The notes under the pieces were generated by a model. The model did no database searches. It was not told where the DNA came from and worked only from the letters and a program-made list of their open reading frames with translations. This document shows positions 1-64,000 of a DNA stretch of 64,000 nt, in pieces. Made by a program: the position numbers and the translations under genes. The DNA is from Lentisphaeria bacterium (GTDB taxonomy: Bacteria; Verrucomicrobiota; Lentisphaeria; Victivallales; UBA1829), in the NCBI GenBank assembly GCA_017646015.1, contig JAGCNI010000019.1, forward strand, positions 27,735 through 91,734. The letters run 5' to 3'. The stretch's first letter is position 1, and each line of letters begins with the position of its first letter.

Positions 1-2355
1 CACGATCGCATCCGGACGGCGCATACGGATCTCCAGTTTTCGCAGGGAGTTATAAAGATCGTTATATCCATCAGTCCAGGAGCCGGGGATATTGACCAAG
101 CCTGCGGCAAGACCTTCCCGGATGAATACTTGGCGTGCTTCATCCGGACGGACTTTTGCGTAATGACACCGTCTGCCCGGATGGATCAGAAGTTGTCCTG
201 CCATTACTTTTTCCCGTGCATATACAAATCCACTTTCCGGATCCCATTGAATCAGATCATAGGTTTTTGAACATAAATGCGGAGCACATATTTCCAGCCA
301 TTGCGGTTGCACTACTGCATTTGTCCGGGCGAATACTCTGCTTGTTTCGACCAGCGCAAACGACATGATCCATTGAGGTTGTTTTTTCAATTTCGCCAAC
401 GATGAACCGGGGAACAAAGTAAACTTTTTCCCTTTCATATCAGAATACAAATGAATCTCCGGATCAAAATGTCCCAACTGACGGGGCAGAGCACAGAGCA
501 AGGCTTTATGGATCGCATCGGAAGAGAGACGTTCCAGATTCAATCTGCCGTCACAGTTCCAATGGAATTCTTTACAGATTTCTTTCAAGTCTTCGATCAG
601 GTTGCGCCATTCCCGGAGCCGCTTGTAATTGAAATAATTTTTCTTTGCAAAATTTCTCAATCCCTGATTGGAACTCCGCTGCTGCAATGTTTTTTCAATG
701 GCATCATGAAGCAGCAGGGCAGAAATGAAATCGGAGTCAGCATCCATGAATTGTTTATGAGCTTTATCGGCTGCATCGGCTGATTCAAAAGGTCTTTCCC
801 GTGGATCGGGAATACTCAGATAGGCAGCAATGATGAGCATTTCCGGCAGAACTTTATAGGTTTCTGCGCTGAACAACATTTTTGCCATGTGCGGATCCAG
901 AGGCATTTCAGCCATTTTCCGTCCGGTTTCGGTCAGTCTTCCCTGTTCATCCATCGCATGAAGATCTTCGAGAACCTGTCTGCCTTCACGGATCAGTTGC
1001 GGAGAGGGCGGATCGATCAAGGGGAATTCTTCGATTTTTCCAAGCCGCAGTGCCGCCATACGGAGGAGGACTCCGGCGAGCGAGGAACGCTGGATCTCCG
1101 GAGCGGTGTATTCATCATAATCAGCCAGAGCTTCTTCGGAATAAAGATGAACACAAACGCCGTCCTGCAGACGTCCGCATCTTCCGCGACGCTGTCTTGC
1201 ACTGGCTTGTGAGATCGGTTCGATTTGCAATTCCTGAATTCGTGAACGGGGATTGTAACGGCTCAAACGAACCAGTCCGGAGTCGATCACATAACGGATC
1301 CCGGGAATGGTCAGCGAGGTTTCTGCCACGTTTGTTGCCAGAATAATACGACGTTTGGAGCCTGGATGAAACACTTTCTGTTGATCGCCTGCGGAGAGTC
1401 TTCCGAATAACGGCAGCAATTCTGTGAACGGCAATCTTCTGCCTTCGAGCATTTCCGCACAATCTCTGATCTCCCGTTCGCCCGGCAGAAAAACAAGAAT
1501 GTCGCCCCGGTTATCCAGTGAACTCAGAAAATCGACTCCCCGGGCAACTGTTTCCGGTAACTCCTCTTCTTCCTCCGGCGGGAGAAAACAATCTTCCACA
1601 GGGAACATGCGTCCTTCCACTTCGATGACCGGAGCATTGAAAAAGAATGTTGAGATCCTTTCTGCTTCGAGTGTTGCGGAGGAGATGATGACTTTCAGAT
1701 TTTTCCGGCGTTCCAATAAACGGCGGACATATCCCAGAAGGAAGTCGATATTCAGAGAACGTTCATGTACTTCGTCGAGGATCAGACAATCATATTCCAG
1801 CAATGATGGATCATTGGCAGTTTCCGCCAGCAAAATCCCGTCTGTCATGAATTTGACAACGGTTTTGCGATCCGTGTGGTCATCAAAACGGACTTTATAT
1901 CCGACTTCAGCGCCACATTCACAACCTGTTTCTGTTGCGAATCGGCGTGCCAGTGCAGAGGCTGCGATACGTCGCGGCTGAGTACAACCGATCCTGCCAT
2001 AGCGTCCGAATCCGAGGGAGAGAGCGATCTTCGGCAGTTGTGTTGTTTTTCCGGAACCGGTTGCCCCGCAAACAATTGTGACCGGATGCTGCCGGATCGT
2101 ATCTGCAATTTTATCTTTCTGCGCGGAAACGGGCAGTTCTTCCGGAAATTCAAGTTTCAAAGAGTCGGCAAAACGTTCTCTTGTGTGGGCGGAAAGATTC
2201 ATGACCTGTTTGTGAAACAGTTCCAGTTCATTCCGTTCCATGGAATCAAGAGATTTCAGTTTCCGTCCGATGCGGTAACGATCCGAAATCAATAATTTCC
2301 GGGCTTGCTCCCGGATTTCTTTTTTCAGCTTTTCAGTTGTATTTTCAGTATTCAT
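1..2355 (-). CDS. hrpA: ATP-dependent RNA helicase HrpA (DEAH-box), C-terminus cut by window edge
   Basis: Not in the ORF track because it runs off the left edge. Manual minus-strand translation from ATG 2355-2353 stays open to base 1 (785 codons). Motifs read: GATGSGKTTQLPK (I), LDEVHERS (II), SSATL (III), TNVAETSLTIPGIRYVIDSG (V), QRRGRCGR (VI). Confidence 0.9.
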   Translation of the reverse strand, partial: MNTENTTEKLKKEIREQARKLLISDRYRIGRKLKSLDSMERNELELFHKQVMNLSAHTRERFADSLKLEFPEELPVSAQKDKIADTIRQHPVTIVCGATGSGKTTQLPKIALSLGFGRYGRIGCTQPRRIAASALARRFATETGCECGAEVGYKVRFDDHTDRKTVVKFMTDGILLAETANDPSLLEYDCLILDEVHERSLNIDFLLGYVRRLLERRKNLKVIISSATLEAERISTFFFNAPVIEVEGRMFPVEDCFLPPEEEEELPETVARGVDFLSSLDNRGDILVFLPGEREIRDCAEMLEGRRLPFTELLPLFGRLSAGDQQKVFHPGSKRRIILATNVAETSLTIPGIRYVIDSGLVRLSRYNPRSRIQELQIEPISQASARQRRGRCGRLQDGVCVHLYSEEALADYDEYTAPEIQRSSLAGVLLRMAALRLGKIEEFPLIDPPSPQLIREGRQVLEDLHAMDEQGRLTETGRKMAEMPLDPHMAKMLFSAETYKVLPEMLIIAAYLSIPDPRERPFESADAADKAHKQFMDADSDFISALLLHDAIEKTLQQRSSNQGLRNFAKKNYFNYKRLREWRNLIEDLKEICKEFHWNCDGRLNLERLSSDAIHKALLCALPRQLGHFDPEIHLYSDMKGKKFTLFPGSSLAKLKKQPQWIMSFALVETSRVFARTNAVVQPQWLEICAPHLCSKTYDLIQWDPESGFVYAREKVMAGQLLIHPGRRCHYAKVRPDEARQVFIREGLAAGLVNIPGSWTDGYNDLYNSLRKLEIRMRRPDAIV

Positions 2356-2400
2356 GCGGGTAATATAGCATAAAAAATGAAAAACGCATCCGGAAATGAG

Positions 2401-4401
2401 TTATTTTTTTGAAATTTGCTCAAAAAGTCTTCTTGCCGGGAGACAGTCCGGTTCTTTGAAGAGAATCCGTTCCAACATGGTTCGGGCTTCATTGATTTTT
2501 CCGGACATGGCAAGAGCTGCAGCCAGATTGACTTGCAGGCGGGTATTGCCGGGTTCGATCCTGACAGCCTGTTCAAAAAAGTTCACAGATTCCGCCGGTT
2601 TTCCCATCCGGATCAGAAGAACACCGAGATTATTCAGAGCTTTCCGGTGAGATGGATAAAGTTCCAGAGTCTTCCGCAAATATTTTTCCGCTTCTGCAAA
2701 ACGTTTTGTTCTTGAACAGATTTCCGCATGATTATAGTGAATATCTGCCAGTAATGCAGTATCTTTTGTCCGCACCGCAGCTTCCGCAAGAGATTTTTCC
2801 GCTTCCTGAAAACGTCCTGTTTCCAAAAGAACAGAAGCATAATTCAAATGTGTCTGCGGTTGATATTTCAGCAGAATAACAGCCTCCTTACAATATTTTT
2901 CTGCATTTTTATAATCTTTCAGATCCAGATATGCCTGCGATAAAAGGTTGATACGGCGTTCCGGAAAAAATTCATTTTTCATTGGCTTTTCATACTGTTT
3001 GACCACAATTTCAGGTTGTCCCGCTTTCAGACAGGCTGATGCCAGCAGAGAGCGGGCATATTCCATTTCCGGTGCGGCAGGGATTTGAAAAGCAAAGGAT
3101 GCGATCCCGAAAGAAAGTACAAAACACATCAGTGTCCGGGCTGTCATCCTGGGACCGCCCACATATTGACGGATGGAACAGAGCAGATAGGCAGAAAATA
3201 CTGCAAGCGGTACGATCAGCGGCAGACGGTATCTTCCGGCTGTAAGGAAGAAAATCTGTCCTGCAAATATTGCTGCAAAAAGCAGATATTCCGGTGCAAA
3301 GATTTTTCGTGTATGAGTTGAAAAGATGCCGCGGAAGAGAATCACTGAGCCCAGAAGAAACAACACCATGAACCATCCTTGAAACAGATATTTATGCCAG
3401 AAGATTTCTTTTGCCGCTGTTACATCTGACCATGTCGTATATTCTCTTGCATTGAGTGCCATTGCCGCTTTTTTCAGAAGATTCAATGTATAACGGACAG
3501 GATGATTTTTGATGAAATGGAAAATTTCCTCTTGATAAAAACGATCTTCGCTGATTCCCCGTTTCCGGCTTGTCAGTTCTGCACGTTCCGCTTCTTTATC
3601 CCAACGGAGTCCGGGAGAGAGCACACAGGTTCCATTGGCTGAGTACGAATTGCCCAGCCAGAGATTGAACATGCCGTTTTTCTGAATGAATACAGGGCGT
3701 TTTTCCTGAAGTGAATTATACAGACAGAGGGGTGCAACCAACAGGATCACTCCCAACAGATATGTGGAAGCCCGTTTGAATTTCTGAACTTTCCAGTCTT
3801 TTTTCCGGAAAAAGGAGTAGAGCAGGGCACAGGGAACAAAGAAGATACAGCCTGGATGAGTCAGTAACGCTGCCCCCGTGCATAATCCGGCAAAGAAATC
3901 CGCTGCTTTGCGGTGAAGGAAATAACACCACAATGCCCAGAGAAGAAATACAAGCATCAGATTTTCACTGAAAAAATCCGTTTGATATACGATCAGTGTC
4001 GGATAGAGACTCAGGATCAGACAACTCAGAAACGGGATTTTATTTTTCGGAGAACTGATCCCTGCAAACCGTTTCTGCAAAGTCAGAAAGAGCGGGAGCA
4101 GCATCAAAACCAACAGCAGAGAACTCTGCAGTAGTCTGACCATGAATAGATCCCCCCGTGTCAACGTGATCAGTCCCGCCAGAAAATAGGGATACAACGG
4201 TGCATGGATCCCGAATTCCGGCAGCAACGAAACATTACAGAGATGCATTGCCGCATTGAAATATTCCGATACATCCGGTCCCACGACATGTTCCATGACC
4301 GGCAATGCCGCAAAGGTGGAAAGATATACCGCTCTTGCGATGACCCCGGCAATGACCGGGATCAGAAATAATAAAAGGTTCTTGTTTTGTAAATTTTTCA
4401 T
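2401..4401 (-). CDS. Polytopic GT-C-like (ArnT/PMT-type) membrane protein with C-terminal TPR domain
   Basis: ORF 2401..4410. I prefer the ATG at 4401 (MKNLQNKN...), which forms an ATGA overlap with the PP2C stop. About 440 aa of repeated hydrophobic helices are followed by ~220 aa of TPR-like repeats (e.g. RFAEAEKYLRKTLELYPSHRKALNNLGVLLIRMGKPAESVNFFEQAVRIEPGN). Family assigned from architecture only. Confidence 0.55.
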   Translation of the reverse strand: MKNLQNKNLLLFLIPVIAGVIARAVYLSTFAALPVMEHVVGPDVSEYFNAAMHLCNVSLLPEFGIHAPLYPYFLAGLITLTRGDLFMVRLLQSSLLLVLMLLPLFLTLQKRFAGISSPKNKIPFLSCLILSLYPTLIVYQTDFFSENLMLVFLLWALWCYFLHRKAADFFAGLCTGAALLTHPGCIFFVPCALLYSFFRKKDWKVQKFKRASTYLLGVILLVAPLCLYNSLQEKRPVFIQKNGMFNLWLGNSYSANGTCVLSPGLRWDKEAERAELTSRKRGISEDRFYQEEIFHFIKNHPVRYTLNLLKKAAMALNAREYTTWSDVTAAKEIFWHKYLFQGWFMVLFLLGSVILFRGIFSTHTRKIFAPEYLLFAAIFAGQIFFLTAGRYRLPLIVPLAVFSAYLLCSIRQYVGGPRMTARTLMCFVLSFGIASFAFQIPAAPEMEYARSLLASACLKAGQPEIVVKQYEKPMKNEFFPERRINLLSQAYLDLKDYKNAEKYCKEAVILLKYQPQTHLNYASVLLETGRFQEAEKSLAEAAVRTKDTALLADIHYNHAEICSRTKRFAEAEKYLRKTLELYPSHRKALNNLGVLLIRMGKPAESVNFFEQAVRIEPGNTRLQVNLAAALAMSGKINEARTMLERILFKEPDCLPARRLFEQISKK

Positions 4402-5177
4402 ATCACCCACACATTCAATATGGTTACATTATCTCTTGCACCCCTCAGATACGTTATTTCCAGAAGATCATCCAGTGTTTCGACCGGATCGGTATTTTCT
4501 GTAATGATCTGACAGAGTTCCTGATCGTTGACATGTAATGTAAGTCCATCGGTACAGAACAGAAAACGGTCGCCGGATCGCAAGGGATGAATTGAAATTT
4601 CCGGATGCAGTTTTTTCAGCGGCCCGACTGCCTGTGTCAGCAGACGTCCTTCCGGATGACTCAGGGCGATTTCCTCCGGGACTTTTTCATTCCGGATCAT
4701 ATCATTTGCCACATTATGATCAATGGTCAACTGTTCATTCCTGCCCTGGCGGACACGATACACCCGGCTGTCTCCGGCATGGATGATGATAACAGATTTT
4801 TCTGTAAAGACCGCTGCTGCAAGAGTTGTTCCCATGATTTCTTTCCGGGGAGCGAGCAGGCTGAGTTGATGGATTTTATCACTGATTTCAGAAAGGTTTT
4901 TTTTCAGGAATTTTGCGATGGCTCTATTGATAAAGAAATTCGGGATTTGAAATTTCCGCCATTCCCGGAGGAGTATTTTACATGTCAGCGTGCTGGCAAT
5001 ATCGCCATTATGCCCGCCGCCGATCCCATCGGCAACAGCGGTCAGTAAATATTTACCATCCTGATCTGCCGCATAAACAAATGTATCTTCATTGCGTTTT
5101 CTGATCAGTCCCGGCAAAGAATCTCCGGAGATCAGAAACCGTTTGAAAACGGGAATTTCCTCTTTTTTCAACTGCAT
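4398..5177 (-). CDS. PP2C-family Ser/Thr protein phosphatase
   Basis: 259-aa ORF with PP2C motifs RKRNEDTF, AVADGIGGGHNGDIAS, IIHAGDSRVY, LFCTDGL, GARDNVT. Confidence 0.85.
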   Translation of the reverse strand: MQLKKEEIPVFKRFLISGDSLPGLIRKRNEDTFVYAADQDGKYLLTAVADGIGGGHNGDIASTLTCKILLREWRKFQIPNFFINRAIAKFLKKNLSEISDKIHQLSLLAPRKEIMGTTLAAAVFTEKSVIIIHAGDSRVYRVRQGRNEQLTIDHNVANDMIRNEKVPEEIALSHPEGRLLTQAVGPLKKLHPEISIHPLRSGDRFLFCTDGLTLHVNDQELCQIITENTDPVETLDDLLEITYLRGARDNVTILNVWVI

Positions 5178-5314
5178 AAAGTTTCAACTCACTCATTACT
5201 TTCTGCTTTCGACCTGCACTCGTAAAAGTACAAACATCCGGGGCATATTGTAGCACATTTCGCCGAGTTTGCAAGTGATCGGCTTTTTTTAGTTGAATAT
5301 TTTCAGGAAAATAC

Positions 5315-5343
5315 TTGCTTTTTATATAATAAAGAAGTATAGT
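5315..5343 (+). promoter_or_regulatory. Candidate sigma-70-type promoter (TTGCTT-N17-TATAGT)
   Basis: TTGCTT at 5315-5320, 17-nt AT-rich spacer, TATAGT at 5338-5343, 16 nt before the ATG at 5360. The same hexamer pair occurs at 18105-18132. Confidence 0.35.
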
Positions 5344-5359
5344 CCATCAAAAAAATATT

Positions 5360-6157
5360 ATGGAGATCATGCAGATGTTTTTTACGAAAAAGATTTTATC
5401 TCTTCTGATCCTGCTTGCCGGGATCACTTTGTCCGCTGCAGAGGGAACTTTCAATGAATTGCCGGTGAAGGTCGTTTTATTCCCGATCCGGGAAGCGACT
5501 CTTTCCACTCCGATTGACGGGATCATCAGTAAATACAACTTCCGCGGAGGGGAACGTTTCCGGAAAAATGATGTGCTTCTGACTCTGGATGACCGCAAGT
5601 TCAAAAATGAATTGCGCCGTACTGAATCCCTTGTCAAAGAGGCTGAAATGAATGTGGCTTTTACCAAACAGCGTCTGGAGGATAATGAAAGACTTTTGAA
5701 GAATGATCTTCAGAGTGAAATCGAAGTACTCCGCTCCCGTTTTGACTGGAATGTTGCGATCGAACGTCTGGAAACAGCCCGGATCAATCGGGATGGTGCT
5801 GCTTTGAATCTGTTGTTCTGTACCTTGCGTGCTCCGTTCAGCGGAACGATTGAAAAATTGCTGATCCGTGAATTTGAAATGGTGCGCGCCGGACAGCCGG
5901 TGCTGGCGATCATTGATGATACCGAATTACTGGCAGTGATGAATCTGCCGTCCTCCAAATTGTCTGCGGTGAAAAACGGTTTGCCTGTGACAGTGAAGAT
6001 CACGGAAAACAACCGGACAGTGCGCGGTACGATTTATGAAATTGCCTCCCGTGCGGATCATCGCAGCGAAACATTTGAGATCAAAGTGAAGATCAACAAC
6101 AGTAAACGTCTTTTCAAAGCCGGTATGTCCGGGGTCCTTATCAAACTCGGAGAATAA
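5360..6157 (+). CDS. HlyD/membrane-fusion-protein family periplasmic adaptor (short form)
   Basis: 265 aa. N-terminal signal/anchor (ILSLLILLAGITLSAAEG), lipoyl-like hairpin halves (STPIDGIISKYNFRGGERFRKNDVLLTLDD ... LRAPFSGTIEKLLIREFEMVRAGQPVLAIID), a coiled-coil insert and a beta-barrel segment (GLPVTVKI...TVRGTIYEI). Confidence 0.75.
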   Translation: MEIMQMFFTKKILSLLILLAGITLSAAEGTFNELPVKVVLFPIREATLSTPIDGIISKYNFRGGERFRKNDVLLTLDDRKFKNELRRTESLVKEAEMNVAFTKQRLEDNERLLKNDLQSEIEVLRSRFDWNVAIERLETARINRDGAALNLLFCTLRAPFSGTIEKLLIREFEMVRAGQPVLAIIDDTELLAVMNLPSSKLSAVKNGLPVTVKITENNRTVRGTIYEIASRADHRSETFEIKVKINNSKRLFKAGMSGVLIKLGE

Positions 6158-6160
6158 ACA

Positions 6161-7558
6161 ATGGCTGATAATCTGCAACAGGAAAATAATGCACTGAAAG
6201 CCCGTTTGAGTGCATTTGCCGGGATTCTCCGGTTGGGGCGTGACGCTTTTGAACAGGCTGATCTGACAGCTGTGGCGGTTCATATTGTAAACAATTCCAA
6301 ATCACTGCTTGCTTTTGACCGTTCTTCTCTTGTGGATATGAGGGGGCGGGCAAGAGTCATTGCCGAGTTTGCCCAGACGGATGTCAATCCGAATACAGAA
6401 CATGCTCAGGCGATCCGTGATTTGTGCAGTGAATTGACACCGGGAGATTCACCGTTGGAGATCGTTCCGGAAAATCCGCCGAAGGAAAATTTATCTGCCA
6501 AAGCCCGTACCGCATGGGAATTTCTGACAGCTGACGGGGTTCGTCTGTTGGTTGCACCTTTGCGTTCAGCCCGTTGGGAAGTGTCGCGTACAGAACCTTT
6601 CCTGTGGGTTTTGGAATACCGGAATCCTGTTCCGGCTCATGTCAGTGCCACACTTGCCCTGCTTGCTTCGGATTTCGGCAATGCGTTGTGGCAGCACACT
6701 CCGCAGAATGGGATCAAAGCGGCATTCCGCTGGTTCCGTAAAATTACAGTGATGCGTGTTTTTCTTGTGCTTCTGCTTTTGTTCCTGATTGCCATGTTCA
6801 CACTGAAAGTCGATCATACTGTTTCTGCTGAATTTGTAGTCAAACCGCAGGAACAGGTCAGTGCTTATGCTGAATTTGATGCTGTTGTGAAACAGTGTTA
6901 TTTCAATGATGGCGACAAGGTCAAAAAAGGTGATGTGATTCTCCGTTATGATACGGATCGTATGCGTTTTCAGCTCGCAGCTGCCCGTGCTGCATTCAAG
7001 GAAACGGATGCAGAATATGAACAGGAATCCAAAGCTTCTTTCACCGACCGGGATAAACTCGGCAAGCTCAAAGTTCTTGCTCATAAGCGGGAACAGGCAA
7101 AAGTTGCGATCGCCGAAGCAGAATGGTATCTGGCTCACAGCGAAGTCAAAGCTCTGTCCAACGGGGTGCTTGCGCTGGTCGATGGCAGTGCAGATAAACT
7201 TTCCGGAAGAGCATTGCGTACCGGGGAAAGATTGTTTGATATTTTTTCCGGAGAGGGCATGATCGCTGAAGTTATGGTCAATGAAAAAGATGCCTCAGTC
7301 CTGGAAAAAACTCCGCAGATCACTCTCTTTTTGCATACCCGTCCGGAACTGCCGATCCCGGTCAAATTGATTTCTGAACGTTATTATCCGGAGTTGACAG
7401 AACAGAATATTTACAGTTACAACTTGAAAGTTGCGATGGATAACACGATTCCCGGATTGCGTTATGGAATGCGTGGGGTCGCCCGGGTTTCTGGAGAACG
7501 GATCAATCTGGGATATTATCTGTTCCGGAGTCTGGTCCTCTGGTATCGCGGATTGTGA
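6161..7558 (+). CDS. HlyD-family adaptor with N-terminal cytoplasmic GAF-like domain
   Basis: 465 aa. First ~190 aa are soluble and GAF-like by pattern (LTAVAVHIVNNSKSLLAFDRSSLVDMRGRARVIAEF...). One TM follows (VMRVFLVLLLLFLIAMFTL), then an HlyD-like region (KKGDVILRYDTDRMRFQLAAARAAFKE..., SNGVLALVDG). The start is 3 nt after the previous stop. Confidence 0.6.
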   Translation: MADNLQQENNALKARLSAFAGILRLGRDAFEQADLTAVAVHIVNNSKSLLAFDRSSLVDMRGRARVIAEFAQTDVNPNTEHAQAIRDLCSELTPGDSPLEIVPENPPKENLSAKARTAWEFLTADGVRLLVAPLRSARWEVSRTEPFLWVLEYRNPVPAHVSATLALLASDFGNALWQHTPQNGIKAAFRWFRKITVMRVFLVLLLLFLIAMFTLKVDHTVSAEFVVKPQEQVSAYAEFDAVVKQCYFNDGDKVKKGDVILRYDTDRMRFQLAAARAAFKETDAEYEQESKASFTDRDKLGKLKVLAHKREQAKVAIAEAEWYLAHSEVKALSNGVLALVDGSADKLSGRALRTGERLFDIFSGEGMIAEVMVNEKDASVLEKTPQITLFLHTRPELPIPVKLISERYYPELTEQNIYSYNLKVAMDNTIPGLRYGMRGVARVSGERINLGYYLFRSLVLWYRGL

Positions 7559-7564
7559 TCAAAT

Positions 7565-9712
7565 ATGGAACGGGTCGATCCAACAACAGCGGCAGTTTCA
7601 TCAGCTGCCACTCAAGAAAAGCCCGCAGGGATATCGATACAAATGACTGGTTCTCTGCGTTCGGATATTCAATTCATTCCTCCGGGCGAGCATGGTTCTC
7701 AACCGATGATTTTTGATCCTCTGGCTGAAAATTATTTCAAACTGAGTGAAGAGTCCTGCAAGATTTTGCGTCTCCTGGATCAGAGTTATCAGCTGCCGGA
7801 TTTTATGCAGCGTTTGAAACAGAATGGTATGGATGCCGATCCGCAGGAGGTGTTGGAACTTTTATCTTTCATGCATCAGAATCAGTTGATGGTTCCTGAA
7901 TATGGCGGAATGAACAGCCGTTTGGAAAAAATGCGCAAGATGAAAGAGAAAACACGTTTCACCCGCTTTATTTCGATGTATATGTTTTTCCGTTTGCCGC
8001 CGATTCATCCGGATGGTTTTTTCTCTGTCGCAATGCCGTTTGTGCGTTTTATTTTCAACCGTTGGACCGTATGGTTTCTGGTTTTTCTTGCCGCGTGCGG
8101 TTATATTCTGATGCTCCGGCAGTGGACAGAAGCGTATGCAACGTTTGTGAACTCTCTTTCCTGGGCGAATCTGGTCAATTATTTCTGGGCATTGCTGATT
8201 ACAAAAAGTGTGCATGAACTTTCTCATGGTTTCACGGCTAAAAGTTTCGGCGCAAGGATCCGTTCCATGGGAATCAGTTTCATCGTATTTTATCCCCGTC
8301 TGTTTGTGGATTTGACCGATACCTGGCGTTTATCCCGTTGGAAACGGACTCTTTGTGACGGCGCAGGGATCATCAGTGAGTTGATTTTCGGGGGAATTGC
8401 GGCAATCATCTGGGCATACGCACAACCGGGACCGATGCGTTCCACAATGTTTTATCTGATGACTGTCAGTGCGCTGGGTACGATCCTTGTCAATGGAAAT
8501 CCATTCATCCGGTATGACGGTTATTATCTGCTGTGTGATATGCTGAACATTGAAAACCTGATGCAGCGTTCCAATGAATTCCTGAAAGCCTGCAACCGCC
8601 GTTTTTTTCTGGGGTTGGGGCGTGTCCCGGACAGCGGAGATGTTTCCCCTCTGACTCTCTATTTTTTCGGACTCGGTTCTTTCATATACAAATTATTTCT
8701 TTATACGTCGATCATCTTGATCATTTATTTTCAGTTTACCAAAGCTGTTGCTATTTTTCTGATGGTACTGGAAGCCTATACAATGCTGATAATGCCGTTT
8801 ATCATGGAGGTTAAAATCGTGCTTATGAATCACAAAAAACTGAATGGAATGAAAAGTCTGGCAACCGGAATTCTGGTTTTGGCATTACTTTCTCTCCTGT
8901 TTATTCCGCTGCCCTGGTCCTTTGCTCTCCCGTGCGAGATCGTCCCGGAAAACAGCCGCCTCATTATCGTGAAAGAAGCTGCATTTGCCGCAGAGGATCT
9001 GAGCGAAGAGCCGCGCAGAATCAAAAAAGGTGATACCATTCTCAAGTTTGAAAATGTATTTCTGGACTTCAATATCCTGCGTTATGCGGCGATCCTCAAA
9101 ACCAATCAGGCTGAACTGGAACTTGCCCGTTCGGATAACCGGACATTGGCATTGAGTCCTGTCTATTTTGAAAAGCTGCGTGTCAACCGTATCTCTCACA
9201 GCGAAATGATACGCCGTCGCGGAAATATGGATCTGAAAGCTGATGCAGATGGGATTTTTGTCCCCGCCGTAAAAGAGGTGTACCGTGGACGCTGGCTTGA
9301 AAAAGGGACTGTTCTCGGCAGAATCTCGTCGGAAGAGAATACGGTTTATGCCTATGCGCTGGATCGGGAGGTCAACCGGATCCAGATCGGGGACAGTGTG
9401 CAGTTGGTTCTGCGGGGAGAGTTGACGAAAACACGGGGACGTGTGACTGCTGTCAATCCGGTGGCTGTGACATTGCGTGATTCCGCTCTGGTTCAACATC
9501 TCGGCGGAACTGTTCCCTGTTATCCTGTGAAAGAAAGACCCGATGAATTTTCTCCTGTCAATGTATTATATTGTGTGACAGTAACACCGGAAAAGCCGCT
9601 TTCCAAACGGGTTGGCAGAACCGGGATCGCATACGTGAAACAGAGTTATATTCTGGCTGTTGAGCTGGGGAGACAACTCTTGCATATTTTCTTCCGCGAA
9701 TTTTCTTTCTGA
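7565..9712 (+). CDS. Site-2-protease (M50)-like membrane metalloprotease fused to an N-terminal PqqD-like domain and C-terminal HlyD-like domain
   Basis: 715 aa. HELSH (HExxH) lies in a hydrophobic segment and NPFIRYDGYY is the second M50 signature. The N-terminal ~90 soluble aa look PqqD/RRE-like (PMIFDPLAENYFKLSEESCKILRLLDQSYQLPDFMQRL). There are multiple TM helices and a C-terminal barrel/lipoyl-like region (IKKGDTILKFEN..., IQIGDSVQLVLRGELTKTRGRVTAVNP). Confidence 0.7.
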   Translation: MERVDPTTAAVSSAATQEKPAGISIQMTGSLRSDIQFIPPGEHGSQPMIFDPLAENYFKLSEESCKILRLLDQSYQLPDFMQRLKQNGMDADPQEVLELLSFMHQNQLMVPEYGGMNSRLEKMRKMKEKTRFTRFISMYMFFRLPPIHPDGFFSVAMPFVRFIFNRWTVWFLVFLAACGYILMLRQWTEAYATFVNSLSWANLVNYFWALLITKSVHELSHGFTAKSFGARIRSMGISFIVFYPRLFVDLTDTWRLSRWKRTLCDGAGIISELIFGGIAAIIWAYAQPGPMRSTMFYLMTVSALGTILVNGNPFIRYDGYYLLCDMLNIENLMQRSNEFLKACNRRFFLGLGRVPDSGDVSPLTLYFFGLGSFIYKLFLYTSIILIIYFQFTKAVAIFLMVLEAYTMLIMPFIMEVKIVLMNHKKLNGMKSLATGILVLALLSLLFIPLPWSFALPCEIVPENSRLIIVKEAAFAAEDLSEEPRRIKKGDTILKFENVFLDFNILRYAAILKTNQAELELARSDNRTLALSPVYFEKLRVNRISHSEMIRRRGNMDLKADADGIFVPAVKEVYRGRWLEKGTVLGRISSEENTVYAYALDREVNRIQIGDSVQLVLRGELTKTRGRVTAVNPVAVTLRDSALVQHLGGTVPCYPVKERPDEFSPVNVLYCVTVTPEKPLSKRVGRTGIAYVKQSYILAVELGRQLLHIFFREFSF

Positions 9713-9722
9713 GGAGTTTGAG

Positions 9723-10400
9723 ATGCCGGATAAAAAACAGGAGATCCGTGTATGGCGGACATCCCGGGAAGATATTTTTCTCTGTGAAGGAAAGAGTGTG
9801 ACTATTCCTTCCGGTTGGATTTTTGTTCCTTCCGGTGATCCCGGATTGACACGACGCTTGAAAGCTTCCGGGGATTACTGGGTATTGGTCCATAAACGTA
9901 AAAACCGTATTGAAGCATTGGGTCTGTTCACATTGTCAGCTCAGTTCGATCGTGTCAAACGGATCCTGGAAATGGAACGTTCAACTCCGGCATACCGTAA
10001 TAAATTGGATGCCGGCAGAAAACGCAGAGAAGAAGAACAGAACCAGTATGTTGTCACTTTCCGCAAAGCTGTGATGGATTTTCTGGCATTTGCACCCCGT
10101 TATCAGGAGTTGGCGGAACGTTTTGCTGCGGCGGTAACGGATCATGCTGTTCCTGTCGGGAGCGGGACAGTGGCAAGGACACAGCGGATCCCGATCGAAC
10201 AGCGTGCCGAGGCCGCTGTGATTGCATGGATGCGTCATCAGACTACCGCCTATGATACTATGTCTATTGCCCGGATCAGAGGAGAACGTCGGGAAGTCCG
10301 GCGGCGATTGGCGGAACGATCCCGGCAGTTGCTTGCCCGTTACCGTTCCGGAGAAGAGGTCGATCCGCAACTTTGTCCGCTCTGTAAAGCGTTAGATTGA
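9723..10400 (+). CDS. DUF2293-like basic protein
   Basis: ORF track starts at 9660, overlapping the M50 gene. I prefer ATG 9723 (MPDKKQEIRVW...), preceded by GGAG at 9713-9716. The C-terminal segment AAVIAWMRHQTTAYDTMSIARIRGERREVRRRLAERS matches my recollection of the DUF2293 RH-x-x-T-x-YD pattern. Confidence 0.5.
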   Translation: MPDKKQEIRVWRTSREDIFLCEGKSVTIPSGWIFVPSGDPGLTRRLKASGDYWVLVHKRKNRIEALGLFTLSAQFDRVKRILEMERSTPAYRNKLDAGRKRREEEQNQYVVTFRKAVMDFLAFAPRYQELAERFAAAVTDHAVPVGSGTVARTQRIPIEQRAEAAVIAWMRHQTTAYDTMSIARIRGERREVRRRLAERSRQLLARYRSGEEVDPQLCPLCKALD

Positions 10401-10402
10401 AT

Positions 10403-10441
10403 AAAAAAATCCGGCAGCACATACAGTGTGTACGCTGCCGG
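10403..10441 (-). terminator. Rho-independent terminator for the CN-hydrolase/GDPD gene (possibly bidirectional)
   Basis: GC-rich stem CCGGCAGC (10411-10418) / GCTGCCGG (10434-10441). On the minus strand it is followed by a U7 tract (plus-strand A7 at 10403-10409). It lies between convergent genes. Confidence 0.55.
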
Positions 10442-10469
10442 ACCGGATCACAAATGATTTACCAGCTGT

Positions 10470-12080
10470 TTATTTCTGACGGCTTTTTACAAATTCATCA
10501 CGGACCTGTGAGATTGCCAGATAATTATTGGTCAGGATCGTATCGATTCCCATTTCAAAGAATTTTCTTGCTTCTTCAGGTGTGTCGCAGAAGAAATAGT
10601 TGCATAGGATCCCTTGTGCATGCGCTTTATCGATCATTTCCTGATTGTAATATTGCCGATAGAGCTGCACTTTGGAACATTTATATTCGATTGCACGATC
10701 CACAATGGTCCACGGATCGGGATCAGCACTCATACAGCGGGGGATTTCCGGTGCGATTTTCAAGGCGACTTCCATGATTTCCGCAGTTGCCATCAGATAG
10801 ACATGTTCCATGTGGTCATAACGTTTCAGAAGCTCGACGATTTTGCGGAGATATTCTTCCGGATAACTCTTTCCGACAGATTTGATATGCAGATTGATAA
10901 TTGCCTGCCGTGCGAATTTTGAAAGGACTTCTTCAAAAGAGGCGATTCGGGTTCCGGCGAAATTCTCATTGAAACGGCTGCCGAAATCCAGTTCTTTCAA
11001 TTCTGCATACGTTTTGCTGCTCAGCTCTCCGGAGCCGTTGGAGACCCGTTCCAGTGTACTGTCATGGGAGACCATAGGGATTCCGTCTTTGGAGAAATGG
11101 ATATCGAGTTCAATTTCCGGTGCACCGAGAGCGATCGCAGCTCCGAAAGCGGGCATCGTATTTTCCGGAGCGACGAAATTGAATCCCCGGTGAGCACAGA
11201 CTCGCGGATAGGGATGATCCTGTTCCGGTTCAATGACCATACTGCCGCAGGGACGGTATGCCCACGGAGTTCTGCCTTGTTCAATGAAATGATCGTTGGT
11301 GATCATGCCGCCGCTGAAACTGTTGGAACGCATATATTTGTAATGAGGATCACTGATCTCGCAACTGAGGATCCCTGTTTTGCTGCCATACCTGGCAAGG
11401 ATTTTACCATCGGGAGAAACGACCATGGAATTTCCGCCGACTTCTGCATTTTCTCCCATGGAAACAGATGCACGGAGGACATAACTGTTGCAATAGAAAG
11501 CCAGATGTTGATTGAGCATTTCCAGCATATCCTGCCGTTCTGCACGCTGGAAAGAGGAAACCAGTACAATATCCGGATGATGATGTGCAATATGGGCAAC
11601 ATATTCCGAGTAGTATGTATCATAACAGATCAGAAAACCGAAACGGATCCCGTCCACTTCGATGATATCCGGTGCACGGAATTTTCTTGTGTAGGAGAAA
11701 TCCGGTTTGCAGCCCCGTTTTTCGGAACCCGGGAGATGCTGTTTATAAAAATCTCCGGCAATATTTCCCTGTCGGTCAAAGACACGGGTGGTGTTGCGGA
11801 AGCAATCCGGTTTCACTTCGCAGAAATAGTTGACTGCCACGATCGCATTGCAGCGCAGGGCGGTTTTTTTTGCGGCTTCGATCAGACGCGGTGTATGTTT
11901 GCGGACAAACGGGATCAATTCCTCATACGGGAATGCCGCCGGAGCGTTGGCGTATTCCGGCAAGAGTATCAGATCACAGGAGGAATCACAGCTGTTCAGT
12001 TGTTCAATGGCGAAATTGACAGAACTTTCGACTGTATCCAGTGAGTGTGCATACGGGATTTGGATCGCACAGAGTTTCAT
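10470..12080 (-). CDS. Fusion protein: N-terminal carbon-nitrogen hydrolase (nitrilase superfamily) + C-terminal glycerophosphodiester phosphodiesterase (GDPD)
   Basis: 536 aa. CN-hydrolase E-K-C triad contexts: LILLPEYANAP, DFYKQHLPG, FGFLICYDTYYSE. GDPD motifs: VCAHRGFNFVAPENTMPAF, EIELDIHFSKDGIPMVSHDSTLERVSNGSG. Confidence 0.75.
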   Translation of the reverse strand: MKLCAIQIPYAHSLDTVESSVNFAIEQLNSCDSSCDLILLPEYANAPAAFPYEELIPFVRKHTPRLIEAAKKTALRCNAIVAVNYFCEVKPDCFRNTTRVFDRQGNIAGDFYKQHLPGSEKRGCKPDFSYTRKFRAPDIIEVDGIRFGFLICYDTYYSEYVAHIAHHHPDIVLVSSFQRAERQDMLEMLNQHLAFYCNSYVLRASVSMGENAEVGGNSMVVSPDGKILARYGSKTGILSCEISDPHYKYMRSNSFSGGMITNDHFIEQGRTPWAYRPCGSMVIEPEQDHPYPRVCAHRGFNFVAPENTMPAFGAAIALGAPEIELDIHFSKDGIPMVSHDSTLERVSNGSGELSSKTYAELKELDFGSRFNENFAGTRIASFEEVLSKFARQAIINLHIKSVGKSYPEEYLRKIVELLKRYDHMEHVYLMATAEIMEVALKIAPEIPRCMSADPDPWTIVDRAIEYKCSKVQLYRQYYNQEMIDKAHAQGILCNYFFCDTPEEARKFFEMGIDTILTNNYLAISQVRDEFVKSRQK

Positions 12081-12182
12081 ATATTCATTTCCTTTACTAT
12101 TTGATTTTTTCCGGATCCGGGTAACGTAATTCCTTTTGAAAAAATATCAATACCGGATCAATGAAAAAATAGATTTTTTGTA

Positions 12183-14378
12183 TCAGAACTCTTTTGTAAC
12201 ACGGTAGTCCGCCTGATATACTTTGGTCGATTCCAAGCTGACAATGCCCTCATTATAAAGATTTTCCAATGATTTTTCCAGCGTGATCATGCCATCCTTG
12301 TAACTGGTTTCGATGACCGATTGCAGTTGATGTGTTTTCCCATCCCGGATCAAGGCTTTCACTGGAGGTGTTCCGACCATGATTTCAAATGCGGCGGCAC
12401 GACCGGAACCATCCAGTTTCGGGAGAAGTCTTTGTGAAATCACGCCGAGGATTACACTGGAAAGCTGCAAACGGATCTGATTCTGCTGATAACTCGGGAA
12501 TGAGTCGATGATTCTGTCGATCGTCTGCGGTGCGCTGTTGGTATGGATCGTGGCAAACACAAGGTGTCCGGTCTCTGCGGCGGTGAGGGCGGCGGCGATG
12601 GTTTCCACATCGCGCATTTCCCCGACCATGATCACATCCGGATCCTGGCGCAGGGCATGACGCAGAGCCGCAGCAAAACTCAAGGTGTCCGAATGAAGTT
12701 CCCGTTGTTCAATGATCGAATAAAGGTTGTTATGCACAAATTCGATCGGATCTTCCACCGTAATGATCTTGGCATTGCGTTTCTGATTCAACTGATCCAG
12801 CATACAGGCAAGAGTGGTAGATTTTCCGCTGCCGGTTGGTCCTGTCACCAGCACAAGCCCCTGATGTTTGTCAAGAAGAGAAAGCAATGTCGGCGGGAGA
12901 GTGAGTTCTTCCGGCGAGGGGATCCGTGTATTGACGACCCTGGCGACAACTCCGAGAGTTCCGCGCTGATAAAAGGCATTGACACGGAAACGGGTGAATG
13001 TTTCGCTGTCTTTTTCCAACGTGACGGACAATGCAAAATCCAATTCCCGCTTTTCTTCCAGTTCGATTCTCTGTCGGGGGGAGATCACACTGTAAAGCAA
13101 ACGCTGGATGTCTGCACTGCTCAATGCCGGAAGCTGCAAGGTCCTGAGGATTCCGTTGATACGCAGGATCGGGGCGGATTTATTGGTCAGATGTAAGTCG
13201 CTTGCTCCGGTTGAGACTGCAACCCGGAGAAGAGAACGCATATCCACAAAAGTTCCCTCGTCATCATCAAAATTGTTTCCGTAATGACTGCGGAAAGAGT
13301 CCACCCCGGTTTCCATCCCTTTGACCAGAAGATTGAATTCATCGGGATTATTGACTGTTTTCAGTGCATCTTCCAATGTGATTTTATCATCTTTGAATAA
13401 ACGGAAAATTGCGCGGTTGAATGTGACCATCCCACTTTCCGAACCTTGTTTCAAAGCGTCTTCAAGAATTTTGAAATCTCTGTCCATCACTGCCTTACAA
13501 ACAGTCGGTGTGCCGTGCATGATTTCGACAGCTGGAATCATGCTCTCTTCCTGTTTCATCGGGATCAAACGTTGTGAGATGATCGCCTGAAGAGCCATAC
13601 CGAGATCAATGGAGAGCTGATCACGCTGATGTGTCGGGAACATATTGATGATCCGTTCTATGGTCTGCACCGTATCAGCGGTATGAACAGTACTGATAAC
13701 AAGATGTCCGGTCAGGGCAGCATTGAGAGCGATCGTAATGGTTTCCTGATCGCGCATTTCTCCGATTACGATCACATCCGGATTTTCACGCAATGCACTC
13801 CGTAGAGCTTCTGCGAAACTGACAACATTCGAGTTGATTTCACGTTGAGAGAGCAACGATTTCTGATTGTCATGCAGAAATTCGATCGGATCTTCAATGG
13901 TGAGAATATGTTTTTCTTCTGTCCGGTTGATCAGATTGATCAAAGCACCGAGCGTGGTAGATTTTCCACTTCCTGTGGAACCTGTTACAAGGATGAGTCC
14001 GCGCGGAACAGAACAGATTTGTTGAAGAATGGATGGCAGATGTAATTTTTCCAAATCCAAGTCATTGCCGGAGCGGATCGGGCGTGCCGCCATGGAAGGT
14101 CCGCAGACCGTTGAAAAAAAGTTGATACGGAAACGTTCTTCCCGTGTCAGCGAATAAGAGGAGTCATAGGAACCGGTGCGTTCATATTGTTCTTCTCCGC
14201 GAGAGCCGATCACCATCCGGCGGAATTGATCGATTTCTTCTGCGGGAAGTGGGGCATCATGAGTTTGTATGACTCTGCCTTTCTGTCGGAATGCCGGAGT
14301 TTTTCCAGCACTGAAAAATACATCCGATATTCCCTGAACCAGAGCTTCGTGCAAATAATTCTGAATGATATCTGTCAT
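12183..14378 (-). CDS. Tandem (two-copy) PilT/PilU-family type IV pilus retraction ATPase in one polypeptide
   Basis: ORF 12183..14432. I prefer ATG 14378 (MTDIIQNY...), which lies behind GGAGG and avoids overlap with the upstream gene. Two complete ATPase units are present. Unit 1: GSTGSGKST, ILTIEDPIEFLH, PDVIVIGEMRD, LTGHLVISTVHT. Unit 2: GPTGSGKST, IITVEDPIEFVH, PDVIMVGEMRD, ETGHLVFATIHT, plus an AIRNLIRE-like VKALIRDGKTHQL. Confidence 0.85.
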   Translation of the reverse strand: MTDIIQNYLHEALVQGISDVFFSAGKTPAFRQKGRVIQTHDAPLPAEEIDQFRRMVIGSRGEEQYERTGSYDSSYSLTREERFRINFFSTVCGPSMAARPIRSGNDLDLEKLHLPSILQQICSVPRGLILVTGSTGSGKSTTLGALINLINRTEEKHILTIEDPIEFLHDNQKSLLSQREINSNVVSFAEALRSALRENPDVIVIGEMRDQETITIALNAALTGHLVISTVHTADTVQTIERIINMFPTHQRDQLSIDLGMALQAIISQRLIPMKQEESMIPAVEIMHGTPTVCKAVMDRDFKILEDALKQGSESGMVTFNRAIFRLFKDDKITLEDALKTVNNPDEFNLLVKGMETGVDSFRSHYGNNFDDDEGTFVDMRSLLRVAVSTGASDLHLTNKSAPILRINGILRTLQLPALSSADIQRLLYSVISPRQRIELEEKRELDFALSVTLEKDSETFTRFRVNAFYQRGTLGVVARVVNTRIPSPEELTLPPTLLSLLDKHQGLVLVTGPTGSGKSTTLACMLDQLNQKRNAKIITVEDPIEFVHNNLYSIIEQRELHSDTLSFAAALRHALRQDPDVIMVGEMRDVETIAAALTAAETGHLVFATIHTNSAPQTIDRIIDSFPSYQQNQIRLQLSSVILGVISQRLLPKLDGSGRAAAFEIMVGTPPVKALIRDGKTHQLQSVIETSYKDGMITLEKSLENLYNEGIVSLESTKVYQADYRVTKEF

Positions 14379-14394
14379 GGCGGAACCTCCCTTT

Positions 14395-15051
14395 TTAACT
14401 GCTGAGTTTATTTTGTGTTTCAAGTGCGGCAAGACGTTTTTTTACAGTCTGTATTTCAGATGCTGTCATTTTTCCATGCCGCAGCGCATGATGAAAACAA
14501 CTGATGACAGCTGCCGTCTGGTGCTGTTGTGATTGCAGATCGGCATAAAACATCAGAACTTTCAGATAATACGGATCCTGCCGGACTGCACCGTTCCTGA
14601 AAAAAGTTTCGGCTGTTGTTATGGCTTTTTCCTGTTGATGAAAAATATTTCCATGGAGTTCCAGAAGCAGCCATGTGATCTCCGCATCTGCCGGATATTG
14701 TGAGTGCAATGTAAGCAAACTCTGTTCGGCTTCTGCATATTTTCCTGTGTTGATCATTCCATGGATCGGGGAGAGTATGACCGGAGCTTTTTTCAGAAAT
14801 CTTCTCGGGAAGAGCAGGCCGTATGAAAAGTTTTCTGCAATCTGCGGAAGAAAAATCTTTGTAAATAAAATCCCTGTGATCAATGCGGTGACAAGTGCAA
14901 AAAGCAGATAGATCAAGGCGGAGACAGTTGAAGCGGAAAAGGCCTTGACTGCAAAATATGCTGTCAGGAGAAGCATGAAGAAAAAGAAGAGACGTTCTCC
15001 GATCTTTCCCAGTCTTTCATTGAGTATATACAGCAACAGCTTTTTATCCAT
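14395..15051 (-). CDS. Small membrane protein with cytoplasmic TPR-like helical domain (hypothetical)
   Basis: 218 aa. Two hydrophobic helices (FFFFMLLLTAYFAVKAF, LIYLLFALVTALITGILFTKIF), then helical repeats (GKYAEAEQSLLTLHSQYPADAEITWLLLELHGN...). The stop is 16 nt upstream of the tandem ATPase start. Confidence 0.5.
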   Translation of the reverse strand: MDKKLLLYILNERLGKIGERLFFFFMLLLTAYFAVKAFSASTVSALIYLLFALVTALITGILFTKIFLPQIAENFSYGLLFPRRFLKKAPVILSPIHGMINTGKYAEAEQSLLTLHSQYPADAEITWLLLELHGNIFHQQEKAITTAETFFRNGAVRQDPYYLKVLMFYADLQSQQHQTAAVISCFHHALRHGKMTASEIQTVKKRLAALETQNKLSS

Positions 15052-15155
15052 CCGTGATTTCCTTTTCCTGTTTATTGGAATAGGAATAACATAACAGAAA
15101 AAGGTTCAAATTCAAATTTTTTTCAGCGGAAGAAGTGCGATTTTGGAAAATAGTT

Positions 15156-15908
15156 TTACTTTTTTTTCTTTTTGCGGGAAACAAGATAGATGATCCGTTG
15201 CATCAGTGCGTTAAACTGGAATTCAAATCCGGTTTCTTTTTTATAGAGTTCTGCAAAGGCATGAGCGATCTGTTCCATTCTGTCCGGAGTGTAATTGCCC
15301 TGTTTGATGTACGATGAAATCACCCGTGCCAGTTCCAGAAATCTCTCTTTCTCCGGAACCTCGCGGGAGTAAAGACGGACACTGTCCATATCGATCAGTC
15401 CGAATGTTCCCGCCGGAGTCAGATAGATGTTGCGTAAGTTCAAATCACCGTGACGGATCCCATATTTGTGCAGTTTTGCGATAAAGGGAATCAAATGTCG
15501 TGCTGTTTCCGGATCGTCCTGCAGGAAAATATGATCGGGGGGAAGAATTTCTGTAATCAGACAATAACGGGAAGCCAGCAGAACCTGCGGTGTTGGAATT
15601 CCGATTTCCCGGAGTCTGAGTGCTGCTGCCAGACAGGAGTATGCACGGGCAGGCTGCAACATCCTTTTCAGAGTCCGATACCATCCGTTCTTTTTATATT
15701 TTTTGATGAAAAAACGGTGATCCGGATCGAATCCAGTGATCACACTGCTGGAGTTTTTCAAGATATGTCCGTGATCCAGAAGGGATTCCGGAGGAACAGG
15801 GAATTGCATTTCTCCGAACGTGTAGATCTCTTTCTCAAAACGATACAAAAAAGTGTCCCCGGGATCCGCCTTGCGGCATTGTTTCAGGATCTTGTTCCGG
15901 AGACACAT
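15156..15908 (-). CDS. Lipopolysaccharide kinase (Kdo/WaaP/InaA) family protein
   Basis: 250 aa. Catalytic-loop pattern LHKYGIRHGDLNLRNIYL and GLIDMDSVR is typical of the Kdo/WaaP kinase fold. Confidence 0.65.
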   Translation of the reverse strand: MCLRNKILKQCRKADPGDTFLYRFEKEIYTFGEMQFPVPPESLLDHGHILKNSSSVITGFDPDHRFFIKKYKKNGWYRTLKRMLQPARAYSCLAAALRLREIGIPTPQVLLASRYCLITEILPPDHIFLQDDPETARHLIPFIAKLHKYGIRHGDLNLRNIYLTPAGTFGLIDMDSVRLYSREVPEKERFLELARVISSYIKQGNYTPDRMEQIAHAFAELYKKETGFEFQFNALMQRIIYLVSRKKKKK

Positions 15909-15935
15909 TTTTTTACTCCTGTTCAGAGGAGTCTG

Positions 15936-17420
15936 TTATTTCAGACGCATCTGCGGGAAGAGCAGAACGTCGCGGATGGAGTCAGACTCCGTCAGAAGCA
16001 TGACCAGACGGTCGATACCGATTCCCAGACCGCCAGTCGGGGGCATACCGTGTTCGAGGGCTGTGAGGAAGTCTTCATCAATAGCTTCTGCCAGATCTTT
16101 TCCTTCCCGTTCAGCCTGTTCGATGAAACGTTTACGCTGTTCGATCGGGTCATTGAGTTCAGAGTATCCCGGAGAAATTTCCTGACCGTTGATTTCCAAT
16201 TCGTACACATCGACCACAGAGGGATCATCTTCGCATTTTTTCGCCAGCGGGACGAGGTATGCGGGCAGGCGAGTGACAAATGTCGGCTGGATCAAAGTCT
16301 GTTCGATCGTTTTTTCATAGATCTCGTGTGTGATTTCCAGGTCGTTCATATCCGGAGTGACATCCAAGCCGAGTTCTTTTGCTTTTGCAAATTTTTCATC
16401 GTGTGAAAGATCATACCAGTCAGCCCCCATTTTTTCAATGATGAGCTCACGGTAGGGAGCACGTCTCCACGGACGTTTGAGGTCGATCACAACACCGTTG
16501 CCGTTTTTGACCTGAGTGGTCCCGATGACTTTTTCTGCGATGGTCGTGACCATTTCTTCCATAATATCCATCATGGATTCGCAGTCACCGTATGCCTGAT
16601 AAAGTTCCAGTGCAGTGAATTCCGGATTATGACGGCGGTCGATACCTTCGTTACGGAAGTTACGGTTCAATTCAAAGACACGTTCAAAACCGCCGACGAT
16701 CAGGCGTTTCAGGTAGAGCTCTGTGGCAATACGCATGTAAACCGGACAGCTGAGAGCTTCATAGAAAGTCTTGAACGGGTTTGCAGATGCACCGCCGGGG
16801 ATCGGCTGGAGCATGGGAGTTTCAACTTCCATGAATCCTTTGTCTTCAAGGAACTTGCGGATTTCGCTGATGATTTTGGAACGCATGATGAAAACTGCAC
16901 GACTTTCATCGTTGGAAATCAGATCCAGATACCGCTGACGGTAACGCTGTTCGATATTGGCAAGGCCATGGAATTTTTCGGGCAGGGGACGCAGGGATTT
17001 TGTCAGCAGAGTCACTTCATGTGCTTTGATGGTCAGTTCGCCGGTACGGGTTGTGAAAGGAACACCTTTGACACCGATCAAATCACCGAGGTCCAATTTT
17101 TTGAAGAACGCAAAATCTTCATCGCTGATTGTGCCGCGCTGGACATAGATCTGCATTCTGCCGGTGGAATCTTTCACGTCAGCGAAAATCGATTTTCCCA
17201 TGGCACGGAATGCGGTCATTCTGCCGGCAATAATGACATCTGCCGGATTTTCTTCTTCCGGATTGAAAGCCGCACGGACATCGGCTGTTTTGATCACTCC
17301 ATCAAAACGTCTGCCGAACGGCAGTTTTCCGGCTTCCTGAATATCCCGGACTTTATTCAAACGCTGGGTAAAAATATCTTCCTGTTTTTCAGGCGGATTC
17401 TGCACAATTTCTTCACTCAT
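15936..17420 (-). CDS. lysS: Lysine--tRNA ligase, class II
   Basis: 494 aa. OB-fold N-terminal domain (IIAGRMTAFRAMGKSIFADVKDSTGRMQIY) and class II motifs (FMEVETPML, YLRIATELYLKRL-like, ELNRNFRNEGID, GGLGIGIDRLVMLL). Confidence 0.95.
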   Translation of the reverse strand: MSEEIVQNPPEKQEDIFTQRLNKVRDIQEAGKLPFGRRFDGVIKTADVRAAFNPEEENPADVIIAGRMTAFRAMGKSIFADVKDSTGRMQIYVQRGTISDEDFAFFKKLDLGDLIGVKGVPFTTRTGELTIKAHEVTLLTKSLRPLPEKFHGLANIEQRYRQRYLDLISNDESRAVFIMRSKIISEIRKFLEDKGFMEVETPMLQPIPGGASANPFKTFYEALSCPVYMRIATELYLKRLIVGGFERVFELNRNFRNEGIDRRHNPEFTALELYQAYGDCESMMDIMEEMVTTIAEKVIGTTQVKNGNGVVIDLKRPWRRAPYRELIIEKMGADWYDLSHDEKFAKAKELGLDVTPDMNDLEITHEIYEKTIEQTLIQPTFVTRLPAYLVPLAKKCEDDPSVVDVYELEINGQEISPGYSELNDPIEQRKRFIEQAEREGKDLAEAIDEDFLTALEHGMPPTGGLGIGIDRLVMLLTESDSIRDVLLFPQMRLK

Positions 17421-17553
17421 GACAACTGTTTTCCTGTTTTATTTTTGAATGTAAAATATTTATCCAATCAATATATCACAGAAACACTGTTTTTTCAAGT
17501 TGAGAGCTTGAAAAGCTGTTTCTTTTATCCTGATTTTCTGCTGTTTATGTGTT

Positions 17554-17991
17554 TCAGAAAAACTGGAATCCGGAGATCACGGGTTTCCCATCCTGCATGA
17601 CGGTTGTCACACGGAACAGGATTTCACTTGTAAACTCTTCCGATTGTCTGTTGGTTTTCCGGAAACAGATCTTCCAGACATAACGGTTGTAAATCGGCAG
17701 AGACTGTTTGGTCAGGAACTGGAACGACTCCGGTCTGCCGAATGTGTCTGCAATATTTTTTGTTGTATCGTGGAACTGTTTGACCGTGAACTCCTGCTGT
17801 TTTTTGGGAGGGAGAACCTTGATGAATTTTTCCGCATCATTGTTCAGACAATGTATCAGCAGTTTTTGTGCAAGTGCATATTCCGGATCTTTGACCGGAG
17901 CTTTCGGATCCTGCGGCAGTTCTTTTATTGTATGACAGGCAGAAGTAAGGAGAATCAGGAGTGTAGCGGTGACGGACAGATATTTTTTCAT
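17554..17991 (-). CDS. Hypothetical lipoprotein
   Basis: I prefer the internal ATG at 17991 (MKKYLSVTATLLILLTSAC...), which gives a lipobox-like LLTSAC. No family recognised. Confidence 0.45.
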   Translation of the reverse strand: MKKYLSVTATLLILLTSACHTIKELPQDPKAPVKDPEYALAQKLLIHCLNNDAEKFIKVLPPKKQQEFTVKQFHDTTKNIADTFGRPESFQFLTKQSLPIYNRYVWKICFRKTNRQSEEFTSEILFRVTTVMQDGKPVISGFQFF

Positions 17992-18104
17992 AAGTTGCTC
18001 TTTCTGTTTCTGATGTTGAATTTTTGGCATTGTGACAATATAACTCCAGCATTGGAAAAATCAAGGGATATGCATGATTTTTCCCTCAATGTCGATTTAT
18101 AAAT

Positions 18105-18132
18105 TTGCTTTTTATCTCTGCCATGCTATAGT
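18105..18132 (+). promoter_or_regulatory. Candidate sigma-70-type promoter (TTGCTT-N16-TATAGT)
   Basis: TTGCTT at 18105-18110, TATAGT at 18127-18132, 33-45 nt upstream of the small membrane ORF start (18165 GTG or 18177 ATG). Confidence 0.35.
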
Positions 18133-18164
18133 ATTTCAGTCGTTGAAAAACAGCAGATAGCGGA

Positions 18165-18434
18165 GTGTCGGAATTTATGAATACTTTTTTTGTAGTGATC
18201 GCGATCATTGTATCAATTACAGTATTGATCCTGATATACCGTTTCTTCTTTCAAGATACAGATGAATTCCGGGAAGCATGGCGTTACACATTGACTCCGG
18301 ATTGGCTCAGTTTTCTTTGGGGCGAACATGTCGAAGACCATGTTGCCAGCAATAAACTGTTCCTGTACCATCTTTGCGGTATCGGTTCCGGAGTCGGTGT
18401 GTATATTCTGCTGGATAAACTCTTCGGTGGGTGA
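18165..18434 (+). CDS. Small hypothetical membrane protein
   Basis: 89 aa with two hydrophobic helices (FFVVIAIIVSITVLILIY, LCGIGSGVGVYILL). It has its own promoter-like element, and its stop abuts the convergent SNF transporter stop. No family recognised. Confidence 0.35.
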   Translation: MSEFMNTFFVVIAIIVSITVLILIYRFFFQDTDEFREAWRYTLTPDWLSFLWGEHVEDHVASNKLFLYHLCGIGSGVGVYILLDKLFGG

Positions 18435-18435
18435 A

Positions 18436-19833
18436 TCAGCCCAGCAGATTGAAACGTTTGGCAAGTCCGATCAGCCAGATCGCAAGGATGATGACCGGAA
18501 GAACATAACGCATATACGGAATCAGTTTACGGGAAAGCTTCCAACCTTTTCCGGTATTGACCTCTTCAAGGAATCTGTCAGAACCCCAGCCCCAGCGTGA
18601 CATACAGAAAATGGTCATATAGAGAGCTCCCAGCGGCAGAAGATTATCGCTGACAATGAAATCTTCCAGATCAAGTACGTTTGAATTTTTTCCGAGCGGG
18701 TGGAAGTTTTTCCAGAGATTGAATCCGAGAATACAGGGAAGAGAAAGCAGCGCCAAGAGGATCCCGAATCCGATACAGGATTTTTTTCGGCTGAGTTTCC
18801 ATTCTTCCATTCCGAAAGCCACCAGATTTTCAAAGACTGCGATCAGCGTGGAGAGTGCGGCAATGGTCAGGAATGCAAAGAAAAGGATTCCCCAGAATCG
18901 TCCGCCCGCCATGTTCTGAAATACATTCGGCAGTGTGATGAAAATCAACGGCGGTCCTGCATTCGGATTGATGGAATATGCAGCGCAGCAGGGAAAAATG
19001 ATCAAGCCGGAACAAATCGCCATGAGGGTATCCAGTACCATGATCCAGATCCCTTCTTTCGGCAATGAATTTTCTTTATGGATATAACTGCCGCAGATCG
19101 CAATACTGCCGATCCCGAGACTCAATGTGAAAAATGCCTGCGCCATGGCAGCATGGATCGTTTCAAAAATATTTTTGCCCAGAAAATTATTCAAATCCGG
19201 TTTCAGCAGAAATTCAACCCCTTTCATCGCATTGGGAAGTGTAAGAGACTGCACAACCAACGCAAGAAGCAGGAGAAACAATCCGCCCATCATGACCTTG
19301 ATCACTTTTTCGATTGTTTTCCGGACTCCGCCCAGACAGACCAGAATCGTGAGGAACAACATGATCATTGTGGCAACAGTCTGTTCAGCTGGTGAACTCA
19401 GATATTTATCAAAATTCATCCCGAAATCAGCCGCAGTCTTTCCTTGAAGACTGCCGTCAATATAATATATTGCATAAGAAAAGAGCCAACCAGTTACGAC
19501 TGTATAGAACATCAACAGGATCATATTTCCGGCGAAAAGAATATATGCCGGAGCACTCCAGCGGAAGCGGGATGACGGATTTTGCAGATTCCGGAAGGCT
19601 CCGGGGAATGTACTGCGCCCGGCTCTGCCCAGCGAGAGTTCCATCATCATTACAGGAAATCCGAGGATCGCCAGAAAAAAGAGATAGAGACAGACAAAAA
19701 GTCCGCCGCCGTATTGTCCGGCAATATAGGGGAATCTCCATACATTCCCCAATCCGATCGCACATCCGGCGGTCATCAGGATAAATCCGAGACGGGAGGC
19801 AAACTGTTCTCGGGAATTGGTGGGGTCACTCAT
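18436..19833 (-). CDS. Sodium-dependent transporter, neurotransmitter:sodium symporter (SNF/NSS) family
   Basis: 465 aa, polytopic. NSS signature GFILMTAGCAIGLGNVWRFPYIAGQYGGG at the N-terminus. Confidence 0.9.
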   Translation of the reverse strand: MSDPTNSREQFASRLGFILMTAGCAIGLGNVWRFPYIAGQYGGGLFVCLYLFFLAILGFPVMMMELSLGRAGRSTFPGAFRNLQNPSSRFRWSAPAYILFAGNMILLMFYTVVTGWLFSYAIYYIDGSLQGKTAADFGMNFDKYLSSPAEQTVATMIMLFLTILVCLGGVRKTIEKVIKVMMGGLFLLLLALVVQSLTLPNAMKGVEFLLKPDLNNFLGKNIFETIHAAMAQAFFTLSLGIGSIAICGSYIHKENSLPKEGIWIMVLDTLMAICSGLIIFPCCAAYSINPNAGPPLIFITLPNVFQNMAGGRFWGILFFAFLTIAALSTLIAVFENLVAFGMEEWKLSRKKSCIGFGILLALLSLPCILGFNLWKNFHPLGKNSNVLDLEDFIVSDNLLPLGALYMTIFCMSRWGWGSDRFLEEVNTGKGWKLSRKLIPYMRYVLPVIILAIWLIGLAKRFNLLG

Positions 19834-19855
19834 AAAAATAATTCCTTGCCGTTTA

Positions 19856-21214
19856 TCAGTTTTTCAAACTCTGAATCGGAGCCGGAATTCTTCCTCCGCG
19901 TGCGATCATTGTTGCCGGAGAATATTGCGAGACCGGAATGACCGGGGCTTCTCCAAGCAATCCGCCGAATGTGATCATATCACCCGCTTTCCCGAAGGGG
20001 ATCAGACGTACTGCGGTTGTTTTGGTATTGACAACTCCGATTGCGATTTCATCGGCAATGATTCCGGAAATCACAGCTTCAGAGGTATCTCCGGGGATGG
20101 CGATCATATCCAAGCCGACAGAACAGACCGCTGTCATTGCTTCCAGTTTTTCCAGTGTGAGAGCTCCGCATTTTGCCGCTTCGATCATTCCGGCATCTTC
20201 AGAAACCGGGATAAAGGCTCCGGAGAGACCTCCCACATGGGACGATGCCATGACGCCGCCTTTTTTGACTGCATCATTCAACATCGCAAGAGCAGCTGTT
20301 GTGCCGGGACATCCGCATTTTTCCAACCCGATGGATTCCAGAATGTATGCCACCGAGTCACCAATCGCCGGAGTCGGTGCAAGAGAGAGGTCAACAATAC
20401 CGAAAGGTACACCCAGACGTTCACTGGCAAGCATCGCCACAAGCTGTCCCATACGGGTGATCTTGAATGCTGTCTTTTTGATGATCTCTGCAATTTCAGT
20501 AAGGTTACAGCTGTTTCCTGCTCTGCGGAGAGCGGAAACCACAACCCCCGGTCCGGAAACACCCACATTGATGACTGTTTCCGGTTCGCCCATACCGTGA
20601 AATGCTCCCGCCATGAACGGATTGTCTTCCGGAACATTGGCAAAAACTACCAGTTTTGCACAGCCGATGGCAGAACGGTCAGCTGTCAGATCGGCTGTTT
20701 TTTTGATGATTCGCCCCATTTCTGCAACAGCATCCATATTGATCCCGGCTTTTGTAGAAGCCACATTGACCGAAGAACAGAGCCGTTCTGTGGTTGCCAA
20801 TGCTTCCGGGATCGCAGAAAGCAGTGTCCGGCTTCCATTGGAAAAACCTTTCTGCACCAATGCACTGTATCCGCCGATGAAGTTGACACCCAGTTCTGCG
20901 GCGGCATTATCAAGCGTTTTTGCGATTTTTACTGCGCCGTCATAAGAAATATTTCCGCACATCAGAGAGACCGGTGTGACAGAAACCCGCTTATGAATGA
21001 TCGGGATCCCGTATTCTTTTTCAATGTCCTGCCCGGTTTTGACAAGGTCTTTTGCATGGAACATGATCTTGTCATAGATTTTGGAGCAGAGACGGTCTTC
21101 ATTATCACTCTGGCAATCAAACAGGGAAATTCCCATGGTAATGGTCCGGACGTCGAGGCTTTCCTCCCGGATCATATTGATCGTTTCAAAAATATCATTT
21201 CTATCCAGCATCAA
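19856..21214 (-). CDS. UPF0210 (DUF711, PFL-like fold) family protein
   Basis: 452 aa. The N-terminus [25 protein letters not shown] and the overall length match my recollection of UPF0210. It is paired with an ACT-domain gene, as is typical for this family. Confidence 0.75.
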
Positions 21215-21220
21215 TATACC

Positions 21221-21490
21221 TCAAATCTTGTGCATTGCATTGAAAATATCTTCATGCATGGTGTGGATTTCCAAGCCGTTTTCTTTTGCGAGATTATTCA
21301 TCTGATCGACAAATTCGGCAAATGGGATCGTGATTTTATCGATTTCTGTAATCATGATCATGCTGAAATATTTTTCCAGAACGGTCTGGGAAATATCTTT
21401 GATATTCACACCATAATCGGCACAGACCTTGCTGACTTTTGCAATGATACCGACGGAATCACATCCGATCACACTGATAACTGCTCTCAT
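21221..21490 (-). CDS. ACT domain protein (UPF0237 type)
   Basis: 89 aa. MRAVISVIGCDSVGIIAKVSKVCADYGVNIKDISQTVL shows an ACT fold pattern. It lies 6 nt upstream of the UPF0210 gene. Confidence 0.75.
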   Translation of the reverse strand: MRAVISVIGCDSVGIIAKVSKVCADYGVNIKDISQTVLEKYFSMIMITEIDKITIPFAEFVDQMNNLAKENGLEIHTMHEDIFNAMHKI

Positions 21491-21540
21491 AAATTTATTC
21501 TCTCTTCCTTAGAATATTGATTGTTTGACAATACCCGGAA

Positions 21541-21569
21541 AATATACATCCGAAAAGCCGAATTTTCAA
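21541..21569 (-). promoter_or_regulatory. Candidate sigma-70-type promoter for the ACT/UPF0210 pair
   Basis: Read on the minus strand: TTGAAA (21569-21564), 17-nt spacer, TATATT (21546-21541), about 50 nt upstream of the ATG at 21490. Confidence 0.3.
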
Positions 21570-21654
21570 GATAATTTTTTATTTTAAAAAGAGAAGACAC
21601 TGTCGAATTGATTTTCGCAATTCCACAGTTTCTGATTTTTTTCAAAAACGGATT

Positions 21655-22902
21655 TTATTTCCAGTCTTTGGCAAGTTCACGGACTTCATCCATGTTTTCC
21701 GCCACTTTGTGGAGAACATCGCTGATGATATCCATGTTTTCACGATACATGAGGGTCTGGTGGAACCAACCCAGTGTACGCCCGCATACTGTTTCACAGA
21801 CCGGACATGAGTCGCCGCCGGCGATACGGTATTCACCTTTTTCTCTGTTCAGATTGAAGAGATTATGCTTGTAAACAGCCCCGTGTGTTCCATTGCCGAT
21901 ATTGACCCCTTCATCATAACAGATTTTGCTGATGAGCCAGCGCGGGATATCATTGAATTCACCACCGTCGAAAATGAGATGGAAAGAATAATATGCCTGC
22001 GGGCTTGCGAGTCTTCCCGGAGACTGTACCCGGACACCGGGGATATCTTTGATTTTTTCTGTGAGATAATTCATGTTTTCGCTGTATGTCTTGATCAGTC
22101 CGGGCAGAGCTTTCAGCTGCTGATGCAGGATAACAGCCTGGAATGCGGTGCCGCGGTAGTTGTGACAAAGCAATCCTTCCGGAGCTTTCTGAGCCTGTCC
22201 CTGAGCCAGACCGCGAGAGTATCCGATATGTTTCAGACGATACAGTTTATCTGCCAGTTCCGGATCGTTTGTGATACAGATCCCGCCTTCGCCGGAGCTC
22301 ATGGTTTTACTCTGCTGAAAACTGAATGATCCGATTTTTCCCCAGCTGCCGACACCTCTTCCGTTCCAGAATCCACCGTGCATGTGGGCACAATCTTCAA
22401 TGACCGGAATATTATGGGCATCTGCAATTTGTAGAATTTTATCCAAATCAGCCATGGAACCGTACACATGCACCGGAATGATGGCTTTCGTACGGGGAGT
22501 GATTGCCGCTTCCAGTTTTGCCGGATCCATACAGAGTGTTGTCGGTTCCACATCTACAAATACGGGGATCGCACCCACATAGCTTGCGGCGATAGCGGTT
22601 GCCATCCAGGTCAATGCCGGGACAATGACTTCATCCCCTTTTCCGCATCCGAGAGCTGTCAGAGCACATTCCAATGTGGTTGTTCCGTTTACCATGAAGA
22701 TACCGTATTTTGCTCCGTGGTATTGTGCGAAATCATTTTCAAAAGCCTGTTCAGCTTCAGAATTGAACGACCATTTCCCGCTCATATAAACTTCTTTGAG
22801 CAGTTCTGCGGTTTGTTCATCCCGGGGCGGCCAGGAAAACTCTTTGACCATTCTATTGCCGGAAACGAATTTGTTTCCGCCGAGAGATGCAAGTTGTGCC
22901 AT
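21655..22902 (-). CDS. DegT/DnrJ/EryC1/StrS-family PLP-dependent aminotransferase
   Basis: 415 aa. FENDFAQYHGAKYGIFMVNGTTTLECAL, DEVIVPALTW, AIIPVHVYG, and the PLP-lysine context SFSFQQSKTMSSGEGG. Confidence 0.85.
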   Translation of the reverse strand: MAQLASLGGNKFVSGNRMVKEFSWPPRDEQTAELLKEVYMSGKWSFNSEAEQAFENDFAQYHGAKYGIFMVNGTTTLECALTALGCGKGDEVIVPALTWMATAIAASYVGAIPVFVDVEPTTLCMDPAKLEAAITPRTKAIIPVHVYGSMADLDKILQIADAHNIPVIEDCAHMHGGFWNGRGVGSWGKIGSFSFQQSKTMSSGEGGICITNDPELADKLYRLKHIGYSRGLAQGQAQKAPEGLLCHNYRGTAFQAVILHQQLKALPGLIKTYSENMNYLTEKIKDIPGVRVQSPGRLASPQAYYSFHLIFDGGEFNDIPRWLISKICYDEGVNIGNGTHGAVYKHNLFNLNREKGEYRIAGGDSCPVCETVCGRTLGWFHQTLMYRENMDIISDVLHKVAENMDEVRELAKDWK

Positions 22903-22936
22903 GATAAAAATCCTTACTTATTTTATTTATGATGGA

Positions 22937-25906
22937 TTATTTGTTGCGTACAATGATCGCGCTCCAGTCCTGCGGGAGTCTGATCTCGGAATAAGTCCAA
23001 CCGTTGAGCTGAACGGTTTTGAGTTTATGATCTTTGACTTCACGACCAGTGTAGTCATAAACATAGATTTTGTGTTTGGAGTTATCTTCCCAGCCGAAGA
23101 AACCGCTGCGGCTGGTCACGATCCGTTCTTCTGCGATCATATAGCCTTCATGGATTTCCAGCGGAGTGCTGGGATAGATATGATCGGAAACTGTATGATA
23201 AATCGGACCATAGTGCGGCTGAGAAATAAATGCGTAGGTGAAGAGACATCCATAATCCAGAGCACTGAGGAATTTATCATACCATTCCGAGAACTTGCCG
23301 CGATCCATGTGTTCGCTGTTTGCATGGGAGATCGGTGTGGAGAAATGAACACGGGCATTGTTGGATGCAAACTGGGTTTCGGTAAAGGTCGATTCGATCT
23401 TCTCTGCAAATTCAGCCAGCATGGCATCACCGCCGTTGGCATAGAGCTTTTTGCCTTTGGCTCTGATCTTGTCTGCCATACGGTTTTTCCACGGTCTCTG
23501 AAGAATCCAGACACTGGATTTCAAGGCGGTGATCTTATGTGTCACCGGGGAGATATCCGCTGAGCATTGATCCCAGGGCGCACCGTAATGATAGTCAACT
23601 CCGCTGGATGCAAATTCATCCCAGTAAACGGCATCAACATCCCAGTTGTTCAGAATGTCATCCAGAGCTTTTTCCATTATGATACTGTATTCTGTGCCTT
23701 CCAGAGTAAGATAAAGTTTGGAGTGTCCGTAACGTGCCTGCTGGCCGTTTTTCAGCAATACTCTGCCTTCTTTGTAGTCTTTGGAAAGATCGCTTTCGAT
23801 CTGGGAGTGGTAATAACGGCCGAGCTCAGCATTGGGTCTGATTTTGCGGAGTTTCACGATCATGCTTTTGACAAACGGAATGTCCGGAGAATTCAGGAAA
23901 AGATGACCGATTTTCGGGAGGTCAACAATGATTCTCTGAATATTGAACACTTCCAGACGGTTGTAATAGGCTTCCTGCCATTTGTATGCCGCCCAGCTGC
24001 ATTCCGGACCCCGCAAAGTTTTATTGATGTTGAGATAACGGCGGACAACGTTGACAAAGTCATAGTATTTACCGTTTTCCAGAGGAACGACCACGAACTG
24101 CTGGGTGAAACTTTTTCCCGGAGGCAGGACAAACTGGTCATCACACAAGGTGACGCAGTGCGGAGCGGGGATGAAAGAGCCGCTGTGGATCTGAAATTCC
24201 GGATTGATCGCATAAAGTCCCACACCACCGCCGTTTTTCTGTCCGCCGAAAATGGAGAAGTTCCCGATCACCCGGCGGATATTGCGTCCGGAGATATTTT
24301 CCAATCCGCCCAGATAGAGAGAAGTGTTTTTGCCGGGGACTTTGACTGTATGCTCCTGCATGAGCGGCAGATTTTCATTGGTGAGGTTGGTGTAAGTATC
24401 TTTGACAAGCAGCAGTTCATTTTTCTTTTCGATGACACGCTGATGTTTGAAATACTTGCAGGATCCGTTGACCCATTTTCCGTCGGGTGTGGAGAAACGG
24501 CTGGTGAGGATGTATTTACCATGATTCATGGCAAATTCGATTGTATTGCCGTTCTGTTTGAAATTATTGTTCAACGGAATCTGTTTTTTGAGTTTGATTA
24601 CCGGGATTTTTCCGGTAGGAGCCGGTTTGCGTGTTTTTCTCTGGGCGACTGCTTCAAAAGAGATTTTTGCATTGGTCAGATCCAGAGCATGATTATATTT
24701 TTTCTGAAGCGTGTTTTTGATCGTGATCGTATTTTTGCCTTCTTTGAGCAGACCGGAAAGATCCAACACAAATTCGTGCATGTTGTAGTGACTTGCAAAG
24801 AATCTGGCTGTATTTTTCGGTTGATTACCGGCTTTGCCGTCTTTTGTGTAGGGAAGGAGATAGCCGTGACCTTTCTGGAAGATCGTGCTTTTTGCGCCAT
24901 TTTTTGTGCGGAACTCATTTTCCGGTTTCAGAAGATTGTATTGAGTCAATTCTTTCCCGTTGACATAGACGTGCATAACTCTGGCATAGCCGGAGAATGT
25001 ATGAGCACTGCGGAGATTTGCATTCATCCGCAGAACCGGAGTCAGATATGCCGGTGTCTTGGGAGCTGTAAATTCGATTTTCTGAGTGGTTGACGGCTGG
25101 ATCGTCATATCTTTGAGCGGGATTGTTTCTGCCAGAGAAATGACAGCTTCATGTTTTCCGTTGGAATCAGTGAAAACAGCCGGAGTGATTTCAGCGCGAT
25201 TGCGGAAAGAGGCATCCGGTTTGCCGGAGGTCATGATATGTTCCGGTCTGAGTGTGCCGCCTGCATCCACATCCGTATCGCTGACCCATGCGGTCAAACC
25301 GATCACGTTATTGCGAAGAATCGTACCGGCACCGAGTTCTTTCCAGGGAATGAATGCTTCCAGATTCCAGCCGCTTGCTGTCTTTTCAGCAGCACATTGG
25401 GCAGATTCGAAAGTTTTTCCTGACGGATAAGCCACAACGATGGAGGGTTTGAGATTTTTGAAATTCCCGGGGCTGATTCCGATCTGCAACTGTTTTTTAC
25501 CGAATCCGGCACCATCACCTTTTTCTGTCGGAGCAAGATCGAGGAAGAGTTCAACATGATCTCCAGCGAAGATATCCATATCAACTCCGCGCTGTATCAG
25601 TTTGTCATCTTTGATTTCTGCAGCAAAATAGAGTCCGATCGGTTTCCAGCTGAAATAGAAAGTCGCTGAAAGATCTTTTGCTGTCGGTGCAACAATCTTC
25701 TGATTGGGTTTTTTATCCCGCAGCAGATATTTTTCTCCTTCAAGTTTCATGATCCCGACTTGCGCATCGCTCCAGTCGGAAAGATTACCGTCCACACTGA
25801 TGGGCGGATCCTGTTTGAAGGGAATTTTTAAAATTGCTTCGGCTGCAGTCGTTGCCAATGTCAGTCCGGCAAGAGCCAGAGACAGAATTGTTTGTGTTTT
25901 TTTCAT
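22937..25906 (-). CDS. Large secreted protein with N-terminal CBM9/DOMON-like carbohydrate-binding domain (putative glycan-active enzyme)
   Basis: 989 aa. Signal peptide MKKTQTILSLALAGLTLATTAAEA. CBM9-like pattern PPISVDGNLSDWSD...FYFSWKPIGLYFAAEIKDDKL...GDHVELFLD. No catalytic family recognised for the C-terminal ~450 aa. Confidence 0.55.
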   Translation of the reverse strand: MKKTQTILSLALAGLTLATTAAEAILKIPFKQDPPISVDGNLSDWSDAQVGIMKLEGEKYLLRDKKPNQKIVAPTAKDLSATFYFSWKPIGLYFAAEIKDDKLIQRGVDMDIFAGDHVELFLDLAPTEKGDGAGFGKKQLQIGISPGNFKNLKPSIVVAYPSGKTFESAQCAAEKTASGWNLEAFIPWKELGAGTILRNNVIGLTAWVSDTDVDAGGTLRPEHIMTSGKPDASFRNRAEITPAVFTDSNGKHEAVISLAETIPLKDMTIQPSTTQKIEFTAPKTPAYLTPVLRMNANLRSAHTFSGYARVMHVYVNGKELTQYNLLKPENEFRTKNGAKSTIFQKGHGYLLPYTKDGKAGNQPKNTARFFASHYNMHEFVLDLSGLLKEGKNTITIKNTLQKKYNHALDLTNAKISFEAVAQRKTRKPAPTGKIPVIKLKKQIPLNNNFKQNGNTIEFAMNHGKYILTSRFSTPDGKWVNGSCKYFKHQRVIEKKNELLLVKDTYTNLTNENLPLMQEHTVKVPGKNTSLYLGGLENISGRNIRRVIGNFSIFGGQKNGGGVGLYAINPEFQIHSGSFIPAPHCVTLCDDQFVLPPGKSFTQQFVVVPLENGKYYDFVNVVRRYLNINKTLRGPECSWAAYKWQEAYYNRLEVFNIQRIIVDLPKIGHLFLNSPDIPFVKSMIVKLRKIRPNAELGRYYHSQIESDLSKDYKEGRVLLKNGQQARYGHSKLYLTLEGTEYSIIMEKALDDILNNWDVDAVYWDEFASSGVDYHYGAPWDQCSADISPVTHKITALKSSVWILQRPWKNRMADKIRAKGKKLYANGGDAMLAEFAEKIESTFTETQFASNNARVHFSTPISHANSEHMDRGKFSEWYDKFLSALDYGCLFTYAFISQPHYGPIYHTVSDHIYPSTPLEIHEGYMIAEERIVTSRSGFFGWEDNSKHKIYVYDYTGREVKDHKLKTVQLNGWTYSEIRLPQDWSAIIVRNK

Positions 25907-25943
25907 TTTTTTTCCTTACATACACTGAATTTTTTTCTGTTTG

Positions 25944-27014
25944 TTACTTGATTGAAAGTGCTTGTTTCAGAACAGGAAGGATCCGTTCATACATCCGGTA
26001 AAAACCGAGATCATTCGGGTGACATCCATCCCACGTGCAGGCATCCCGCATTTCTGTGCCCCAGAGAGTTTCGCCATCAATGAAATAAACATTTTTATCT
26101 CCGGCATTCAACGCATCCGTGTATGTTTTCCGGATGATTTCACGGCGTTGCAATATACTTTCTTCGGAAGCATAGAAATCACATCTTGAGATCATGATGA
26201 TTGGCAGTTCCGGATGTTTTGCACGGATGATTTTGAAAAAATTACTGTGCGTTGCTTCCAGATGTTCCGCGGTCGGGGCATTGTGATCGTAATCCAATAC
26301 AAATGCCGCAAGATCCAATTCCGCAATTGCTTCAGCCACTGCCGGTTCTCCTCTTCCGCAACCGGAAAATCCCAGATTGATCTGTTCCGCATCCAGTGCC
26401 CGGCAGAGCATGGATGTATAGGTACTGCCCGGACGGGAGGCACAGCCGCCTTGTGTGATGGAGGAACCATAAAACAGAATCGGTTTTGGGATCGCATGCG
26501 GAGGCGGAGCTTCCAATTGTGCTTCTGCTTTCAAACCGATTTCAATCTTGGTGACTCCGCCGTAAGGCGGCAGATTGATCCAATATTCACGCATGACTCC
26601 GGAAGGATTCTGTGCACAGGATCCAATGACTGAATCATCCTGTGGACCGGGTCGCACCAGTCGATGAAAGGTGAGAGTTCCATCCGGATGGCGGATATAG
26701 GAATCGAATCCGCGACGTCCGACATTATGTTTCAGCCCGAGATCCCACGCAAGTTCCGCTTTGAGAATGATCTCTGTTGAGTTTGTTTTGAACCGGATAC
26801 ATGCCCCGGATGTATTGTGTGCCAGTTCAAGAGCTCCGCGATTTACTTCTTTTTCGGTCAGCCTTTCCGGAAAACGGTAATAGGTTTCCTTGTTGCTTGT
26901 ATGCCAGGGCAGACCTTCCAGCGCAAATGTTCCGCTGAGGACATCCCGATAAACAAAACCCTGTTCATCGGGGATCAAGGTCTGAAAATTCTTATCCAAT
27001 TCTGTCAGTTTCAT
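25944..27014 (-). CDS. SGNH/GDSL hydrolase with N-terminal beta-sandwich (GxDLY-type) domain
   Basis: 356 aa. Block I ILFYGSSITQGG, block V DGCHPNDLGF. The ~170-aa N-terminal domain is as in two-domain SGNH esterases. Confidence 0.75.
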   Translation of the reverse strand: MKLTELDKNFQTLIPDEQGFVYRDVLSGTFALEGLPWHTSNKETYYRFPERLTEKEVNRGALELAHNTSGACIRFKTNSTEIILKAELAWDLGLKHNVGRRGFDSYIRHPDGTLTFHRLVRPGPQDDSVIGSCAQNPSGVMREYWINLPPYGGVTKIEIGLKAEAQLEAPPPHAIPKPILFYGSSITQGGCASRPGSTYTSMLCRALDAEQINLGFSGCGRGEPAVAEAIAELDLAAFVLDYDHNAPTAEHLEATHSNFFKIIRAKHPELPIIMISRCDFYASEESILQRREIIRKTYTDALNAGDKNVYFIDGETLWGTEMRDACTWDGCHPNDLGFYRMYERILPVLKQALSIK

Positions 27015-27044
27015 AATACTTTTACAGCTTGTATTTTGTGTGGA

Positions 27045-27839
27045 TCAGATATCCCATTCTGTGTGTGGAGCAACCGCTTTATATCTCCAGAAAATGGTCT
27101 GAGAGGGATTTGCACATGTTCCGCCTCCGGGAGCAGAGCTGTGCGTATAGGGGATCCGGCGTTCCATGACATACTGGGCATGTCCATCCATGAAAAGAAT
27201 GTTGGCACCGGTTTTATGACGGAGTTTGATGTGTGAATACCAGTTATAAGTTTCAGCTCCTCCAACCTGTGCTCCGTTCTGACCGTTGGAGTAATCCGCA
27301 AAATACATCGTTTTGCTCAGACGATCCAGTTTTTCGTTCGGCATGGTATAGACCCCTTGATATCCGGTTGAGAAATAACTGTTGATATAGTAGTCAGTAG
27401 ACCTTGTAGCCGTCCAACCACGAGTTAACACACCATTTAATTTGATACCATGGAAAGATGGGCAGGTGAGCATTTTTGTGGTTTTCGCCGGTTCTATTGT
27501 ATTTACACTTTCTCCGGCGGCAGGTGGGATATATCCAGTCTGGATCAGAAGTGTATGCCAGACATCTGAGACTGTCATAGCAACTTTTTTGGAACTTTCT
27601 GCCATCATACGGTTCGGGACACGTTCCACTTTGTAATCTTCGCAATATAATCTCTGCGCGAGGAAGAGCTGTTTCATATTATTGAGACAGGCTGCTCTTC
27701 TTGCTGTTTCACGTGCCTGATTCAATGCAGGCAGCAGCATTCCTGCGAGGATCGCAATGATAGCAATAACCACGAGGAGCTCGATAAGTGTAAATGCCTT
27801 GAAATGTGAAATTCTTTTTTCGATGTGTCTGCTGTTCAT
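27045..27839 (-). CDS. Prepilin-type N-terminal cleavage/methylation domain protein (DUF1559 / H-X9-DG type pseudopilin-like)
   Basis: 264 aa. [45 protein letters not shown] is the classic type IV pilin-like leader plus DUF1559 start. C-terminal [12 protein letters not shown] (H-X9-DG-like). Confidence 0.85.
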
Positions 27840-28141
27840 AAGAGTTGTTCCTTTCCTGTTGTTTTTTCATTTCTTGTCTGTTTGCTGAATCCACGTTACA
27901 AAACCCGATGATTATTACCTCTTTTTTCCTTTCTTTGTTTTTCTGTTCAAATTCAAAAATTTGTTTTTGATCACTACATAAACAGTCCTGCAAAAAGCCA
28001 GTCTCCATTCATTTTGTCCGGAAAACTGCAAGATGCGGAAGAGAAGAATTTCTTTCCTGTAAATATGCAGTCAGCCGTGAATCATGCCGGAAGAACAAGC
28101 ATTTTTGTTTTCTGCCTATAATTATAGCAATAAAAATGGAA

Positions 28142-28190
28142 TTTGTAAATACTGCATTTTTGCTAAAAATACTTGAATCGTGCTTTTTTA
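28142..28190 (+). promoter_or_regulatory. Conserved intergenic element, copy A (internal ~20-nt direct repeat ATACTnnAnnnnTGCT)
   Basis: TTTGTAAATACTGCATTTTTGCTAAAAATACTTGAATCGTGCTTTTTTA. By hand count, 39 of 49 positions are identical to 36810-36858 in an ungapped alignment. It contains TTGAAT (28173-28178), followed 16 nt later by GATAAT (28195-28200). Confidence 0.4.
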
Positions 28191-28249
28191 GCAAGATAAT
28201 TTATTCTCTTGCGGTATTTTCGAGGGGAGAGAGAGGCAAAATTGAAAAT

Positions 28250-29137
28250 TTATTGATGAGATTGTCCGATCACATGGAGAAAATTATTGACGCATTCATT
28301 ATTTTCTCTGTTGTTCCAGACTGCATAGATATCGACGGATGGCAGCTCCAGTTCTACGTGACGGAAGAGAACTCCATCGGGTGCGCTGTTTCTGGAAGAT
28401 TCCGGGACAAGAGCCAGTCCTACACCGGCACGGACGAGAGCCAGTGTAGCGAGTTTGTTGCCTGTATCCTGATGTATATGAGGGGAGATCCCCGCCTGTT
28501 CGATGACTTGGGAAACGGTGTCAAAGACTTTTGGATTTACATGTCTTGCAAAGATAAGCAGCTCAGCATGATGCAGTTTTTTTGCGGGGATCGTATCATA
28601 TTGGAGAAGAGGATGTTTTTCGGGGAGAGCGAGCATATACTGTTCGGAGAAGATCAGTGTATGCTCGAAATCCTCCAGATCCTTTCCGGAATAGGGGCGC
28701 AGAAAACCCAGTTGGATCCGGTGATTCCGCAGGGCATCGAATTGGAGAGATGTATCGATTTCCTCCAGACGCAGTTCGATTTCCGGATATTTCTTTTTGA
28801 ATCTGAAAACAGCCCCGGGCAGAAAGGTATTGATTGCCGGTTCATTGAATCCGATGGAAAGGAACCCTCTCCTGCCATTGGCAAGAAAGCGCATCCGTTC
28901 AGTGGCAAGGTCTGTGCGTTTCAGAATATCCTTTGCCTCTTCCAGAAAGATCCTGCCTGCATCGGTGAGTTCCACGACTCTGCTGGTGCGTCGGAAAAGA
29001 GAAACTCCGAGTTCATCTTCCAGTTTCCGGATCTGCACGCTCAACGGCGGCTGGGAAATATGAAGACGTTTTGCTGCATTACCGAAATGCAATTCTTCGG
29101 CAACGACTGTAAAGTATTTCAACTGCAGAAGTTCCAT
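28250..29137 (-). CDS. LysR-family transcriptional regulator
   Basis: I prefer ATG 29137 (MELLQLKYFTVVAEELHFGNAAKRLHISQPPLSVQIRKLEDELGVSLF), a canonical LTTR HTH. It is divergent from the hydro-lyase operon. Confidence 0.85.
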   Translation of the reverse strand: MELLQLKYFTVVAEELHFGNAAKRLHISQPPLSVQIRKLEDELGVSLFRRTSRVVELTDAGRIFLEEAKDILKRTDLATERMRFLANGRRGFLSIGFNEPAINTFLPGAVFRFKKKYPEIELRLEEIDTSLQFDALRNHRIQLGFLRPYSGKDLEDFEHTLIFSEQYMLALPEKHPLLQYDTIPAKKLHHAELLIFARHVNPKVFDTVSQVIEQAGISPHIHQDTGNKLATLALVRAGVGLALVPESSRNSAPDGVLFRHVELELPSVDIYAVWNNRENNECVNNFLHVIGQSHQ

Positions 29138-29156
29138 TGTTTCAATTCCTTTCAGG

Positions 29157-29215
29157 ATCAATAGTGAATCAGTATTGATAAAATAGATTGTTTTGTTGTA
29201 AAAATCAATAGTGAA
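29157..29215. promoter_or_regulatory. Candidate LTTR operator: palindrome ATCAATA-N9-TATTGAT plus a second ATCAATAGTGAA half-site
   Basis: Perfect 7-bp inverted arms at 29157-29163 and 29173-29179 contain a T-N11-A core. The 12-mer ATCAATAGTGAA recurs at 29204-29215. Both lie in the LysR / hydro-lyase divergent intergenic region. Confidence 0.45.
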
Positions 29216-29285
29216 AACTATATTTTATCAAAAGAATTCAGAAAAAGAAGGCATTATGCCGGAAAAATGAGAAAAGGAAAAGAGT

Positions 29286-30188
29286 ATGATCAGCCAAAAA
29301 ACAATTGAAGAAGCGATGTATGAAGCGATGCGTACAGCGGCATTGGAGATGCCGCCGGATGTGCGTGCCGCTTTGGAACGTGCGTTAGCGGAGGAAAAAG
29401 ATCCGATGGCGCAGGAACATTTGAAAATCAGTCTGAAAAATGCGGATCTTGCCCGTCGCGGAGAGGGATTGGTCTGTGCGGATACAGGATTCCCCTTATT
29501 TTTTGTGAAAGCCGGAGCCAATACACAGATCGAGGGTGGCTTCGGTGCGATTCGTGAGGCAGCTGAAAATGCTGTCCGCCGCAATACTGCCGAATGTTAT
29601 CTGCGTCCGACAATGGTGGATCCACTTCGCCGGAGCAATCCCGGAAACAACATTGGACCGGGAATGCCGAAGGTGGAACTTTCCTTTGAAGGGGAGGGGG
29701 ATGGTCTGGAGATCATTGCTGTTCCCAAGGGGGGCGGATCGGAAATTTTCGGTACTTTCTATCGGATGCTGTTTCCGTCGGATGGTGTTGCCGGGATCAA
29801 GAAATTCGTGATTGAATGTATTATGAATTCGTGCTATGCCGGAAAAATCTGTCCTCCGGCTCTGGTTGGAGTCGGGATCGGTGGAACCGCTGATCTTTGT
29901 ATGAGTATGGCGAAGAAAGCGGCATTGCTCCGTCCGGTGGGCAAGCACAATCCTGATCCTCTGGTGGCAGATTTGGAAAAAGAACTCCTGGAAGCCGCGC
30001 GCAAACTCGGGATCGGTCCGATGGGATCAAGGGGGATCAATGCGGTGATTTCTCTTAATATCGACTGTGCTGTGACTCATACAGCCGCATTGCCAGTGGC
30101 ATTCAATGCACAGTGTCTGGTGGGACGCCGCTGGACAGCTCTGGTTTCCGCATCCAATCAAATTCAGCTTACAGGAGAGATCGCATGA
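29286..30188 (+). CDS. Fe-S type hydro-lyase alpha subunit (class I fumarase / L(+)-tartrate dehydratase TtdA-like)
   Basis: 300 aa. GLVCADTGFPLFFVKAG (CQDTG-like cluster-ligand motif), PKGGGSE, GVGIGGTAD. Confidence 0.8.
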   Translation: MISQKTIEEAMYEAMRTAALEMPPDVRAALERALAEEKDPMAQEHLKISLKNADLARRGEGLVCADTGFPLFFVKAGANTQIEGGFGAIREAAENAVRRNTAECYLRPTMVDPLRRSNPGNNIGPGMPKVELSFEGEGDGLEIIAVPKGGGSEIFGTFYRMLFPSDGVAGIKKFVIECIMNSCYAGKICPPALVGVGIGGTADLCMSMAKKAALLRPVGKHNPDPLVADLEKELLEAARKLGIGPMGSRGINAVISLNIDCAVTHTAALPVAFNAQCLVGRRWTALVSASNQIQLTGEIA

Positions 30189-30808
30189 AAAATATCCAAC
30201 TGCCCATGAGTCCGGAAACAGCCCGGGAATTGAAACTCGGTGAACTTGTAACGGTCAGCGGCTTGCTTTTTACCGGACGGAGCCGTCTGCATATCCGTGC
30301 TGTTGAAGAAGATATTTATCCTCCGATCGACTATGAAAAAATCAACTGTTTCTTCCATGTCGGTCCGGTGATGATGAAAGAAAACGAAGACTGGCAGGTT
30401 GTCAGTTGTGAACCGACTTCCAGTATTCGTTTTGAACGTTACGGAGCGGATGTCGTCAAAAAATTTAATTTGCGTACATTGATCGGTAAGACAACGATGG
30501 GGCCCCGTACTGCTGCCGCATTGAAAGAGGTCGGCGGCGTGTATCTTTCCAAGATCGGACTCAGCGGAAACAGTCTCCGCAAACAGATCAAAAAAGTACA
30601 TAATGTTTATTTTCTGGATGAGCTTGGCAAGACCGAAGCGACTTGGATCTATGAAGTGGAAGAATTCGGACCGTTTTTTGTGGCGATCGATGCACAGGGA
30701 AACAACTATTTTGAACAGCTCGCAGATGATGTGAGTCAGCGTTTGCCGGAAATCGAAAATGAGCTTGGGATCGGGCAGGATTATGAATTTACGGAGGTCA
30801 ACGCATAA
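30185..30808 (+). CDS. Fe-S type hydro-lyase beta subunit (FumA C-terminal / TtdB-like)
   Basis: I prefer ATG 30185 (MKNIQLPMS...), which forms an ATGA overlap with the alpha-subunit stop. GELVTVSGLLFTGRSRLH, GPVMMKENEDW, IGKTTMGP are typical of the beta/swivel domain. Confidence 0.8.
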   Translation: MKNIQLPMSPETARELKLGELVTVSGLLFTGRSRLHIRAVEEDIYPPIDYEKINCFFHVGPVMMKENEDWQVVSCEPTSSIRFERYGADVVKKFNLRTLIGKTTMGPRTAAALKEVGGVYLSKIGLSGNSLRKQIKKVHNVYFLDELGKTEATWIYEVEEFGPFFVAIDAQGNNYFEQLADDVSQRLPEIENELGIGQDYEFTEVNA

Positions 30809-32166
30809 TGAAAGAGGAGATTCGTTATCTTTCTCTGTGCGGAATGCTTGGCTACGGTTATGCCCGTGAGAGTCTGGACAACGCATTTGCCGGAGAACTT
30901 GATTTTATCGGAGTGGATGCCGGATCCACAGATCCCGGTCCGTACTATCTCGGCAGCGGCATCGGATTTGTCAAACCCCTTCAGGTGAAACGGGATCTTT
31001 CCCTTGTGCTGAAACGTGCATTGGAACGTAAGATCCCGTTCATTATCGGCAGTGCCGGCGGTTCCGGAGCCAAGCCGCATGTGGACAGTACTCTTGCGAT
31101 CCTGAAAGAGATCGCAGAGGAACAGCAGCTTCATTTCAAAGTGGCTGTGATCTATTCTGATTTGGAAAAAGATTTTCTGATCCGTGCCGCAGCGGAAAAC
31201 CGGATCTGTTCCTGCGGTGGTTCTCCTGCATTTGATCCGGAAGTGATCGAGCGTCTTTGCAATCCCGTGGCTCAGTTCGGAACGGAACCGATCATTGCCG
31301 CTTTACAGAGTGGAGCGGATGTGATCCTTGCCGGACGCTGCTGTGATACGGCTGTTTTTGCATCTTATCCGATCATGCACGGATTTCCGGCGGGCTTGGC
31401 TCTTCATGCTGCAAAAATCGCTGAATGCGGTGCATTGTGTGCACGTCCGGTGGGGGCGAATGATTCATTGGTGGTGACATTGCGGAAAGATTCTTTCACG
31501 ATCGAACCGCCGAATCCTCTGCGGAAATGCACACCGGATTCTGTTGCCGCCCATTCGTTGTATGAACAGCCCGATCCCAACTGTTTTTATGAACCGGAGG
31601 GGATGATCGACATGCGTCATTCCAATTTTGTGCAGAGCGGGGAACGTGCGGTAACTGTTTCCGGCACAGAATTGGTTCCGGCATCCTCTGAAACAATGAA
31701 GCTGGAAGGGGCTGCTTTCTGCGGATACCGCTCCATCACGATCGCAGGATTGCGTGATCCTGTGGCAGTTGCTTCTTTGGATGCGATTGAAGAAGGTGTC
31801 CGTGCGGCGGTTGCCGGAAATATCAAAGGGATCACCGAGGATTATAAACTCCGTTTCCTGCGTTATGGAGTGGATGCTGTGGGGGGACGTCTGGAAGATC
31901 CGGATCCGCATTTGCCACGGGAGGCAGCATTGGTCATTGAAGCGATCGCTCCGACACAGGTTCTGGCAGATACGGTGTTGAGTCTTGCCCGTTCCAGTGC
32001 CTTGCATCAGGCATTCCCCAACCGGAAAGCCACAGCCGGAAATCTGGCATTTCCTTTTTCGCCTTCCGACTTCCATGGCGGTGCAGTGTATGAATTTGCA
32101 CTGTATCATCTGATGGATATGGAGGGGATCTCTCTGGAATTCAAGGCGCAGCTCGTGGAGATTTGA
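30808..32166 (+). CDS. AtuA-like (DUF1446) family protein
   Basis: 452 aa. The start overlaps the previous stop by 1 nt (TAATG). The assignment rests on size, the GxxGxG-less N-terminal pattern (ELDFIGVDAGSTDPGPYYLGSG) and the obligate-looking DUF4387 partner directly downstream. Recognition is moderate only. Confidence 0.5.
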   Translation: MKEEIRYLSLCGMLGYGYARESLDNAFAGELDFIGVDAGSTDPGPYYLGSGIGFVKPLQVKRDLSLVLKRALERKIPFIIGSAGGSGAKPHVDSTLAILKEIAEEQQLHFKVAVIYSDLEKDFLIRAAAENRICSCGGSPAFDPEVIERLCNPVAQFGTEPIIAALQSGADVILAGRCCDTAVFASYPIMHGFPAGLALHAAKIAECGALCARPVGANDSLVVTLRKDSFTIEPPNPLRKCTPDSVAAHSLYEQPDPNCFYEPEGMIDMRHSNFVQSGERAVTVSGTELVPASSETMKLEGAAFCGYRSITIAGLRDPVAVASLDAIEEGVRAAVAGNIKGITEDYKLRFLRYGVDAVGGRLEDPDPHLPREAALVIEAIAPTQVLADTVLSLARSSALHQAFPNRKATAGNLAFPFSPSDFHGGAVYEFALYHLMDMEGISLEFKAQLVEI

Positions 32167-32167
32167 T

Positions 32168-32470
32168 ATGAAACTGTATGATATCGCTTTTGTATGCCGC
32201 AGTAAAAATGCGGGACCGTTTCAACTTACAGTTGACTTGATGTTTTCGGATCGTGCTGACTATGATAAAGTGTTGCGATCTCCGGCTTTTACTCCGGAAA
32301 AGATCGCTCTCCTTTACCGTACCGATGCGGAGAAAGTCATGATCAAACCTTTTGAACGTATTCTTACGATCAAGGTCGTGATCCCGCGCTTGCACGGTTC
32401 CGGTTCTCCGGATGATACCGATGTGTATGGCAGTCAGCAGCATTTCCCGCTCGGAAATCTGGAAATCTGA
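32168..32470 (+). CDS. DUF4387-like small protein (AtuA partner)
   Basis: 100 aa. VCRSKNAGPFQLTVDLMF...DTDVYGSQQHFPL matches my recollection of DUF4387 (SKNAGPF, G-x-QQH). It starts 1 nt after the previous stop. Confidence 0.5.
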   Translation: MKLYDIAFVCRSKNAGPFQLTVDLMFSDRADYDKVLRSPAFTPEKIALLYRTDAEKVMIKPFERILTIKVVIPRLHGSGSPDDTDVYGSQQHFPLGNLEI

Positions 32471-32492
32471 AATATCGGACAAACCTGAAAAC

Positions 32493-32542
32493 AAAAAAAT
32501 CCTCTCTGTTGCCATTTCGGTTGGACAGAGAGGATTTTTTTT
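32493..32542. terminator. Bidirectional rho-independent terminator
   Basis: Perfect 11-bp stem ATCCTCTCTGT (32499-32509) / ACAGAGAGGAT (32525-32535), flanked by A7 upstream and T8 downstream. It lies between convergent operons. Confidence 0.85.
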
Positions 32543-32563
32543 CAACAGTTCCTGTAGAATGGA

Positions 32564-33301
32564 TCACTTGGCAAGTGATTTCATGTAAGCAAGACTTTTG
32601 ATTGCACTGTCAAAGGGATCCGGAGTGTTATCCTGTTCATAGATCACCCACGGACATGCGATCTTGCATGCAGCTTCAAATGCGCCTTTCAGATCGACAG
32701 TTCCTGTTCCGAGAACTGCCGTTGTAGCGGGATCATTGGGTACAACAATATCTTTCAGATGGATCTGTTTGATCCGTTTTGCATATTTTCCGATAAACGC
32801 TGCCGGATCGATCCCGGCTCTTGTCAGCCAGCAGACATCCGGCTCCAGAAAGATATTTGCTGTTTCCGGGGCATCCATGATTCTGTACATGGCGGGGACT
32901 CCCTGAATATCGGTGAATTCGCCCCAGTGGTTGTGATAGGAAAAAGTGATTCCGTGCGTGACGGCATTTTTGCTGATCTTGAGACAGCTTTCCATGACTG
33001 TCTGCCAATTTTTGGAGAAGTCAGTCATGGAACTGATCGTGACAGCCGGCGAGTTGAGTTCTTTTGCATATTCCCAAGCCTGACTGGAAGGATTTTCCAG
33101 TTCATCCGGAGAGAACATTGTTCCGCAGCACTCCAATCCCAATTCTTTCACATACGCAGCCAGTTCTGCGGGTGGGATATTGCCATAGCGGGCGGCAAAC
33201 TCCACTCCGTCAAATCCCAGTTCTGCAATTTTTTTCAGAGTCCCTTTGAAATCTTCATTCATTTCATTTCTGAAATTATAAAGTTGAACACCGAATTTCA
33301 T
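32564..33301 (-). CDS. Sugar phosphate isomerase/epimerase (xylose isomerase-like TIM barrel)
   Basis: ORF track starts at 33475, overlapping the upstream gene. I prefer ATG 33301 (MKFGVQLYNFRNE...ELGFDGVEFA), 1 nt after the upstream stop. Confidence 0.8.
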   Translation of the reverse strand: MKFGVQLYNFRNEMNEDFKGTLKKIAELGFDGVEFAARYGNIPPAELAAYVKELGLECCGTMFSPDELENPSSQAWEYAKELNSPAVTISSMTDFSKNWQTVMESCLKISKNAVTHGITFSYHNHWGEFTDIQGVPAMYRIMDAPETANIFLEPDVCWLTRAGIDPAAFIGKYAKRIKQIHLKDIVVPNDPATTAVLGTGTVDLKGAFEAACKIACPWVIYEQDNTPDPFDSAIKSLAYMKSLAK

Positions 33302-33302
33302 T

Positions 33303-34112
33303 TTACCAATCCTTTCCCAATATGTTTTCGACGTTGCGGTAGAGAATATTCCGCATGTCATCTTCTGTAATATCTGCGGATAACACTCCGCCGACAGCCT
33401 GATATTCATCAAACCACGGCAAGTCTGTTCCGAAGAGAATTTTTTCACTGCCGACCATGCCGACCAGTTTTTCAATGATTCCCCGTTCTCCGGGAACTGC
33501 AGTCAGTTCGAGCCAGACATTGTTATGAGTTTCTTTCACGCAGCGTTCAGCATATTCCCATGCGCCGAAACAGCAGTGTGCGAGGAAGAATTTTGCATTC
33601 GGATATTTGCAGAGCGTTTCATAGATCCCGCATTCCGGAGCATTTCCCCAGGTGTGGATCAGAACCGGCAATGCGCGTTCATCGGCAAAACTCAGCGCAT
33701 AGTCATATTCTTTGTCGGAGAGTTTATGATTATGATAGATCGGCAGTATTTTCAGTCCAACTGCATAAGGCTTCCAGGAATCAAACAACGCAAGATCCCG
33801 TTTGATTTCTTCCGTCCGTTGGGGAATGATCCCGGCATACATCCGCAGATGTTCAGGATATTCCCGGCAGATTTCTACCACTTCCGGATTGGGTTTGAAT
33901 CCGGTCAATGTTTCATGATGGGAAAAGACAAGATGTTTGATCCCGATCCGTTTCATGTGTGCGACCATATCTGCCGGCATACAGTTCTGAAAATAGATCC
34001 CGTAGGCGGGACCCATGTGCCCGTGCATATCATAAATCGGAAAATCCAGTTTGCCAGTGTTCCAGAGCTGTTCAGCCAATGATCCCTTTTTTTCCCAGAT
34101 GGCTTCTTTCAT
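33303..34112 (-). CDS. Amidohydrolase-2 family metal-dependent TIM-barrel hydrolase
   Basis: 269 aa. HxH motif in IYDMHGHMG, then VFSHH, LIHTWG, FLAHCC, ILFGTDLPW. Confidence 0.7.
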   Translation of the reverse strand: MKEAIWEKKGSLAEQLWNTGKLDFPIYDMHGHMGPAYGIYFQNCMPADMVAHMKRIGIKHLVFSHHETLTGFKPNPEVVEICREYPEHLRMYAGIIPQRTEEIKRDLALFDSWKPYAVGLKILPIYHNHKLSDKEYDYALSFADERALPVLIHTWGNAPECGIYETLCKYPNAKFFLAHCCFGAWEYAERCVKETHNNVWLELTAVPGERGIIEKLVGMVGSEKILFGTDLPWFDEYQAVGGVLSADITEDDMRNILYRNVENILGKDW

Positions 34113-34858
34113 AATTGAGCTCCTTTCAGAAGAGAATCAAGATTTCCTGCTGCGATTTTTGCGACAGATTCATGATCCAGACCGGAATATTTCACCTGCA
34201 TCATACCGCAACCATGATTGTAACGCGGGAAATTACTGCCGTAGATCAGACGTTCCGCACCGTATTTTTTTGCAAGAATGGCGAGACCATCCTGCACCCA
34301 GTAGCCGGCTGTACCGAAATAAAAGTTTTCATAGGTGTCCAGCAGCGGACGGATCTGTCTGTCATATCCCCATTTTCCACAGGCTTCTGTATAGATACAG
34401 GTATTTTTCGGGAATTCTTCCATGAAGTCATAGAGTTGATTCCATTTTTCAGCGAATGCATCCAGCAGGACAGGGATTTTCCGTTCTGCGGCGGCATCCA
34501 TGATTTTTCCGATCACGTTGTGACGGGGAACATAACGGTGTTCAAAAGGTGAAAGAGTAATGGCTCCGATCCGGTTTTCTTTCATGAGTTTGAAAAATTG
34601 ATCCGGCGGGGGGATTTCTCCGCAGGAATCCGGCATGATACACCAGACACCGACAAGGCGGTTTTCTGTATCCTCTCTGACCATTTCTGCGATTTGACTG
34701 TTGGAGGGAAGTGCGCCCCAGCGGATGGCATTGTGACGGACCAGTGCCCGTTCAACTCCGTAACGATCCAGGTCTGACAGCAATTCTGCTGTTTTCGGCA
34801 TGATATCCAGATCATTGCCGATCCTGCAGTTTGCATCAAAAAAATGTAGATCTTTCAT
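34109..34858 (-). CDS. Amidohydrolase-related TIM-barrel protein lacking the N-terminal HxH motif
   Basis: 249 aa. FFDANCRIG sits where HxH is expected. C-terminal RLIYGSNFP resembles the amidohydrolase-2 Asp strand region. ATGA overlap with the downstream paralogue. Confidence 0.55.
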   Translation of the reverse strand: MKDLHFFDANCRIGNDLDIMPKTAELLSDLDRYGVERALVRHNAIRWGALPSNSQIAEMVREDTENRLVGVWCIMPDSCGEIPPPDQFFKLMKENRIGAITLSPFEHRYVPRHNVIGKIMDAAAERKIPVLLDAFAEKWNQLYDFMEEFPKNTCIYTEACGKWGYDRQIRPLLDTYENFYFGTAGYWVQDGLAILAKKYGAERLIYGSNFPRYNHGCGMMQVKYSGLDHESVAKIAAGNLDSLLKGAQL

Positions 34859-34896
34859 CTTGCATGAACTCCATTTTTGAAAGGTGGAAAATTGGC

Positions 34897-36627
34897 TTAT
34901 TTGAAACGTTCAAGAATCACTTCTGCTACATGCAGTTCTGCGGGAAGTTCCGGTCTGCATGATTCCAGCGTAAGAGAATATCTGCCGGGTTTGTCAAAAG
35001 AGATCACTCCGGCTCTGGCGGTATGGAAACGGGCTGTCGGTTCTGCCTGCATCGGAGGCGGCGGCAACTGTTGTGCATCCGGAAGCCAGCGTTCGATCAC
35101 AGCACCGTTGGAGACACTGATTTTCCAGACACGGTTTTGAAGATCGACTTTCTGATACCGGATCGAAATACGGTAACAACCCGGTTCTGTCAATTCAAAA
35201 TCCCAGGTCGCTTTTGCGTTCGGCTGCCAGTTGTGGATGATATTGACATAAATAAATTCCCCGAACCGTTCCGCCCAGAAATCATGTTTGAATTCAGCAT
35301 TGGTCAGTACGGCTGTTTCCGCTTTGAGATGACACGGATAGAGTGGATCCGCTGTGATCACAGAATCTGTCAGTTCTCCGATTTCTTTTTCGCAGACAAT
35401 TTCCAATACTTCGTACAAGTCATCTCCGGTCATTTCCGGCAGATCGATCTTGAATGACTTTTCATTCTGTTCAAAACGGAGTTTCTGATTTTTTCCCAAC
35501 CATGTGACTTCACGGATCACACCGGGAAAACCGTATTCCGTAATTGTTTTTCCCGGCAGCCAGTTCTGCAAGACAAAATATGCCTTTTCTTTTCTGCGTG
35601 TGCAGTCGCCCCACGAACGGACAGTCGTCCACGGGGATGATTGAGCACTGTAAATGACTTTATCGCCATATTTTTGGAGCCATTTTCCTGTTTCCAACAG
35701 CGCATGACGGCATGGCGCAGGGATATTTCCTTTTGGATCCGGTCCGACATTGAGCATGAATGTGCCGCCCCGGGCTACGACCTGAATCAGATCCCAAAGG
35801 ATTTCCGAAGCAGAACAGAAATCCTGATCAATGGCTGAATATCCCCAACTGTTGTTGCTTGTGCGGATACATTCCCACAAGCCGGGAATACGGTGTGCCG
35901 GAACTTCATTATCATTCATACTGGAATAATCGCCGACTCCGTTTCCGATTCGGCTGTTGACCAGAGCTTCCGGCTGGTAACGATGAACCAGTTCAACGAT
36001 TTTTTTGGATTGTTCTGGAGTCATTTTGCCGGGTGTATCGAACCAGATCAGAGCCAGTTTCCCGTAATGGGTCAACAATTCTTCGATTTGCGGGAGACAT
36101 TTTTCCTGAAAATATTTTTCAAAGTCCGCATCTTTCAGAGATTCATCCCATCGGTTGTATGCCTGCCAGTCCTGAAATTGAGAATAGTAAAATCCGAATC
36201 CGAGACCTTGTTTTCTGCATTCTTCTGCCAGTTCCGCCATGGGATCCCGCTTGAATGGTGTCGCATCATAGATGTTGAAAGGATCTTTGGAACGGAACAT
36301 CGCGAAGCCTTCATGGTGTTTGGCTGTGACAATGATATATTTCATTCCTGCTGCTTTTGCTGTTGCGACAAAATCTGCGGCATCAAAATCGGACGGGTTG
36401 AATTCTTTGGCAATATCAGCATAGTCCGCGGCGGAAATGTTCGCTGTACACATAAGCCATTCTGTGATCCCGTGATATGTTTTCCCTTTCCAGATCCCTC
36501 CGGTATGAGAATACAAACCCCAGTGAACAAACATGGCAAATTTGCATTGTTTGAAATATGTTGCTTTGGGATCATCAACGGAAAGTACGCTTTCTGTTGA
36601 TCCCCATAACTCATTCATCTGTTCCAT
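34897..36627 (-). CDS. Alpha-L-fucosidase (GH29) with C-terminal beta-sandwich domain
   Basis: 576 aa. KFAMFVHWGLYS, AKAAGMKYIIVTAKHHEGFAMFRSK, LIWFDTP are typical GH29 motifs. Confidence 0.9.
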   Translation of the reverse strand: MEQMNELWGSTESVLSVDDPKATYFKQCKFAMFVHWGLYSHTGGIWKGKTYHGITEWLMCTANISAADYADIAKEFNPSDFDAADFVATAKAAGMKYIIVTAKHHEGFAMFRSKDPFNIYDATPFKRDPMAELAEECRKQGLGFGFYYSQFQDWQAYNRWDESLKDADFEKYFQEKCLPQIEELLTHYGKLALIWFDTPGKMTPEQSKKIVELVHRYQPEALVNSRIGNGVGDYSSMNDNEVPAHRIPGLWECIRTSNNSWGYSAIDQDFCSASEILWDLIQVVARGGTFMLNVGPDPKGNIPAPCRHALLETGKWLQKYGDKVIYSAQSSPWTTVRSWGDCTRRKEKAYFVLQNWLPGKTITEYGFPGVIREVTWLGKNQKLRFEQNEKSFKIDLPEMTGDDLYEVLEIVCEKEIGELTDSVITADPLYPCHLKAETAVLTNAEFKHDFWAERFGEFIYVNIIHNWQPNAKATWDFELTEPGCYRISIRYQKVDLQNRVWKISVSNGAVIERWLPDAQQLPPPPMQAEPTARFHTARAGVISFDKPGRYSLTLESCRPELPAELHVAEVILERFK

Positions 36628-36809
36628 AAGTAACCTCCGTTTTTGATAATGAATTGCTCCGAGTGCGTCTGACTATAACGCTTGAGAATATGAATTGCAA
36701 TCAAAAAAATAGAATATTTCTGTGTTTATATCCTTTTTTCCGGAAAAATTTTTTCTTCAGATTTGCTTTTTATCTTTTTATGTATCATATTATAATCTGT
36801 TTTTAGGTT

Positions 36810-36859
36810 TTTGTAAATACTTGAAATGTGCTAAATATACTTGAATTATGCTTTTTATA
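36810..36859 (+). promoter_or_regulatory. Conserved intergenic element, copy B (tandem ~20-nt direct repeat), candidate AraC-type operator/promoter
   Basis: TTTGTAAATACTTGAAATGTGCTAAATATACTTGAATTATGCTTTTTATA. The repeat units ATACTTGAAATGTGCT and ATACTTGAATTATGCT are offset by 20 nt. It ends 10 nt before the AraC start (36870) and is ~80% identical to 28142-28190. Confidence 0.45.
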
Positions 36860-36869
36860 GAGGTTTTGG

Positions 36870-37724
36870 ATGGCAGATAAGATCAAAGAGATGCTGAGAG
36901 CGGGAGTGAAAAAGATCGTTTCCCGTTATTCCCCTGTATCTTCTCCGGAAGAAGCGAACTTTTTTCTGGCAAGTTCACACCGCAACCGCGAAATCTTTTT
37001 TGTGGTGGAAGGAACAAGCCGTTACATGTTGAATGGAAATGTTTATGATGCTGAACCCGGAACTCTTTTTATGATCGATCATTGGGAATCTCACGCATTC
37101 GGATACCGTTCCGAGGATAAAAATCTGATTCATTTGTGGATCAATTTCTGGGCATCGGATCAAATCAGTGCATATCTGATGAGTGTCGGCTTGAATGGTG
37201 TGTACCGGATTTTTACAAGACGAATGGCATTTCCTCCGGAATTTCAGATGTTGATCAACCGCCGTTGGGATACACTCAACCAGTTGCAGCATGCAACACA
37301 GGCGGATGTGATGGATTATATGAAACTTCCCCTCGAAACTCTTTTCAATGAGATCATCTTTCAGCTGGATATGGATGAATCGGTTCAGAAAGTGGACGTG
37401 GATTCCATGATCGAATCTTTGAAGAAATATATTCAGACCGCCAACGGACGGGATTGTTCCTATCAGCGTCTGGAGCAGATTTCGGGTTACAGCCGCTATT
37501 ATCTTGCCCACCGTTTCAGGGATTATGTGGGGTGTTCTGTCGGGGCATACATAGATAAAGTCCGTGTGGCATATACCGTGGAGGCATTGCACAACGGACT
37601 GAAACAGAAAGAGATCGCTTTTGAACTTGGTTTTTCTTCCCCCTCGAATTTCTGGCTGTGGCTTCAAAAACACCGCGAAGAAATCCAGAAGGAAGAAAAA
37701 CGGCTCAAATCATCTCTTGATTGA
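36870..37724 (+). CDS. AraC-family transcriptional regulator (cupin + HTH)
   Basis: 284 aa. The C-terminal AraC HTH region includes YSRYYLAHRFRDYVGCSVGAYIDKVRVAY...EIAFELGFSSPSNFWLW. Confidence 0.85.
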   Translation: MADKIKEMLRAGVKKIVSRYSPVSSPEEANFFLASSHRNREIFFVVEGTSRYMLNGNVYDAEPGTLFMIDHWESHAFGYRSEDKNLIHLWINFWASDQISAYLMSVGLNGVYRIFTRRMAFPPEFQMLINRRWDTLNQLQHATQADVMDYMKLPLETLFNEIIFQLDMDESVQKVDVDSMIESLKKYIQTANGRDCSYQRLEQISGYSRYYLAHRFRDYVGCSVGAYIDKVRVAYTVEALHNGLKQKEIAFELGFSSPSNFWLWLQKHREEIQKEEKRLKSSLD

Positions 37725-37747
37725 ACTCAAGATCCCTTTGTTTTTAC

Positions 37748-38737
37748 TTATTGAAAAACGGAATCAAAAGCCTGATTGGAGGCAGAGAAATCCAAGCCTC
37801 TGGTAAATTTCAGTGCATCTGCTGCACCGAATTCACGATCCATACCGCAATCTTCCCATTCAACAGAAAGCGGACCGTTGTAGCCCAGTTTGTTGAGGGT
37901 ACGGATGATCGCTTCAAAATTGATCTTACCGTGACCGGGACTGCGGAAATCCCATCCGCGACGGTCATCACCGAAATTCAGATGAGATGCAAGAATACTG
38001 CTTTCGCCGTCCAGTGTCACTTCTGCATCTTTGATGTGACAATGGTAAATACGATCGGGGAATGCTTTCAGGAATTTCACCGGATCGACTCCCTGCCAGA
38101 AAAGATGACTCGGGTCAAAGTTGAATCCGAATTCCGGACGGTTCCCCAGTGCATCAAGAGCCTGACGGGCAGTGTAAATATCGTATGCGATTTCAGTCGG
38201 ATGGACTTCCAACGCAAATTTGATACCGTATTTTGCATATTCATCCAGGATCGGATTGAATTTTTCAGCGAAATAGCGGAATCCGTTTTCCACATCCTGC
38301 GGTCCCAACGGCGGGAAACTGTATAAGAGATGCCAGATCGGAGAACCGGTAAACCCGGTCACGACTTTGACGCCGAGATTGGCTGCTGCTTTGGCACTTG
38401 CTTTCATACAGCGGATGCCCCATTCCCGTTTGGCTTCTGCATTGCCCGCATATTCAGCGGGTGCAAAACAATCGGAACGGCTGTCATTATTCGGATCGCA
38501 GACGAGTTGTCCGGCGAAGTGATTGCTGATTGCCCAGAGTTTCAGACCGTAAGAAGCCATGGTTTCTTTGATCTTGTCGCAATAGGCTTGATCTTCAGCG
38601 GCTTTTTCAATATCCAGATAACCGCCGAATGTTGCCAGTTCCAAACCGTCATAACCGCATTTCTGAGCCATTTTGCAAAGGGCATCAAACGGCATGTCAC
38701 TGAATTGTGCAGTAAAAAGTGTAACAGGTCTTGCCAT
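37748..38737 (-). CDS. Sugar phosphate isomerase/epimerase (xylose isomerase-like TIM barrel)
   Basis: 329 aa. CGYDGLELA, FALEVHPTEIA, HCHIKD, typical AP-endonuclease-2/XI-like barrel motifs. Confidence 0.8.
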   Translation of the reverse strand: MARPVTLFTAQFSDMPFDALCKMAQKCGYDGLELATFGGYLDIEKAAEDQAYCDKIKETMASYGLKLWAISNHFAGQLVCDPNNDSRSDCFAPAEYAGNAEAKREWGIRCMKASAKAAANLGVKVVTGFTGSPIWHLLYSFPPLGPQDVENGFRYFAEKFNPILDEYAKYGIKFALEVHPTEIAYDIYTARQALDALGNRPEFGFNFDPSHLFWQGVDPVKFLKAFPDRIYHCHIKDAEVTLDGESSILASHLNFGDDRRGWDFRSPGHGKINFEAIIRTLNKLGYNGPLSVEWEDCGMDREFGAADALKFTRGLDFSASNQAFDSVFQ

Positions 38738-38752
38738 GATCGTATTCTCCGT

Positions 38753-39871
38753 TTACAGGGTTGTCCATTTTTCTGTGCCGTTGGAGTTTGCAACGATCGC
38801 TTCCAGGAAACGCATTTCTGCAACCCCTTCTGCCACAGAAGGATAATCTCCGGCTTTTCCGGTACGGATCGCTTCTGCGAACATTTTGTAGATGTTGGCA
38901 AAGGCTTCAATGAATCCTTCCGGATGTCCTGCCGGCAGACGGGAATTCTGAGCGGCGGCTTCGCCGGTTCCCGGCCAACCGCGGCGGAGGACCTGGATCG
39001 GAGCATCATTGGAACGGATGATCAGATTTTCCGGATCCTGTTCCTGCCATTCGAGAGCGGCTTTGTCACCATAAATTTTGAGGATGAAATTATTTTCTTC
39101 ACCGGTTGCGACTTCGCTGGCGAAAATAACACCGCGTGCACCGTTGTCGAAACGCAGCAGAACACTGCCGTCATCATCCAATGCTCTGCCAGGAACAAAG
39201 GTTGCCAGTTCAGCACTGACTTCGCGGATCGGCATTCCGGTCACAAATTCGATCAGGTTCTGTGCATGGGTTCCAATATCAGCCATACAGCCGGAGATAC
39301 CCGCCTGTTTGGGGTCAACACGCCATGCAGCCTGTTTGCCTGCATTGGGAGCGGCAAGCCAGCCGAGAGAATATTCCACATTGACTTTACGGATCGTTCC
39401 CAATGCTCCTTCTGCAATCAGTTGACGTGCCTGACGCACCATCGGGAATCCTGTGTAGTTATGCATCAGACAGAATTGTTTTCCTGTCTTTTTGACCAGA
39501 TCAGCCAGAATCTGAGCTTCTTCCACGCTCATTGCCAGCGGTTTTTCGCAGAGGACATGGAATCCTGCTTCCAGAAATGCTTTTGCAATCGGGAAATGAT
39601 AATAGTTCGGAGTACAGATCGTTACAAAGTCAATACGCTGATCTTCCGGCAGAGCCAGTTCCGCAGTGATCATGGATTGATAATCTGCATATCCGCGTGC
39701 GGGATCCAGATATAATTCTTCTGCATAGGCTTTGGATTTTTCCGGATCACGCCCGAAAACTCCGCTGACCAGTTCGATTTCCCCATCAAGACGTGCTGCA
39801 ATCCTGTGAACAGCACCGATAAATGCGCCGGGACCACCCCCGACCATTCCCATTCTGATCTTACGTTTCAT
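38753..39871 (-). CDS. Gfo/Idh/MocA-family NAD(P)-dependent oxidoreductase
   Basis: 372 aa. Rossmann start IRMGMVGGGPGAFIGAVH, then HVLCEKPLAMSVEEA. Confidence 0.85.
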   Translation of the reverse strand: MKRKIRMGMVGGGPGAFIGAVHRIAARLDGEIELVSGVFGRDPEKSKAYAEELYLDPARGYADYQSMITAELALPEDQRIDFVTICTPNYYHFPIAKAFLEAGFHVLCEKPLAMSVEEAQILADLVKKTGKQFCLMHNYTGFPMVRQARQLIAEGALGTIRKVNVEYSLGWLAAPNAGKQAAWRVDPKQAGISGCMADIGTHAQNLIEFVTGMPIREVSAELATFVPGRALDDDGSVLLRFDNGARGVIFASEVATGEENNFILKIYGDKAALEWQEQDPENLIIRSNDAPIQVLRRGWPGTGEAAAQNSRLPAGHPEGFIEAFANIYKMFAEAIRTGKAGDYPSVAEGVAEMRFLEAIVANSNGTEKWTTL

Positions 39872-40030
39872 AATTCAAGCCAACCTTCCTGCTTAATGAG
39901 TTTCTAAATCTCTTCCGCTTCCGGTTTGAGCGGACCATTTTTTTTGTCGCTGGATTCAAGAATGCCGCATACGGATGAAGCCGATTTTATATCGTGTGAC
40001 TTCTCCGAATGCGACGATCTTCATTTGCAA

Positions 40031-41065
40031 TTATCCTTTCAGCATCGCATTGAGGATATAGTAATTCAATTCTTCATAGTCGCGTTCTGCAACCAGTTTG
40101 TCGATCATGCTGTCATCCATGGAACGGGAGATTTCAAGAAGTTTCAGGAAGATCTTACGGCTGTAATCCAGATGTTTCATATCCACACCGGATTTCTGGG
40201 TACGCATGACTTTAACATCCAAGCCGACCCATTCTCCATCATTACCGAAACCGTGTTTGTCGAGAACCCGGACCTGATTCAGAGCACGGCGGGGATCCAC
40301 TGCGCCGAAGGTGAGGTCCTGGTCAAATTTCAGACCGTTCTGATCATTCAGGTGAACGCTCCACAGTTTTTTGTGTGCCAGAGCAAAACCCATTTCATCG
40401 GAGGGAGAAAGGTTTGCCAACAGAGCATGAGCTGTTTCGATCAGGCATCCCACCCGTTCCGGAGCGTTGGTCATCAGACCCATTGCGATCGCATGACCGA
40501 TCGTGGGGATGTACGTGTGATCCATCGGTTCGTTGGGTTTGGATTCGATCATAACACGGATATTTTTGTCATAATCCAACATGGTCTGGAGAGCTTCTCC
40601 GATCCGTTCTGTTGCAACGACCGGATCTTTTGCTTCGCGGATATAGGTTCCTTCGCGTGCAAGCCACAAGACAATATTACGAGTGCCGAGTGCATTTGCA
40701 ATATCGATCGTGCGTTTGGTGCGTTCGATCGCATATTCACGGCATTTAGCACAATTGTTGGTGTAACCGCCATCAATCGTTTCCGGAGCGAACCACATAC
40801 GCGGAGCCACGAATTCAGCTGTCAGACCGTGATCATCCAGAACTTTTTTCAGGGCTGTTGCTTCTTTGATGATTTCTGCCGGAGAGAGATTTGCCATGTT
40901 CGGAACAGCATCATCGTCATGGAATTGAACTCCGTCAAATCCCATTTTCTTGTAGGCTTCCAGTTTCTGGTTGAAGGGGATCGTATTGCGGACTTCAGGA
41001 CCGAACGGGTCAGCACCTTCATGAATGTTCCACGGACCGAATGAAAAACGGAATGTTCCTTGCAT
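40031..41065 (-). CDS. Xylose isomerase-like TIM-barrel protein (class I XylA-like N-terminus)
   Basis: 344 aa. FRFSFGPWNIHEGADPFGPE...GFDGVQFHDDDAVP resembles actinobacterial-type xylose isomerases. Substrate unknown. Confidence 0.7.
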   Translation of the reverse strand: MQGTFRFSFGPWNIHEGADPFGPEVRNTIPFNQKLEAYKKMGFDGVQFHDDDAVPNMANLSPAEIIKEATALKKVLDDHGLTAEFVAPRMWFAPETIDGGYTNNCAKCREYAIERTKRTIDIANALGTRNIVLWLAREGTYIREAKDPVVATERIGEALQTMLDYDKNIRVMIESKPNEPMDHTYIPTIGHAIAMGLMTNAPERVGCLIETAHALLANLSPSDEMGFALAHKKLWSVHLNDQNGLKFDQDLTFGAVDPRRALNQVRVLDKHGFGNDGEWVGLDVKVMRTQKSGVDMKHLDYSRKIFLKLLEISRSMDDSMIDKLVAERDYEELNYYILNAMLKG

Positions 41066-41156
41066 TGTTGTTTCCTCCTTGCTTGAGTAGTGTTATTTTT
41101 TGAAAAATTCGAGAAACTGTTTACAATATAATCGTTGCAAAATGAAAAACCTTGAC

Positions 41157-41192
41157 TATATTACGAATTATTAGCATTATATTACGAATTAT
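41157..41192 (+). promoter_or_regulatory. Perfect 15-bp direct repeat TATATTACGAATTAT x2 at 21-bp phasing (candidate AraC-type operator overlapping a promoter)
   Basis: Copies at 41157-41171 and 41178-41192, ending 9 nt before ATG 41202. TTGACT (41152-41157), N17 spacer, CATTAT (41175-41180) overlap the repeats. Confidence 0.5.
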
Positions 41193-41201
41193 GGAGATTT
41201 T

Positions 41202-42086
41202 ATGCAGACAATAGTGGCGAACAGAGAGGATTTTTTTCCGATTGGAGGTTGTCCGATCGCATTGAGAACGATTCAGGGGGATGCCCGGGTGCAGCATCGC
41301 GGGGATCTTACCGACCTGCGTCATACGCATGATTTTGCGGAATTGATCATTATCACCAATGGCGGCGGTTTGCACTGGATCAATGGTGTGACATATCCGG
41401 TTTCCGCCGGGGATATTTTTCTGATCCAGGGCAATACCGAACACTATTTTCAGGAACGGCATGACTTGGGAATGTATAATATCATGTTTGATGATTTTTA
41501 TTTGAAAGGACATTTACAGAGTTTACGCAGTCTGCCGGGATTCAACGCATTTTTTCTGTTTGAGCCGACCTACCGCCGCAGACATAAATTCAAAAGCCGT
41601 TTGCACGTTTCACCGGATTCCATGCTGCCGTTGAAAAATCTGCTGCATCTTATGACATCAGAGATCCGCAATGCCAATCCGGGATATGACCTTGTTCTGT
41701 TAGCAAAAGTTTTGGAGATTTTTGTGTTGTTATCCCGCGAATATTCCAAGATCCGTGACCCCCGTGTACGTTCACTTTACCGTCTGGGGGAGGTCATCAG
41801 CCGTCTGGAAAACGGATTCCGGGAAACTTGGACGATCCAGAAAATTTCAAAAATCGCAGCGATGGCTCCGAGTACGCTTCTGCCGGTGTTCAAACGGGTG
41901 ACAGGATATTCCCCGATTGATTATCTGCTGCATGTGCGTTTATCCAAAGCTGCCGAGATCCTTTTGAAAACCGACCGCAGTATTTCGGATATTGCATCAG
42001 AGTGCGGCTTCCCGGATTCCAACTATTTTTCGCGTCAATTCCGGAAGCATTACAACTGTTCTCCACGCGAATACCGTCAGGTATGA
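41202..42086 (+). CDS. AraC-family transcriptional regulator (cupin + HTH)
   Basis: 294 aa. Cupin HTHDFAELIIITNGGGLHWINGVTYPVSAGDIFLI. HTH PIDYLLHVRLSKAAEILLKTDRSISDIASECGFPDSNYFSRQFRKHY. Confidence 0.85.
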   Translation: MQTIVANREDFFPIGGCPIALRTIQGDARVQHRGDLTDLRHTHDFAELIIITNGGGLHWINGVTYPVSAGDIFLIQGNTEHYFQERHDLGMYNIMFDDFYLKGHLQSLRSLPGFNAFFLFEPTYRRRHKFKSRLHVSPDSMLPLKNLLHLMTSEIRNANPGYDLVLLAKVLEIFVLLSREYSKIRDPRVRSLYRLGEVISRLENGFRETWTIQKISKIAAMAPSTLLPVFKRVTGYSPIDYLLHVRLSKAAEILLKTDRSISDIASECGFPDSNYFSRQFRKHYNCSPREYRQV

Positions 42087-42286
42087 CCGTGTGAAATCTC
42101 ATGCAGATCGTGTGAAAATCCTGTTTTTGGAAAAAAATGCCGGAAAAAATGAATTTTTTTTTGAAAAAAAGGTTGACTTTCTTTTGTATTTTTTAAAAAA
42201 AGCGATATACTATGTTTCTTTGAATATTTTTCCGGATGGTCCGGAAAGTAAAGAAGCAATCAGGAATGCAAAAAAGGATGCAAACA

Positions 42287-43993
42287 ATGAAAAAGTACCC
42301 GCAACCCGCAAGCATTCCCGTGAAGAACCGGGAATGGTTGAATCAGGAACTGACGAAATCACCAATTTGGTGTTCCGTGGACCTTCGGGATGGAAATCAG
42401 GCTTTGCCGATGCCCATGAACCCGGAAAAAAAGTTCGAGTACTTCAAGCTTCTTTGCAATGTCGGTTTCAAAGAAATTGAAGTTTCGTTCCCGTCCGCTT
42501 CTCAGGACGATTTTGATTTTGTCCGTAACCTGATCGAAAAGAATGCGATCCCCTCTGATGTCCGGATCTCTGTCCTGACTCAGGCTCGTGAACCTTTGAT
42601 CCGACGGACAGTTGAATCTCTTGTCGGAGTGGAAAATGCGATTCTTCATTTGTATATTGCCACATCAGATTTGCATGAACAAATCGTGTTCAGCAAGAAT
42701 CATGATGAAACATTGAAAGTGGCAGTGGAAGGAACGAAATCTGTGATCCGTTATCTGAAGGAATACGGACTTTATGGCAAGATCGCCTATGAGTTTTCTC
42801 CTGAAGAGTTCACAGACAGTGATCTGGATTATGTGATCGACGTCTGCAAAGCAGTCAAAGAAGCCTGGGGTCCGAGCCGTAAAGAAGACTTCATTCTGAA
42901 TCTGCCCCAGACTGTTGAACGTCGTCCGCCGCATCATTATGCGGATATGATCGCTTATTTTGTAGAACACTATCCGTATATGGATGAAACCACGATCAGT
43001 ATTCACTCCCACAATGACCAGGGGTGTGCTGTTGCCTCCTCTGAGTTTGCTGTGATGGCGGGTGCTGAACGTGTGGAAGGGACTCTGCTCGGTCATGGTG
43101 AACGTACTGGAAATGTGGACATCATTACGATGGCATTGAATCTGGAATCCCGGAATATTGATACCGGTTTGAATTTCTCTGATATGCCGCACATCGTGAA
43201 TGTGATCGAACATGCTACCGGAATCGAAGTCCATGAACGTCATCCCTATGCCGGTTCTCTGGCATTTACAGCATTCTCCGGATCTCATCAGGATGCGATC
43301 CGGAAAGGAATGGAAAATATTGACAAAGCGCGTGAGATCTTCGGTGTTGAATGGAAAGTTCCCTATCTCCATATCGATCCGGCTTCCATCGGCAGAAAAT
43401 ATGAAAAACTGATCCGTATCAATAGTCAGTCCGGAAAAGGCGGTGTGGTCTATGTGCTTGAACATGACTATGGAATTTATCCGCCCAAAGGAATGCACCC
43501 GGAAATCGGGGCTGCGGTTCAGGTTCGTGCCGACCGGAAAGGAAATGAACTCGACGGTTCCGACCTCCTTGATATTTTCAATGAAACATTTGTCAATATC
43601 AAAGGTCCCTTTGCATTGCAGAAATTCAAACGGATCAGTCAGGATGGTCACGACGAAACCAGAGAAGATGCCGAAGTTGAAGTCTGCATCCAGCTCTGCT
43701 TTGACGGCAAAGAAATGGAAGTGCGCGGAATCGGCAACGGTCCTATCTCTGCAACGGTCCATGCGATCCGCAACGAAGCTGCCTTGTATCACTTTGTTCT
43801 GGAAGACTTCTCTGAACGGACTCTCGGAACCAATGCAGATGCCAAGGCGATCGCTTTTGTCGGAGTCCGGAGAAACAGTGATAAAAAACTTTTCTACGGA
43901 GTCGGCGAACATTCCAATATTGATCAGGCTGCGATTTCTGCACTCTTTTCAGCATTGAACCGTGCGATACTTGAGGAGCGTGGTCTTCTGTGA
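42287..43993 (+). CDS. leuA: 2-isopropylmalate synthase (long, LeuA type 2)
   Basis: ORF opens at 42236. I prefer ATG 42287 (MKKYPQPASIP...), 8 nt after AAGGA. PIWCSVDLRDGNQAL, ISIHSHNDQGCAVA, EGTLLGHGERTGN, and a C-terminal LeuA regulatory domain. No leuBCD genes are adjacent. Confidence 0.9.
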   Translation: MKKYPQPASIPVKNREWLNQELTKSPIWCSVDLRDGNQALPMPMNPEKKFEYFKLLCNVGFKEIEVSFPSASQDDFDFVRNLIEKNAIPSDVRISVLTQAREPLIRRTVESLVGVENAILHLYIATSDLHEQIVFSKNHDETLKVAVEGTKSVIRYLKEYGLYGKIAYEFSPEEFTDSDLDYVIDVCKAVKEAWGPSRKEDFILNLPQTVERRPPHHYADMIAYFVEHYPYMDETTISIHSHNDQGCAVASSEFAVMAGAERVEGTLLGHGERTGNVDIITMALNLESRNIDTGLNFSDMPHIVNVIEHATGIEVHERHPYAGSLAFTAFSGSHQDAIRKGMENIDKAREIFGVEWKVPYLHIDPASIGRKYEKLIRINSQSGKGGVVYVLEHDYGIYPPKGMHPEIGAAVQVRADRKGNELDGSDLLDIFNETFVNIKGPFALQKFKRISQDGHDETREDAEVEVCIQLCFDGKEMEVRGIGNGPISATVHAIRNEAALYHFVLEDFSERTLGTNADAKAIAFVGVRRNSDKKLFYGVGEHSNIDQAAISALFSALNRAILEERGLL

Positions 43994-45222
43994 AACCCCG
44001 TCATTTGATAATTGTGATCGGTGTGATCATTCTGGTGCACTTGATTGTTATTCTCGCCTGTTTTTCCGGAGGAGGCAGTTCTTCTCCGGCAGGACAGGAT
44101 GATAAAACAGTGTCTTCCACTTCTTATTCTTATATTTCTGCCGCACGGAAAAAGGTTGCGGCAGAAAATACAGAAAAAGCAGATAATACTGTTTCTGCTG
44201 TTGCAGAGAAAGAACCGGAACCGGCGAAAGAGAAACATATTCTGGATTTGAAATTCCCGGCATTGCGTTATACTCATGCATTGAGCGGTAATATTCCGGA
44301 GATCCCGGAGTCCGCCGGAGCCCGGGCAGGGATCCTTGTGGATGCCGATACCGGAACGGTTCTCTGGGAAAAGAATGGCAGAAAAGCGTTCCCGATCGCA
44401 TCAATGACAAAAATCATGACCTCGCTGATCGCTTATGAAACGATTTTGAATGCAGGGAGCAATCTTTCCCTGCAGACATCTGTACCTGTGACAGCTGCCG
44501 CTCAGAAGATCGGTGGCAGTCAGGTCTGGTTGGATGTCAGAGAGTCTTTCACTTTGGAAGAGCTTCTTCTGGCTGTTGCCGTGAAGAGTGCCAATGATGC
44601 GGCGTATCTTGTTGCAGAATATCTTGGCGGCGGGGATGTGTCGACATTTGTGCACCGGATGAATGTCCGTGCCAAAGAATTGGGCATGCTTCATTCCCGT
44701 TTTTGCAATCCGCACGGCTTGCCGGGTAGTTCATCTTCTCAGGATAACGTGAGCAGTCCGGAAGATATGGTGATTCTTGCGGAACAGTCATTGCGTTATC
44801 CCAAGTTGATGGAGTGGGCATCGACTGTTACAGCTGATTTCCGTAAACCCGGAGTCAAAGGGCATTTGAAGATTGTCAATCATAATAATCTTCTTCCGGG
44901 GCGTCGTTATCCGGCTATCGGTGTGGATGGTTTGAAAACCGGATTTATCAACCGCTCCGGATATTGTGTTACTGTCACATGCAAACGGAATAATAAACGT
45001 TTGATTGCAGTTGTTGTTGGTTTTGACTCTGCCAGGAATCGTGATCTTTTTGTAAAAAAACTTTTGAATTGGGGATATCCCCGGACTGAAGATCCAGCGT
45101 CTGCATTGGTACAGTCCCGTAAGAAAGCTGCAGAAATCGCTGTCCGTAAGAAGACAGTCAAATCTGCCAAATCGGGTCGTAAAAAACCGGCTTCCCGCAC
45201 CAATAAAAAACGGAAAAAATAA
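43990..45222 (+). CDS. D-alanyl-D-alanine carboxypeptidase (S11, PBP5/6-like)
   Basis: 410 aa. GTG start in a GTGA overlap with the leuA stop. SxxK = ASMTKIM, SxN = KSANDAA, KTG = LKTGFI. N-terminal TM and a Lys-rich C-terminal tail. Confidence 0.85.
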   Translation: MKPRHLIIVIGVIILVHLIVILACFSGGGSSSPAGQDDKTVSSTSYSYISAARKKVAAENTEKADNTVSAVAEKEPEPAKEKHILDLKFPALRYTHALSGNIPEIPESAGARAGILVDADTGTVLWEKNGRKAFPIASMTKIMTSLIAYETILNAGSNLSLQTSVPVTAAAQKIGGSQVWLDVRESFTLEELLLAVAVKSANDAAYLVAEYLGGGDVSTFVHRMNVRAKELGMLHSRFCNPHGLPGSSSSQDNVSSPEDMVILAEQSLRYPKLMEWASTVTADFRKPGVKGHLKIVNHNNLLPGRRYPAIGVDGLKTGFINRSGYCVTVTCKRNNKRLIAVVVGFDSARNRDLFVKKLLNWGYPRTEDPASALVQSRKKAAEIAVRKKTVKSAKSGRKKPASRTNKKRKK

Positions 45223-45234
45223 TTGCCGGAGAAA

Positions 45235-46086
45235 ATGCAGATGATTTTCCGGCGAATTCTGTATTACATTATTCCGTGTTTGCTGTTTATTTTATTTTGC
45301 ACAGCCTGTTGTTCGAGTCCATTTCAGTTGAAAACGGCTGAAATGACTCTTCCCGGCTGGGATCCTGCCCACAGGGATGTTACATTCCTTGTTATTTCCG
45401 ATCTGCACCTCCGTCCGGAGATTCTGGATCGCCGTTTTTACAGAGTTCTCGAAAGACGAGTGAAAGAATTGGATCCGGATATTGTTTTTCTGTTGGGGGA
45501 TCTTCTGGATTTCAATTCCAAAGGAAAGATTGCTCCTGTCAAGGAAAAAATGCTTTCCATTCTTTCCAATCTGCGAGGGCGTTACGGCAGTTATGCCGTG
45601 ATCGGGAATCATGAAGTTTATTGCGGAGAAGGTATGTCTGTTGAACTTTTCCAGGAAGCCGGTTATACGGTATTGCAGGATGAATTACAGACTGTTGAGA
45701 TCAATGGCCGTCCGCTCTCTTTTATCGGGGTTCAAGAGGGATATAGACAGAATAAATATCTGCCTGCCCGTTTGAAAGAACTGTTGAAAAAAAATCCGGT
45801 TCCGCTGATTCTCTGTCACCGTCCGGATCTGTTTGATGGTTTCCCGCTTGAAACACCATTTATTTTTTTATCCGGTCACACCCATGGTGGTTTATTTTCC
45901 TTTCCCTTTCTGCGTTCCGGCGTTTTTCATTTCAAAGGGCGGCCGGTGTACCGCAAATATCCGTATGGCATATTCCGTTCCGGGAAGGGCAAGCTGCTTG
46001 TGACCAGTGGTCTTGGTGACAGCAATTATTACAGCCGGTTCAATATTCCGTATGAGGTCGTACTTTTGAAGATCCGTCCGGAGTGA
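45235..46086 (+). CDS. Calcineurin-like metallophosphoesterase (YkuE-type), membrane-anchored
   Basis: I prefer ATG 45235, behind GGAG (the ORF track uses TTG 45223). FLVISDLHL, LLGDLLDF, VIGNHE, LSGHTHGG. Confidence 0.8.
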   Translation: MQMIFRRILYYIIPCLLFILFCTACCSSPFQLKTAEMTLPGWDPAHRDVTFLVISDLHLRPEILDRRFYRVLERRVKELDPDIVFLLGDLLDFNSKGKIAPVKEKMLSILSNLRGRYGSYAVIGNHEVYCGEGMSVELFQEAGYTVLQDELQTVEINGRPLSFIGVQEGYRQNKYLPARLKELLKKNPVPLILCHRPDLFDGFPLETPFIFLSGHTHGGLFSFPFLRSGVFHFKGRPVYRKYPYGIFRSGKGKLLVTSGLGDSNYYSRFNIPYEVVLLKIRPE

Positions 46087-47461
46087 GGCGGACTTGCATC
46101 TCTTCCGGCTTAGGCAGTCGGGGCGTATCCATGGATTGCAGGAGTTGTGCGATTGCAAATCCGAGAAAGAAAAGAATTCCGAGAGCCAGAAGAAACAGGA
46201 TCGTTTTTATGAGTTTTTCATGTTTCTGCTGTTGCGGCGGCAATTGGAAATCTTCGACATTCATTGTCTGTACGGAACTGATCGGTCGTGCATCACTTCT
46301 TTGTTGATTCAATTTGATATGCGGTTCAGCCGGATGAATGGCGGAACGGCGTTTTTTCAGAAGAGCGGAAGGTGATTTTACTTTGTATGCCGCTGCGGTG
46401 ATTCTTTTTTCACTTCCGGAGAGTTCCGGCAGAGGGATATCCCGGAGGAGGGCAATGGGAACAGTGTCCGTATTATTGAGATACGAAGAAAGGACTTTGA
46501 TGATTTCCGTGTAACTTGGACGTTGTTCCGGGTAACGGTGCATCATACTGATGATCAAAGCATTCAGGACAGGGGGGATATCATGCCTCAGTTGAATGGG
46601 CGGTTTTGGATTTTCCCGGGTTCTGCACCAGATCAATTCTTCCAGATGTTCGTGCATGAACGGAGGGACACCTGTCAAGAGATGATAGAATGTTGCTCCG
46701 AGGCTATAAATATCGCCAGCCTGAGTTTCTTTTCCTGTACTGATTTTTTCGGGGCTGACATAGAGGGGGCTGACCCATGTATCCGTGGTTGAATTGACCG
46801 CATTATCTGCTGCTTCGAGCAGACTTTGTGCGATTCCGAAGTCACCGATTTTTGCATTGCCGTCTTCATCCAGCATGATGTTTGCGGGTTTGATATCGTG
46901 ATGAACGATTCCATGGCGCATTGCACTTTCCAATCCCTCGGCGACATCATGGATCCATTGTGCGACATCTTCACATGGGAGCGGTTCTTCAGAGAGTTCC
47001 AACTTTGTTTCGAGAGTTCCGCCCCGCATGAACTGCATAACGATATAAGTTTGTTTTTCATAGATTCCGCAAGTATAGATCGGGATCACAGAATAATGAT
47101 TGATCGTAGCGGTGGTTCTTGCCTCATTCAGGAAGATGTTGGATCGTTCACTTTCCGGGAGGATCTCTTCATTGAGGATTTTGATTGCAACTTCCCGGTC
47201 GAGCGTAACATCCAGCGCGCGGTAAACATTGGACATTCCGCCGATCCCGCAGGGTTCTTCCAGAAGATACTGTCCGAACCATTTCGGGATGATCAGCATT
47301 TCATTGCAAACCGGACATTCTATTTTTGAAAAAGGTTCGATTCCGGTCACATCGAGTTTCTGCTGACATTTGTGGCAAAAAATCTTGATCGTCCGGGTGC
47401 TGTCCGAGTCTGACTGCGTGCGGATCGTGATATTATTTCCCTGATTGATCTGCTCATCCAT
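46040..47461 (-). CDS. Hanks-type Ser/Thr protein kinase with N-terminal zinc-ribbon and C-terminal TM anchor
   Basis: 473 aa. CHKCQQKL...CPVCNEM (CxxC...CxxC), GIGGMSNVYRALD, VAIKIL, HHDIKPANIML, IGDFGIA. TM ILFLLALGILFFLGFAIAQLL near the C-terminus. Confidence 0.85.
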   Translation of the reverse strand: MDEQINQGNNITIRTQSDSDSTRTIKIFCHKCQQKLDVTGIEPFSKIECPVCNEMLIIPKWFGQYLLEEPCGIGGMSNVYRALDVTLDREVAIKILNEEILPESERSNIFLNEARTTATINHYSVIPIYTCGIYEKQTYIVMQFMRGGTLETKLELSEEPLPCEDVAQWIHDVAEGLESAMRHGIVHHDIKPANIMLDEDGNAKIGDFGIAQSLLEAADNAVNSTTDTWVSPLYVSPEKISTGKETQAGDIYSLGATFYHLLTGVPPFMHEHLEELIWCRTRENPKPPIQLRHDIPPVLNALIISMMHRYPEQRPSYTEIIKVLSSYLNNTDTVPIALLRDIPLPELSGSEKRITAAAYKVKSPSALLKKRRSAIHPAEPHIKLNQQRSDARPISSVQTMNVEDFQLPPQQQKHEKLIKTILFLLALGILFFLGFAIAQLLQSMDTPRLPKPEEMQVRLTPDGSSKVRPHTEY

Positions 47462-47476
47462 GATAATGAATCCTGT

Positions 47477-48268
47477 TTATTCTTCTGCCCACAAAGTGGC
47501 GAGTGGTTGATCTTGAACGGCGATTCTGAGGAAAATATCCTGTCTGTTCAGCCCGGCAAGTTTTTCTGCGGCGAGTTTTTCGACAAGCTCCCTGTTATTG
47601 CATTCCGAGCTGAGATGAGCCAGAACCAGCGAGGTGGATTCTTCTGTGAGCAATTCATCGAGAGCACTGAGTGCATCTGCATTGCTGAGGTGTCCGTGGC
47701 GGCTGAGAATGCGTCTTTTGAGTTGGATCGGTCGTGTGGAAGCCTGAAGCATCTGCGGATCATGATTGGATTCGAGGACGAGCAGAGTACATCCTTTCAA
47801 CTTCTGTCTTGCCAGCATATTCAGATGTCCGAGATCGGTAGCGACACCGATTTTCCGGCTGTATGCCTGAAAGACATATCCCACGGTATCGACTGCATCA
47901 TGGGGCAGCGTGAAAGGTTCGACAGTGATTCCAGCGATTTCAAAAGAACTGCCGGGAGCAATGACCGCCTGTTTTTCGGGAAGGAACTTGCAGCGTTCAC
48001 CTTCATGGCGTGTTGCGGCAGTGAAATAGGAACAGATTTTATAGCGGTCGGCGAAAGCGCGGCATCCTTTTGTATGATCTCCATGACCGTGAGTGATCAG
48101 AACAGCCTGAATGGATTGGGGTTCGATCCCGGAATATTGAAGTCTTTTTTCTATTTCTTTCGCGGAGAATCCTGCATCGAGGAGGATTGCCCCGTCCGGA
48201 CCATGGATCACGCTGGCATTTCCCCGGCTTCCGCTGCCCAGCACCGTGATCCCAAATTTACCTTTCAT
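47477..48268 (-). CDS. MBL-fold metallo-hydrolase (YycJ-like)
   Basis: 263 aa. VLITHGHGDHTKG (HxHxDH), with later His/Asp ligands. It lies 15 nt upstream of the kinase gene. Confidence 0.8.
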   Translation of the reverse strand: MKGKFGITVLGSGSRGNASVIHGPDGAILLDAGFSAKEIEKRLQYSGIEPQSIQAVLITHGHGDHTKGCRAFADRYKICSYFTAATRHEGERCKFLPEKQAVIAPGSSFEIAGITVEPFTLPHDAVDTVGYVFQAYSRKIGVATDLGHLNMLARQKLKGCTLLVLESNHDPQMLQASTRPIQLKRRILSRHGHLSNADALSALDELLTEESTSLVLAHLSSECNNRELVEKLAAEKLAGLNRQDIFLRIAVQDQPLATLWAEE

Positions 48269-48297
48269 TGCTGTATTTACTCCTGTTGAATATCAGT

Positions 48298-48313
48298 TGG
48301 CATGGATTTTGCT
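48298..48313 (+). promoter_or_regulatory. Sigma-54-type -24/-12 promoter match upstream of rpoN
   Basis: TGGCATGGATTTTGCT has GG at 48299-48300 and GC at 48311-48312 with exactly 10 intervening nt, versus the consensus TGGCAC-N5-TTGCW. It lies ~127 nt upstream of ATG 48440. This is a single match and could be chance. Confidence 0.35.
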
Positions 48314-48439
48314 TGCTTTTTTTACAAGAAAACCGCCATTTAAATTTGTTTTTTTTCTTTTTGGGGTTATTATAATACTCCGAATATGTTTTTTAAAACA
48401 TAAATCGTAACTTTTTTGCATTTTTTTCAGGAATACGGA

Positions 48440-49894
48440 ATGGAAACAGCTTTTAACATCACTCCCCAGCAGCATCAGGAACAGAATTTGAATCTGACTC
48501 CTCAGCAGTTTCAATCTCTGGGACTTCTTTTTTCTCCTTTGATGGAGCTGGAGACCAAAATCAATGAGGAGCTGATGAAAAATCCGGTTCTTGAATTGGA
48601 ATCGCCGGAGAATGGATCTGAGGAGGAGACAGAAGAAAGCGATCTTCCGGACGGGTCTTATCCTGATGAGGATGATCTTATGCAGCCTGTCAGCGACTAT
48701 GTCATGGATGCCAACCGGGAGGATTACGAAGAATATCTGGATCATGTTCTGGATACTCCACCGCCGGGGGAGGGGGATGAGGAGAGAACACGGCGGGATC
48801 ATCTTTTTGAATCTATTGCGGTGGAAATATCATTGCAGGATCATCTGTTGGATCAGCTGCGTTTTGTGGAAACCTCACCGTCTGTTTTTGCGTGTGCGGA
48901 GTATGTGATCGGCAGTCTGGATGAACACGGTTATTTCAAAGAGGGAACGATCGCCGATGCCGCTCAATCTGTCGGTGGTGATTTGCAGGAGGCGGAAGAG
49001 GCATTGACTCTGGTACAATCTTTTGAACCTGCGGGGATCGCTGCCCGTGATCTTCAGGAATGTCTGCTGCTGCAAGTCCGGCGCGGGAAGAAAGGGCGGC
49101 ATTTTCTGGAAATGCTGATCCGCGAACATCTGGATGATCTTGCCCACAACCGATTGCCGAAGATCGCAGAGGAGATGGATATTACAATGGATCGTTTGAA
49201 CCGTCTTGTGGCGGAATTGCGTATGCTTGATCCTCATCCGGGATCGACAGCAGCTTCTCCTGATTTGATGTATATTCTGCCGGAGGTTACTGTGGTTCCG
49301 GATGGAAATTCTTTCCGATTGGAAGAAAACAGACCCTCCTGCGGCAGATTGACAATTTCCAGAAGTTATCAGAAGATGTTGGAAAATCCAGCTCTTGCAG
49401 CGGAGGATAAGGCGTATTTGCGTTCTCATATCAAAAACGGGAAAGCCCTGATCCACAGTCTTGAGCTGCGGCAGTCCACGATCATGCGGATCGCAGAACA
49501 GATCCTGAATGTGCAATTTGATTTTATGAAATACGGCCCCCGGGCACTGCGTCCCATGACAATGCGGGAAGTTGCAGACAAGTTGGGTTTCAATGAAGCC
49601 ACGATCAGTCGTGCCGTTGCCGGTAAATATATACAGACACCGGTCGGTCTTTATGAATTCCGCTTTTTCTTTTCCAGTGGATTTGTTTCCGAAGAAGGGG
49701 AAGAGATTTCCGCCCATGCAGTCAAGGATCTGATCCGTTCATTTGTGGATGCGGAAGATACCGCTCATCCGTTGTCGGACAGCAAACTGGCGGCGATGCT
49801 GAAAGAGCGCGGACTTGATGTTGCCCGTCGCACCGTTGCAAAATACCGGGAAGAATTATCCATTCAATCATCACAAATGAGAAAGACTTTTTGA
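48440..49894 (+). CDS. rpoN: RNA polymerase sigma-54 factor
   Basis: I prefer ATG 48440 (METAFNITPQQHQEQNLNLTPQQFQSLGLL). Gln-rich region I, an acidic region II, and the C-terminal RpoN box ARRTVAKYREEL. Confidence 0.9.
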   Translation: METAFNITPQQHQEQNLNLTPQQFQSLGLLFSPLMELETKINEELMKNPVLELESPENGSEEETEESDLPDGSYPDEDDLMQPVSDYVMDANREDYEEYLDHVLDTPPPGEGDEERTRRDHLFESIAVEISLQDHLLDQLRFVETSPSVFACAEYVIGSLDEHGYFKEGTIADAAQSVGGDLQEAEEALTLVQSFEPAGIAARDLQECLLLQVRRGKKGRHFLEMLIREHLDDLAHNRLPKIAEEMDITMDRLNRLVAELRMLDPHPGSTAASPDLMYILPEVTVVPDGNSFRLEENRPSCGRLTISRSYQKMLENPALAAEDKAYLRSHIKNGKALIHSLELRQSTIMRIAEQILNVQFDFMKYGPRALRPMTMREVADKLGFNEATISRAVAGKYIQTPVGLYEFRFFFSSGFVSEEGEEISAHAVKDLIRSFVDAEDTAHPLSDSKLAAMLKERGLDVARRTVAKYREELSIQSSQMRKTF

Positions 49895-49896
49895 AT

Positions 49897-52182
49897 ATGA
49901 TCACTTATCTGAAAGAACATCCGGCACTGCGTAATTTTCTTTTGTTTCTGATTGTAGTCCTGAGTGCTTTTGCCATGCGGACTCATAACTATAACCGTGA
50001 GGCTGAATCGGTGGCATATTTACAGGGGGGAACACCAGCGGTGAAACAGAGTTTCATGGGGAAATTTCTTCCAGTGACACATTTGCATTTCATGCCTTAT
50101 ACGATCGAGTGTGCCATGATGTATGGTTATATTCAGGATATTGCGGCTGGAAAAGGGGTGGCATCTTCAGATAAGAATCTGCATGGTTTGGAAGATATTG
50201 CTCCGTATGCTCAAATGATTATGGGATTGGAATGGTTCCTCGGATGGGGATACCGGATCAAGTCCATGATTTTCCCGGATCCTTCACCGGGAAAGGAACA
50301 ACAGCGTTTTCAGGATAATGTATATCTTGCCCAGTGGACTGCATTTCAGTTGCGTTTATGGATCAGTCTCGGCTCCGGATTTCTGTTTTTACTGCTGCTG
50401 ACCTTGAAATGCCGTACCTCTCTGGCATTTTTCGGAGGAATGTTTCATGCTGTTGCGATCAGTGCGATCGCGCGTTCCACGGGACAGGATATTATCCGCG
50501 GAAATTTTGCTTTGCCTGTGATTTGCGGATTCCTTCTTCTGCTCTACTCCTGTTATACCCGTCCTGCCCGCTGGAAATACATTTTGCTGGCATTGACAGC
50601 TTTTCTTGCGTTTTCCACCTGGGATCTCTGTCTCGGTTTCTTCAGTGCACTTGTGATGTATGAGATCGGCCGCTGGCTTCTCGGTGGAATTGTTTCGGAG
50701 TCCCGGCGGAAAAGTTGGATCCTGGTTGGGAGTGCAGTTGTTTTGAGTTCTCTTTTGATTCCGTTCAACAGAGCATATCAGACCATTATGTCGCCCTTGG
50801 TGCTGATTCTGCTGCCATTGCTTGCTGTGATTTTCTGGAAATGGAAGAGTCTCTGGCATTGGAAGAAACGTTTTCTGGTGATTTTGTTTGTGGGGGCAGG
50901 ATTGTGGTGTGTATGGAATTTCTGTGTGAAGACCCCTTATTATGTTTCACATTACAGCCATTTCAGCGAACTGACTGCTGCCAAACTCAAATTCAATAAT
51001 GTCAAACCGAAAGATCCGGAAAAGCTCAGTTATGATGCCCGTATGATGTGGACTCCTGCCATGCATTCTGCGGATTGGAAAATCATTGCTACATATTTCC
51101 CGTCTCCCGGAATTTTGTGTCCGGGACGTTCTATGTTCAAATCGTTGAATCAGATCCTTTCATATACACCGTTCTCTCTGACGTTGTTCTATCTTCTCCT
51201 GCTGGCTGTTCCTTTTTTTCCGACGGCTGCCGGATTTGTAAAACGGAATCTGCCCCGCTCTCTGTTTCCGCTTGTATTTACCTTTGTCTTTACGATCGGT
51301 TTTATTTATATTGTCCGTTATCATGAATTTCTGATTCTGTTTCTTGTGTTGGCACTATCGCTTTTATTGGATGATATTTTTCAGTCGATCCGTTATTCTC
51401 TGAAAAAGAAGCCGGAAAAAAGGGAGCGGTGTTTATTGAAAACGATCCGTTTTCTGTTGTTGTTTGCGCTTGTTTTTCTCTTGATCCTGGAGTTGACAGT
51501 ATCTCTTTTCGGGAAGCGGAATTATGATGGAGAAGTCCGTTTCCGTGAAACCGCTTCTCTTCTGGAATGGTTCAGAACGGAACGGATCGATGGAAAGGGG
51601 GTATTGACAGATTTCGGTTTGGGGCCCATGTTGAAATGTTATGCGGGAACAGCGATCGCATTGCAGCCGCAGTTCGGATTGGAACGGATCCGCCGTCCGG
51701 TTGAGATATGGCTGAATCTGTTGTATCACGGAACAGAACAGCAATTGGCGGAGTTCTGTAATGATCTCAATATGGATTTTGTTGTTTTCAATTACGGTTA
51801 TACCGGACCTCTGCACATTTATTCAGACCGTTATATTGCCGGAGCCAAAAAAATCCGTGGTACATCACCCGCAAATCTGATGCGTTACAGACCTGATATG
51901 TTATCATGGTTTTACCGGATCACTCCGCCGGTACAGTTCCGCAATGTGAGTGGCGTGTATTCTGTATTCCGGGTGATCCGACCGCAGGCAAGAGTGCAGG
52001 CTGTCCGCTTGTGTTTCAGAGCTCAGGATGCGTACCGTCGGGGAAAAATATCTCAAGCCCGGCGTATGATTGCCAACGCATTTATGCTGGATCCTGTATC
52101 GGAACAGATCCGGATCGCCTATTTCAGAATTTTCGGAGAGATGCCGGTGCTTGGACTTAACGGGATCCGCAGATCTCGATGA
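49897..52182 (+). CDS. Large polytopic membrane protein, GT-C-like with TPR-like C-terminal tail (hypothetical)
   Basis: ~761 aa from ATG 49897, 2 nt after the rpoN stop (a TTG at 49891 would overlap it). More than 12 hydrophobic helices, a soluble ~170-aa C-terminal region, and a terminal helical repeat (AQDAYRRGKISQARRMIANAFMLDP). No family recognised with confidence. Confidence 0.45.
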   Translation: MITYLKEHPALRNFLLFLIVVLSAFAMRTHNYNREAESVAYLQGGTPAVKQSFMGKFLPVTHLHFMPYTIECAMMYGYIQDIAAGKGVASSDKNLHGLEDIAPYAQMIMGLEWFLGWGYRIKSMIFPDPSPGKEQQRFQDNVYLAQWTAFQLRLWISLGSGFLFLLLLTLKCRTSLAFFGGMFHAVAISAIARSTGQDIIRGNFALPVICGFLLLLYSCYTRPARWKYILLALTAFLAFSTWDLCLGFFSALVMYEIGRWLLGGIVSESRRKSWILVGSAVVLSSLLIPFNRAYQTIMSPLVLILLPLLAVIFWKWKSLWHWKKRFLVILFVGAGLWCVWNFCVKTPYYVSHYSHFSELTAAKLKFNNVKPKDPEKLSYDARMMWTPAMHSADWKIIATYFPSPGILCPGRSMFKSLNQILSYTPFSLTLFYLLLLAVPFFPTAAGFVKRNLPRSLFPLVFTFVFTIGFIYIVRYHEFLILFLVLALSLLLDDIFQSIRYSLKKKPEKRERCLLKTIRFLLLFALVFLLILELTVSLFGKRNYDGEVRFRETASLLEWFRTERIDGKGVLTDFGLGPMLKCYAGTAIALQPQFGLERIRRPVEIWLNLLYHGTEQQLAEFCNDLNMDFVVFNYGYTGPLHIYSDRYIAGAKKIRGTSPANLMRYRPDMLSWFYRITPPVQFRNVSGVYSVFRVIRPQARVQAVRLCFRAQDAYRRGKISQARRMIANAFMLDPVSEQIRIAYFRIFGEMPVLGLNGIRRSR

Positions 52183-53035
52183 GTAGAGCTTCCGGAGGAC
52201 AGAAAAATCTCCGGCGGATGAATGTCATACCCATTCCCGCAGAGATAAACAGTCTTGTACCGCTTTTCCTGTGCTGATAGAGACCGTATTCAAATTTTTT
52301 CCAGTGAATGGAAGAGGTCATGACTGCCCCGAACCCGGGAATACGGATCTGTCCGCCGTGGGTGTGTCCGCACAGGATCAGATCGATTCCGGCAAGATCC
52401 TGTTCTGTCAATGTTTCCGGGATCGTATCGGGATTGTGAGCAATGACACATTCAAACATTTTCTGCGGCTGTTTTTGCGGTTGATAGAAAGGAGCACCTT
52501 TCCGGTATTCATCCAAACCGTAAAAACGGATTTTATTATCGGGAGTCACAAGGGCTTCATTTTCGAGAATTTGTATATTTCCCTGTTGGGAAATCATTTC
52601 TTTCCATTTTTTCTGAGGCAACCATTTTTTCATCAAATCCCAGTTGCCATAGACGCCAGCTTTGACACCATCGCAGGAGATGGATGCAAGCAAATCTGTT
52701 GTTTCCTGAAAATTACAGAGATATGCCATCAGATCCCCGCCGGAGATCAGGTGATCCGGGCGGTATTCCGAGATGAAATCCCGGAGAAAATTTTTTGCAG
52801 GAACATGGTTGTTCCATTCCGCTTTGCCGGGGAAGAAAGAGATACAACTTTGCGGTCTCAGGTGGAGGTCGGAGAAAAAAAGAATCCGTGTTCTGTTCAA
52901 ATCAGAACACGAATTCCATGAATGAGTATAAAACACCTGCCGGAAAGCACCTGTATTTTTTATTTGCAGGTACTTTTCCGGATTTCTGACTTTTTTCCAG
53001 TCAGAAGGATCATGTTTCAGCTCAGCCCCTTTCAC
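52157..53035 (-). CDS. Calcineurin-like metallophosphoesterase (YkuE-type)
   Basis: 292 aa. GTG start in a GTGA overlap with the greA-like stop. ILFFSDLHL, GGDLM, YGNWD, LCGHTHGGQIRIPGFG. Confidence 0.8.
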   Translation of the reverse strand: MKGAELKHDPSDWKKVRNPEKYLQIKNTGAFRQVFYTHSWNSCSDLNRTRILFFSDLHLRPQSCISFFPGKAEWNNHVPAKNFLRDFISEYRPDHLISGGDLMAYLCNFQETTDLLASISCDGVKAGVYGNWDLMKKWLPQKKWKEMISQQGNIQILENEALVTPDNKIRFYGLDEYRKGAPFYQPQKQPQKMFECVIAHNPDTIPETLTEQDLAGIDLILCGHTHGGQIRIPGFGAVMTSSIHWKKFEYGLYQHRKSGTRLFISAGMGMTFIRRRFFCPPEALLIEICGSR

Positions 53036-55140
53036 TCGTCAGAGGAAAGTTCTTTGATGAGTTCAGCGGGGAGAGTATCGATTGCAGTCACAGTGACATT
53101 TGCGCCGTCGGGGAGAGTGACAGTATCGCCGATTTTAGCACCGAGCAGAGTTTCCCCGAATTTTGTTTTGTAGGAAACAAGGTTGCGATCGGGGTTACCA
53201 TCCCATGCACCGACGATGCAATAGACTTTTCCGGTACCGTCAGCGGTTTTGAGAGAAACCGAAGTACCCATGGAGACTTTGGATGTATCTGCTTTGAATT
53301 CATTGAAGTCGATCGGCTGAACGGTTGCGACGAGAGTTTCGAGTTCGGAACGGCGTCTCTGGAGGAAACGGCGTCTTTCTTTTGCGGCATCGTATTCAGC
53401 GTTTTCACGGAAGTCACCGAATCCGCGTGCGATTTCGATCGCTTTGTTATTTTCGGGGACCTGCACTTTAACGATATCTTCGAGTTCAGCAATGAGAGCT
53501 TTATAAGAAGATTTGGATGTCATCGGAGCTTCTTTCTGTTTTGAGCTCTGATCATTCTGGTTTGCCATGAGTTTCTTGCCTTCGCCGCTTTCGATATGAG
53601 CGGTGAGAGCTTCGGAATGACGAGAGAGTTTGACGAGCAAGCTCTGACATTCACCGGGAGCCATATTTCTCATTCTCTGGATGGAGCTGATGATCGACGG
53701 GATATTGGAACCGGCGTTTTCAAGGACAAATTTCTGGAAATCAGCTTTTTCAAAGAGATGTTTTTTCAGTTCGCGCTGAGCTGCAGTCCATTCTTTGGGA
53801 AGACCTTCGATGGAGAGAGCATAAGCGATATTTGCCATGGTGATGAAATTTTTGATTTCAACAGGATATTTGTTTTTGTTTTTCCAGATATTCATGATGA
53901 TATCGGAAGAGAGATGTTCTTCTGTGAAGAGAGCATCGGAAATATCATCCATAGTAAGGGTTTCAAAGATGATGTTGATACAGCGGAGCGGCAGATTCAT
54001 AGCCAGTTTTGCGATTTCCAATTTGGAATAGAGCAACGCTGCGATTTTGAGGAATCCGGGGAAGAGACGAACCGGAAGGCGTCCCCAGATTTCCAGATTT
54101 TTCAGTGTGACAGCATTTCCGATTTCAGAGGGGAAGAAGGGAACTTTACCGCGGAGGACAGAGAAGATCCCTTTCAATGTTTCATCATCGGCACAGTCTG
54201 CCAGTTCAGCGACACATCCGGCAAGCATTTCCAGATCTTTGGGAGCCAGTCCCTGACGGACATTGGAGAAAAGTTTTGTCAGTTTTGCTGCGCCTTCTGC
54301 ATCGACTTTGACCTGTTCCGGAGTCAGATTTTTCAGCAGTGTCTGAAGTTCCAGAATACTGCGTGCATCCTGGAAAGAACGCTGTTTCGGAGCTGTGCTG
54401 ACAGCCGGAGCTGCGCTGTTCCACCATGCAGTAAACTCTTCATTGGAGAAGATTGCGGGAACGAACATGTGCTGGATGATTTCTCTGTTTTTTGTTTCAG
54501 AAAGATCACCGAGAGCATTCTGATTGAGTTTTTCACGATAATATGCAGCTGCTTTGACAGTTCTCTTGGAAGTGGCGATGATATTGGTCATTTCCATATT
54601 GGGTTCAAAGAAGTAGCAGTTATTGAGTGCATTTGCGATCGGAATGGAGATCTGACCGCCGGAATTGAAAGAAGCCACTGCGATAGATGCAACGACTTTA
54701 TCGATATTGGTGACTCTGCCCCAGATTTTTGATTCAAACTGATAGACATACGCATTGGTTTTGAGGTGCTGCAATTTCCGGATGCGGGCTGCGATATCGG
54801 AAACACTGATAGACTGTTCTCTTGCTCCGACAGCTTTTGCAACGCCGGGACTGGAGATGTATGGCGGTAAAAATTTACGGATCGCACTATGCAGAGCGAT
54901 CCGGAAAGCAGAGGAGTCAAGAATAGATTTTTCAGCAAGATAGAGACAAATTGCTGCTTTTGTATCATCTTTGTAAATAGATTCGTCCCAGGCATCGAAA
55001 AGGATGTCGAAGTTGGAAGCAGACTCTTTGATAAGTTTCACATCTGCTGTTTTAATGGTTTTGTAGAGTTGTTCAACAGCTGCATCATTATCTGTCTGCG
55101 CGGCTGCTACGATCAAATCATCAAGTTCATGCCCGTTCAT
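53032..55140 (-). CDS. greA: Long-form GreA-like transcript cleavage factor (C-terminal GreA domain with ~540-aa N-terminal extension)
   Basis: 702 aa. The last ~155 aa carry the GreA coiled-coil tip and the FKBP-like domain: GFGDFRENAEYDAAKERRRFLQRRRSELETL, VSMGTSVSLK, YCIVGAWDGNPDRNLVSYKTKFGETLLGAKIGDTVTL. No domain recognised in the N-terminal helical region. Confidence 0.75.
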   Translation of the reverse strand: MNGHELDDLIVAAAQTDNDAAVEQLYKTIKTADVKLIKESASNFDILFDAWDESIYKDDTKAAICLYLAEKSILDSSAFRIALHSAIRKFLPPYISSPGVAKAVGAREQSISVSDIAARIRKLQHLKTNAYVYQFESKIWGRVTNIDKVVASIAVASFNSGGQISIPIANALNNCYFFEPNMEMTNIIATSKRTVKAAAYYREKLNQNALGDLSETKNREIIQHMFVPAIFSNEEFTAWWNSAAPAVSTAPKQRSFQDARSILELQTLLKNLTPEQVKVDAEGAAKLTKLFSNVRQGLAPKDLEMLAGCVAELADCADDETLKGIFSVLRGKVPFFPSEIGNAVTLKNLEIWGRLPVRLFPGFLKIAALLYSKLEIAKLAMNLPLRCINIIFETLTMDDISDALFTEEHLSSDIIMNIWKNKNKYPVEIKNFITMANIAYALSIEGLPKEWTAAQRELKKHLFEKADFQKFVLENAGSNIPSIISSIQRMRNMAPGECQSLLVKLSRHSEALTAHIESGEGKKLMANQNDQSSKQKEAPMTSKSSYKALIAELEDIVKVQVPENNKAIEIARGFGDFRENAEYDAAKERRRFLQRRRSELETLVATVQPIDFNEFKADTSKVSMGTSVSLKTADGTGKVYCIVGAWDGNPDRNLVSYKTKFGETLLGAKIGDTVTLPDGANVTVTAIDTLPAELIKELSSDE

Positions 55141-55486
55141 CTTCAGATCTGCTCCTTGTCGTTAATCATACTGAATTTTGGTAGCCTGATAATATATCCC
55201 CGTAACAGTGTTTTTTCAATAGCGGAGAATCGTATATTTTGAAAAAATCCGGGGATTTCTCCGGTGAAAATTCTCTTTCCGGAGAATTTGAGCATAAAGT
55301 GCTCTGTTTTCCGGCTGAAAAATGAGGTCTGTTTTCAGCGTTTTTCATTCAGAAAATTCAAGTTATTTTTTTCTTTATGTCTTGAATTTGTTCCGTCTTG
55401 AGTTTATAGTAAATGCAACCTATTGGATAGAAGAAGCAAAAGTCTATATATCATAAAAGATTTTATTAAACGGGAGAAGATGAAAA

Positions 55487-57376
55487 ATGACACCGATTTT
55501 CGGGAATGCTGTTCAGGAATATTATCTGGATCTTGTCAGAAAAAATTATTGGGATCGTAAAGCTCGTTTGGAGGCAATCCGTACTCGTGAAGACGCTGAA
55601 AAATATGTTGCAGAAGTCCGTGAAAAAGTGTTGAGTCTTTTCCCGCTTCCGCAGGAAAAAACTCCTCTGGATGCCAGAATCACCGGCAGTAAGGATATGG
55701 GGTCTTATATTATTCAGAATGTAATTTTTCACAGTCGTCCTGGTTTTCCTGTGACCAGCAACCTGTATCTGCCGAAAGCAGACGGAAAAGTTCCGGCGGT
55801 GTTGATGCTGTGCGGACATTCCGGGGATGGAAAATTGTGCGATACCTATCAGGCATGCTGCCATTCTCTTGCTATGAAAGGTTATGCCGTTCTGATCGTG
55901 GATCCTGTCAGTCAGGGGGAACGTCTTCAGTTTACCAAAGTTCCTGAATTTGCAGGCTACTGCTGTCAGGAACATAATATCATGAATAAACAGCTTCTTC
56001 TGACCGGGGATACCATTGGAGCATGGCGTGCGTGGGATGGTATCCGCGGTTTGGATTATCTGTTGAGCCGTCCGGAAGTGGATACCGCCCGTGTGGGTGT
56101 GACCGGAAACTCCGGAGGCGGAACGATGTCAACATTTGTGAATGCTTTGGAATCCCGTTTTACAATGGCGGCTCCGAGTTGTTATCTCACCACCTGGAAA
56201 CGCAACGTGGAAAATGAATTGCCTGCGGATGGTGAACAGATGCCTCCGGGAACTTTTGCAGCCGGACTTGAAATGGCAGACTTTGTGATTGCAAGAGCAC
56301 CTCGTCCGATTTTGATTATGGGACAGAAAAACGACTTTTTCGATGCCCGCGGCACTCGTGAGACCTATGAAGAAGTCAAACGTATTTATGCTCTGCTCGG
56401 CGTGGAAGATAAAGTCCGTCTGTGGATCGGTCCAACCAATCATGGATATTCTATTGAAAACCGTGAATCCATGTATTCTTTCTTCAATGAAATCGCCGGA
56501 GTGGATGCTTCCGGAAAAGAACCGGAAAATCTCCAACTCCTCGGAGAAGAACTCAACTGTACTCCGGGCGGACAGGTTTGTGATACTGATGACAACAAAT
56601 ATATCCGTGAGTTTGCAGTGGAACAGGCTGCCGCACTCCGTGCCGGACGTACCCTCAAGAGCAAAACAGAACTTGTTGCGGCATTGCGTGATGCTCTGAA
56701 AATCGATCCGGAATTTGTTCCTTATTCCCGGACTCTGCGTATTCGCTGGACACGGAATGAAAAGGCTTCTTACTTCTCTACATTCGGGCTGGAAACAGAA
56801 CAGGACCGTGTGATGAGTGTGTTGAAACTGCGTTCCAACCGGGATTACTATCATCTGCCGGAAGCGGCGGAAGCGGATCTGTATATTCCGCATCTGGATT
56901 CTCAGGATGAAATGGATCTGCTGCCGTTTGATGCTGCCGATCCGGTATTGCACTTCGGCTTGGATATCCGCGGGATCGGTGAATGTACTCCGAGCTGTTG
57001 CGATCAGCCTTTTGAACGGAATTTCTTCCGGGAATATGAATTCGATTATCATTATACTTCTCTGGGATTGATGTTCGGAAAATCTTATCTCGGCGGACGC
57101 GTGAAAGATATTCTCTGTGCGGTTGAACTCCTCTCCAAGACTGTCGGTAAAATCACTTTGACAGCCTGTAAACAGGGAGCGATCCCGGCAATGATCGCTG
57201 CTTTGCTTTCGGACAAAATCAGCAAGATCAAACTGATCGATGCACCTGAATCATGGGAATCCATGGTCATTCATCCCTGTCCGCCGGAAACAGCGATCTC
57301 GGTGATGCCTTATAACATTCTTGCATTGACAGACCTGCCTGAAATCCGTGCAGCATTGGCTGATAAGCTGGTCTGA
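55487..57376 (+). CDS. Alpha/beta hydrolase (acetyl-xylan-esterase / dienelactone-hydrolase-like)
   Basis: 629 aa. Nucleophile elbow VGVTGNSGGGT. PAVLMLCGHSGDGK precedes it. GGGAGAAG lies 8 nt upstream of the ATG. Confidence 0.7.
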   Translation: MTPIFGNAVQEYYLDLVRKNYWDRKARLEAIRTREDAEKYVAEVREKVLSLFPLPQEKTPLDARITGSKDMGSYIIQNVIFHSRPGFPVTSNLYLPKADGKVPAVLMLCGHSGDGKLCDTYQACCHSLAMKGYAVLIVDPVSQGERLQFTKVPEFAGYCCQEHNIMNKQLLLTGDTIGAWRAWDGIRGLDYLLSRPEVDTARVGVTGNSGGGTMSTFVNALESRFTMAAPSCYLTTWKRNVENELPADGEQMPPGTFAAGLEMADFVIARAPRPILIMGQKNDFFDARGTRETYEEVKRIYALLGVEDKVRLWIGPTNHGYSIENRESMYSFFNEIAGVDASGKEPENLQLLGEELNCTPGGQVCDTDDNKYIREFAVEQAAALRAGRTLKSKTELVAALRDALKIDPEFVPYSRTLRIRWTRNEKASYFSTFGLETEQDRVMSVLKLRSNRDYYHLPEAAEADLYIPHLDSQDEMDLLPFDAADPVLHFGLDIRGIGECTPSCCDQPFERNFFREYEFDYHYTSLGLMFGKSYLGGRVKDILCAVELLSKTVGKITLTACKQGAIPAMIAALLSDKISKIKLIDAPESWESMVIHPCPPETAISVMPYNILALTDLPEIRAALADKLV

Positions 57377-57398
57377 AGAAAACTTGTTAATTTTGTAG

Positions 57399-57431
57399 GG
57401 GACAATCTCTTTTGCGGGGGTGTCCCTTTTT
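57399..57431 (+). terminator. Candidate rho-independent terminator after the hydrolase gene
   Basis: Stem GGGACA (57400-57405) / TGTCCC (57421-57426) followed by T5 (57427-57431). The loop is rather large (15 nt). Confidence 0.4.
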
Positions 57432-57549
57432 CACTGAATGAAACTGCTGTCTGTTTCAATAATTTTTTGGATCTTGCATTGATCCGGATTTGAAAAATCG
57501 TGATTTCGCAGTATCTTTACCATTTTACAGAAAAAGGGAGAGTTGTTGT

Positions 57550-58194
57550 ATGGATATATCATTGAAAGTTTTGGGAAAAACATTTTTGAATGCGATCCTT
57601 GCGGGGATTTTCATCGGACTTGCGGGGACTGTGTATCTTGCGGTTCCCAATCCTGTGATGGGGGCATTCCTGTTCGGTTTCGGGCTGTTGACGATTCTCT
57701 GTTACAGTTTCAAACTTTTTACCGGAGCGATCGGCTATCTGGTAAATCAGGGAAAAGATACCTTCCGTTATTTGGTGATCCTGCTGATGATCTGGCTGGG
57801 AAATCTGGTCGGATGTTTTGCTGTTGGAAGTTTGATCCGTATGAGCCGGACATTTCCGAAGCTGCAGACCCGTGTTGCCGCTGTTTGTGCTGACAAAATG
57901 GCGGATAACTGGGGGAGTCTTTTCATTCTTGCGGTGTTCTGCGGTATCCTGATGTATCTTGCTGTGGAAACGTTCCGTCGCAAGGAACTGGATGCTGTAT
58001 TCCGTCTGCCGATGGTTTTCCTGTGTGTCTCGATCTTTATCCTGAGTGGATTTGAACACTGTATTGCCAATATGTATTATTTCTCAGTGGCAGGCTTATG
58101 GAGTCTGAAAACGTTGTGGCTGATTGTGATCATGACGTTCGGAAATGCCTGCGGAGGAATGTTCCTGCCGGCAGTGGATAAGATCCGTCAGTGA
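57550..58194 (+). CDS. Formate/nitrite transporter (FNT) family channel
   Basis: I prefer ATG 57550 (MDISLKVLGKTFLNAILAGIFIGLAG...), behind GGGAGAG. FILSGFEHCIANMYYF is the FNT signature. Confidence 0.8.
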   Translation: MDISLKVLGKTFLNAILAGIFIGLAGTVYLAVPNPVMGAFLFGFGLLTILCYSFKLFTGAIGYLVNQGKDTFRYLVILLMIWLGNLVGCFAVGSLIRMSRTFPKLQTRVAAVCADKMADNWGSLFILAVFCGILMYLAVETFRRKELDAVFRLPMVFLCVSIFILSGFEHCIANMYYFSVAGLWSLKTLWLIVIMTFGNACGGMFLPAVDKIRQ

Positions 58195-58205
58195 AAGCGG
58201 ATCAT

Positions 58206-58889
58206 TCAGACACTTTTGATCATGGCGAGCAGTTTTTCTTCAAAATAATCAAACAGCTTGTGACCGTAATCCATATTCAGCAGTCGTACCCAGTCCCGTT
58301 CCCGTGAGATCGTGATTGCCGATGCATCCCGGATCAGCTTCAGAAAGATACTTTTATCCTGTGGCGCAATGGATTTTTCACCTTTGAAACAATCCAGATC
58401 AATATCCAATATAAAAGGTCTCTGAGGCAGGGGGGCACGCTCAAGATTTTTTTGCAGAAATTCTGTTTCCAGTGTAAGCGCATAATATTTTCCGAGAGTT
58501 TCAATCGTTTCATCCTTCGGCGGATCATGAATAATCGACACAGCCGGATTGACATCCCGGGCGTAATTGACATGGGAAAAGATTGCAGCCGATGCGATGA
58601 TCTGATTTTTTACAGCCAGATCAAAATGTTCATCATGCCGCAAATCCTGTAATGCCTGTTCGATGGCATTGCGGCTTTTTCTTTCAAAATATTTTTAATG
58701 TGGGGTGGAATGTGTTTCATCATAGTGCGTATATGCCGGGAGTGTATCGGTATGATGATCGAGTGTCAGCACATGGGGAGCAATTCCGAGTTTTTCTCTT
58801 TCAGCCGCCCATGGAATCAGAACATGATGATGTTCTTCCACGATATAAACCAATTTTTTCCCGACCTGTTTTTCAATCACTTCAATCAT
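58206..58889 (-). pseudogene. UPF0489-family gene interrupted by a single in-frame TAA
   Basis: ORFs 58695..59018 and 58206..58643 are in the same frame (59018-58643 = 375). They are separated only by TAA (58697-58695) and 17 further open codons (KYFERKSRNAIEQALQD). Family motifs: LVYIVEEHHHVL, LTLDHHTDTL, ILDIDLDCF. The likely true start is ATG 58889 (MIEVIEKQ...). Confidence 0.55.
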
Positions 58890-59056
58890 AAATTTCCTGC
58901 CTGTTTTGAATGATAATATAACTGTCATTTGCGGAATTGTCAATCTGTTTTTATTTTTTCCGGAGGCATGGATGACAGTGTTGCTGCGGGATTTTGCTTG
59001 TAATTTTTTCCATGGCATGCTATATTTATTTCAATCACAAAAGGAGTTTATCTATT

Positions 59057-59833
59057 ATGGCGTACAGAACATTGACAGAATTATATAATGATCCCGAATA
59101 TTTTATGATTACTGCGCATCGAGGAGCATCCTTTGAATTTCCCGAAAATACAGCTCTTGCTATGCGGAAAGCGGTTGAAGCAGGGGCGGATATGATCGAA
59201 TTTGACCTCCGGGGCACCTCCGATGATATTCCGGTTCTGCTGCATGATCAGACAATCGACCGGACAAGCAACGGTTGCGGAATGCCGGAAGATCACACGC
59301 TTGCTGAATTAAAAAAACTGAATTTTTCCTATTGGCTGCAGGGTGCACGGCGTGAAGCACCCTATGCGGATGATGTGACGATCCCGACTTTTGAGGAGAT
59401 CCTTTCCGAATTCCGTGGAAAAGCGGCAATGAATATTCAAGTCTATGCCCGTAACGATATTGTTTTGAAAGAGATATGCCGTCTGTTCAAAGCGTTTGAT
59501 ATGTACGATCATGGATATTTTACGGTGAATCCGGAGTTGATTGAGAAAGTCCGTGCGATTGATCCGGAAATCGAATTATGCTCCACCCGAGGCTGGGCAA
59601 CCCGTTCCGAGCCGGATATGCTGCGTATGGCAAAAGAGGAAGATCATTGCCGTTATGTGCAGCCGGTACGGGATTTTTCAACGGCAGAATCATACGCTCT
59701 CATCCGGGATTTGGGGATGCGTTCCAATGTCTATTTCTCTGATGATCCGGAGGAAATGATAAATCTGAAATCTCTTGGGGCTCAGGGGATCCTGACGAAT
59801 AAAATACATTTGCATTGTAAACACCGTCCCTGA
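59057..59833 (+). CDS. Glycerophosphodiester phosphodiesterase
   Basis: I prefer ATG 59057 (MAYRTLTEL...), behind AAGGAG. ITAHRGASFEFPENTALAM, MIEFDLRGTSDDIPVLLHDQTIDRTSNGCG. Confidence 0.85.
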   Translation: MAYRTLTELYNDPEYFMITAHRGASFEFPENTALAMRKAVEAGADMIEFDLRGTSDDIPVLLHDQTIDRTSNGCGMPEDHTLAELKKLNFSYWLQGARREAPYADDVTIPTFEEILSEFRGKAAMNIQVYARNDIVLKEICRLFKAFDMYDHGYFTVNPELIEKVRAIDPEIELCSTRGWATRSEPDMLRMAKEEDHCRYVQPVRDFSTAESYALIRDLGMRSNVYFSDDPEEMINLKSLGAQGILTNKIHLHCKHRP

Positions 59834-59859
59834 CTGCGGTGTGATGTTTTTTTTTCAAT

Positions 59860-59903
59860 AAAAAAGCGGCTGTATTCCATTTTTATGGTTACAGCCGCTT
59901 TTG
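59860..59903. terminator. Bidirectional rho-independent terminator
   Basis: 9-bp stem AGCGGCTGT (59865-59873) / ACAGCCGCT (59891-59899), flanked by A-run and T-run. It lies between the convergent GDPD and ABM genes. Confidence 0.75.
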
Positions 59904-59917
59904 CTGATGAACTCTTT

Positions 59918-60229
59918 TCAACAGACAGGAGAGAGGATCTTCAGGGAAGATCCAGCGCGGAGATCTTTCACATTTTCAACAAAGACTTTCATGTGGGGAG
60001 CCTGCAGATGAGCTTTCAGATGTTCCATGCTTTCCCAGCATTCAACAAAGGTGAGAACATTTTCATTCAGTGCGCCCTGAGCAGCCAGTCCGGAATCATA
60101 ATCGCCGTTCAATGTGTAGAAAATGCAGCCGTCTTCAGCGAGCACATTGGGGATATTGGCTTTTGCGATTTCAATGAATTTTTCCCGGCAGCCGGGTTTC
60201 AGTTCTGAGGATGCTACAACGTAGATCAT
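59918..60229 (-). CDS. Antibiotic-biosynthesis-monooxygenase (ABM) domain protein / putative quinol monooxygenase
   Basis: 103 aa. Ferredoxin-like dimeric alpha+beta barrel pattern: MIYVVASSELKPGCREKFIEIA...FVECWESMEHLKAHLQAPHMKVF. Confidence 0.7.
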   Translation of the reverse strand: MIYVVASSELKPGCREKFIEIAKANIPNVLAEDGCIFYTLNGDYDSGLAAQGALNENVLTFVECWESMEHLKAHLQAPHMKVFVENVKDLRAGSSLKILSPVC

Positions 60230-60312
60230 AATTTCAATCTCCTGTTTTTTTGTTTGAGTATTTCATGATTTGATTGTTATGTCAAACGGAAATTTTTTTC
60301 CCGCAAAACGTT

Positions 60313-61533
60313 TTATCCTGCTTTCCGGATCGTTCCCGGTTTGGGAAGTGTCAGCGCAAAGGCACTGTTCGCAACTGCCATCAACGCCGCCAATCCGAAC
60401 AATGCTCCGGTTCCCCAGGTTTTCCAGATCCAGCCACCGGCAAGTGCTGCCAGAATACTGATCAGATGATTGATCGAGATCCCTGTGGAAAGAGTCGCTG
60501 TGACCTCTTCTTTGCTGTCGGAAAGTTCACGCACATACACATTGGTTGCCATGGAGGTCGTACTGATCACAGCATCCAGCAGAAAGTTCAGGCAGACAAC
60601 GATATAGGCGATATTCTTGACAAACAGGGAATCCGCATACCCGTAGATCAGACAGACAAAGAACAGCACGACAGTATCGTAGATCATTACATTTTTGTAC
60701 CCGATCTTATCGGTCAGACGTCCGATCAGAGGTCCGCAGAATATATTGACCAGTGCACAGATCCCCATCAGGATCGCCATGGTCGAAGTGCTCATGCCGT
60801 AATTCAGGATCAGAACATAAGGCGCAAACGTGATAAAAACCTGTTTCCGGGCTCCGTAGAAGAGTTCCAACGCATAAAATTTATTATATTTCCGGTGAAA
60901 ATAGAGCGCCGGACGTTTCGTTTTTACATTTTCATCCCCTTTCGCCAGAATGATTGCGGCAAGACAGCATGCAAGGAGTACGAGGATCAGGCCCCAGACA
61001 ATATTATAAAGTGTGACCTGATTCATCTGCAACTGGTGCACTCCCAGATAAAAAATTCCCGCTGCAATCACACTGCCGGTGACAGTTCCCGCGTTCATTG
61101 CTCCGACGATCATACCCAATGCCGAACCAAGTTTCCCATCTTGTGCGATCCGCATGGTAATGGAACTCCGAACCGGCATCATTATATGTTCCCCGGTACT
61201 CCAGATCATGATCAGGGCTGTAATCAGAAGTTTGTCAGCGGTGAACAGCAAGCCTGCGATTCCCACCATGGCGATCAATGTCCCTATCTTCAGGATTTTC
61301 CAATCCGAAAAACGATGCATCAATGCAATGATGAAGACAAGCAGCAGCCCCGGCATTTCCCGGAAAAATTCCAATACTCCACGTTCAAATGCGTTGATCG
61401 AGCGGACATCTGCAAGATAGTTGTTCAAAACTGCAGAAAAGCATCCGAAAGCCACTCCCCATAGAAGGATACTTGTGAAAAACATCGCCGCTCCGGTATT
61501 CGGCCGGAAATTTTCGGTGAGCTTTTTGAACAT
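60313..61533 (-). CDS. MFS transporter
   Basis: 406 aa, ~12 hydrophobic helices. The loop motif GRLTDKIGYK between TM2 and TM3 is typical of the MFS. Confidence 0.8.
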   Translation of the reverse strand: MFKKLTENFRPNTGAAMFFTSILLWGVAFGCFSAVLNNYLADVRSINAFERGVLEFFREMPGLLLVFIIALMHRFSDWKILKIGTLIAMVGIAGLLFTADKLLITALIMIWSTGEHIMMPVRSSITMRIAQDGKLGSALGMIVGAMNAGTVTGSVIAAGIFYLGVHQLQMNQVTLYNIVWGLILVLLACCLAAIILAKGDENVKTKRPALYFHRKYNKFYALELFYGARKQVFITFAPYVLILNYGMSTSTMAILMGICALVNIFCGPLIGRLTDKIGYKNVMIYDTVVLFFVCLIYGYADSLFVKNIAYIVVCLNFLLDAVISTTSMATNVYVRELSDSKEEVTATLSTGISINHLISILAALAGGWIWKTWGTGALFGLAALMAVANSAFALTLPKPGTIRKAG

Positions 61534-61720
61534 CTTTCATTTCTCCTGATTTTTGATTGCTGTTGATTGATTTTTTGAAAGACGTAATATATAACTTTTT
61601 TACTTTTTTTCAAAAAAAATATTTTATATTTTTAAGATATTGCTCTTTTTTCATGGAAAACACCTTGATTTTTTCCGGATGAGGATTTATTTTGCAATAA
61701 ACTTACAAGGGAGGGAAATT

Positions 61721-63016
61721 ATGAAAAAAGATTCATGTATCGCATCAATTTACGCAAGAGAAATTCTGGATTCAAGAGGAAATCCAACCGTGGAAGCAGA
61801 AGTTCGGCTGGAAAATGGAATCAGCGGAGTCGCCTGTGTGCCTTCCGGTGCATCGACCGGAGTCAATGAAGCGTTGGAATTACGGGATGACGATAAACAC
61901 CGTTACGGCGGAAAAGGTGTTCTGAAAGCCGTTTCTCATGTGAATAAAAACATTGCTGAAGCATTGAACGGAATGGACGTGTTGGATCAGGCATCTCTCG
62001 ATAAAACAATGATCAAACTGGATGGAACTCCGGCAAAAGATCATCTCGGAGCCAATGCACTGCTGGCGGTCTCTCTTGCCGCATTGCATGCCGGTGCTGC
62101 ATTTGAAAAACAACCTTTGTACCGCTATGCCGGTGGGGTGAAAGCCTGCCGGATGCCGGTTCCTATGGTGAATATCCTCAATGGCGGAGTTCACTCGGAT
62201 GCTCCTGTGGATTTTCAGGAATTTATGATCCGTCCGATCGGTGCATCTTCTTTCTCCCATGGTTTGCAGATGACCGTGGAGGTTTTTCATACGCTCAAGG
62301 AGATCCTGAAGCTTGAAGGATATTCCACTGCTGTCGGTGATGAAGGCGGTTTCGCTCCGGAGGTCGGAAGCACCGATGAAGTGTTCCGCTTGATTCTTGC
62401 AGCAATAGAGAAAGCCGGATACAAACCGGGAACAGTTGCATCCGGCGGGGATATTTCGATTGCGATCGATTGTGCCTCCAGCGAATTTTATGATGATGTC
62501 CACGGCCTCTACTGTTACCGGAAAGAGGGCGACGGCAGAGTTTTGACTTCTTCGGAACAGGCGGATTATCTTTGCAAACTTGTGCAGCTCTATCCGATCG
62601 ACTCTATTGAAGACGGTATGTCACAAGGTGATTGGGATGGATGGCTGGAGTTGAGAAAAAAATTACCGCATACAGTTCAAATGGTCGGAGATGATCTGCT
62701 CGTGACGAATGTGAAATATATCCATAAAGCGATCTCTCTCCGTGCAGCGGATGCTCTTTTGGTCAAACCGAATCAAGTCGGGACTTTTACAGAGACCGCT
62801 GCCGCTGTGGAGATGGCGCAGGAGGCCGATTGGAAAACGATCCTCAGTCACCGTTCCGGAGAAACAGCGGATACAACTATTGCTGATTTGGCTGTCGCCT
62901 TTGCATCCGGTCAGATCAAGACCGGTTCTGTTTCACGTGCTGAACGGACTTGCAAATATAACCGTCTGCTCAAAATCGAAGAAGAATTGGGAAAATCTGC
63001 AGAATATTATCCATGA
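61721..63016 (+). CDS. eno: Enolase (phosphopyruvate hydratase)
   Basis: I prefer ATG 61721 ([28 protein letters not shown]), behind [26 protein letters not shown], and the [19 protein letters not shown] region. Confidence 0.95.
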
Positions 63017-63057
63017 ATTCGTTTTGCATCCGGGGAGTTTTGTGATATATTACCCGG

Positions 63058-64000
63058 ATGCAGAACGAACTTTACAAAGCATTGAAAAAATATTTCGGTT
63101 TCAACTCCTTTCTGGATCATCAGGAGACAGTTGTCAAGGATGTCCTGAATGGTGAGGATGTCTGTGTCGTCATGCCGACCGGAGCCGGAAAATCTCTCTG
63201 CTACCAGCTCCCGCTTCTCATGCGGCCCGGATACAGTATCATTGTTTCTCCCTTGATCTCGCTGATGAAAGATCAAGTCGATTCTTTGCGTGAACGGGGA
63301 ATCCCTGCTGCCTGTATCAATACTTCGATTTCCGCTGCCGAACAATTTTCTGCTTTGGATGATGCTGCCGCCGGAAAAATCAAATTACTCTATGTCGCCC
63401 CGGAACGTTTTCAGACAAATTCATTCCGGAATTTTCTGCATGAAAATCCCCCCGAAGCTCTGGTCGTGGATGAAGCTCACTGCATCAGCCAGTGGGGGCA
63501 TGATTTCCGTCCCTCCTATCTCCGCCTCGGTGAAATCGTGGAGCTTTTCAATATCCCCCAGGTCTGCGCTTTTACTGCCACGGCAACTCATCAGGTCCGG
63601 GAGGATATTCTCAAACAACTGCGTCGTCCTGAAATGACTCTTCATGTTGCCGGTTTCAAACGGCCTAACCTCGCTTTTTCCATTGTCCGCTGCGGCGGAA
63701 ATGAACAGAAGATCATTGCCATCCGGAAAATGCTGAAAGAAAAACGGGTCCCCACGATCATTTATACCGCAACCCGGAAAGCGGTGGATCAACTGCAGGA
63801 TGAATTCAAATGTATCGCATATCACGGCGGTATGTCCGATGAAGAACGCTCCGATGCTCAGAACCGTTTCATGAGTGAAGGATGTCCTCTGCTGGTCGCA
63901 ACCAATGCTTTCGGTATGGGTATTGACAGATCTGATGTGCGGCGTGTGATCCATTACAACATCCCCGGTTCCATCGAGGCTTATTATCAGGAAGCCGGTC
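63058..64000 (+). CDS. recQ: ATP-dependent DNA helicase RecQ, C-terminus cut by window edge
   Basis: Not in the ORF track because it runs off the right edge. Manual translation from ATG 63058 gives MQNELYKALKKYFGFNSFLDHQ..., MPTGAGKSLCYQLP (I), VVDEAHCISQWGHDFRP (II), FTATAT (III), VATNAFGMGIDRSDVRRVIHYNIPGSIEAYYQEAG. Confidence 0.9.
   Translation, partial: MQNELYKALKKYFGFNSFLDHQETVVKDVLNGEDVCVVMPTGAGKSLCYQLPLLMRPGYSIIVSPLISLMKDQVDSLRERGIPAACINTSISAAEQFSALDDAAAGKIKLLYVAPERFQTNSFRNFLHENPPEALVVDEAHCISQWGHDFRPSYLRLGEIVELFNIPQVCAFTATATHQVREDILKQLRRPEMTLHVAGFKRPNLAFSIVRCGGNEQKIIAIRKMLKEKRVPTIIYTATRKAVDQLQDEFKCIAYHGGMSDEERSDAQNRFMSEGCPLLVATNAFGMGIDRSDVRRVIHYNIPGSIEAYYQEAG

Follow-up and report, generated by a model that had tools for sequence, protein, structure and literature searches.

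A conserved pump-less triad of two periplasmic adaptors and an RRE/M50 protease/adaptor fusion as a candidate envelope-spanning machine linked to giant LEPR-XLL/DUF4347 proteins

The daptide protease family (MpaP, NCBIfam NF041824) combines an RRE with an intramembrane site-2 protease, and published work describes the RRE-guided removal of leaders by this fusion. Tripartite efflux and type I secretion systems rely on adaptors such as MacA, HlyD, EmrA and MexA, which are built from lipoyl, alpha-hairpin and beta-barrel folds, and in TriABC-OpmH one pump combines different adaptor types. PCATs export bacteriocins in a leader-dependent manner with a C39 cysteine protease and an ABC ATPase, while the giant type I adhesin LapA is controlled by LapG, a periplasmic cysteine protease, and LapD, a GGDEF/EAL c-di-GMP receptor. 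Giant repeat proteins whose N-terminus is of the LEPR-XLL/DUF4347 type are frequent among Gram-negatives of environmental and host-associated origin, and in the literature searched we found no published function, partner, secretion route or processing route for them. Here we compare these systems with a three-gene locus of a Victivallales (Lentisphaerota) bacterium, contained in a 64 kb stretch of DNA (the window); no publication on such a machine was found in the same literature.

The locus consists of three co-oriented ORFs on the forward strand, H1 (5360..6157, 265 aa), H2 (6161-7558, 465 aa) and P3 (7565-9712, 715 aa), with spacers of 3 nt between H1 and H2 and 6 nt between H2 and P3, and these coordinates and gaps agree exactly with those of an earlier note on this DNA. 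They are real genes, since full-length homologues number in the hundreds for each of them, with E-values reaching 0. The operon promoter is presumed to lie in the upstream intergenic region (5178..5359, forward strand), on the other side of which is a divergent PP2C phosphatase gene; a sigma-70 promoter scan of this region gave no significant match. Re-inspection of the same region revealed no plausible leader-peptide ORF, as the note had reported. It had also described the cassette as lacking a pump, and this description extends to the whole window: no ABC, RND, MFS or TolC-like genes were found adjoining the cassette, and a tblastn search of the 64 kb with neighbour families from related loci retrieved no pump or TolC-like gene. 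The components of a type I secretion set (HlyB-type ABC, HlyD-type adaptor and TolC-type OMF) are all absent from the window.

A fourth gene, for a DUF2293 protein of 225 aa (9723..10400, forward strand; 78 bits with Pfam DUF2293), starts with an ATG at 9723, 11 nt past the P3 stop, and is preceded by GGAG at 9713-9716. No terminator was found between P3 and this gene, which is probably co-transcribed with the triad. A hairpin with a 9-bp stem (TCCGGCAGC ... GCTGCCGGA; 10410..10443), read off the sequence between convergent genes, is likely to act as a terminator in both directions and to close the operon. In a BLAST search of 80 related GTDB loci for DUF2293 only the window itself matched, the family was not seen in a survey of recurrent neighbours of 80 metagenome loci, and a homologue was found nowhere but in contigs of the same genome. 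The DUF2293 gene is thus a lineage-specific passenger outside the conserved system; its position and GGAG were given correctly in the note, but its membership of the system is not upheld, with 0/160 related loci carrying it.

H1 is a plain periplasmic adaptor, a membrane-fusion protein whose N-terminus forms a signal or anchor sequence. It scores 145 bits with NCBIfam RND_mfp (TIGR01730), above the cutoff of 94.9, and 84 bits with Pfam HlyD_3. H2 has a cytoplasmic N-terminal domain (aa 1-190, 6161..6730), a lone transmembrane helix (VMRVFLVLLLLFLIAMFT, 6749..6802) and a periplasmic adaptor module (6806..7555) with a lipoyl domain, an alpha-hairpin (aa 266-325) and a beta-barrel, all on the forward strand. 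The score of H2 with RND_mfp (51.7 bits) is under the cutoff, and it is the predicted fold that identifies the module as an adaptor: Foldseek against the PDB matches it to MacA (E 8.6e-16, with matches down to 1e-16) and also to MexA, AcrA and ZneB, and the top 50 matches of H2 are all adaptors. With a viral library Foldseek returned only weak histidine kinase matches (E ~2e-3).

The N-terminal domain of H2 is modelled by AF2 (pLDDT 89) as a long helix with an alpha/beta domain behind it, in the topology a-b-b-a-b-a-b-b-a. This order is compatible with a GAF fold, but the structure comparison brought up only adaptors among the 50 best PDB matches of H2. Pfam GAF matches 6 of the 24 H2 N-terminal domains scanned (best E 1.2e-4) and GAF_2 matches 3 of the 24, in every case in distant homologues, to which the window domain is homologous over its full length. 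The window domain itself has no Pfam match, and a PDB profile search gave weak GAF-domain matches, from 3k2n (E 0.19) to BphP (E 1.3). These results weakly suggest a divergent GAF-like domain, the window sequence itself staying below the family threshold; the GAF assignment made in the note holds, though only weakly for the window's own sequence.

P3 is a fusion of three parts, all encoded on the forward strand: a cytoplasmic N-terminal RRE / PqqD-like winged-helix domain (aa ~30-110, 7652..7894), a polytopic M50 / site-2-protease core with ~7 TM helices (7907..8902) and a periplasmic C-terminal adaptor module (8906..9709) with an alpha-hairpin (aa 498-553) and beta-barrels. The predicted topology places the N-terminus inside and the C-terminus outside, with 7 TM helices and K/R-rich cytoplasmic loops. 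The AF2 model of the N-terminal domain (pLDDT ~85) has strands at 36-38, 48-51 and 56-59 and helices at 62-69, 77-86 and 93-105, which is the three-stranded sheet and three helices expected of an RRE winged helix of ~85 aa. Pfam PqqD matches 3/21 P3 homologues (best E 2.3e-4), with a weak E of 0.22 for P3 of the window, and the match of this region to the RRE of the lasso-peptide protein TfuB1 is also weak (E 0.15 to 0.5); a mixed profile (A8) search gave no RRE match. Residues 31-411 align with the daptide protease model NF041824 at 153 bits, over model positions 3-365 of 379, with an equivalog cutoff of 300. An RRE-like domain is thus weakly indicated, below the family threshold for the window sequence; the PqqD/RRE call of the note holds, by the fold and the coverage of the daptide RRE-protease model, though only weakly for the window's own sequence.

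The protease core can be assigned more firmly. Its HELSH motif (aa 217-221, 8213-8227) lies within a transmembrane helix (200-227), and the NPFIRYDGYY motif (8498-8527; NPFIRYDG at aa 312-319) corresponds to the NxxPxxxxDG second motif, whose Asp is the third zinc ligand. Residues H217, E218, H221, N310, N312, P313, D318 and G319 are invariant across 34 homologues, and the HExxH and NPFIRYDG motifs are also invariant in a distant group at 22% identity. Judged by these residues, the M50 zinc-protease active site is intact, and the M50 call of the note is confirmed, although P3 scores 26.4 bits with Pfam Peptidase_M50 (PF02163) against a cutoff of 27.2; most P3 homologues carry a precomputed PF02163 match. 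The C-terminal module matches MacA in Foldseek against the PDB (E 6e-12), and also EmrA, ZneB and MexA, with a PDB profile match to MacA at E 6e-4. All three proteins therefore carry the HlyD-like module that the note had ascribed to them, by profile score in H1 and by predicted fold in H2 and P3, and in each it is of the TolC-docking type. Public annotations call the P3 family 'HlyD family efflux transporter periplasmic adaptor subunit' and source databases name it after YydH; both names are misleading.

P3 shares with daptide MpaP the arrangement of an RRE-like domain at the N-terminus and an HExxH-bearing M50 core behind it, but it adds a periplasmic adaptor module of ~270 aa and scores under the daptide cutoff. 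Its family is accompanied by two adaptors, an OMF and giant proteins rather than by daptide tailoring genes or short precursors, and the hosts belong to Gram-negative phyla, whereas MpaP occurs in Actinomycetota or Bacillota. With tripartite efflux and type I systems the triad shares the adaptor folds and, in relatives, a linked TolC-like OMF, and the use of more than one adaptor type recalls TriABC-OpmH, whose fused TriAB adaptor (6vej) is among the PDB profile matches. In contrast to these pumps, it has no ABC, RND or MFS transporter, its sole polytopic part is a protease, and it comprises three distinct adaptor-bearing proteins, two of which carry a fused cytoplasmic domain (GAF-like in one, RRE in the other). 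The likeness to PCATs, whose export apparatus contains a protease domain that recognises and cuts an N-terminal leader, is a functional analogy only: the triad has a zinc intramembrane protease and an RRE, no ATPase, and a candidate cargo of thousands of residues. The LapA/LapG/LapD system likewise offers an analogy, with a giant repeat surface protein, N-terminal proteolysis and an inner-membrane controller that senses a ligand, but its proteins are unrelated to those of the triad.

To describe the conservation of the triad we examined 80 loci from GTDB and 80 from metagenomes, the named members of the latter group being Proteobacteria. Among the GTDB loci, H2 is present in 74/80 and H1 lies directly 5' of H2 in 71/80; the metagenome loci have H2 in 65/80 and H1 in 55/80, the remainder being mostly losses at contig ends. 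The order H1-H2-P3 is kept in Lentisphaerota, Planctomycetota and many Proteobacteria, and the family amounts to 4715 clusters at 50% identity (E below 1e-30). It includes named genera of which cultures exist (Victivallis vadensis, Nitrosomonas, Methylobacter, Thalassospira). Neither a conserved ORF for a small precursor nor a RiPP tailoring enzyme turned up in the 160 loci. Apparent tandem small ORFs in surveyed loci were interpreted as antisense readings of repeat genes on account of their composition and periodicity.

Linkage was counted in loci with a full (10 kb) or near-full (at least 8 kb) upstream flank, 42 from Lentisphaerota and 28 from metagenomes. A TolC-like OMF gene, matching Pfam OEP, is adjacent in 20/42 and 18/28 of these, respectively, and a giant LEPR-XLL/DUF4347 protein, matching Pfam DUF4347, is encoded near the triad in 22/42 and 15/28, so that one or the other is found in 25/42 and 25/28. 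The gene orders vary (giant-OMF-H1-H2-P3; OMF-H1-H2-P3-giant; H1-giant-H2-P3; a divergent OMF-giant operon), and independent gene calls for a Thalassospira MAG give giant-OMF-H1-H2-P3. About 40% of the Lentisphaerota triads are orphans like that of the window, with unrelated neighbours.

The giants start with an LE(P/D)R(I/V)(L/M)F(D/E)(G/A)AA leader, LEPR-XLL-like, which is found in all giants with a visible N-terminus and is one of their two best-conserved segments, the other being part of the DUF4347 region. Metagenome giants with a visible N-terminus begin [AS]LE[PQS]R[IVLM][MLV]FD[GA]A, with DUF4347 after the leader in the one that was checked by Pfam, while those of Lentisphaerota have the leader variant LEDRVLFEAAAA, then DUF4347. 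One Lentisphaerota leader matched NCBIfam NF012209 (LEPR-XLL), at 10.5 bits for a cutoff of 17. The giants beside related triads resemble the LEPR-XLL/DUF4347 proteins, none of which is encoded in the window. The extreme C-terminus of the giants is also conserved, and amphipathic. The earlier note had expected a peptide substrate; this part of its proposal is not supported. The substrate is probably not a small RiPP-like peptide, and the recurrent candidate is instead the giant DUF4347 protein with its N-terminal leader.

We tentatively favour a reading, to which we give slightly less than an even chance, in which the triad would form that core of an envelope-spanning machine which sits in the inner membrane and the periplasm, with a protease in the place of a pump. 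As judged from gene neighbourhood, the RRE of P3 would bind the leader of the giant protein in the cytoplasm, and the M50 site, facing the cytoplasmic leaflet, would remove it. The three adaptor modules may form a mixed ring beneath the outer-membrane channel, which would couple leader processing to the passage or display of the giant protein, and the GAF-like domain of H2 could gate the process on a small-ligand signal. The window would then be an orphan core, with channel and substrate encoded elsewhere in the genome. Several observations count against this explanation: the leader is not transmembrane-like, and classical site-2 proteases cut membrane helices; nothing in the cluster would supply the energy to move proteins that are thousands of residues long; the 64 kb of the window contain neither an OMF or giant protein gene nor an ORF with the leader; and the RRE and GAF matches of the window's own sequences are below the family thresholds. 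A bolder version, that the triad and the OMF constitute a new protein secretion system of diderms for LEPR-XLL/DUF4347 giants, with an RRE-guided protease-adaptor replacing the ABC transporter, an N-terminal instead of a C-terminal signal and a GAF-adaptor gate, is doubtful.

Export may instead be the task of a classical type I secretion system, because a complete HlyB/HlyD/TolC set is present in the triad operon of 4 to 6 Lentisphaerota loci and the C-terminus of the giants is amphipathic. The giant would then leave C-terminus first through HlyB/HlyD/TolC encoded nearby or elsewhere, and the triad would export nothing but dock under the same channel, where the RRE holds the leader, as in LapD/LapG-like retention, until the M50 cut frees the giant upon an intracellular trigger sensed by the GAF-like domain. 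We consider this unlikely, though several observations favour it: the operon HlyB-HlyD-OMF-giant-H1-H2-P3 occurs in six loci (L038, L042, L046, L047, L048 and L054), the conserved amphipathic C-terminus is as in T1SS substrates, the RRE and the active site lie on the cytoplasmic side, from which a T1SS substrate withdraws its N-terminus last, and a cytoplasmic sensor-like domain is fused to the H2 adaptor. However, an HlyB-type ABC or T1SS-type HlyD gene is found in 4 to 5 of the 42 Lentisphaerota loci and in 0/28 metagenome loci, the cluster carries its own OMF, and we know of no experiment that has shown a site-2 protease to play such a role. The model of the earlier note, in which P3 binds a small ribosomal peptide (RiPP-like or bacteriocin-like) encoded elsewhere through its RRE, trims the leader with its M50 site and releases the product via the adaptor ring, agrees with the daptide leader peptidases being the closest named relatives of residues 31-411 and with the database naming after YydH. 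It is nevertheless improbable, as the NF041824 score is far under the equivalog cutoff, the 160 loci contain neither daptide or other tailoring genes nor conserved small ORFs, and the recurrent partners are the OMF and the leader-bearing giants.

The classical function of the M50 family is regulated intramembrane proteolysis signalling, and P3 might, like RseP or SpoIVFB, cleave a membrane-anchored regulator while the adaptors only sense the state of the envelope, a role that would suit the sensor-like GAF domain. This is very unlikely, given that the neighbourhoods of the triad in the 160 loci show no recurrent anti-sigma factor, ECF sigma factor or regulator tethered to the membrane, and that three adaptor modules with TolC-docking hairpins and a linked OMF favour a channel-coupled role. 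The scenario with the least probability, close to negligible, is a remnant of an ordinary tripartite efflux pump (ABC, RND or MFS) whose transporter gene has been lost, in spite of the RND-type annotation and score of H1 and the efflux adaptor annotation of P3. The pump-less triad with an intact protease site occurs in thousands of 50%-identity clusters and in the 160 surveyed loci, none of which showed an RND or MFS pump among recurrent neighbours. The note had named, as the finding that would turn its assembly into a pump fragment, homologues that consistently lie in ABC/RND tripartite loci. This applies only in part, since a TolC-like OMF gene is often adjacent but an HlyB-type ABC gene in only 4/42 Lentisphaerota and 0/28 metagenome loci (4 to 6 loci overall); the view of the locus as a distinct assembly is thereby sustained.

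Returning to the protease-centred machine that we favour, the linkage ties the giant proteins to a conserved five-gene module of an OMF, two adaptors, the RRE-M50-adaptor fusion and the giant protein itself, and it provides a testable partner for each of two orphan families. Experiments are feasible because the family occurs in genera with cultured members. If our reading is true, RRE-guided proteolysis would not be confined to small precursors of natural products but would also reach proteins thousands of residues long, and an adaptor/TolC assembly would be organised around a protease rather than a pump.

The three cassette genes lie on the forward strand exactly where the earlier note had placed them: H1 (5360-6157, 265 aa), a plain periplasmic adaptor, is followed after 3 nt by H2 (6161-7558, 465 aa), with a GAF-like region, a transmembrane (TM) helix and an adaptor, and after a further 6 nt by P3 (7565-9712, 715 aa), a fusion of a region resembling a RiPP recognition element (RRE, PqqD-like), an M50 protease and an adaptor. 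The DUF2293 gene reported behind this triad is also present (forward strand, ATG at 9723, 11 nt past the P3 stop and behind GGAG; Pfam DUF2293, 78 bits). No terminator-like site was found between the P3 and DUF2293 genes, so co-transcription of all four genes is plausible from the sequence. The DUF2293 gene converges with the CN_hydrolase-GDPD gene, and the perfect inverted repeat between them (10410-10443; 9 bp, TCCGGCAGC / GCTGCCGGA), which has a 15-nt loop and an A-run at its flank, is likely a bidirectional terminator; a promoter/terminator consensus scan performed no better than on shuffled sequence.

The genes flanking the cassette are unrelated to the triad. On the divergent upstream side are a PMT_2/TPR protein and a PP2C-type phosphatase (4398-5177, reverse strand), whose adjacency is not kept in related loci, while a Ser/Thr protein kinase is encoded elsewhere in the window (46040-47461, reverse strand). 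Downstream are the CN_hydrolase-GDPD gene, a T2SSE ATPase, LysRS and others. The T2SSE-family secretion ATPase (12183-14432, reverse strand, 749 aa) has an extra N-terminal P-loop region and is followed by a TPR protein (14395-15051, reverse strand); no further gene of a type II secretion system or type IV pilus was identified near this pair. The remainder of the window consists of housekeeping and glycan-degradation genes, and Rfam and tRNA scans of its whole length gave no matches. It also encodes a 702-aa protein (53032-55140, reverse strand) in which only the C-terminal GreA/GreB domain (aa 542-687) is recognisable, after some 540 N-terminal residues. The nearest homologues of the cassette proteins are found in Victivallales/Lentisphaeria MAGs, and identical copies of the genes are present on two metagenome contigs in ENA that belong to this organism.

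All three proteins carry the HlyD-like module that had been proposed. The profile scores of H1 mark it as a genuine adaptor (145 bits with NCBIfam RND_mfp, whose cutoff is 94.9, and 84 bits with HlyD_3). The sequence-profile scores of H2 are weak; its AF2 model (pLDDT 89.1) opens with a long helix, which is followed by an alpha/beta domain (aa 35-178), a single TM helix (aa 197-214) and a complete adaptor (hairpin aa 266-325) that matches MacA, MexA, AcrA and ZneB in Foldseek (E 1e-16 to 1e-11). In the model of P3 (pLDDT 83.4), three strands and three helices (aa 36-105) precede a helical core in the membrane (aa 115-446) and a C-terminal adaptor (hairpin aa 498-553) matching MacA, EmrA, ZneB and MexA (E 6e-12 and weaker). 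The M50 assignment of P3 falls just below the Pfam Peptidase_M50 gathering score (26.4 against 27.2 bits), but holds on the key residues of HELSH and NPFIRYDGYY, which are invariant in 34 homologues and in a group of only 22% identity. The seven membrane helices of P3 have their K/R-rich loops on the same side, from which the N-terminal domain and active site are predicted to face the cytoplasm, and the adaptor module the periplasm.

The RRE in P3 is moderately supported. Residues 31-411 span nearly the entire NCBIfam daptide protease model (153 bits; equivalog cutoff 300), and this protease is, according to the daptide paper, an intramembrane site-2 protease with an N-terminally fused RRE, and removes the leader. 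The predicted topology of the P3 N-terminal domain is that of an RRE, and Pfam PqqD matches three of the 21 family members scanned, the best at E 2.3e-4; the window P3 itself gives E 0.22 with PqqD. The lasso-peptide RRE TfuB1 gave a weak profile match to this region (E 0.15 to 0.5), which was lost with a mixed RRE profile (A8).

For the GAF-like region claimed in H2, the N-termini of Lentisphaerota sequences alone gave no GAF match when searched directly against Pfam and, as a profile, against the PDB, and matches surfaced only once distant homologues joined the query set. In this mixed set, 6 of 24 sequences match Pfam GAF (best E 1.2e-4) and 3 of 24 GAF_2, and weak matches of the mixed profile in the PDB include the GAF domains 3k2n and BphP. 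Since the distant homologues align to H2 along its full length, contested domain included, the N-terminal domain of the window H2 is most likely a divergent GAF. Foldseek did not confirm this fold, because adaptor matches dominated searches with the whole H2 and P3 models and masked the GAF, RRE and M50 folds; a viral library was uninformative for these domains.

To place the cassette among its relatives, one genome per GTDB species was scanned, which yielded 80 loci; their ORFs were called and clustered, and their six-frame translations were searched with HMMs. Nearly all are from Victivallales/Lentisphaeria, with one Planctomycetota and one Desulfococcaceae locus, and some genomes hold several paralogues (three in Victivallis vadensis DSM 14823). 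P3 is adjoined by H2 in 74/80 loci and by H1 in 71/80, the exceptions being mostly truncated contigs. Two neighbours are found repeatedly: one is a lipoprotein resembling TolC (Pfam OEP), referred to as the outer-membrane factor (OMF), and the other a giant protein, from 1000 to more than 2600 aa long, that has DUF4347 and repeats of the Chlam_PMP/beta-helix kind. A full 10 kb of upstream flank is available for 42 loci; of these, 20 encode an OMF, 22 a giant and 25 either one; an HlyB-type ABC protein occurs in 4 and an HlyD of the type I secretion system (T1SS) type in 5, and these T1SS-bearing loci have the order HlyB-HlyD-OMF-giant-H1-H2-P3. The remaining triads, including the closest relatives of the window (L001, L003, L005, L009, L010), have unrelated neighbours. 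No OMF, DUF4347 protein, T1SS component or ORF with a leader like that of the giants is encoded in the 64-kb window, and a DUF2293 gene lies near the triad in none of the 80 GTDB loci. The core is as described in the earlier note; the window holds an orphan core of the system and an unrelated DUF2293 passenger gene.

Several loci of this set have features of their own. The OMF of the close window relatives L004, L006, L011 and L013 (732-738 aa; e.g. L006:5406-7610) has a C-terminal Sel1-repeat extension, which TolC-like proteins do not usually have. In eight loci the gene immediately upstream of that for the OMF encodes a conserved protein of about 90 aa with the motif GIGQIHFAGGMVRFDF (L041:3192-3464, reverse strand; L070:6973-7329, forward strand; also L040, L043, L055, L066, L069 and L073), which has no match in Pfam or NCBIfam and may serve the system as a chaperone or as a regulator. 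In the complete genome of Lentisphaerota strain zth2, a gene for a 277-aa protein with leader and DUF4347 only (L070:9181-10014) overlaps the start of the M50-adaptor gene, and H1 and H2 are missing; this is either a minimal or a decayed version of the system. Cluster c3 of the first survey was set aside, its ORFs being presumed to be antisense frames of GC-rich loci.

In 1.84 billion representative proteins, a profile search picked out 18,344 relatives, 4715 of them below E 1e-30, and the best 150 are all of about 700 aa and matched over their full length, which indicates that the fused architecture is widespread. A distant group includes Nitrosomonas, Methylobacter, Magnetococcales, Thalassospira, Niveispirillum, Marivibrio, Roseitalea and gammaproteobacterial MAGs, under generic annotations ('HlyD family efflux transporter periplasmic adaptor subunit', 'site-2 protease family protein', 'putative peptide zinc metalloprotease protein'). 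This group served as the query for a metagenome scan, which gave at least 600 matches, and the 80 loci fetched contain the same triad (H1 about 250 aa, H2 about 445 aa, P3 about 700 aa). Where at least 8 kb upstream was available (28 loci), 18 encode an OMF (Pfam OEP), 15 a DUF4347 giant and 25 one or the other, with neither HlyB-type ABC nor T1SS-type HlyD in any. Gene orders vary: giant-OMF-H1-H2-P3 (also found with independent gene calls in a Thalassospira MAG), OMF-H1-H2-P3-giant, H1-giant-H2-P3, and an opposite-strand giant divergent from OMF-H1-H2-P3. In L085:617-8602 and L089:1397-8629 it is a giant LEPR-XLL/DUF4347 gene that sits between H1 and H2. In Thalassospira MAGs (L163:12334-16888, L164:9572-14126) a Qat-type defence cluster (TatD, QueC-like, QatB, KAP NTPase) directly downstream of the M50-adaptor gene is probably unrelated to the triad. 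That triad, OMF and giant stay linked although their order is rearranged across phyla is a strong argument for a functional link.

The giants are otherwise variable, and their best-conserved parts are an N-terminal leader and the following DUF4347 (column identity 0.67 against 0.2 to 0.4). All Lentisphaerota-set giants with the N-terminus within the locus start with [FY]x-LE[DEN]R[VI]L[FY][DE][AG]AAA a few residues past Met, a pattern shared by the Planctomycetota giant, and the metagenome giants whose N-terminus is covered start with the canonical [AS]LE[PQS]R[IVLM][MLV]FD[GA]A. This leader resembles NCBIfam LEPR-XLL (NF012209); Lentisphaerota leaders do not attain its cutoff, and the one that matched has 10.5 against 17 bits. 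In addition, the giants of L025-L054, L073, L085, L089 and L103 end in a conserved amphipathic motif ([AS]FK[SD][DE][LF]E[KL]LL[DE]E in Lentisphaerota; GFKEQIAFENQKL in L085/L089), which may be a second targeting signal.

The triad has an adaptor module in each of its three proteins, an M50 site that is intact and faces the cytoplasm, and cytoplasmic RRE-like and GAF-like domains, and is genetically linked to OMFs and leader-bearing giants, with a transporter gene generally absent. In the mechanism we propose, the RRE would bind the N-terminal leader of the giant and the M50 domain would cleave it, the three adaptor modules would build a mixed ring docking the OMF, and the GAF domain would gate the process. 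In the principal rival reading, which follows LapD/LapG by analogy, export of the giant would fall to a classical T1SS, with the triad only holding its N-terminus and releasing it. The few loci with HlyB/HlyD inside the operon and the conserved C-terminal motif of the giants speak for it, but HlyB/HlyD genes are missing from most loci, and we consider it rather unlikely.

For orphan copies such as that of the window, the small-peptide substrate suggested in the earlier note may still apply, at low probability; the 160 neighbourhoods offer no support for it, and the recurrent partners are the OMF and the leader-bearing giants. Tandem ORFs of about 100 aa (metagenome clusters c10 and c13) were considered as precursor peptides and rejected, since in composition and periodicity they look like antisense frames of the repetitive genes for giants. 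The neighbourhood evidence also led us to reject a fragment of an ordinary pump and an anti-sigma-factor RIP reading.

In the literature searched, we found no study of M50-adaptor (M50-HlyD) fusions or of LEPR-XLL or DUF4347 function; that the module is a genuinely new secretion route is a tentative proposal, which we hold with considerable doubt. Like the daptide protease MpaP, the system has a putative RRE-guided leader peptidase component; P3 scores below the daptide cutoff and the daptide gene cluster is missing. Like MacA, HlyD and TriAB, it has an adaptor/TolC-type assembly, but unlike these no inner-membrane transporter. In its proposed working the system resembles a hybrid of an RRE-guided leader peptidase and an adaptor/TolC assembly and belongs to neither, and we classify it as an envelope system coupled to an OMF, in which a protease stands where the pump would be.
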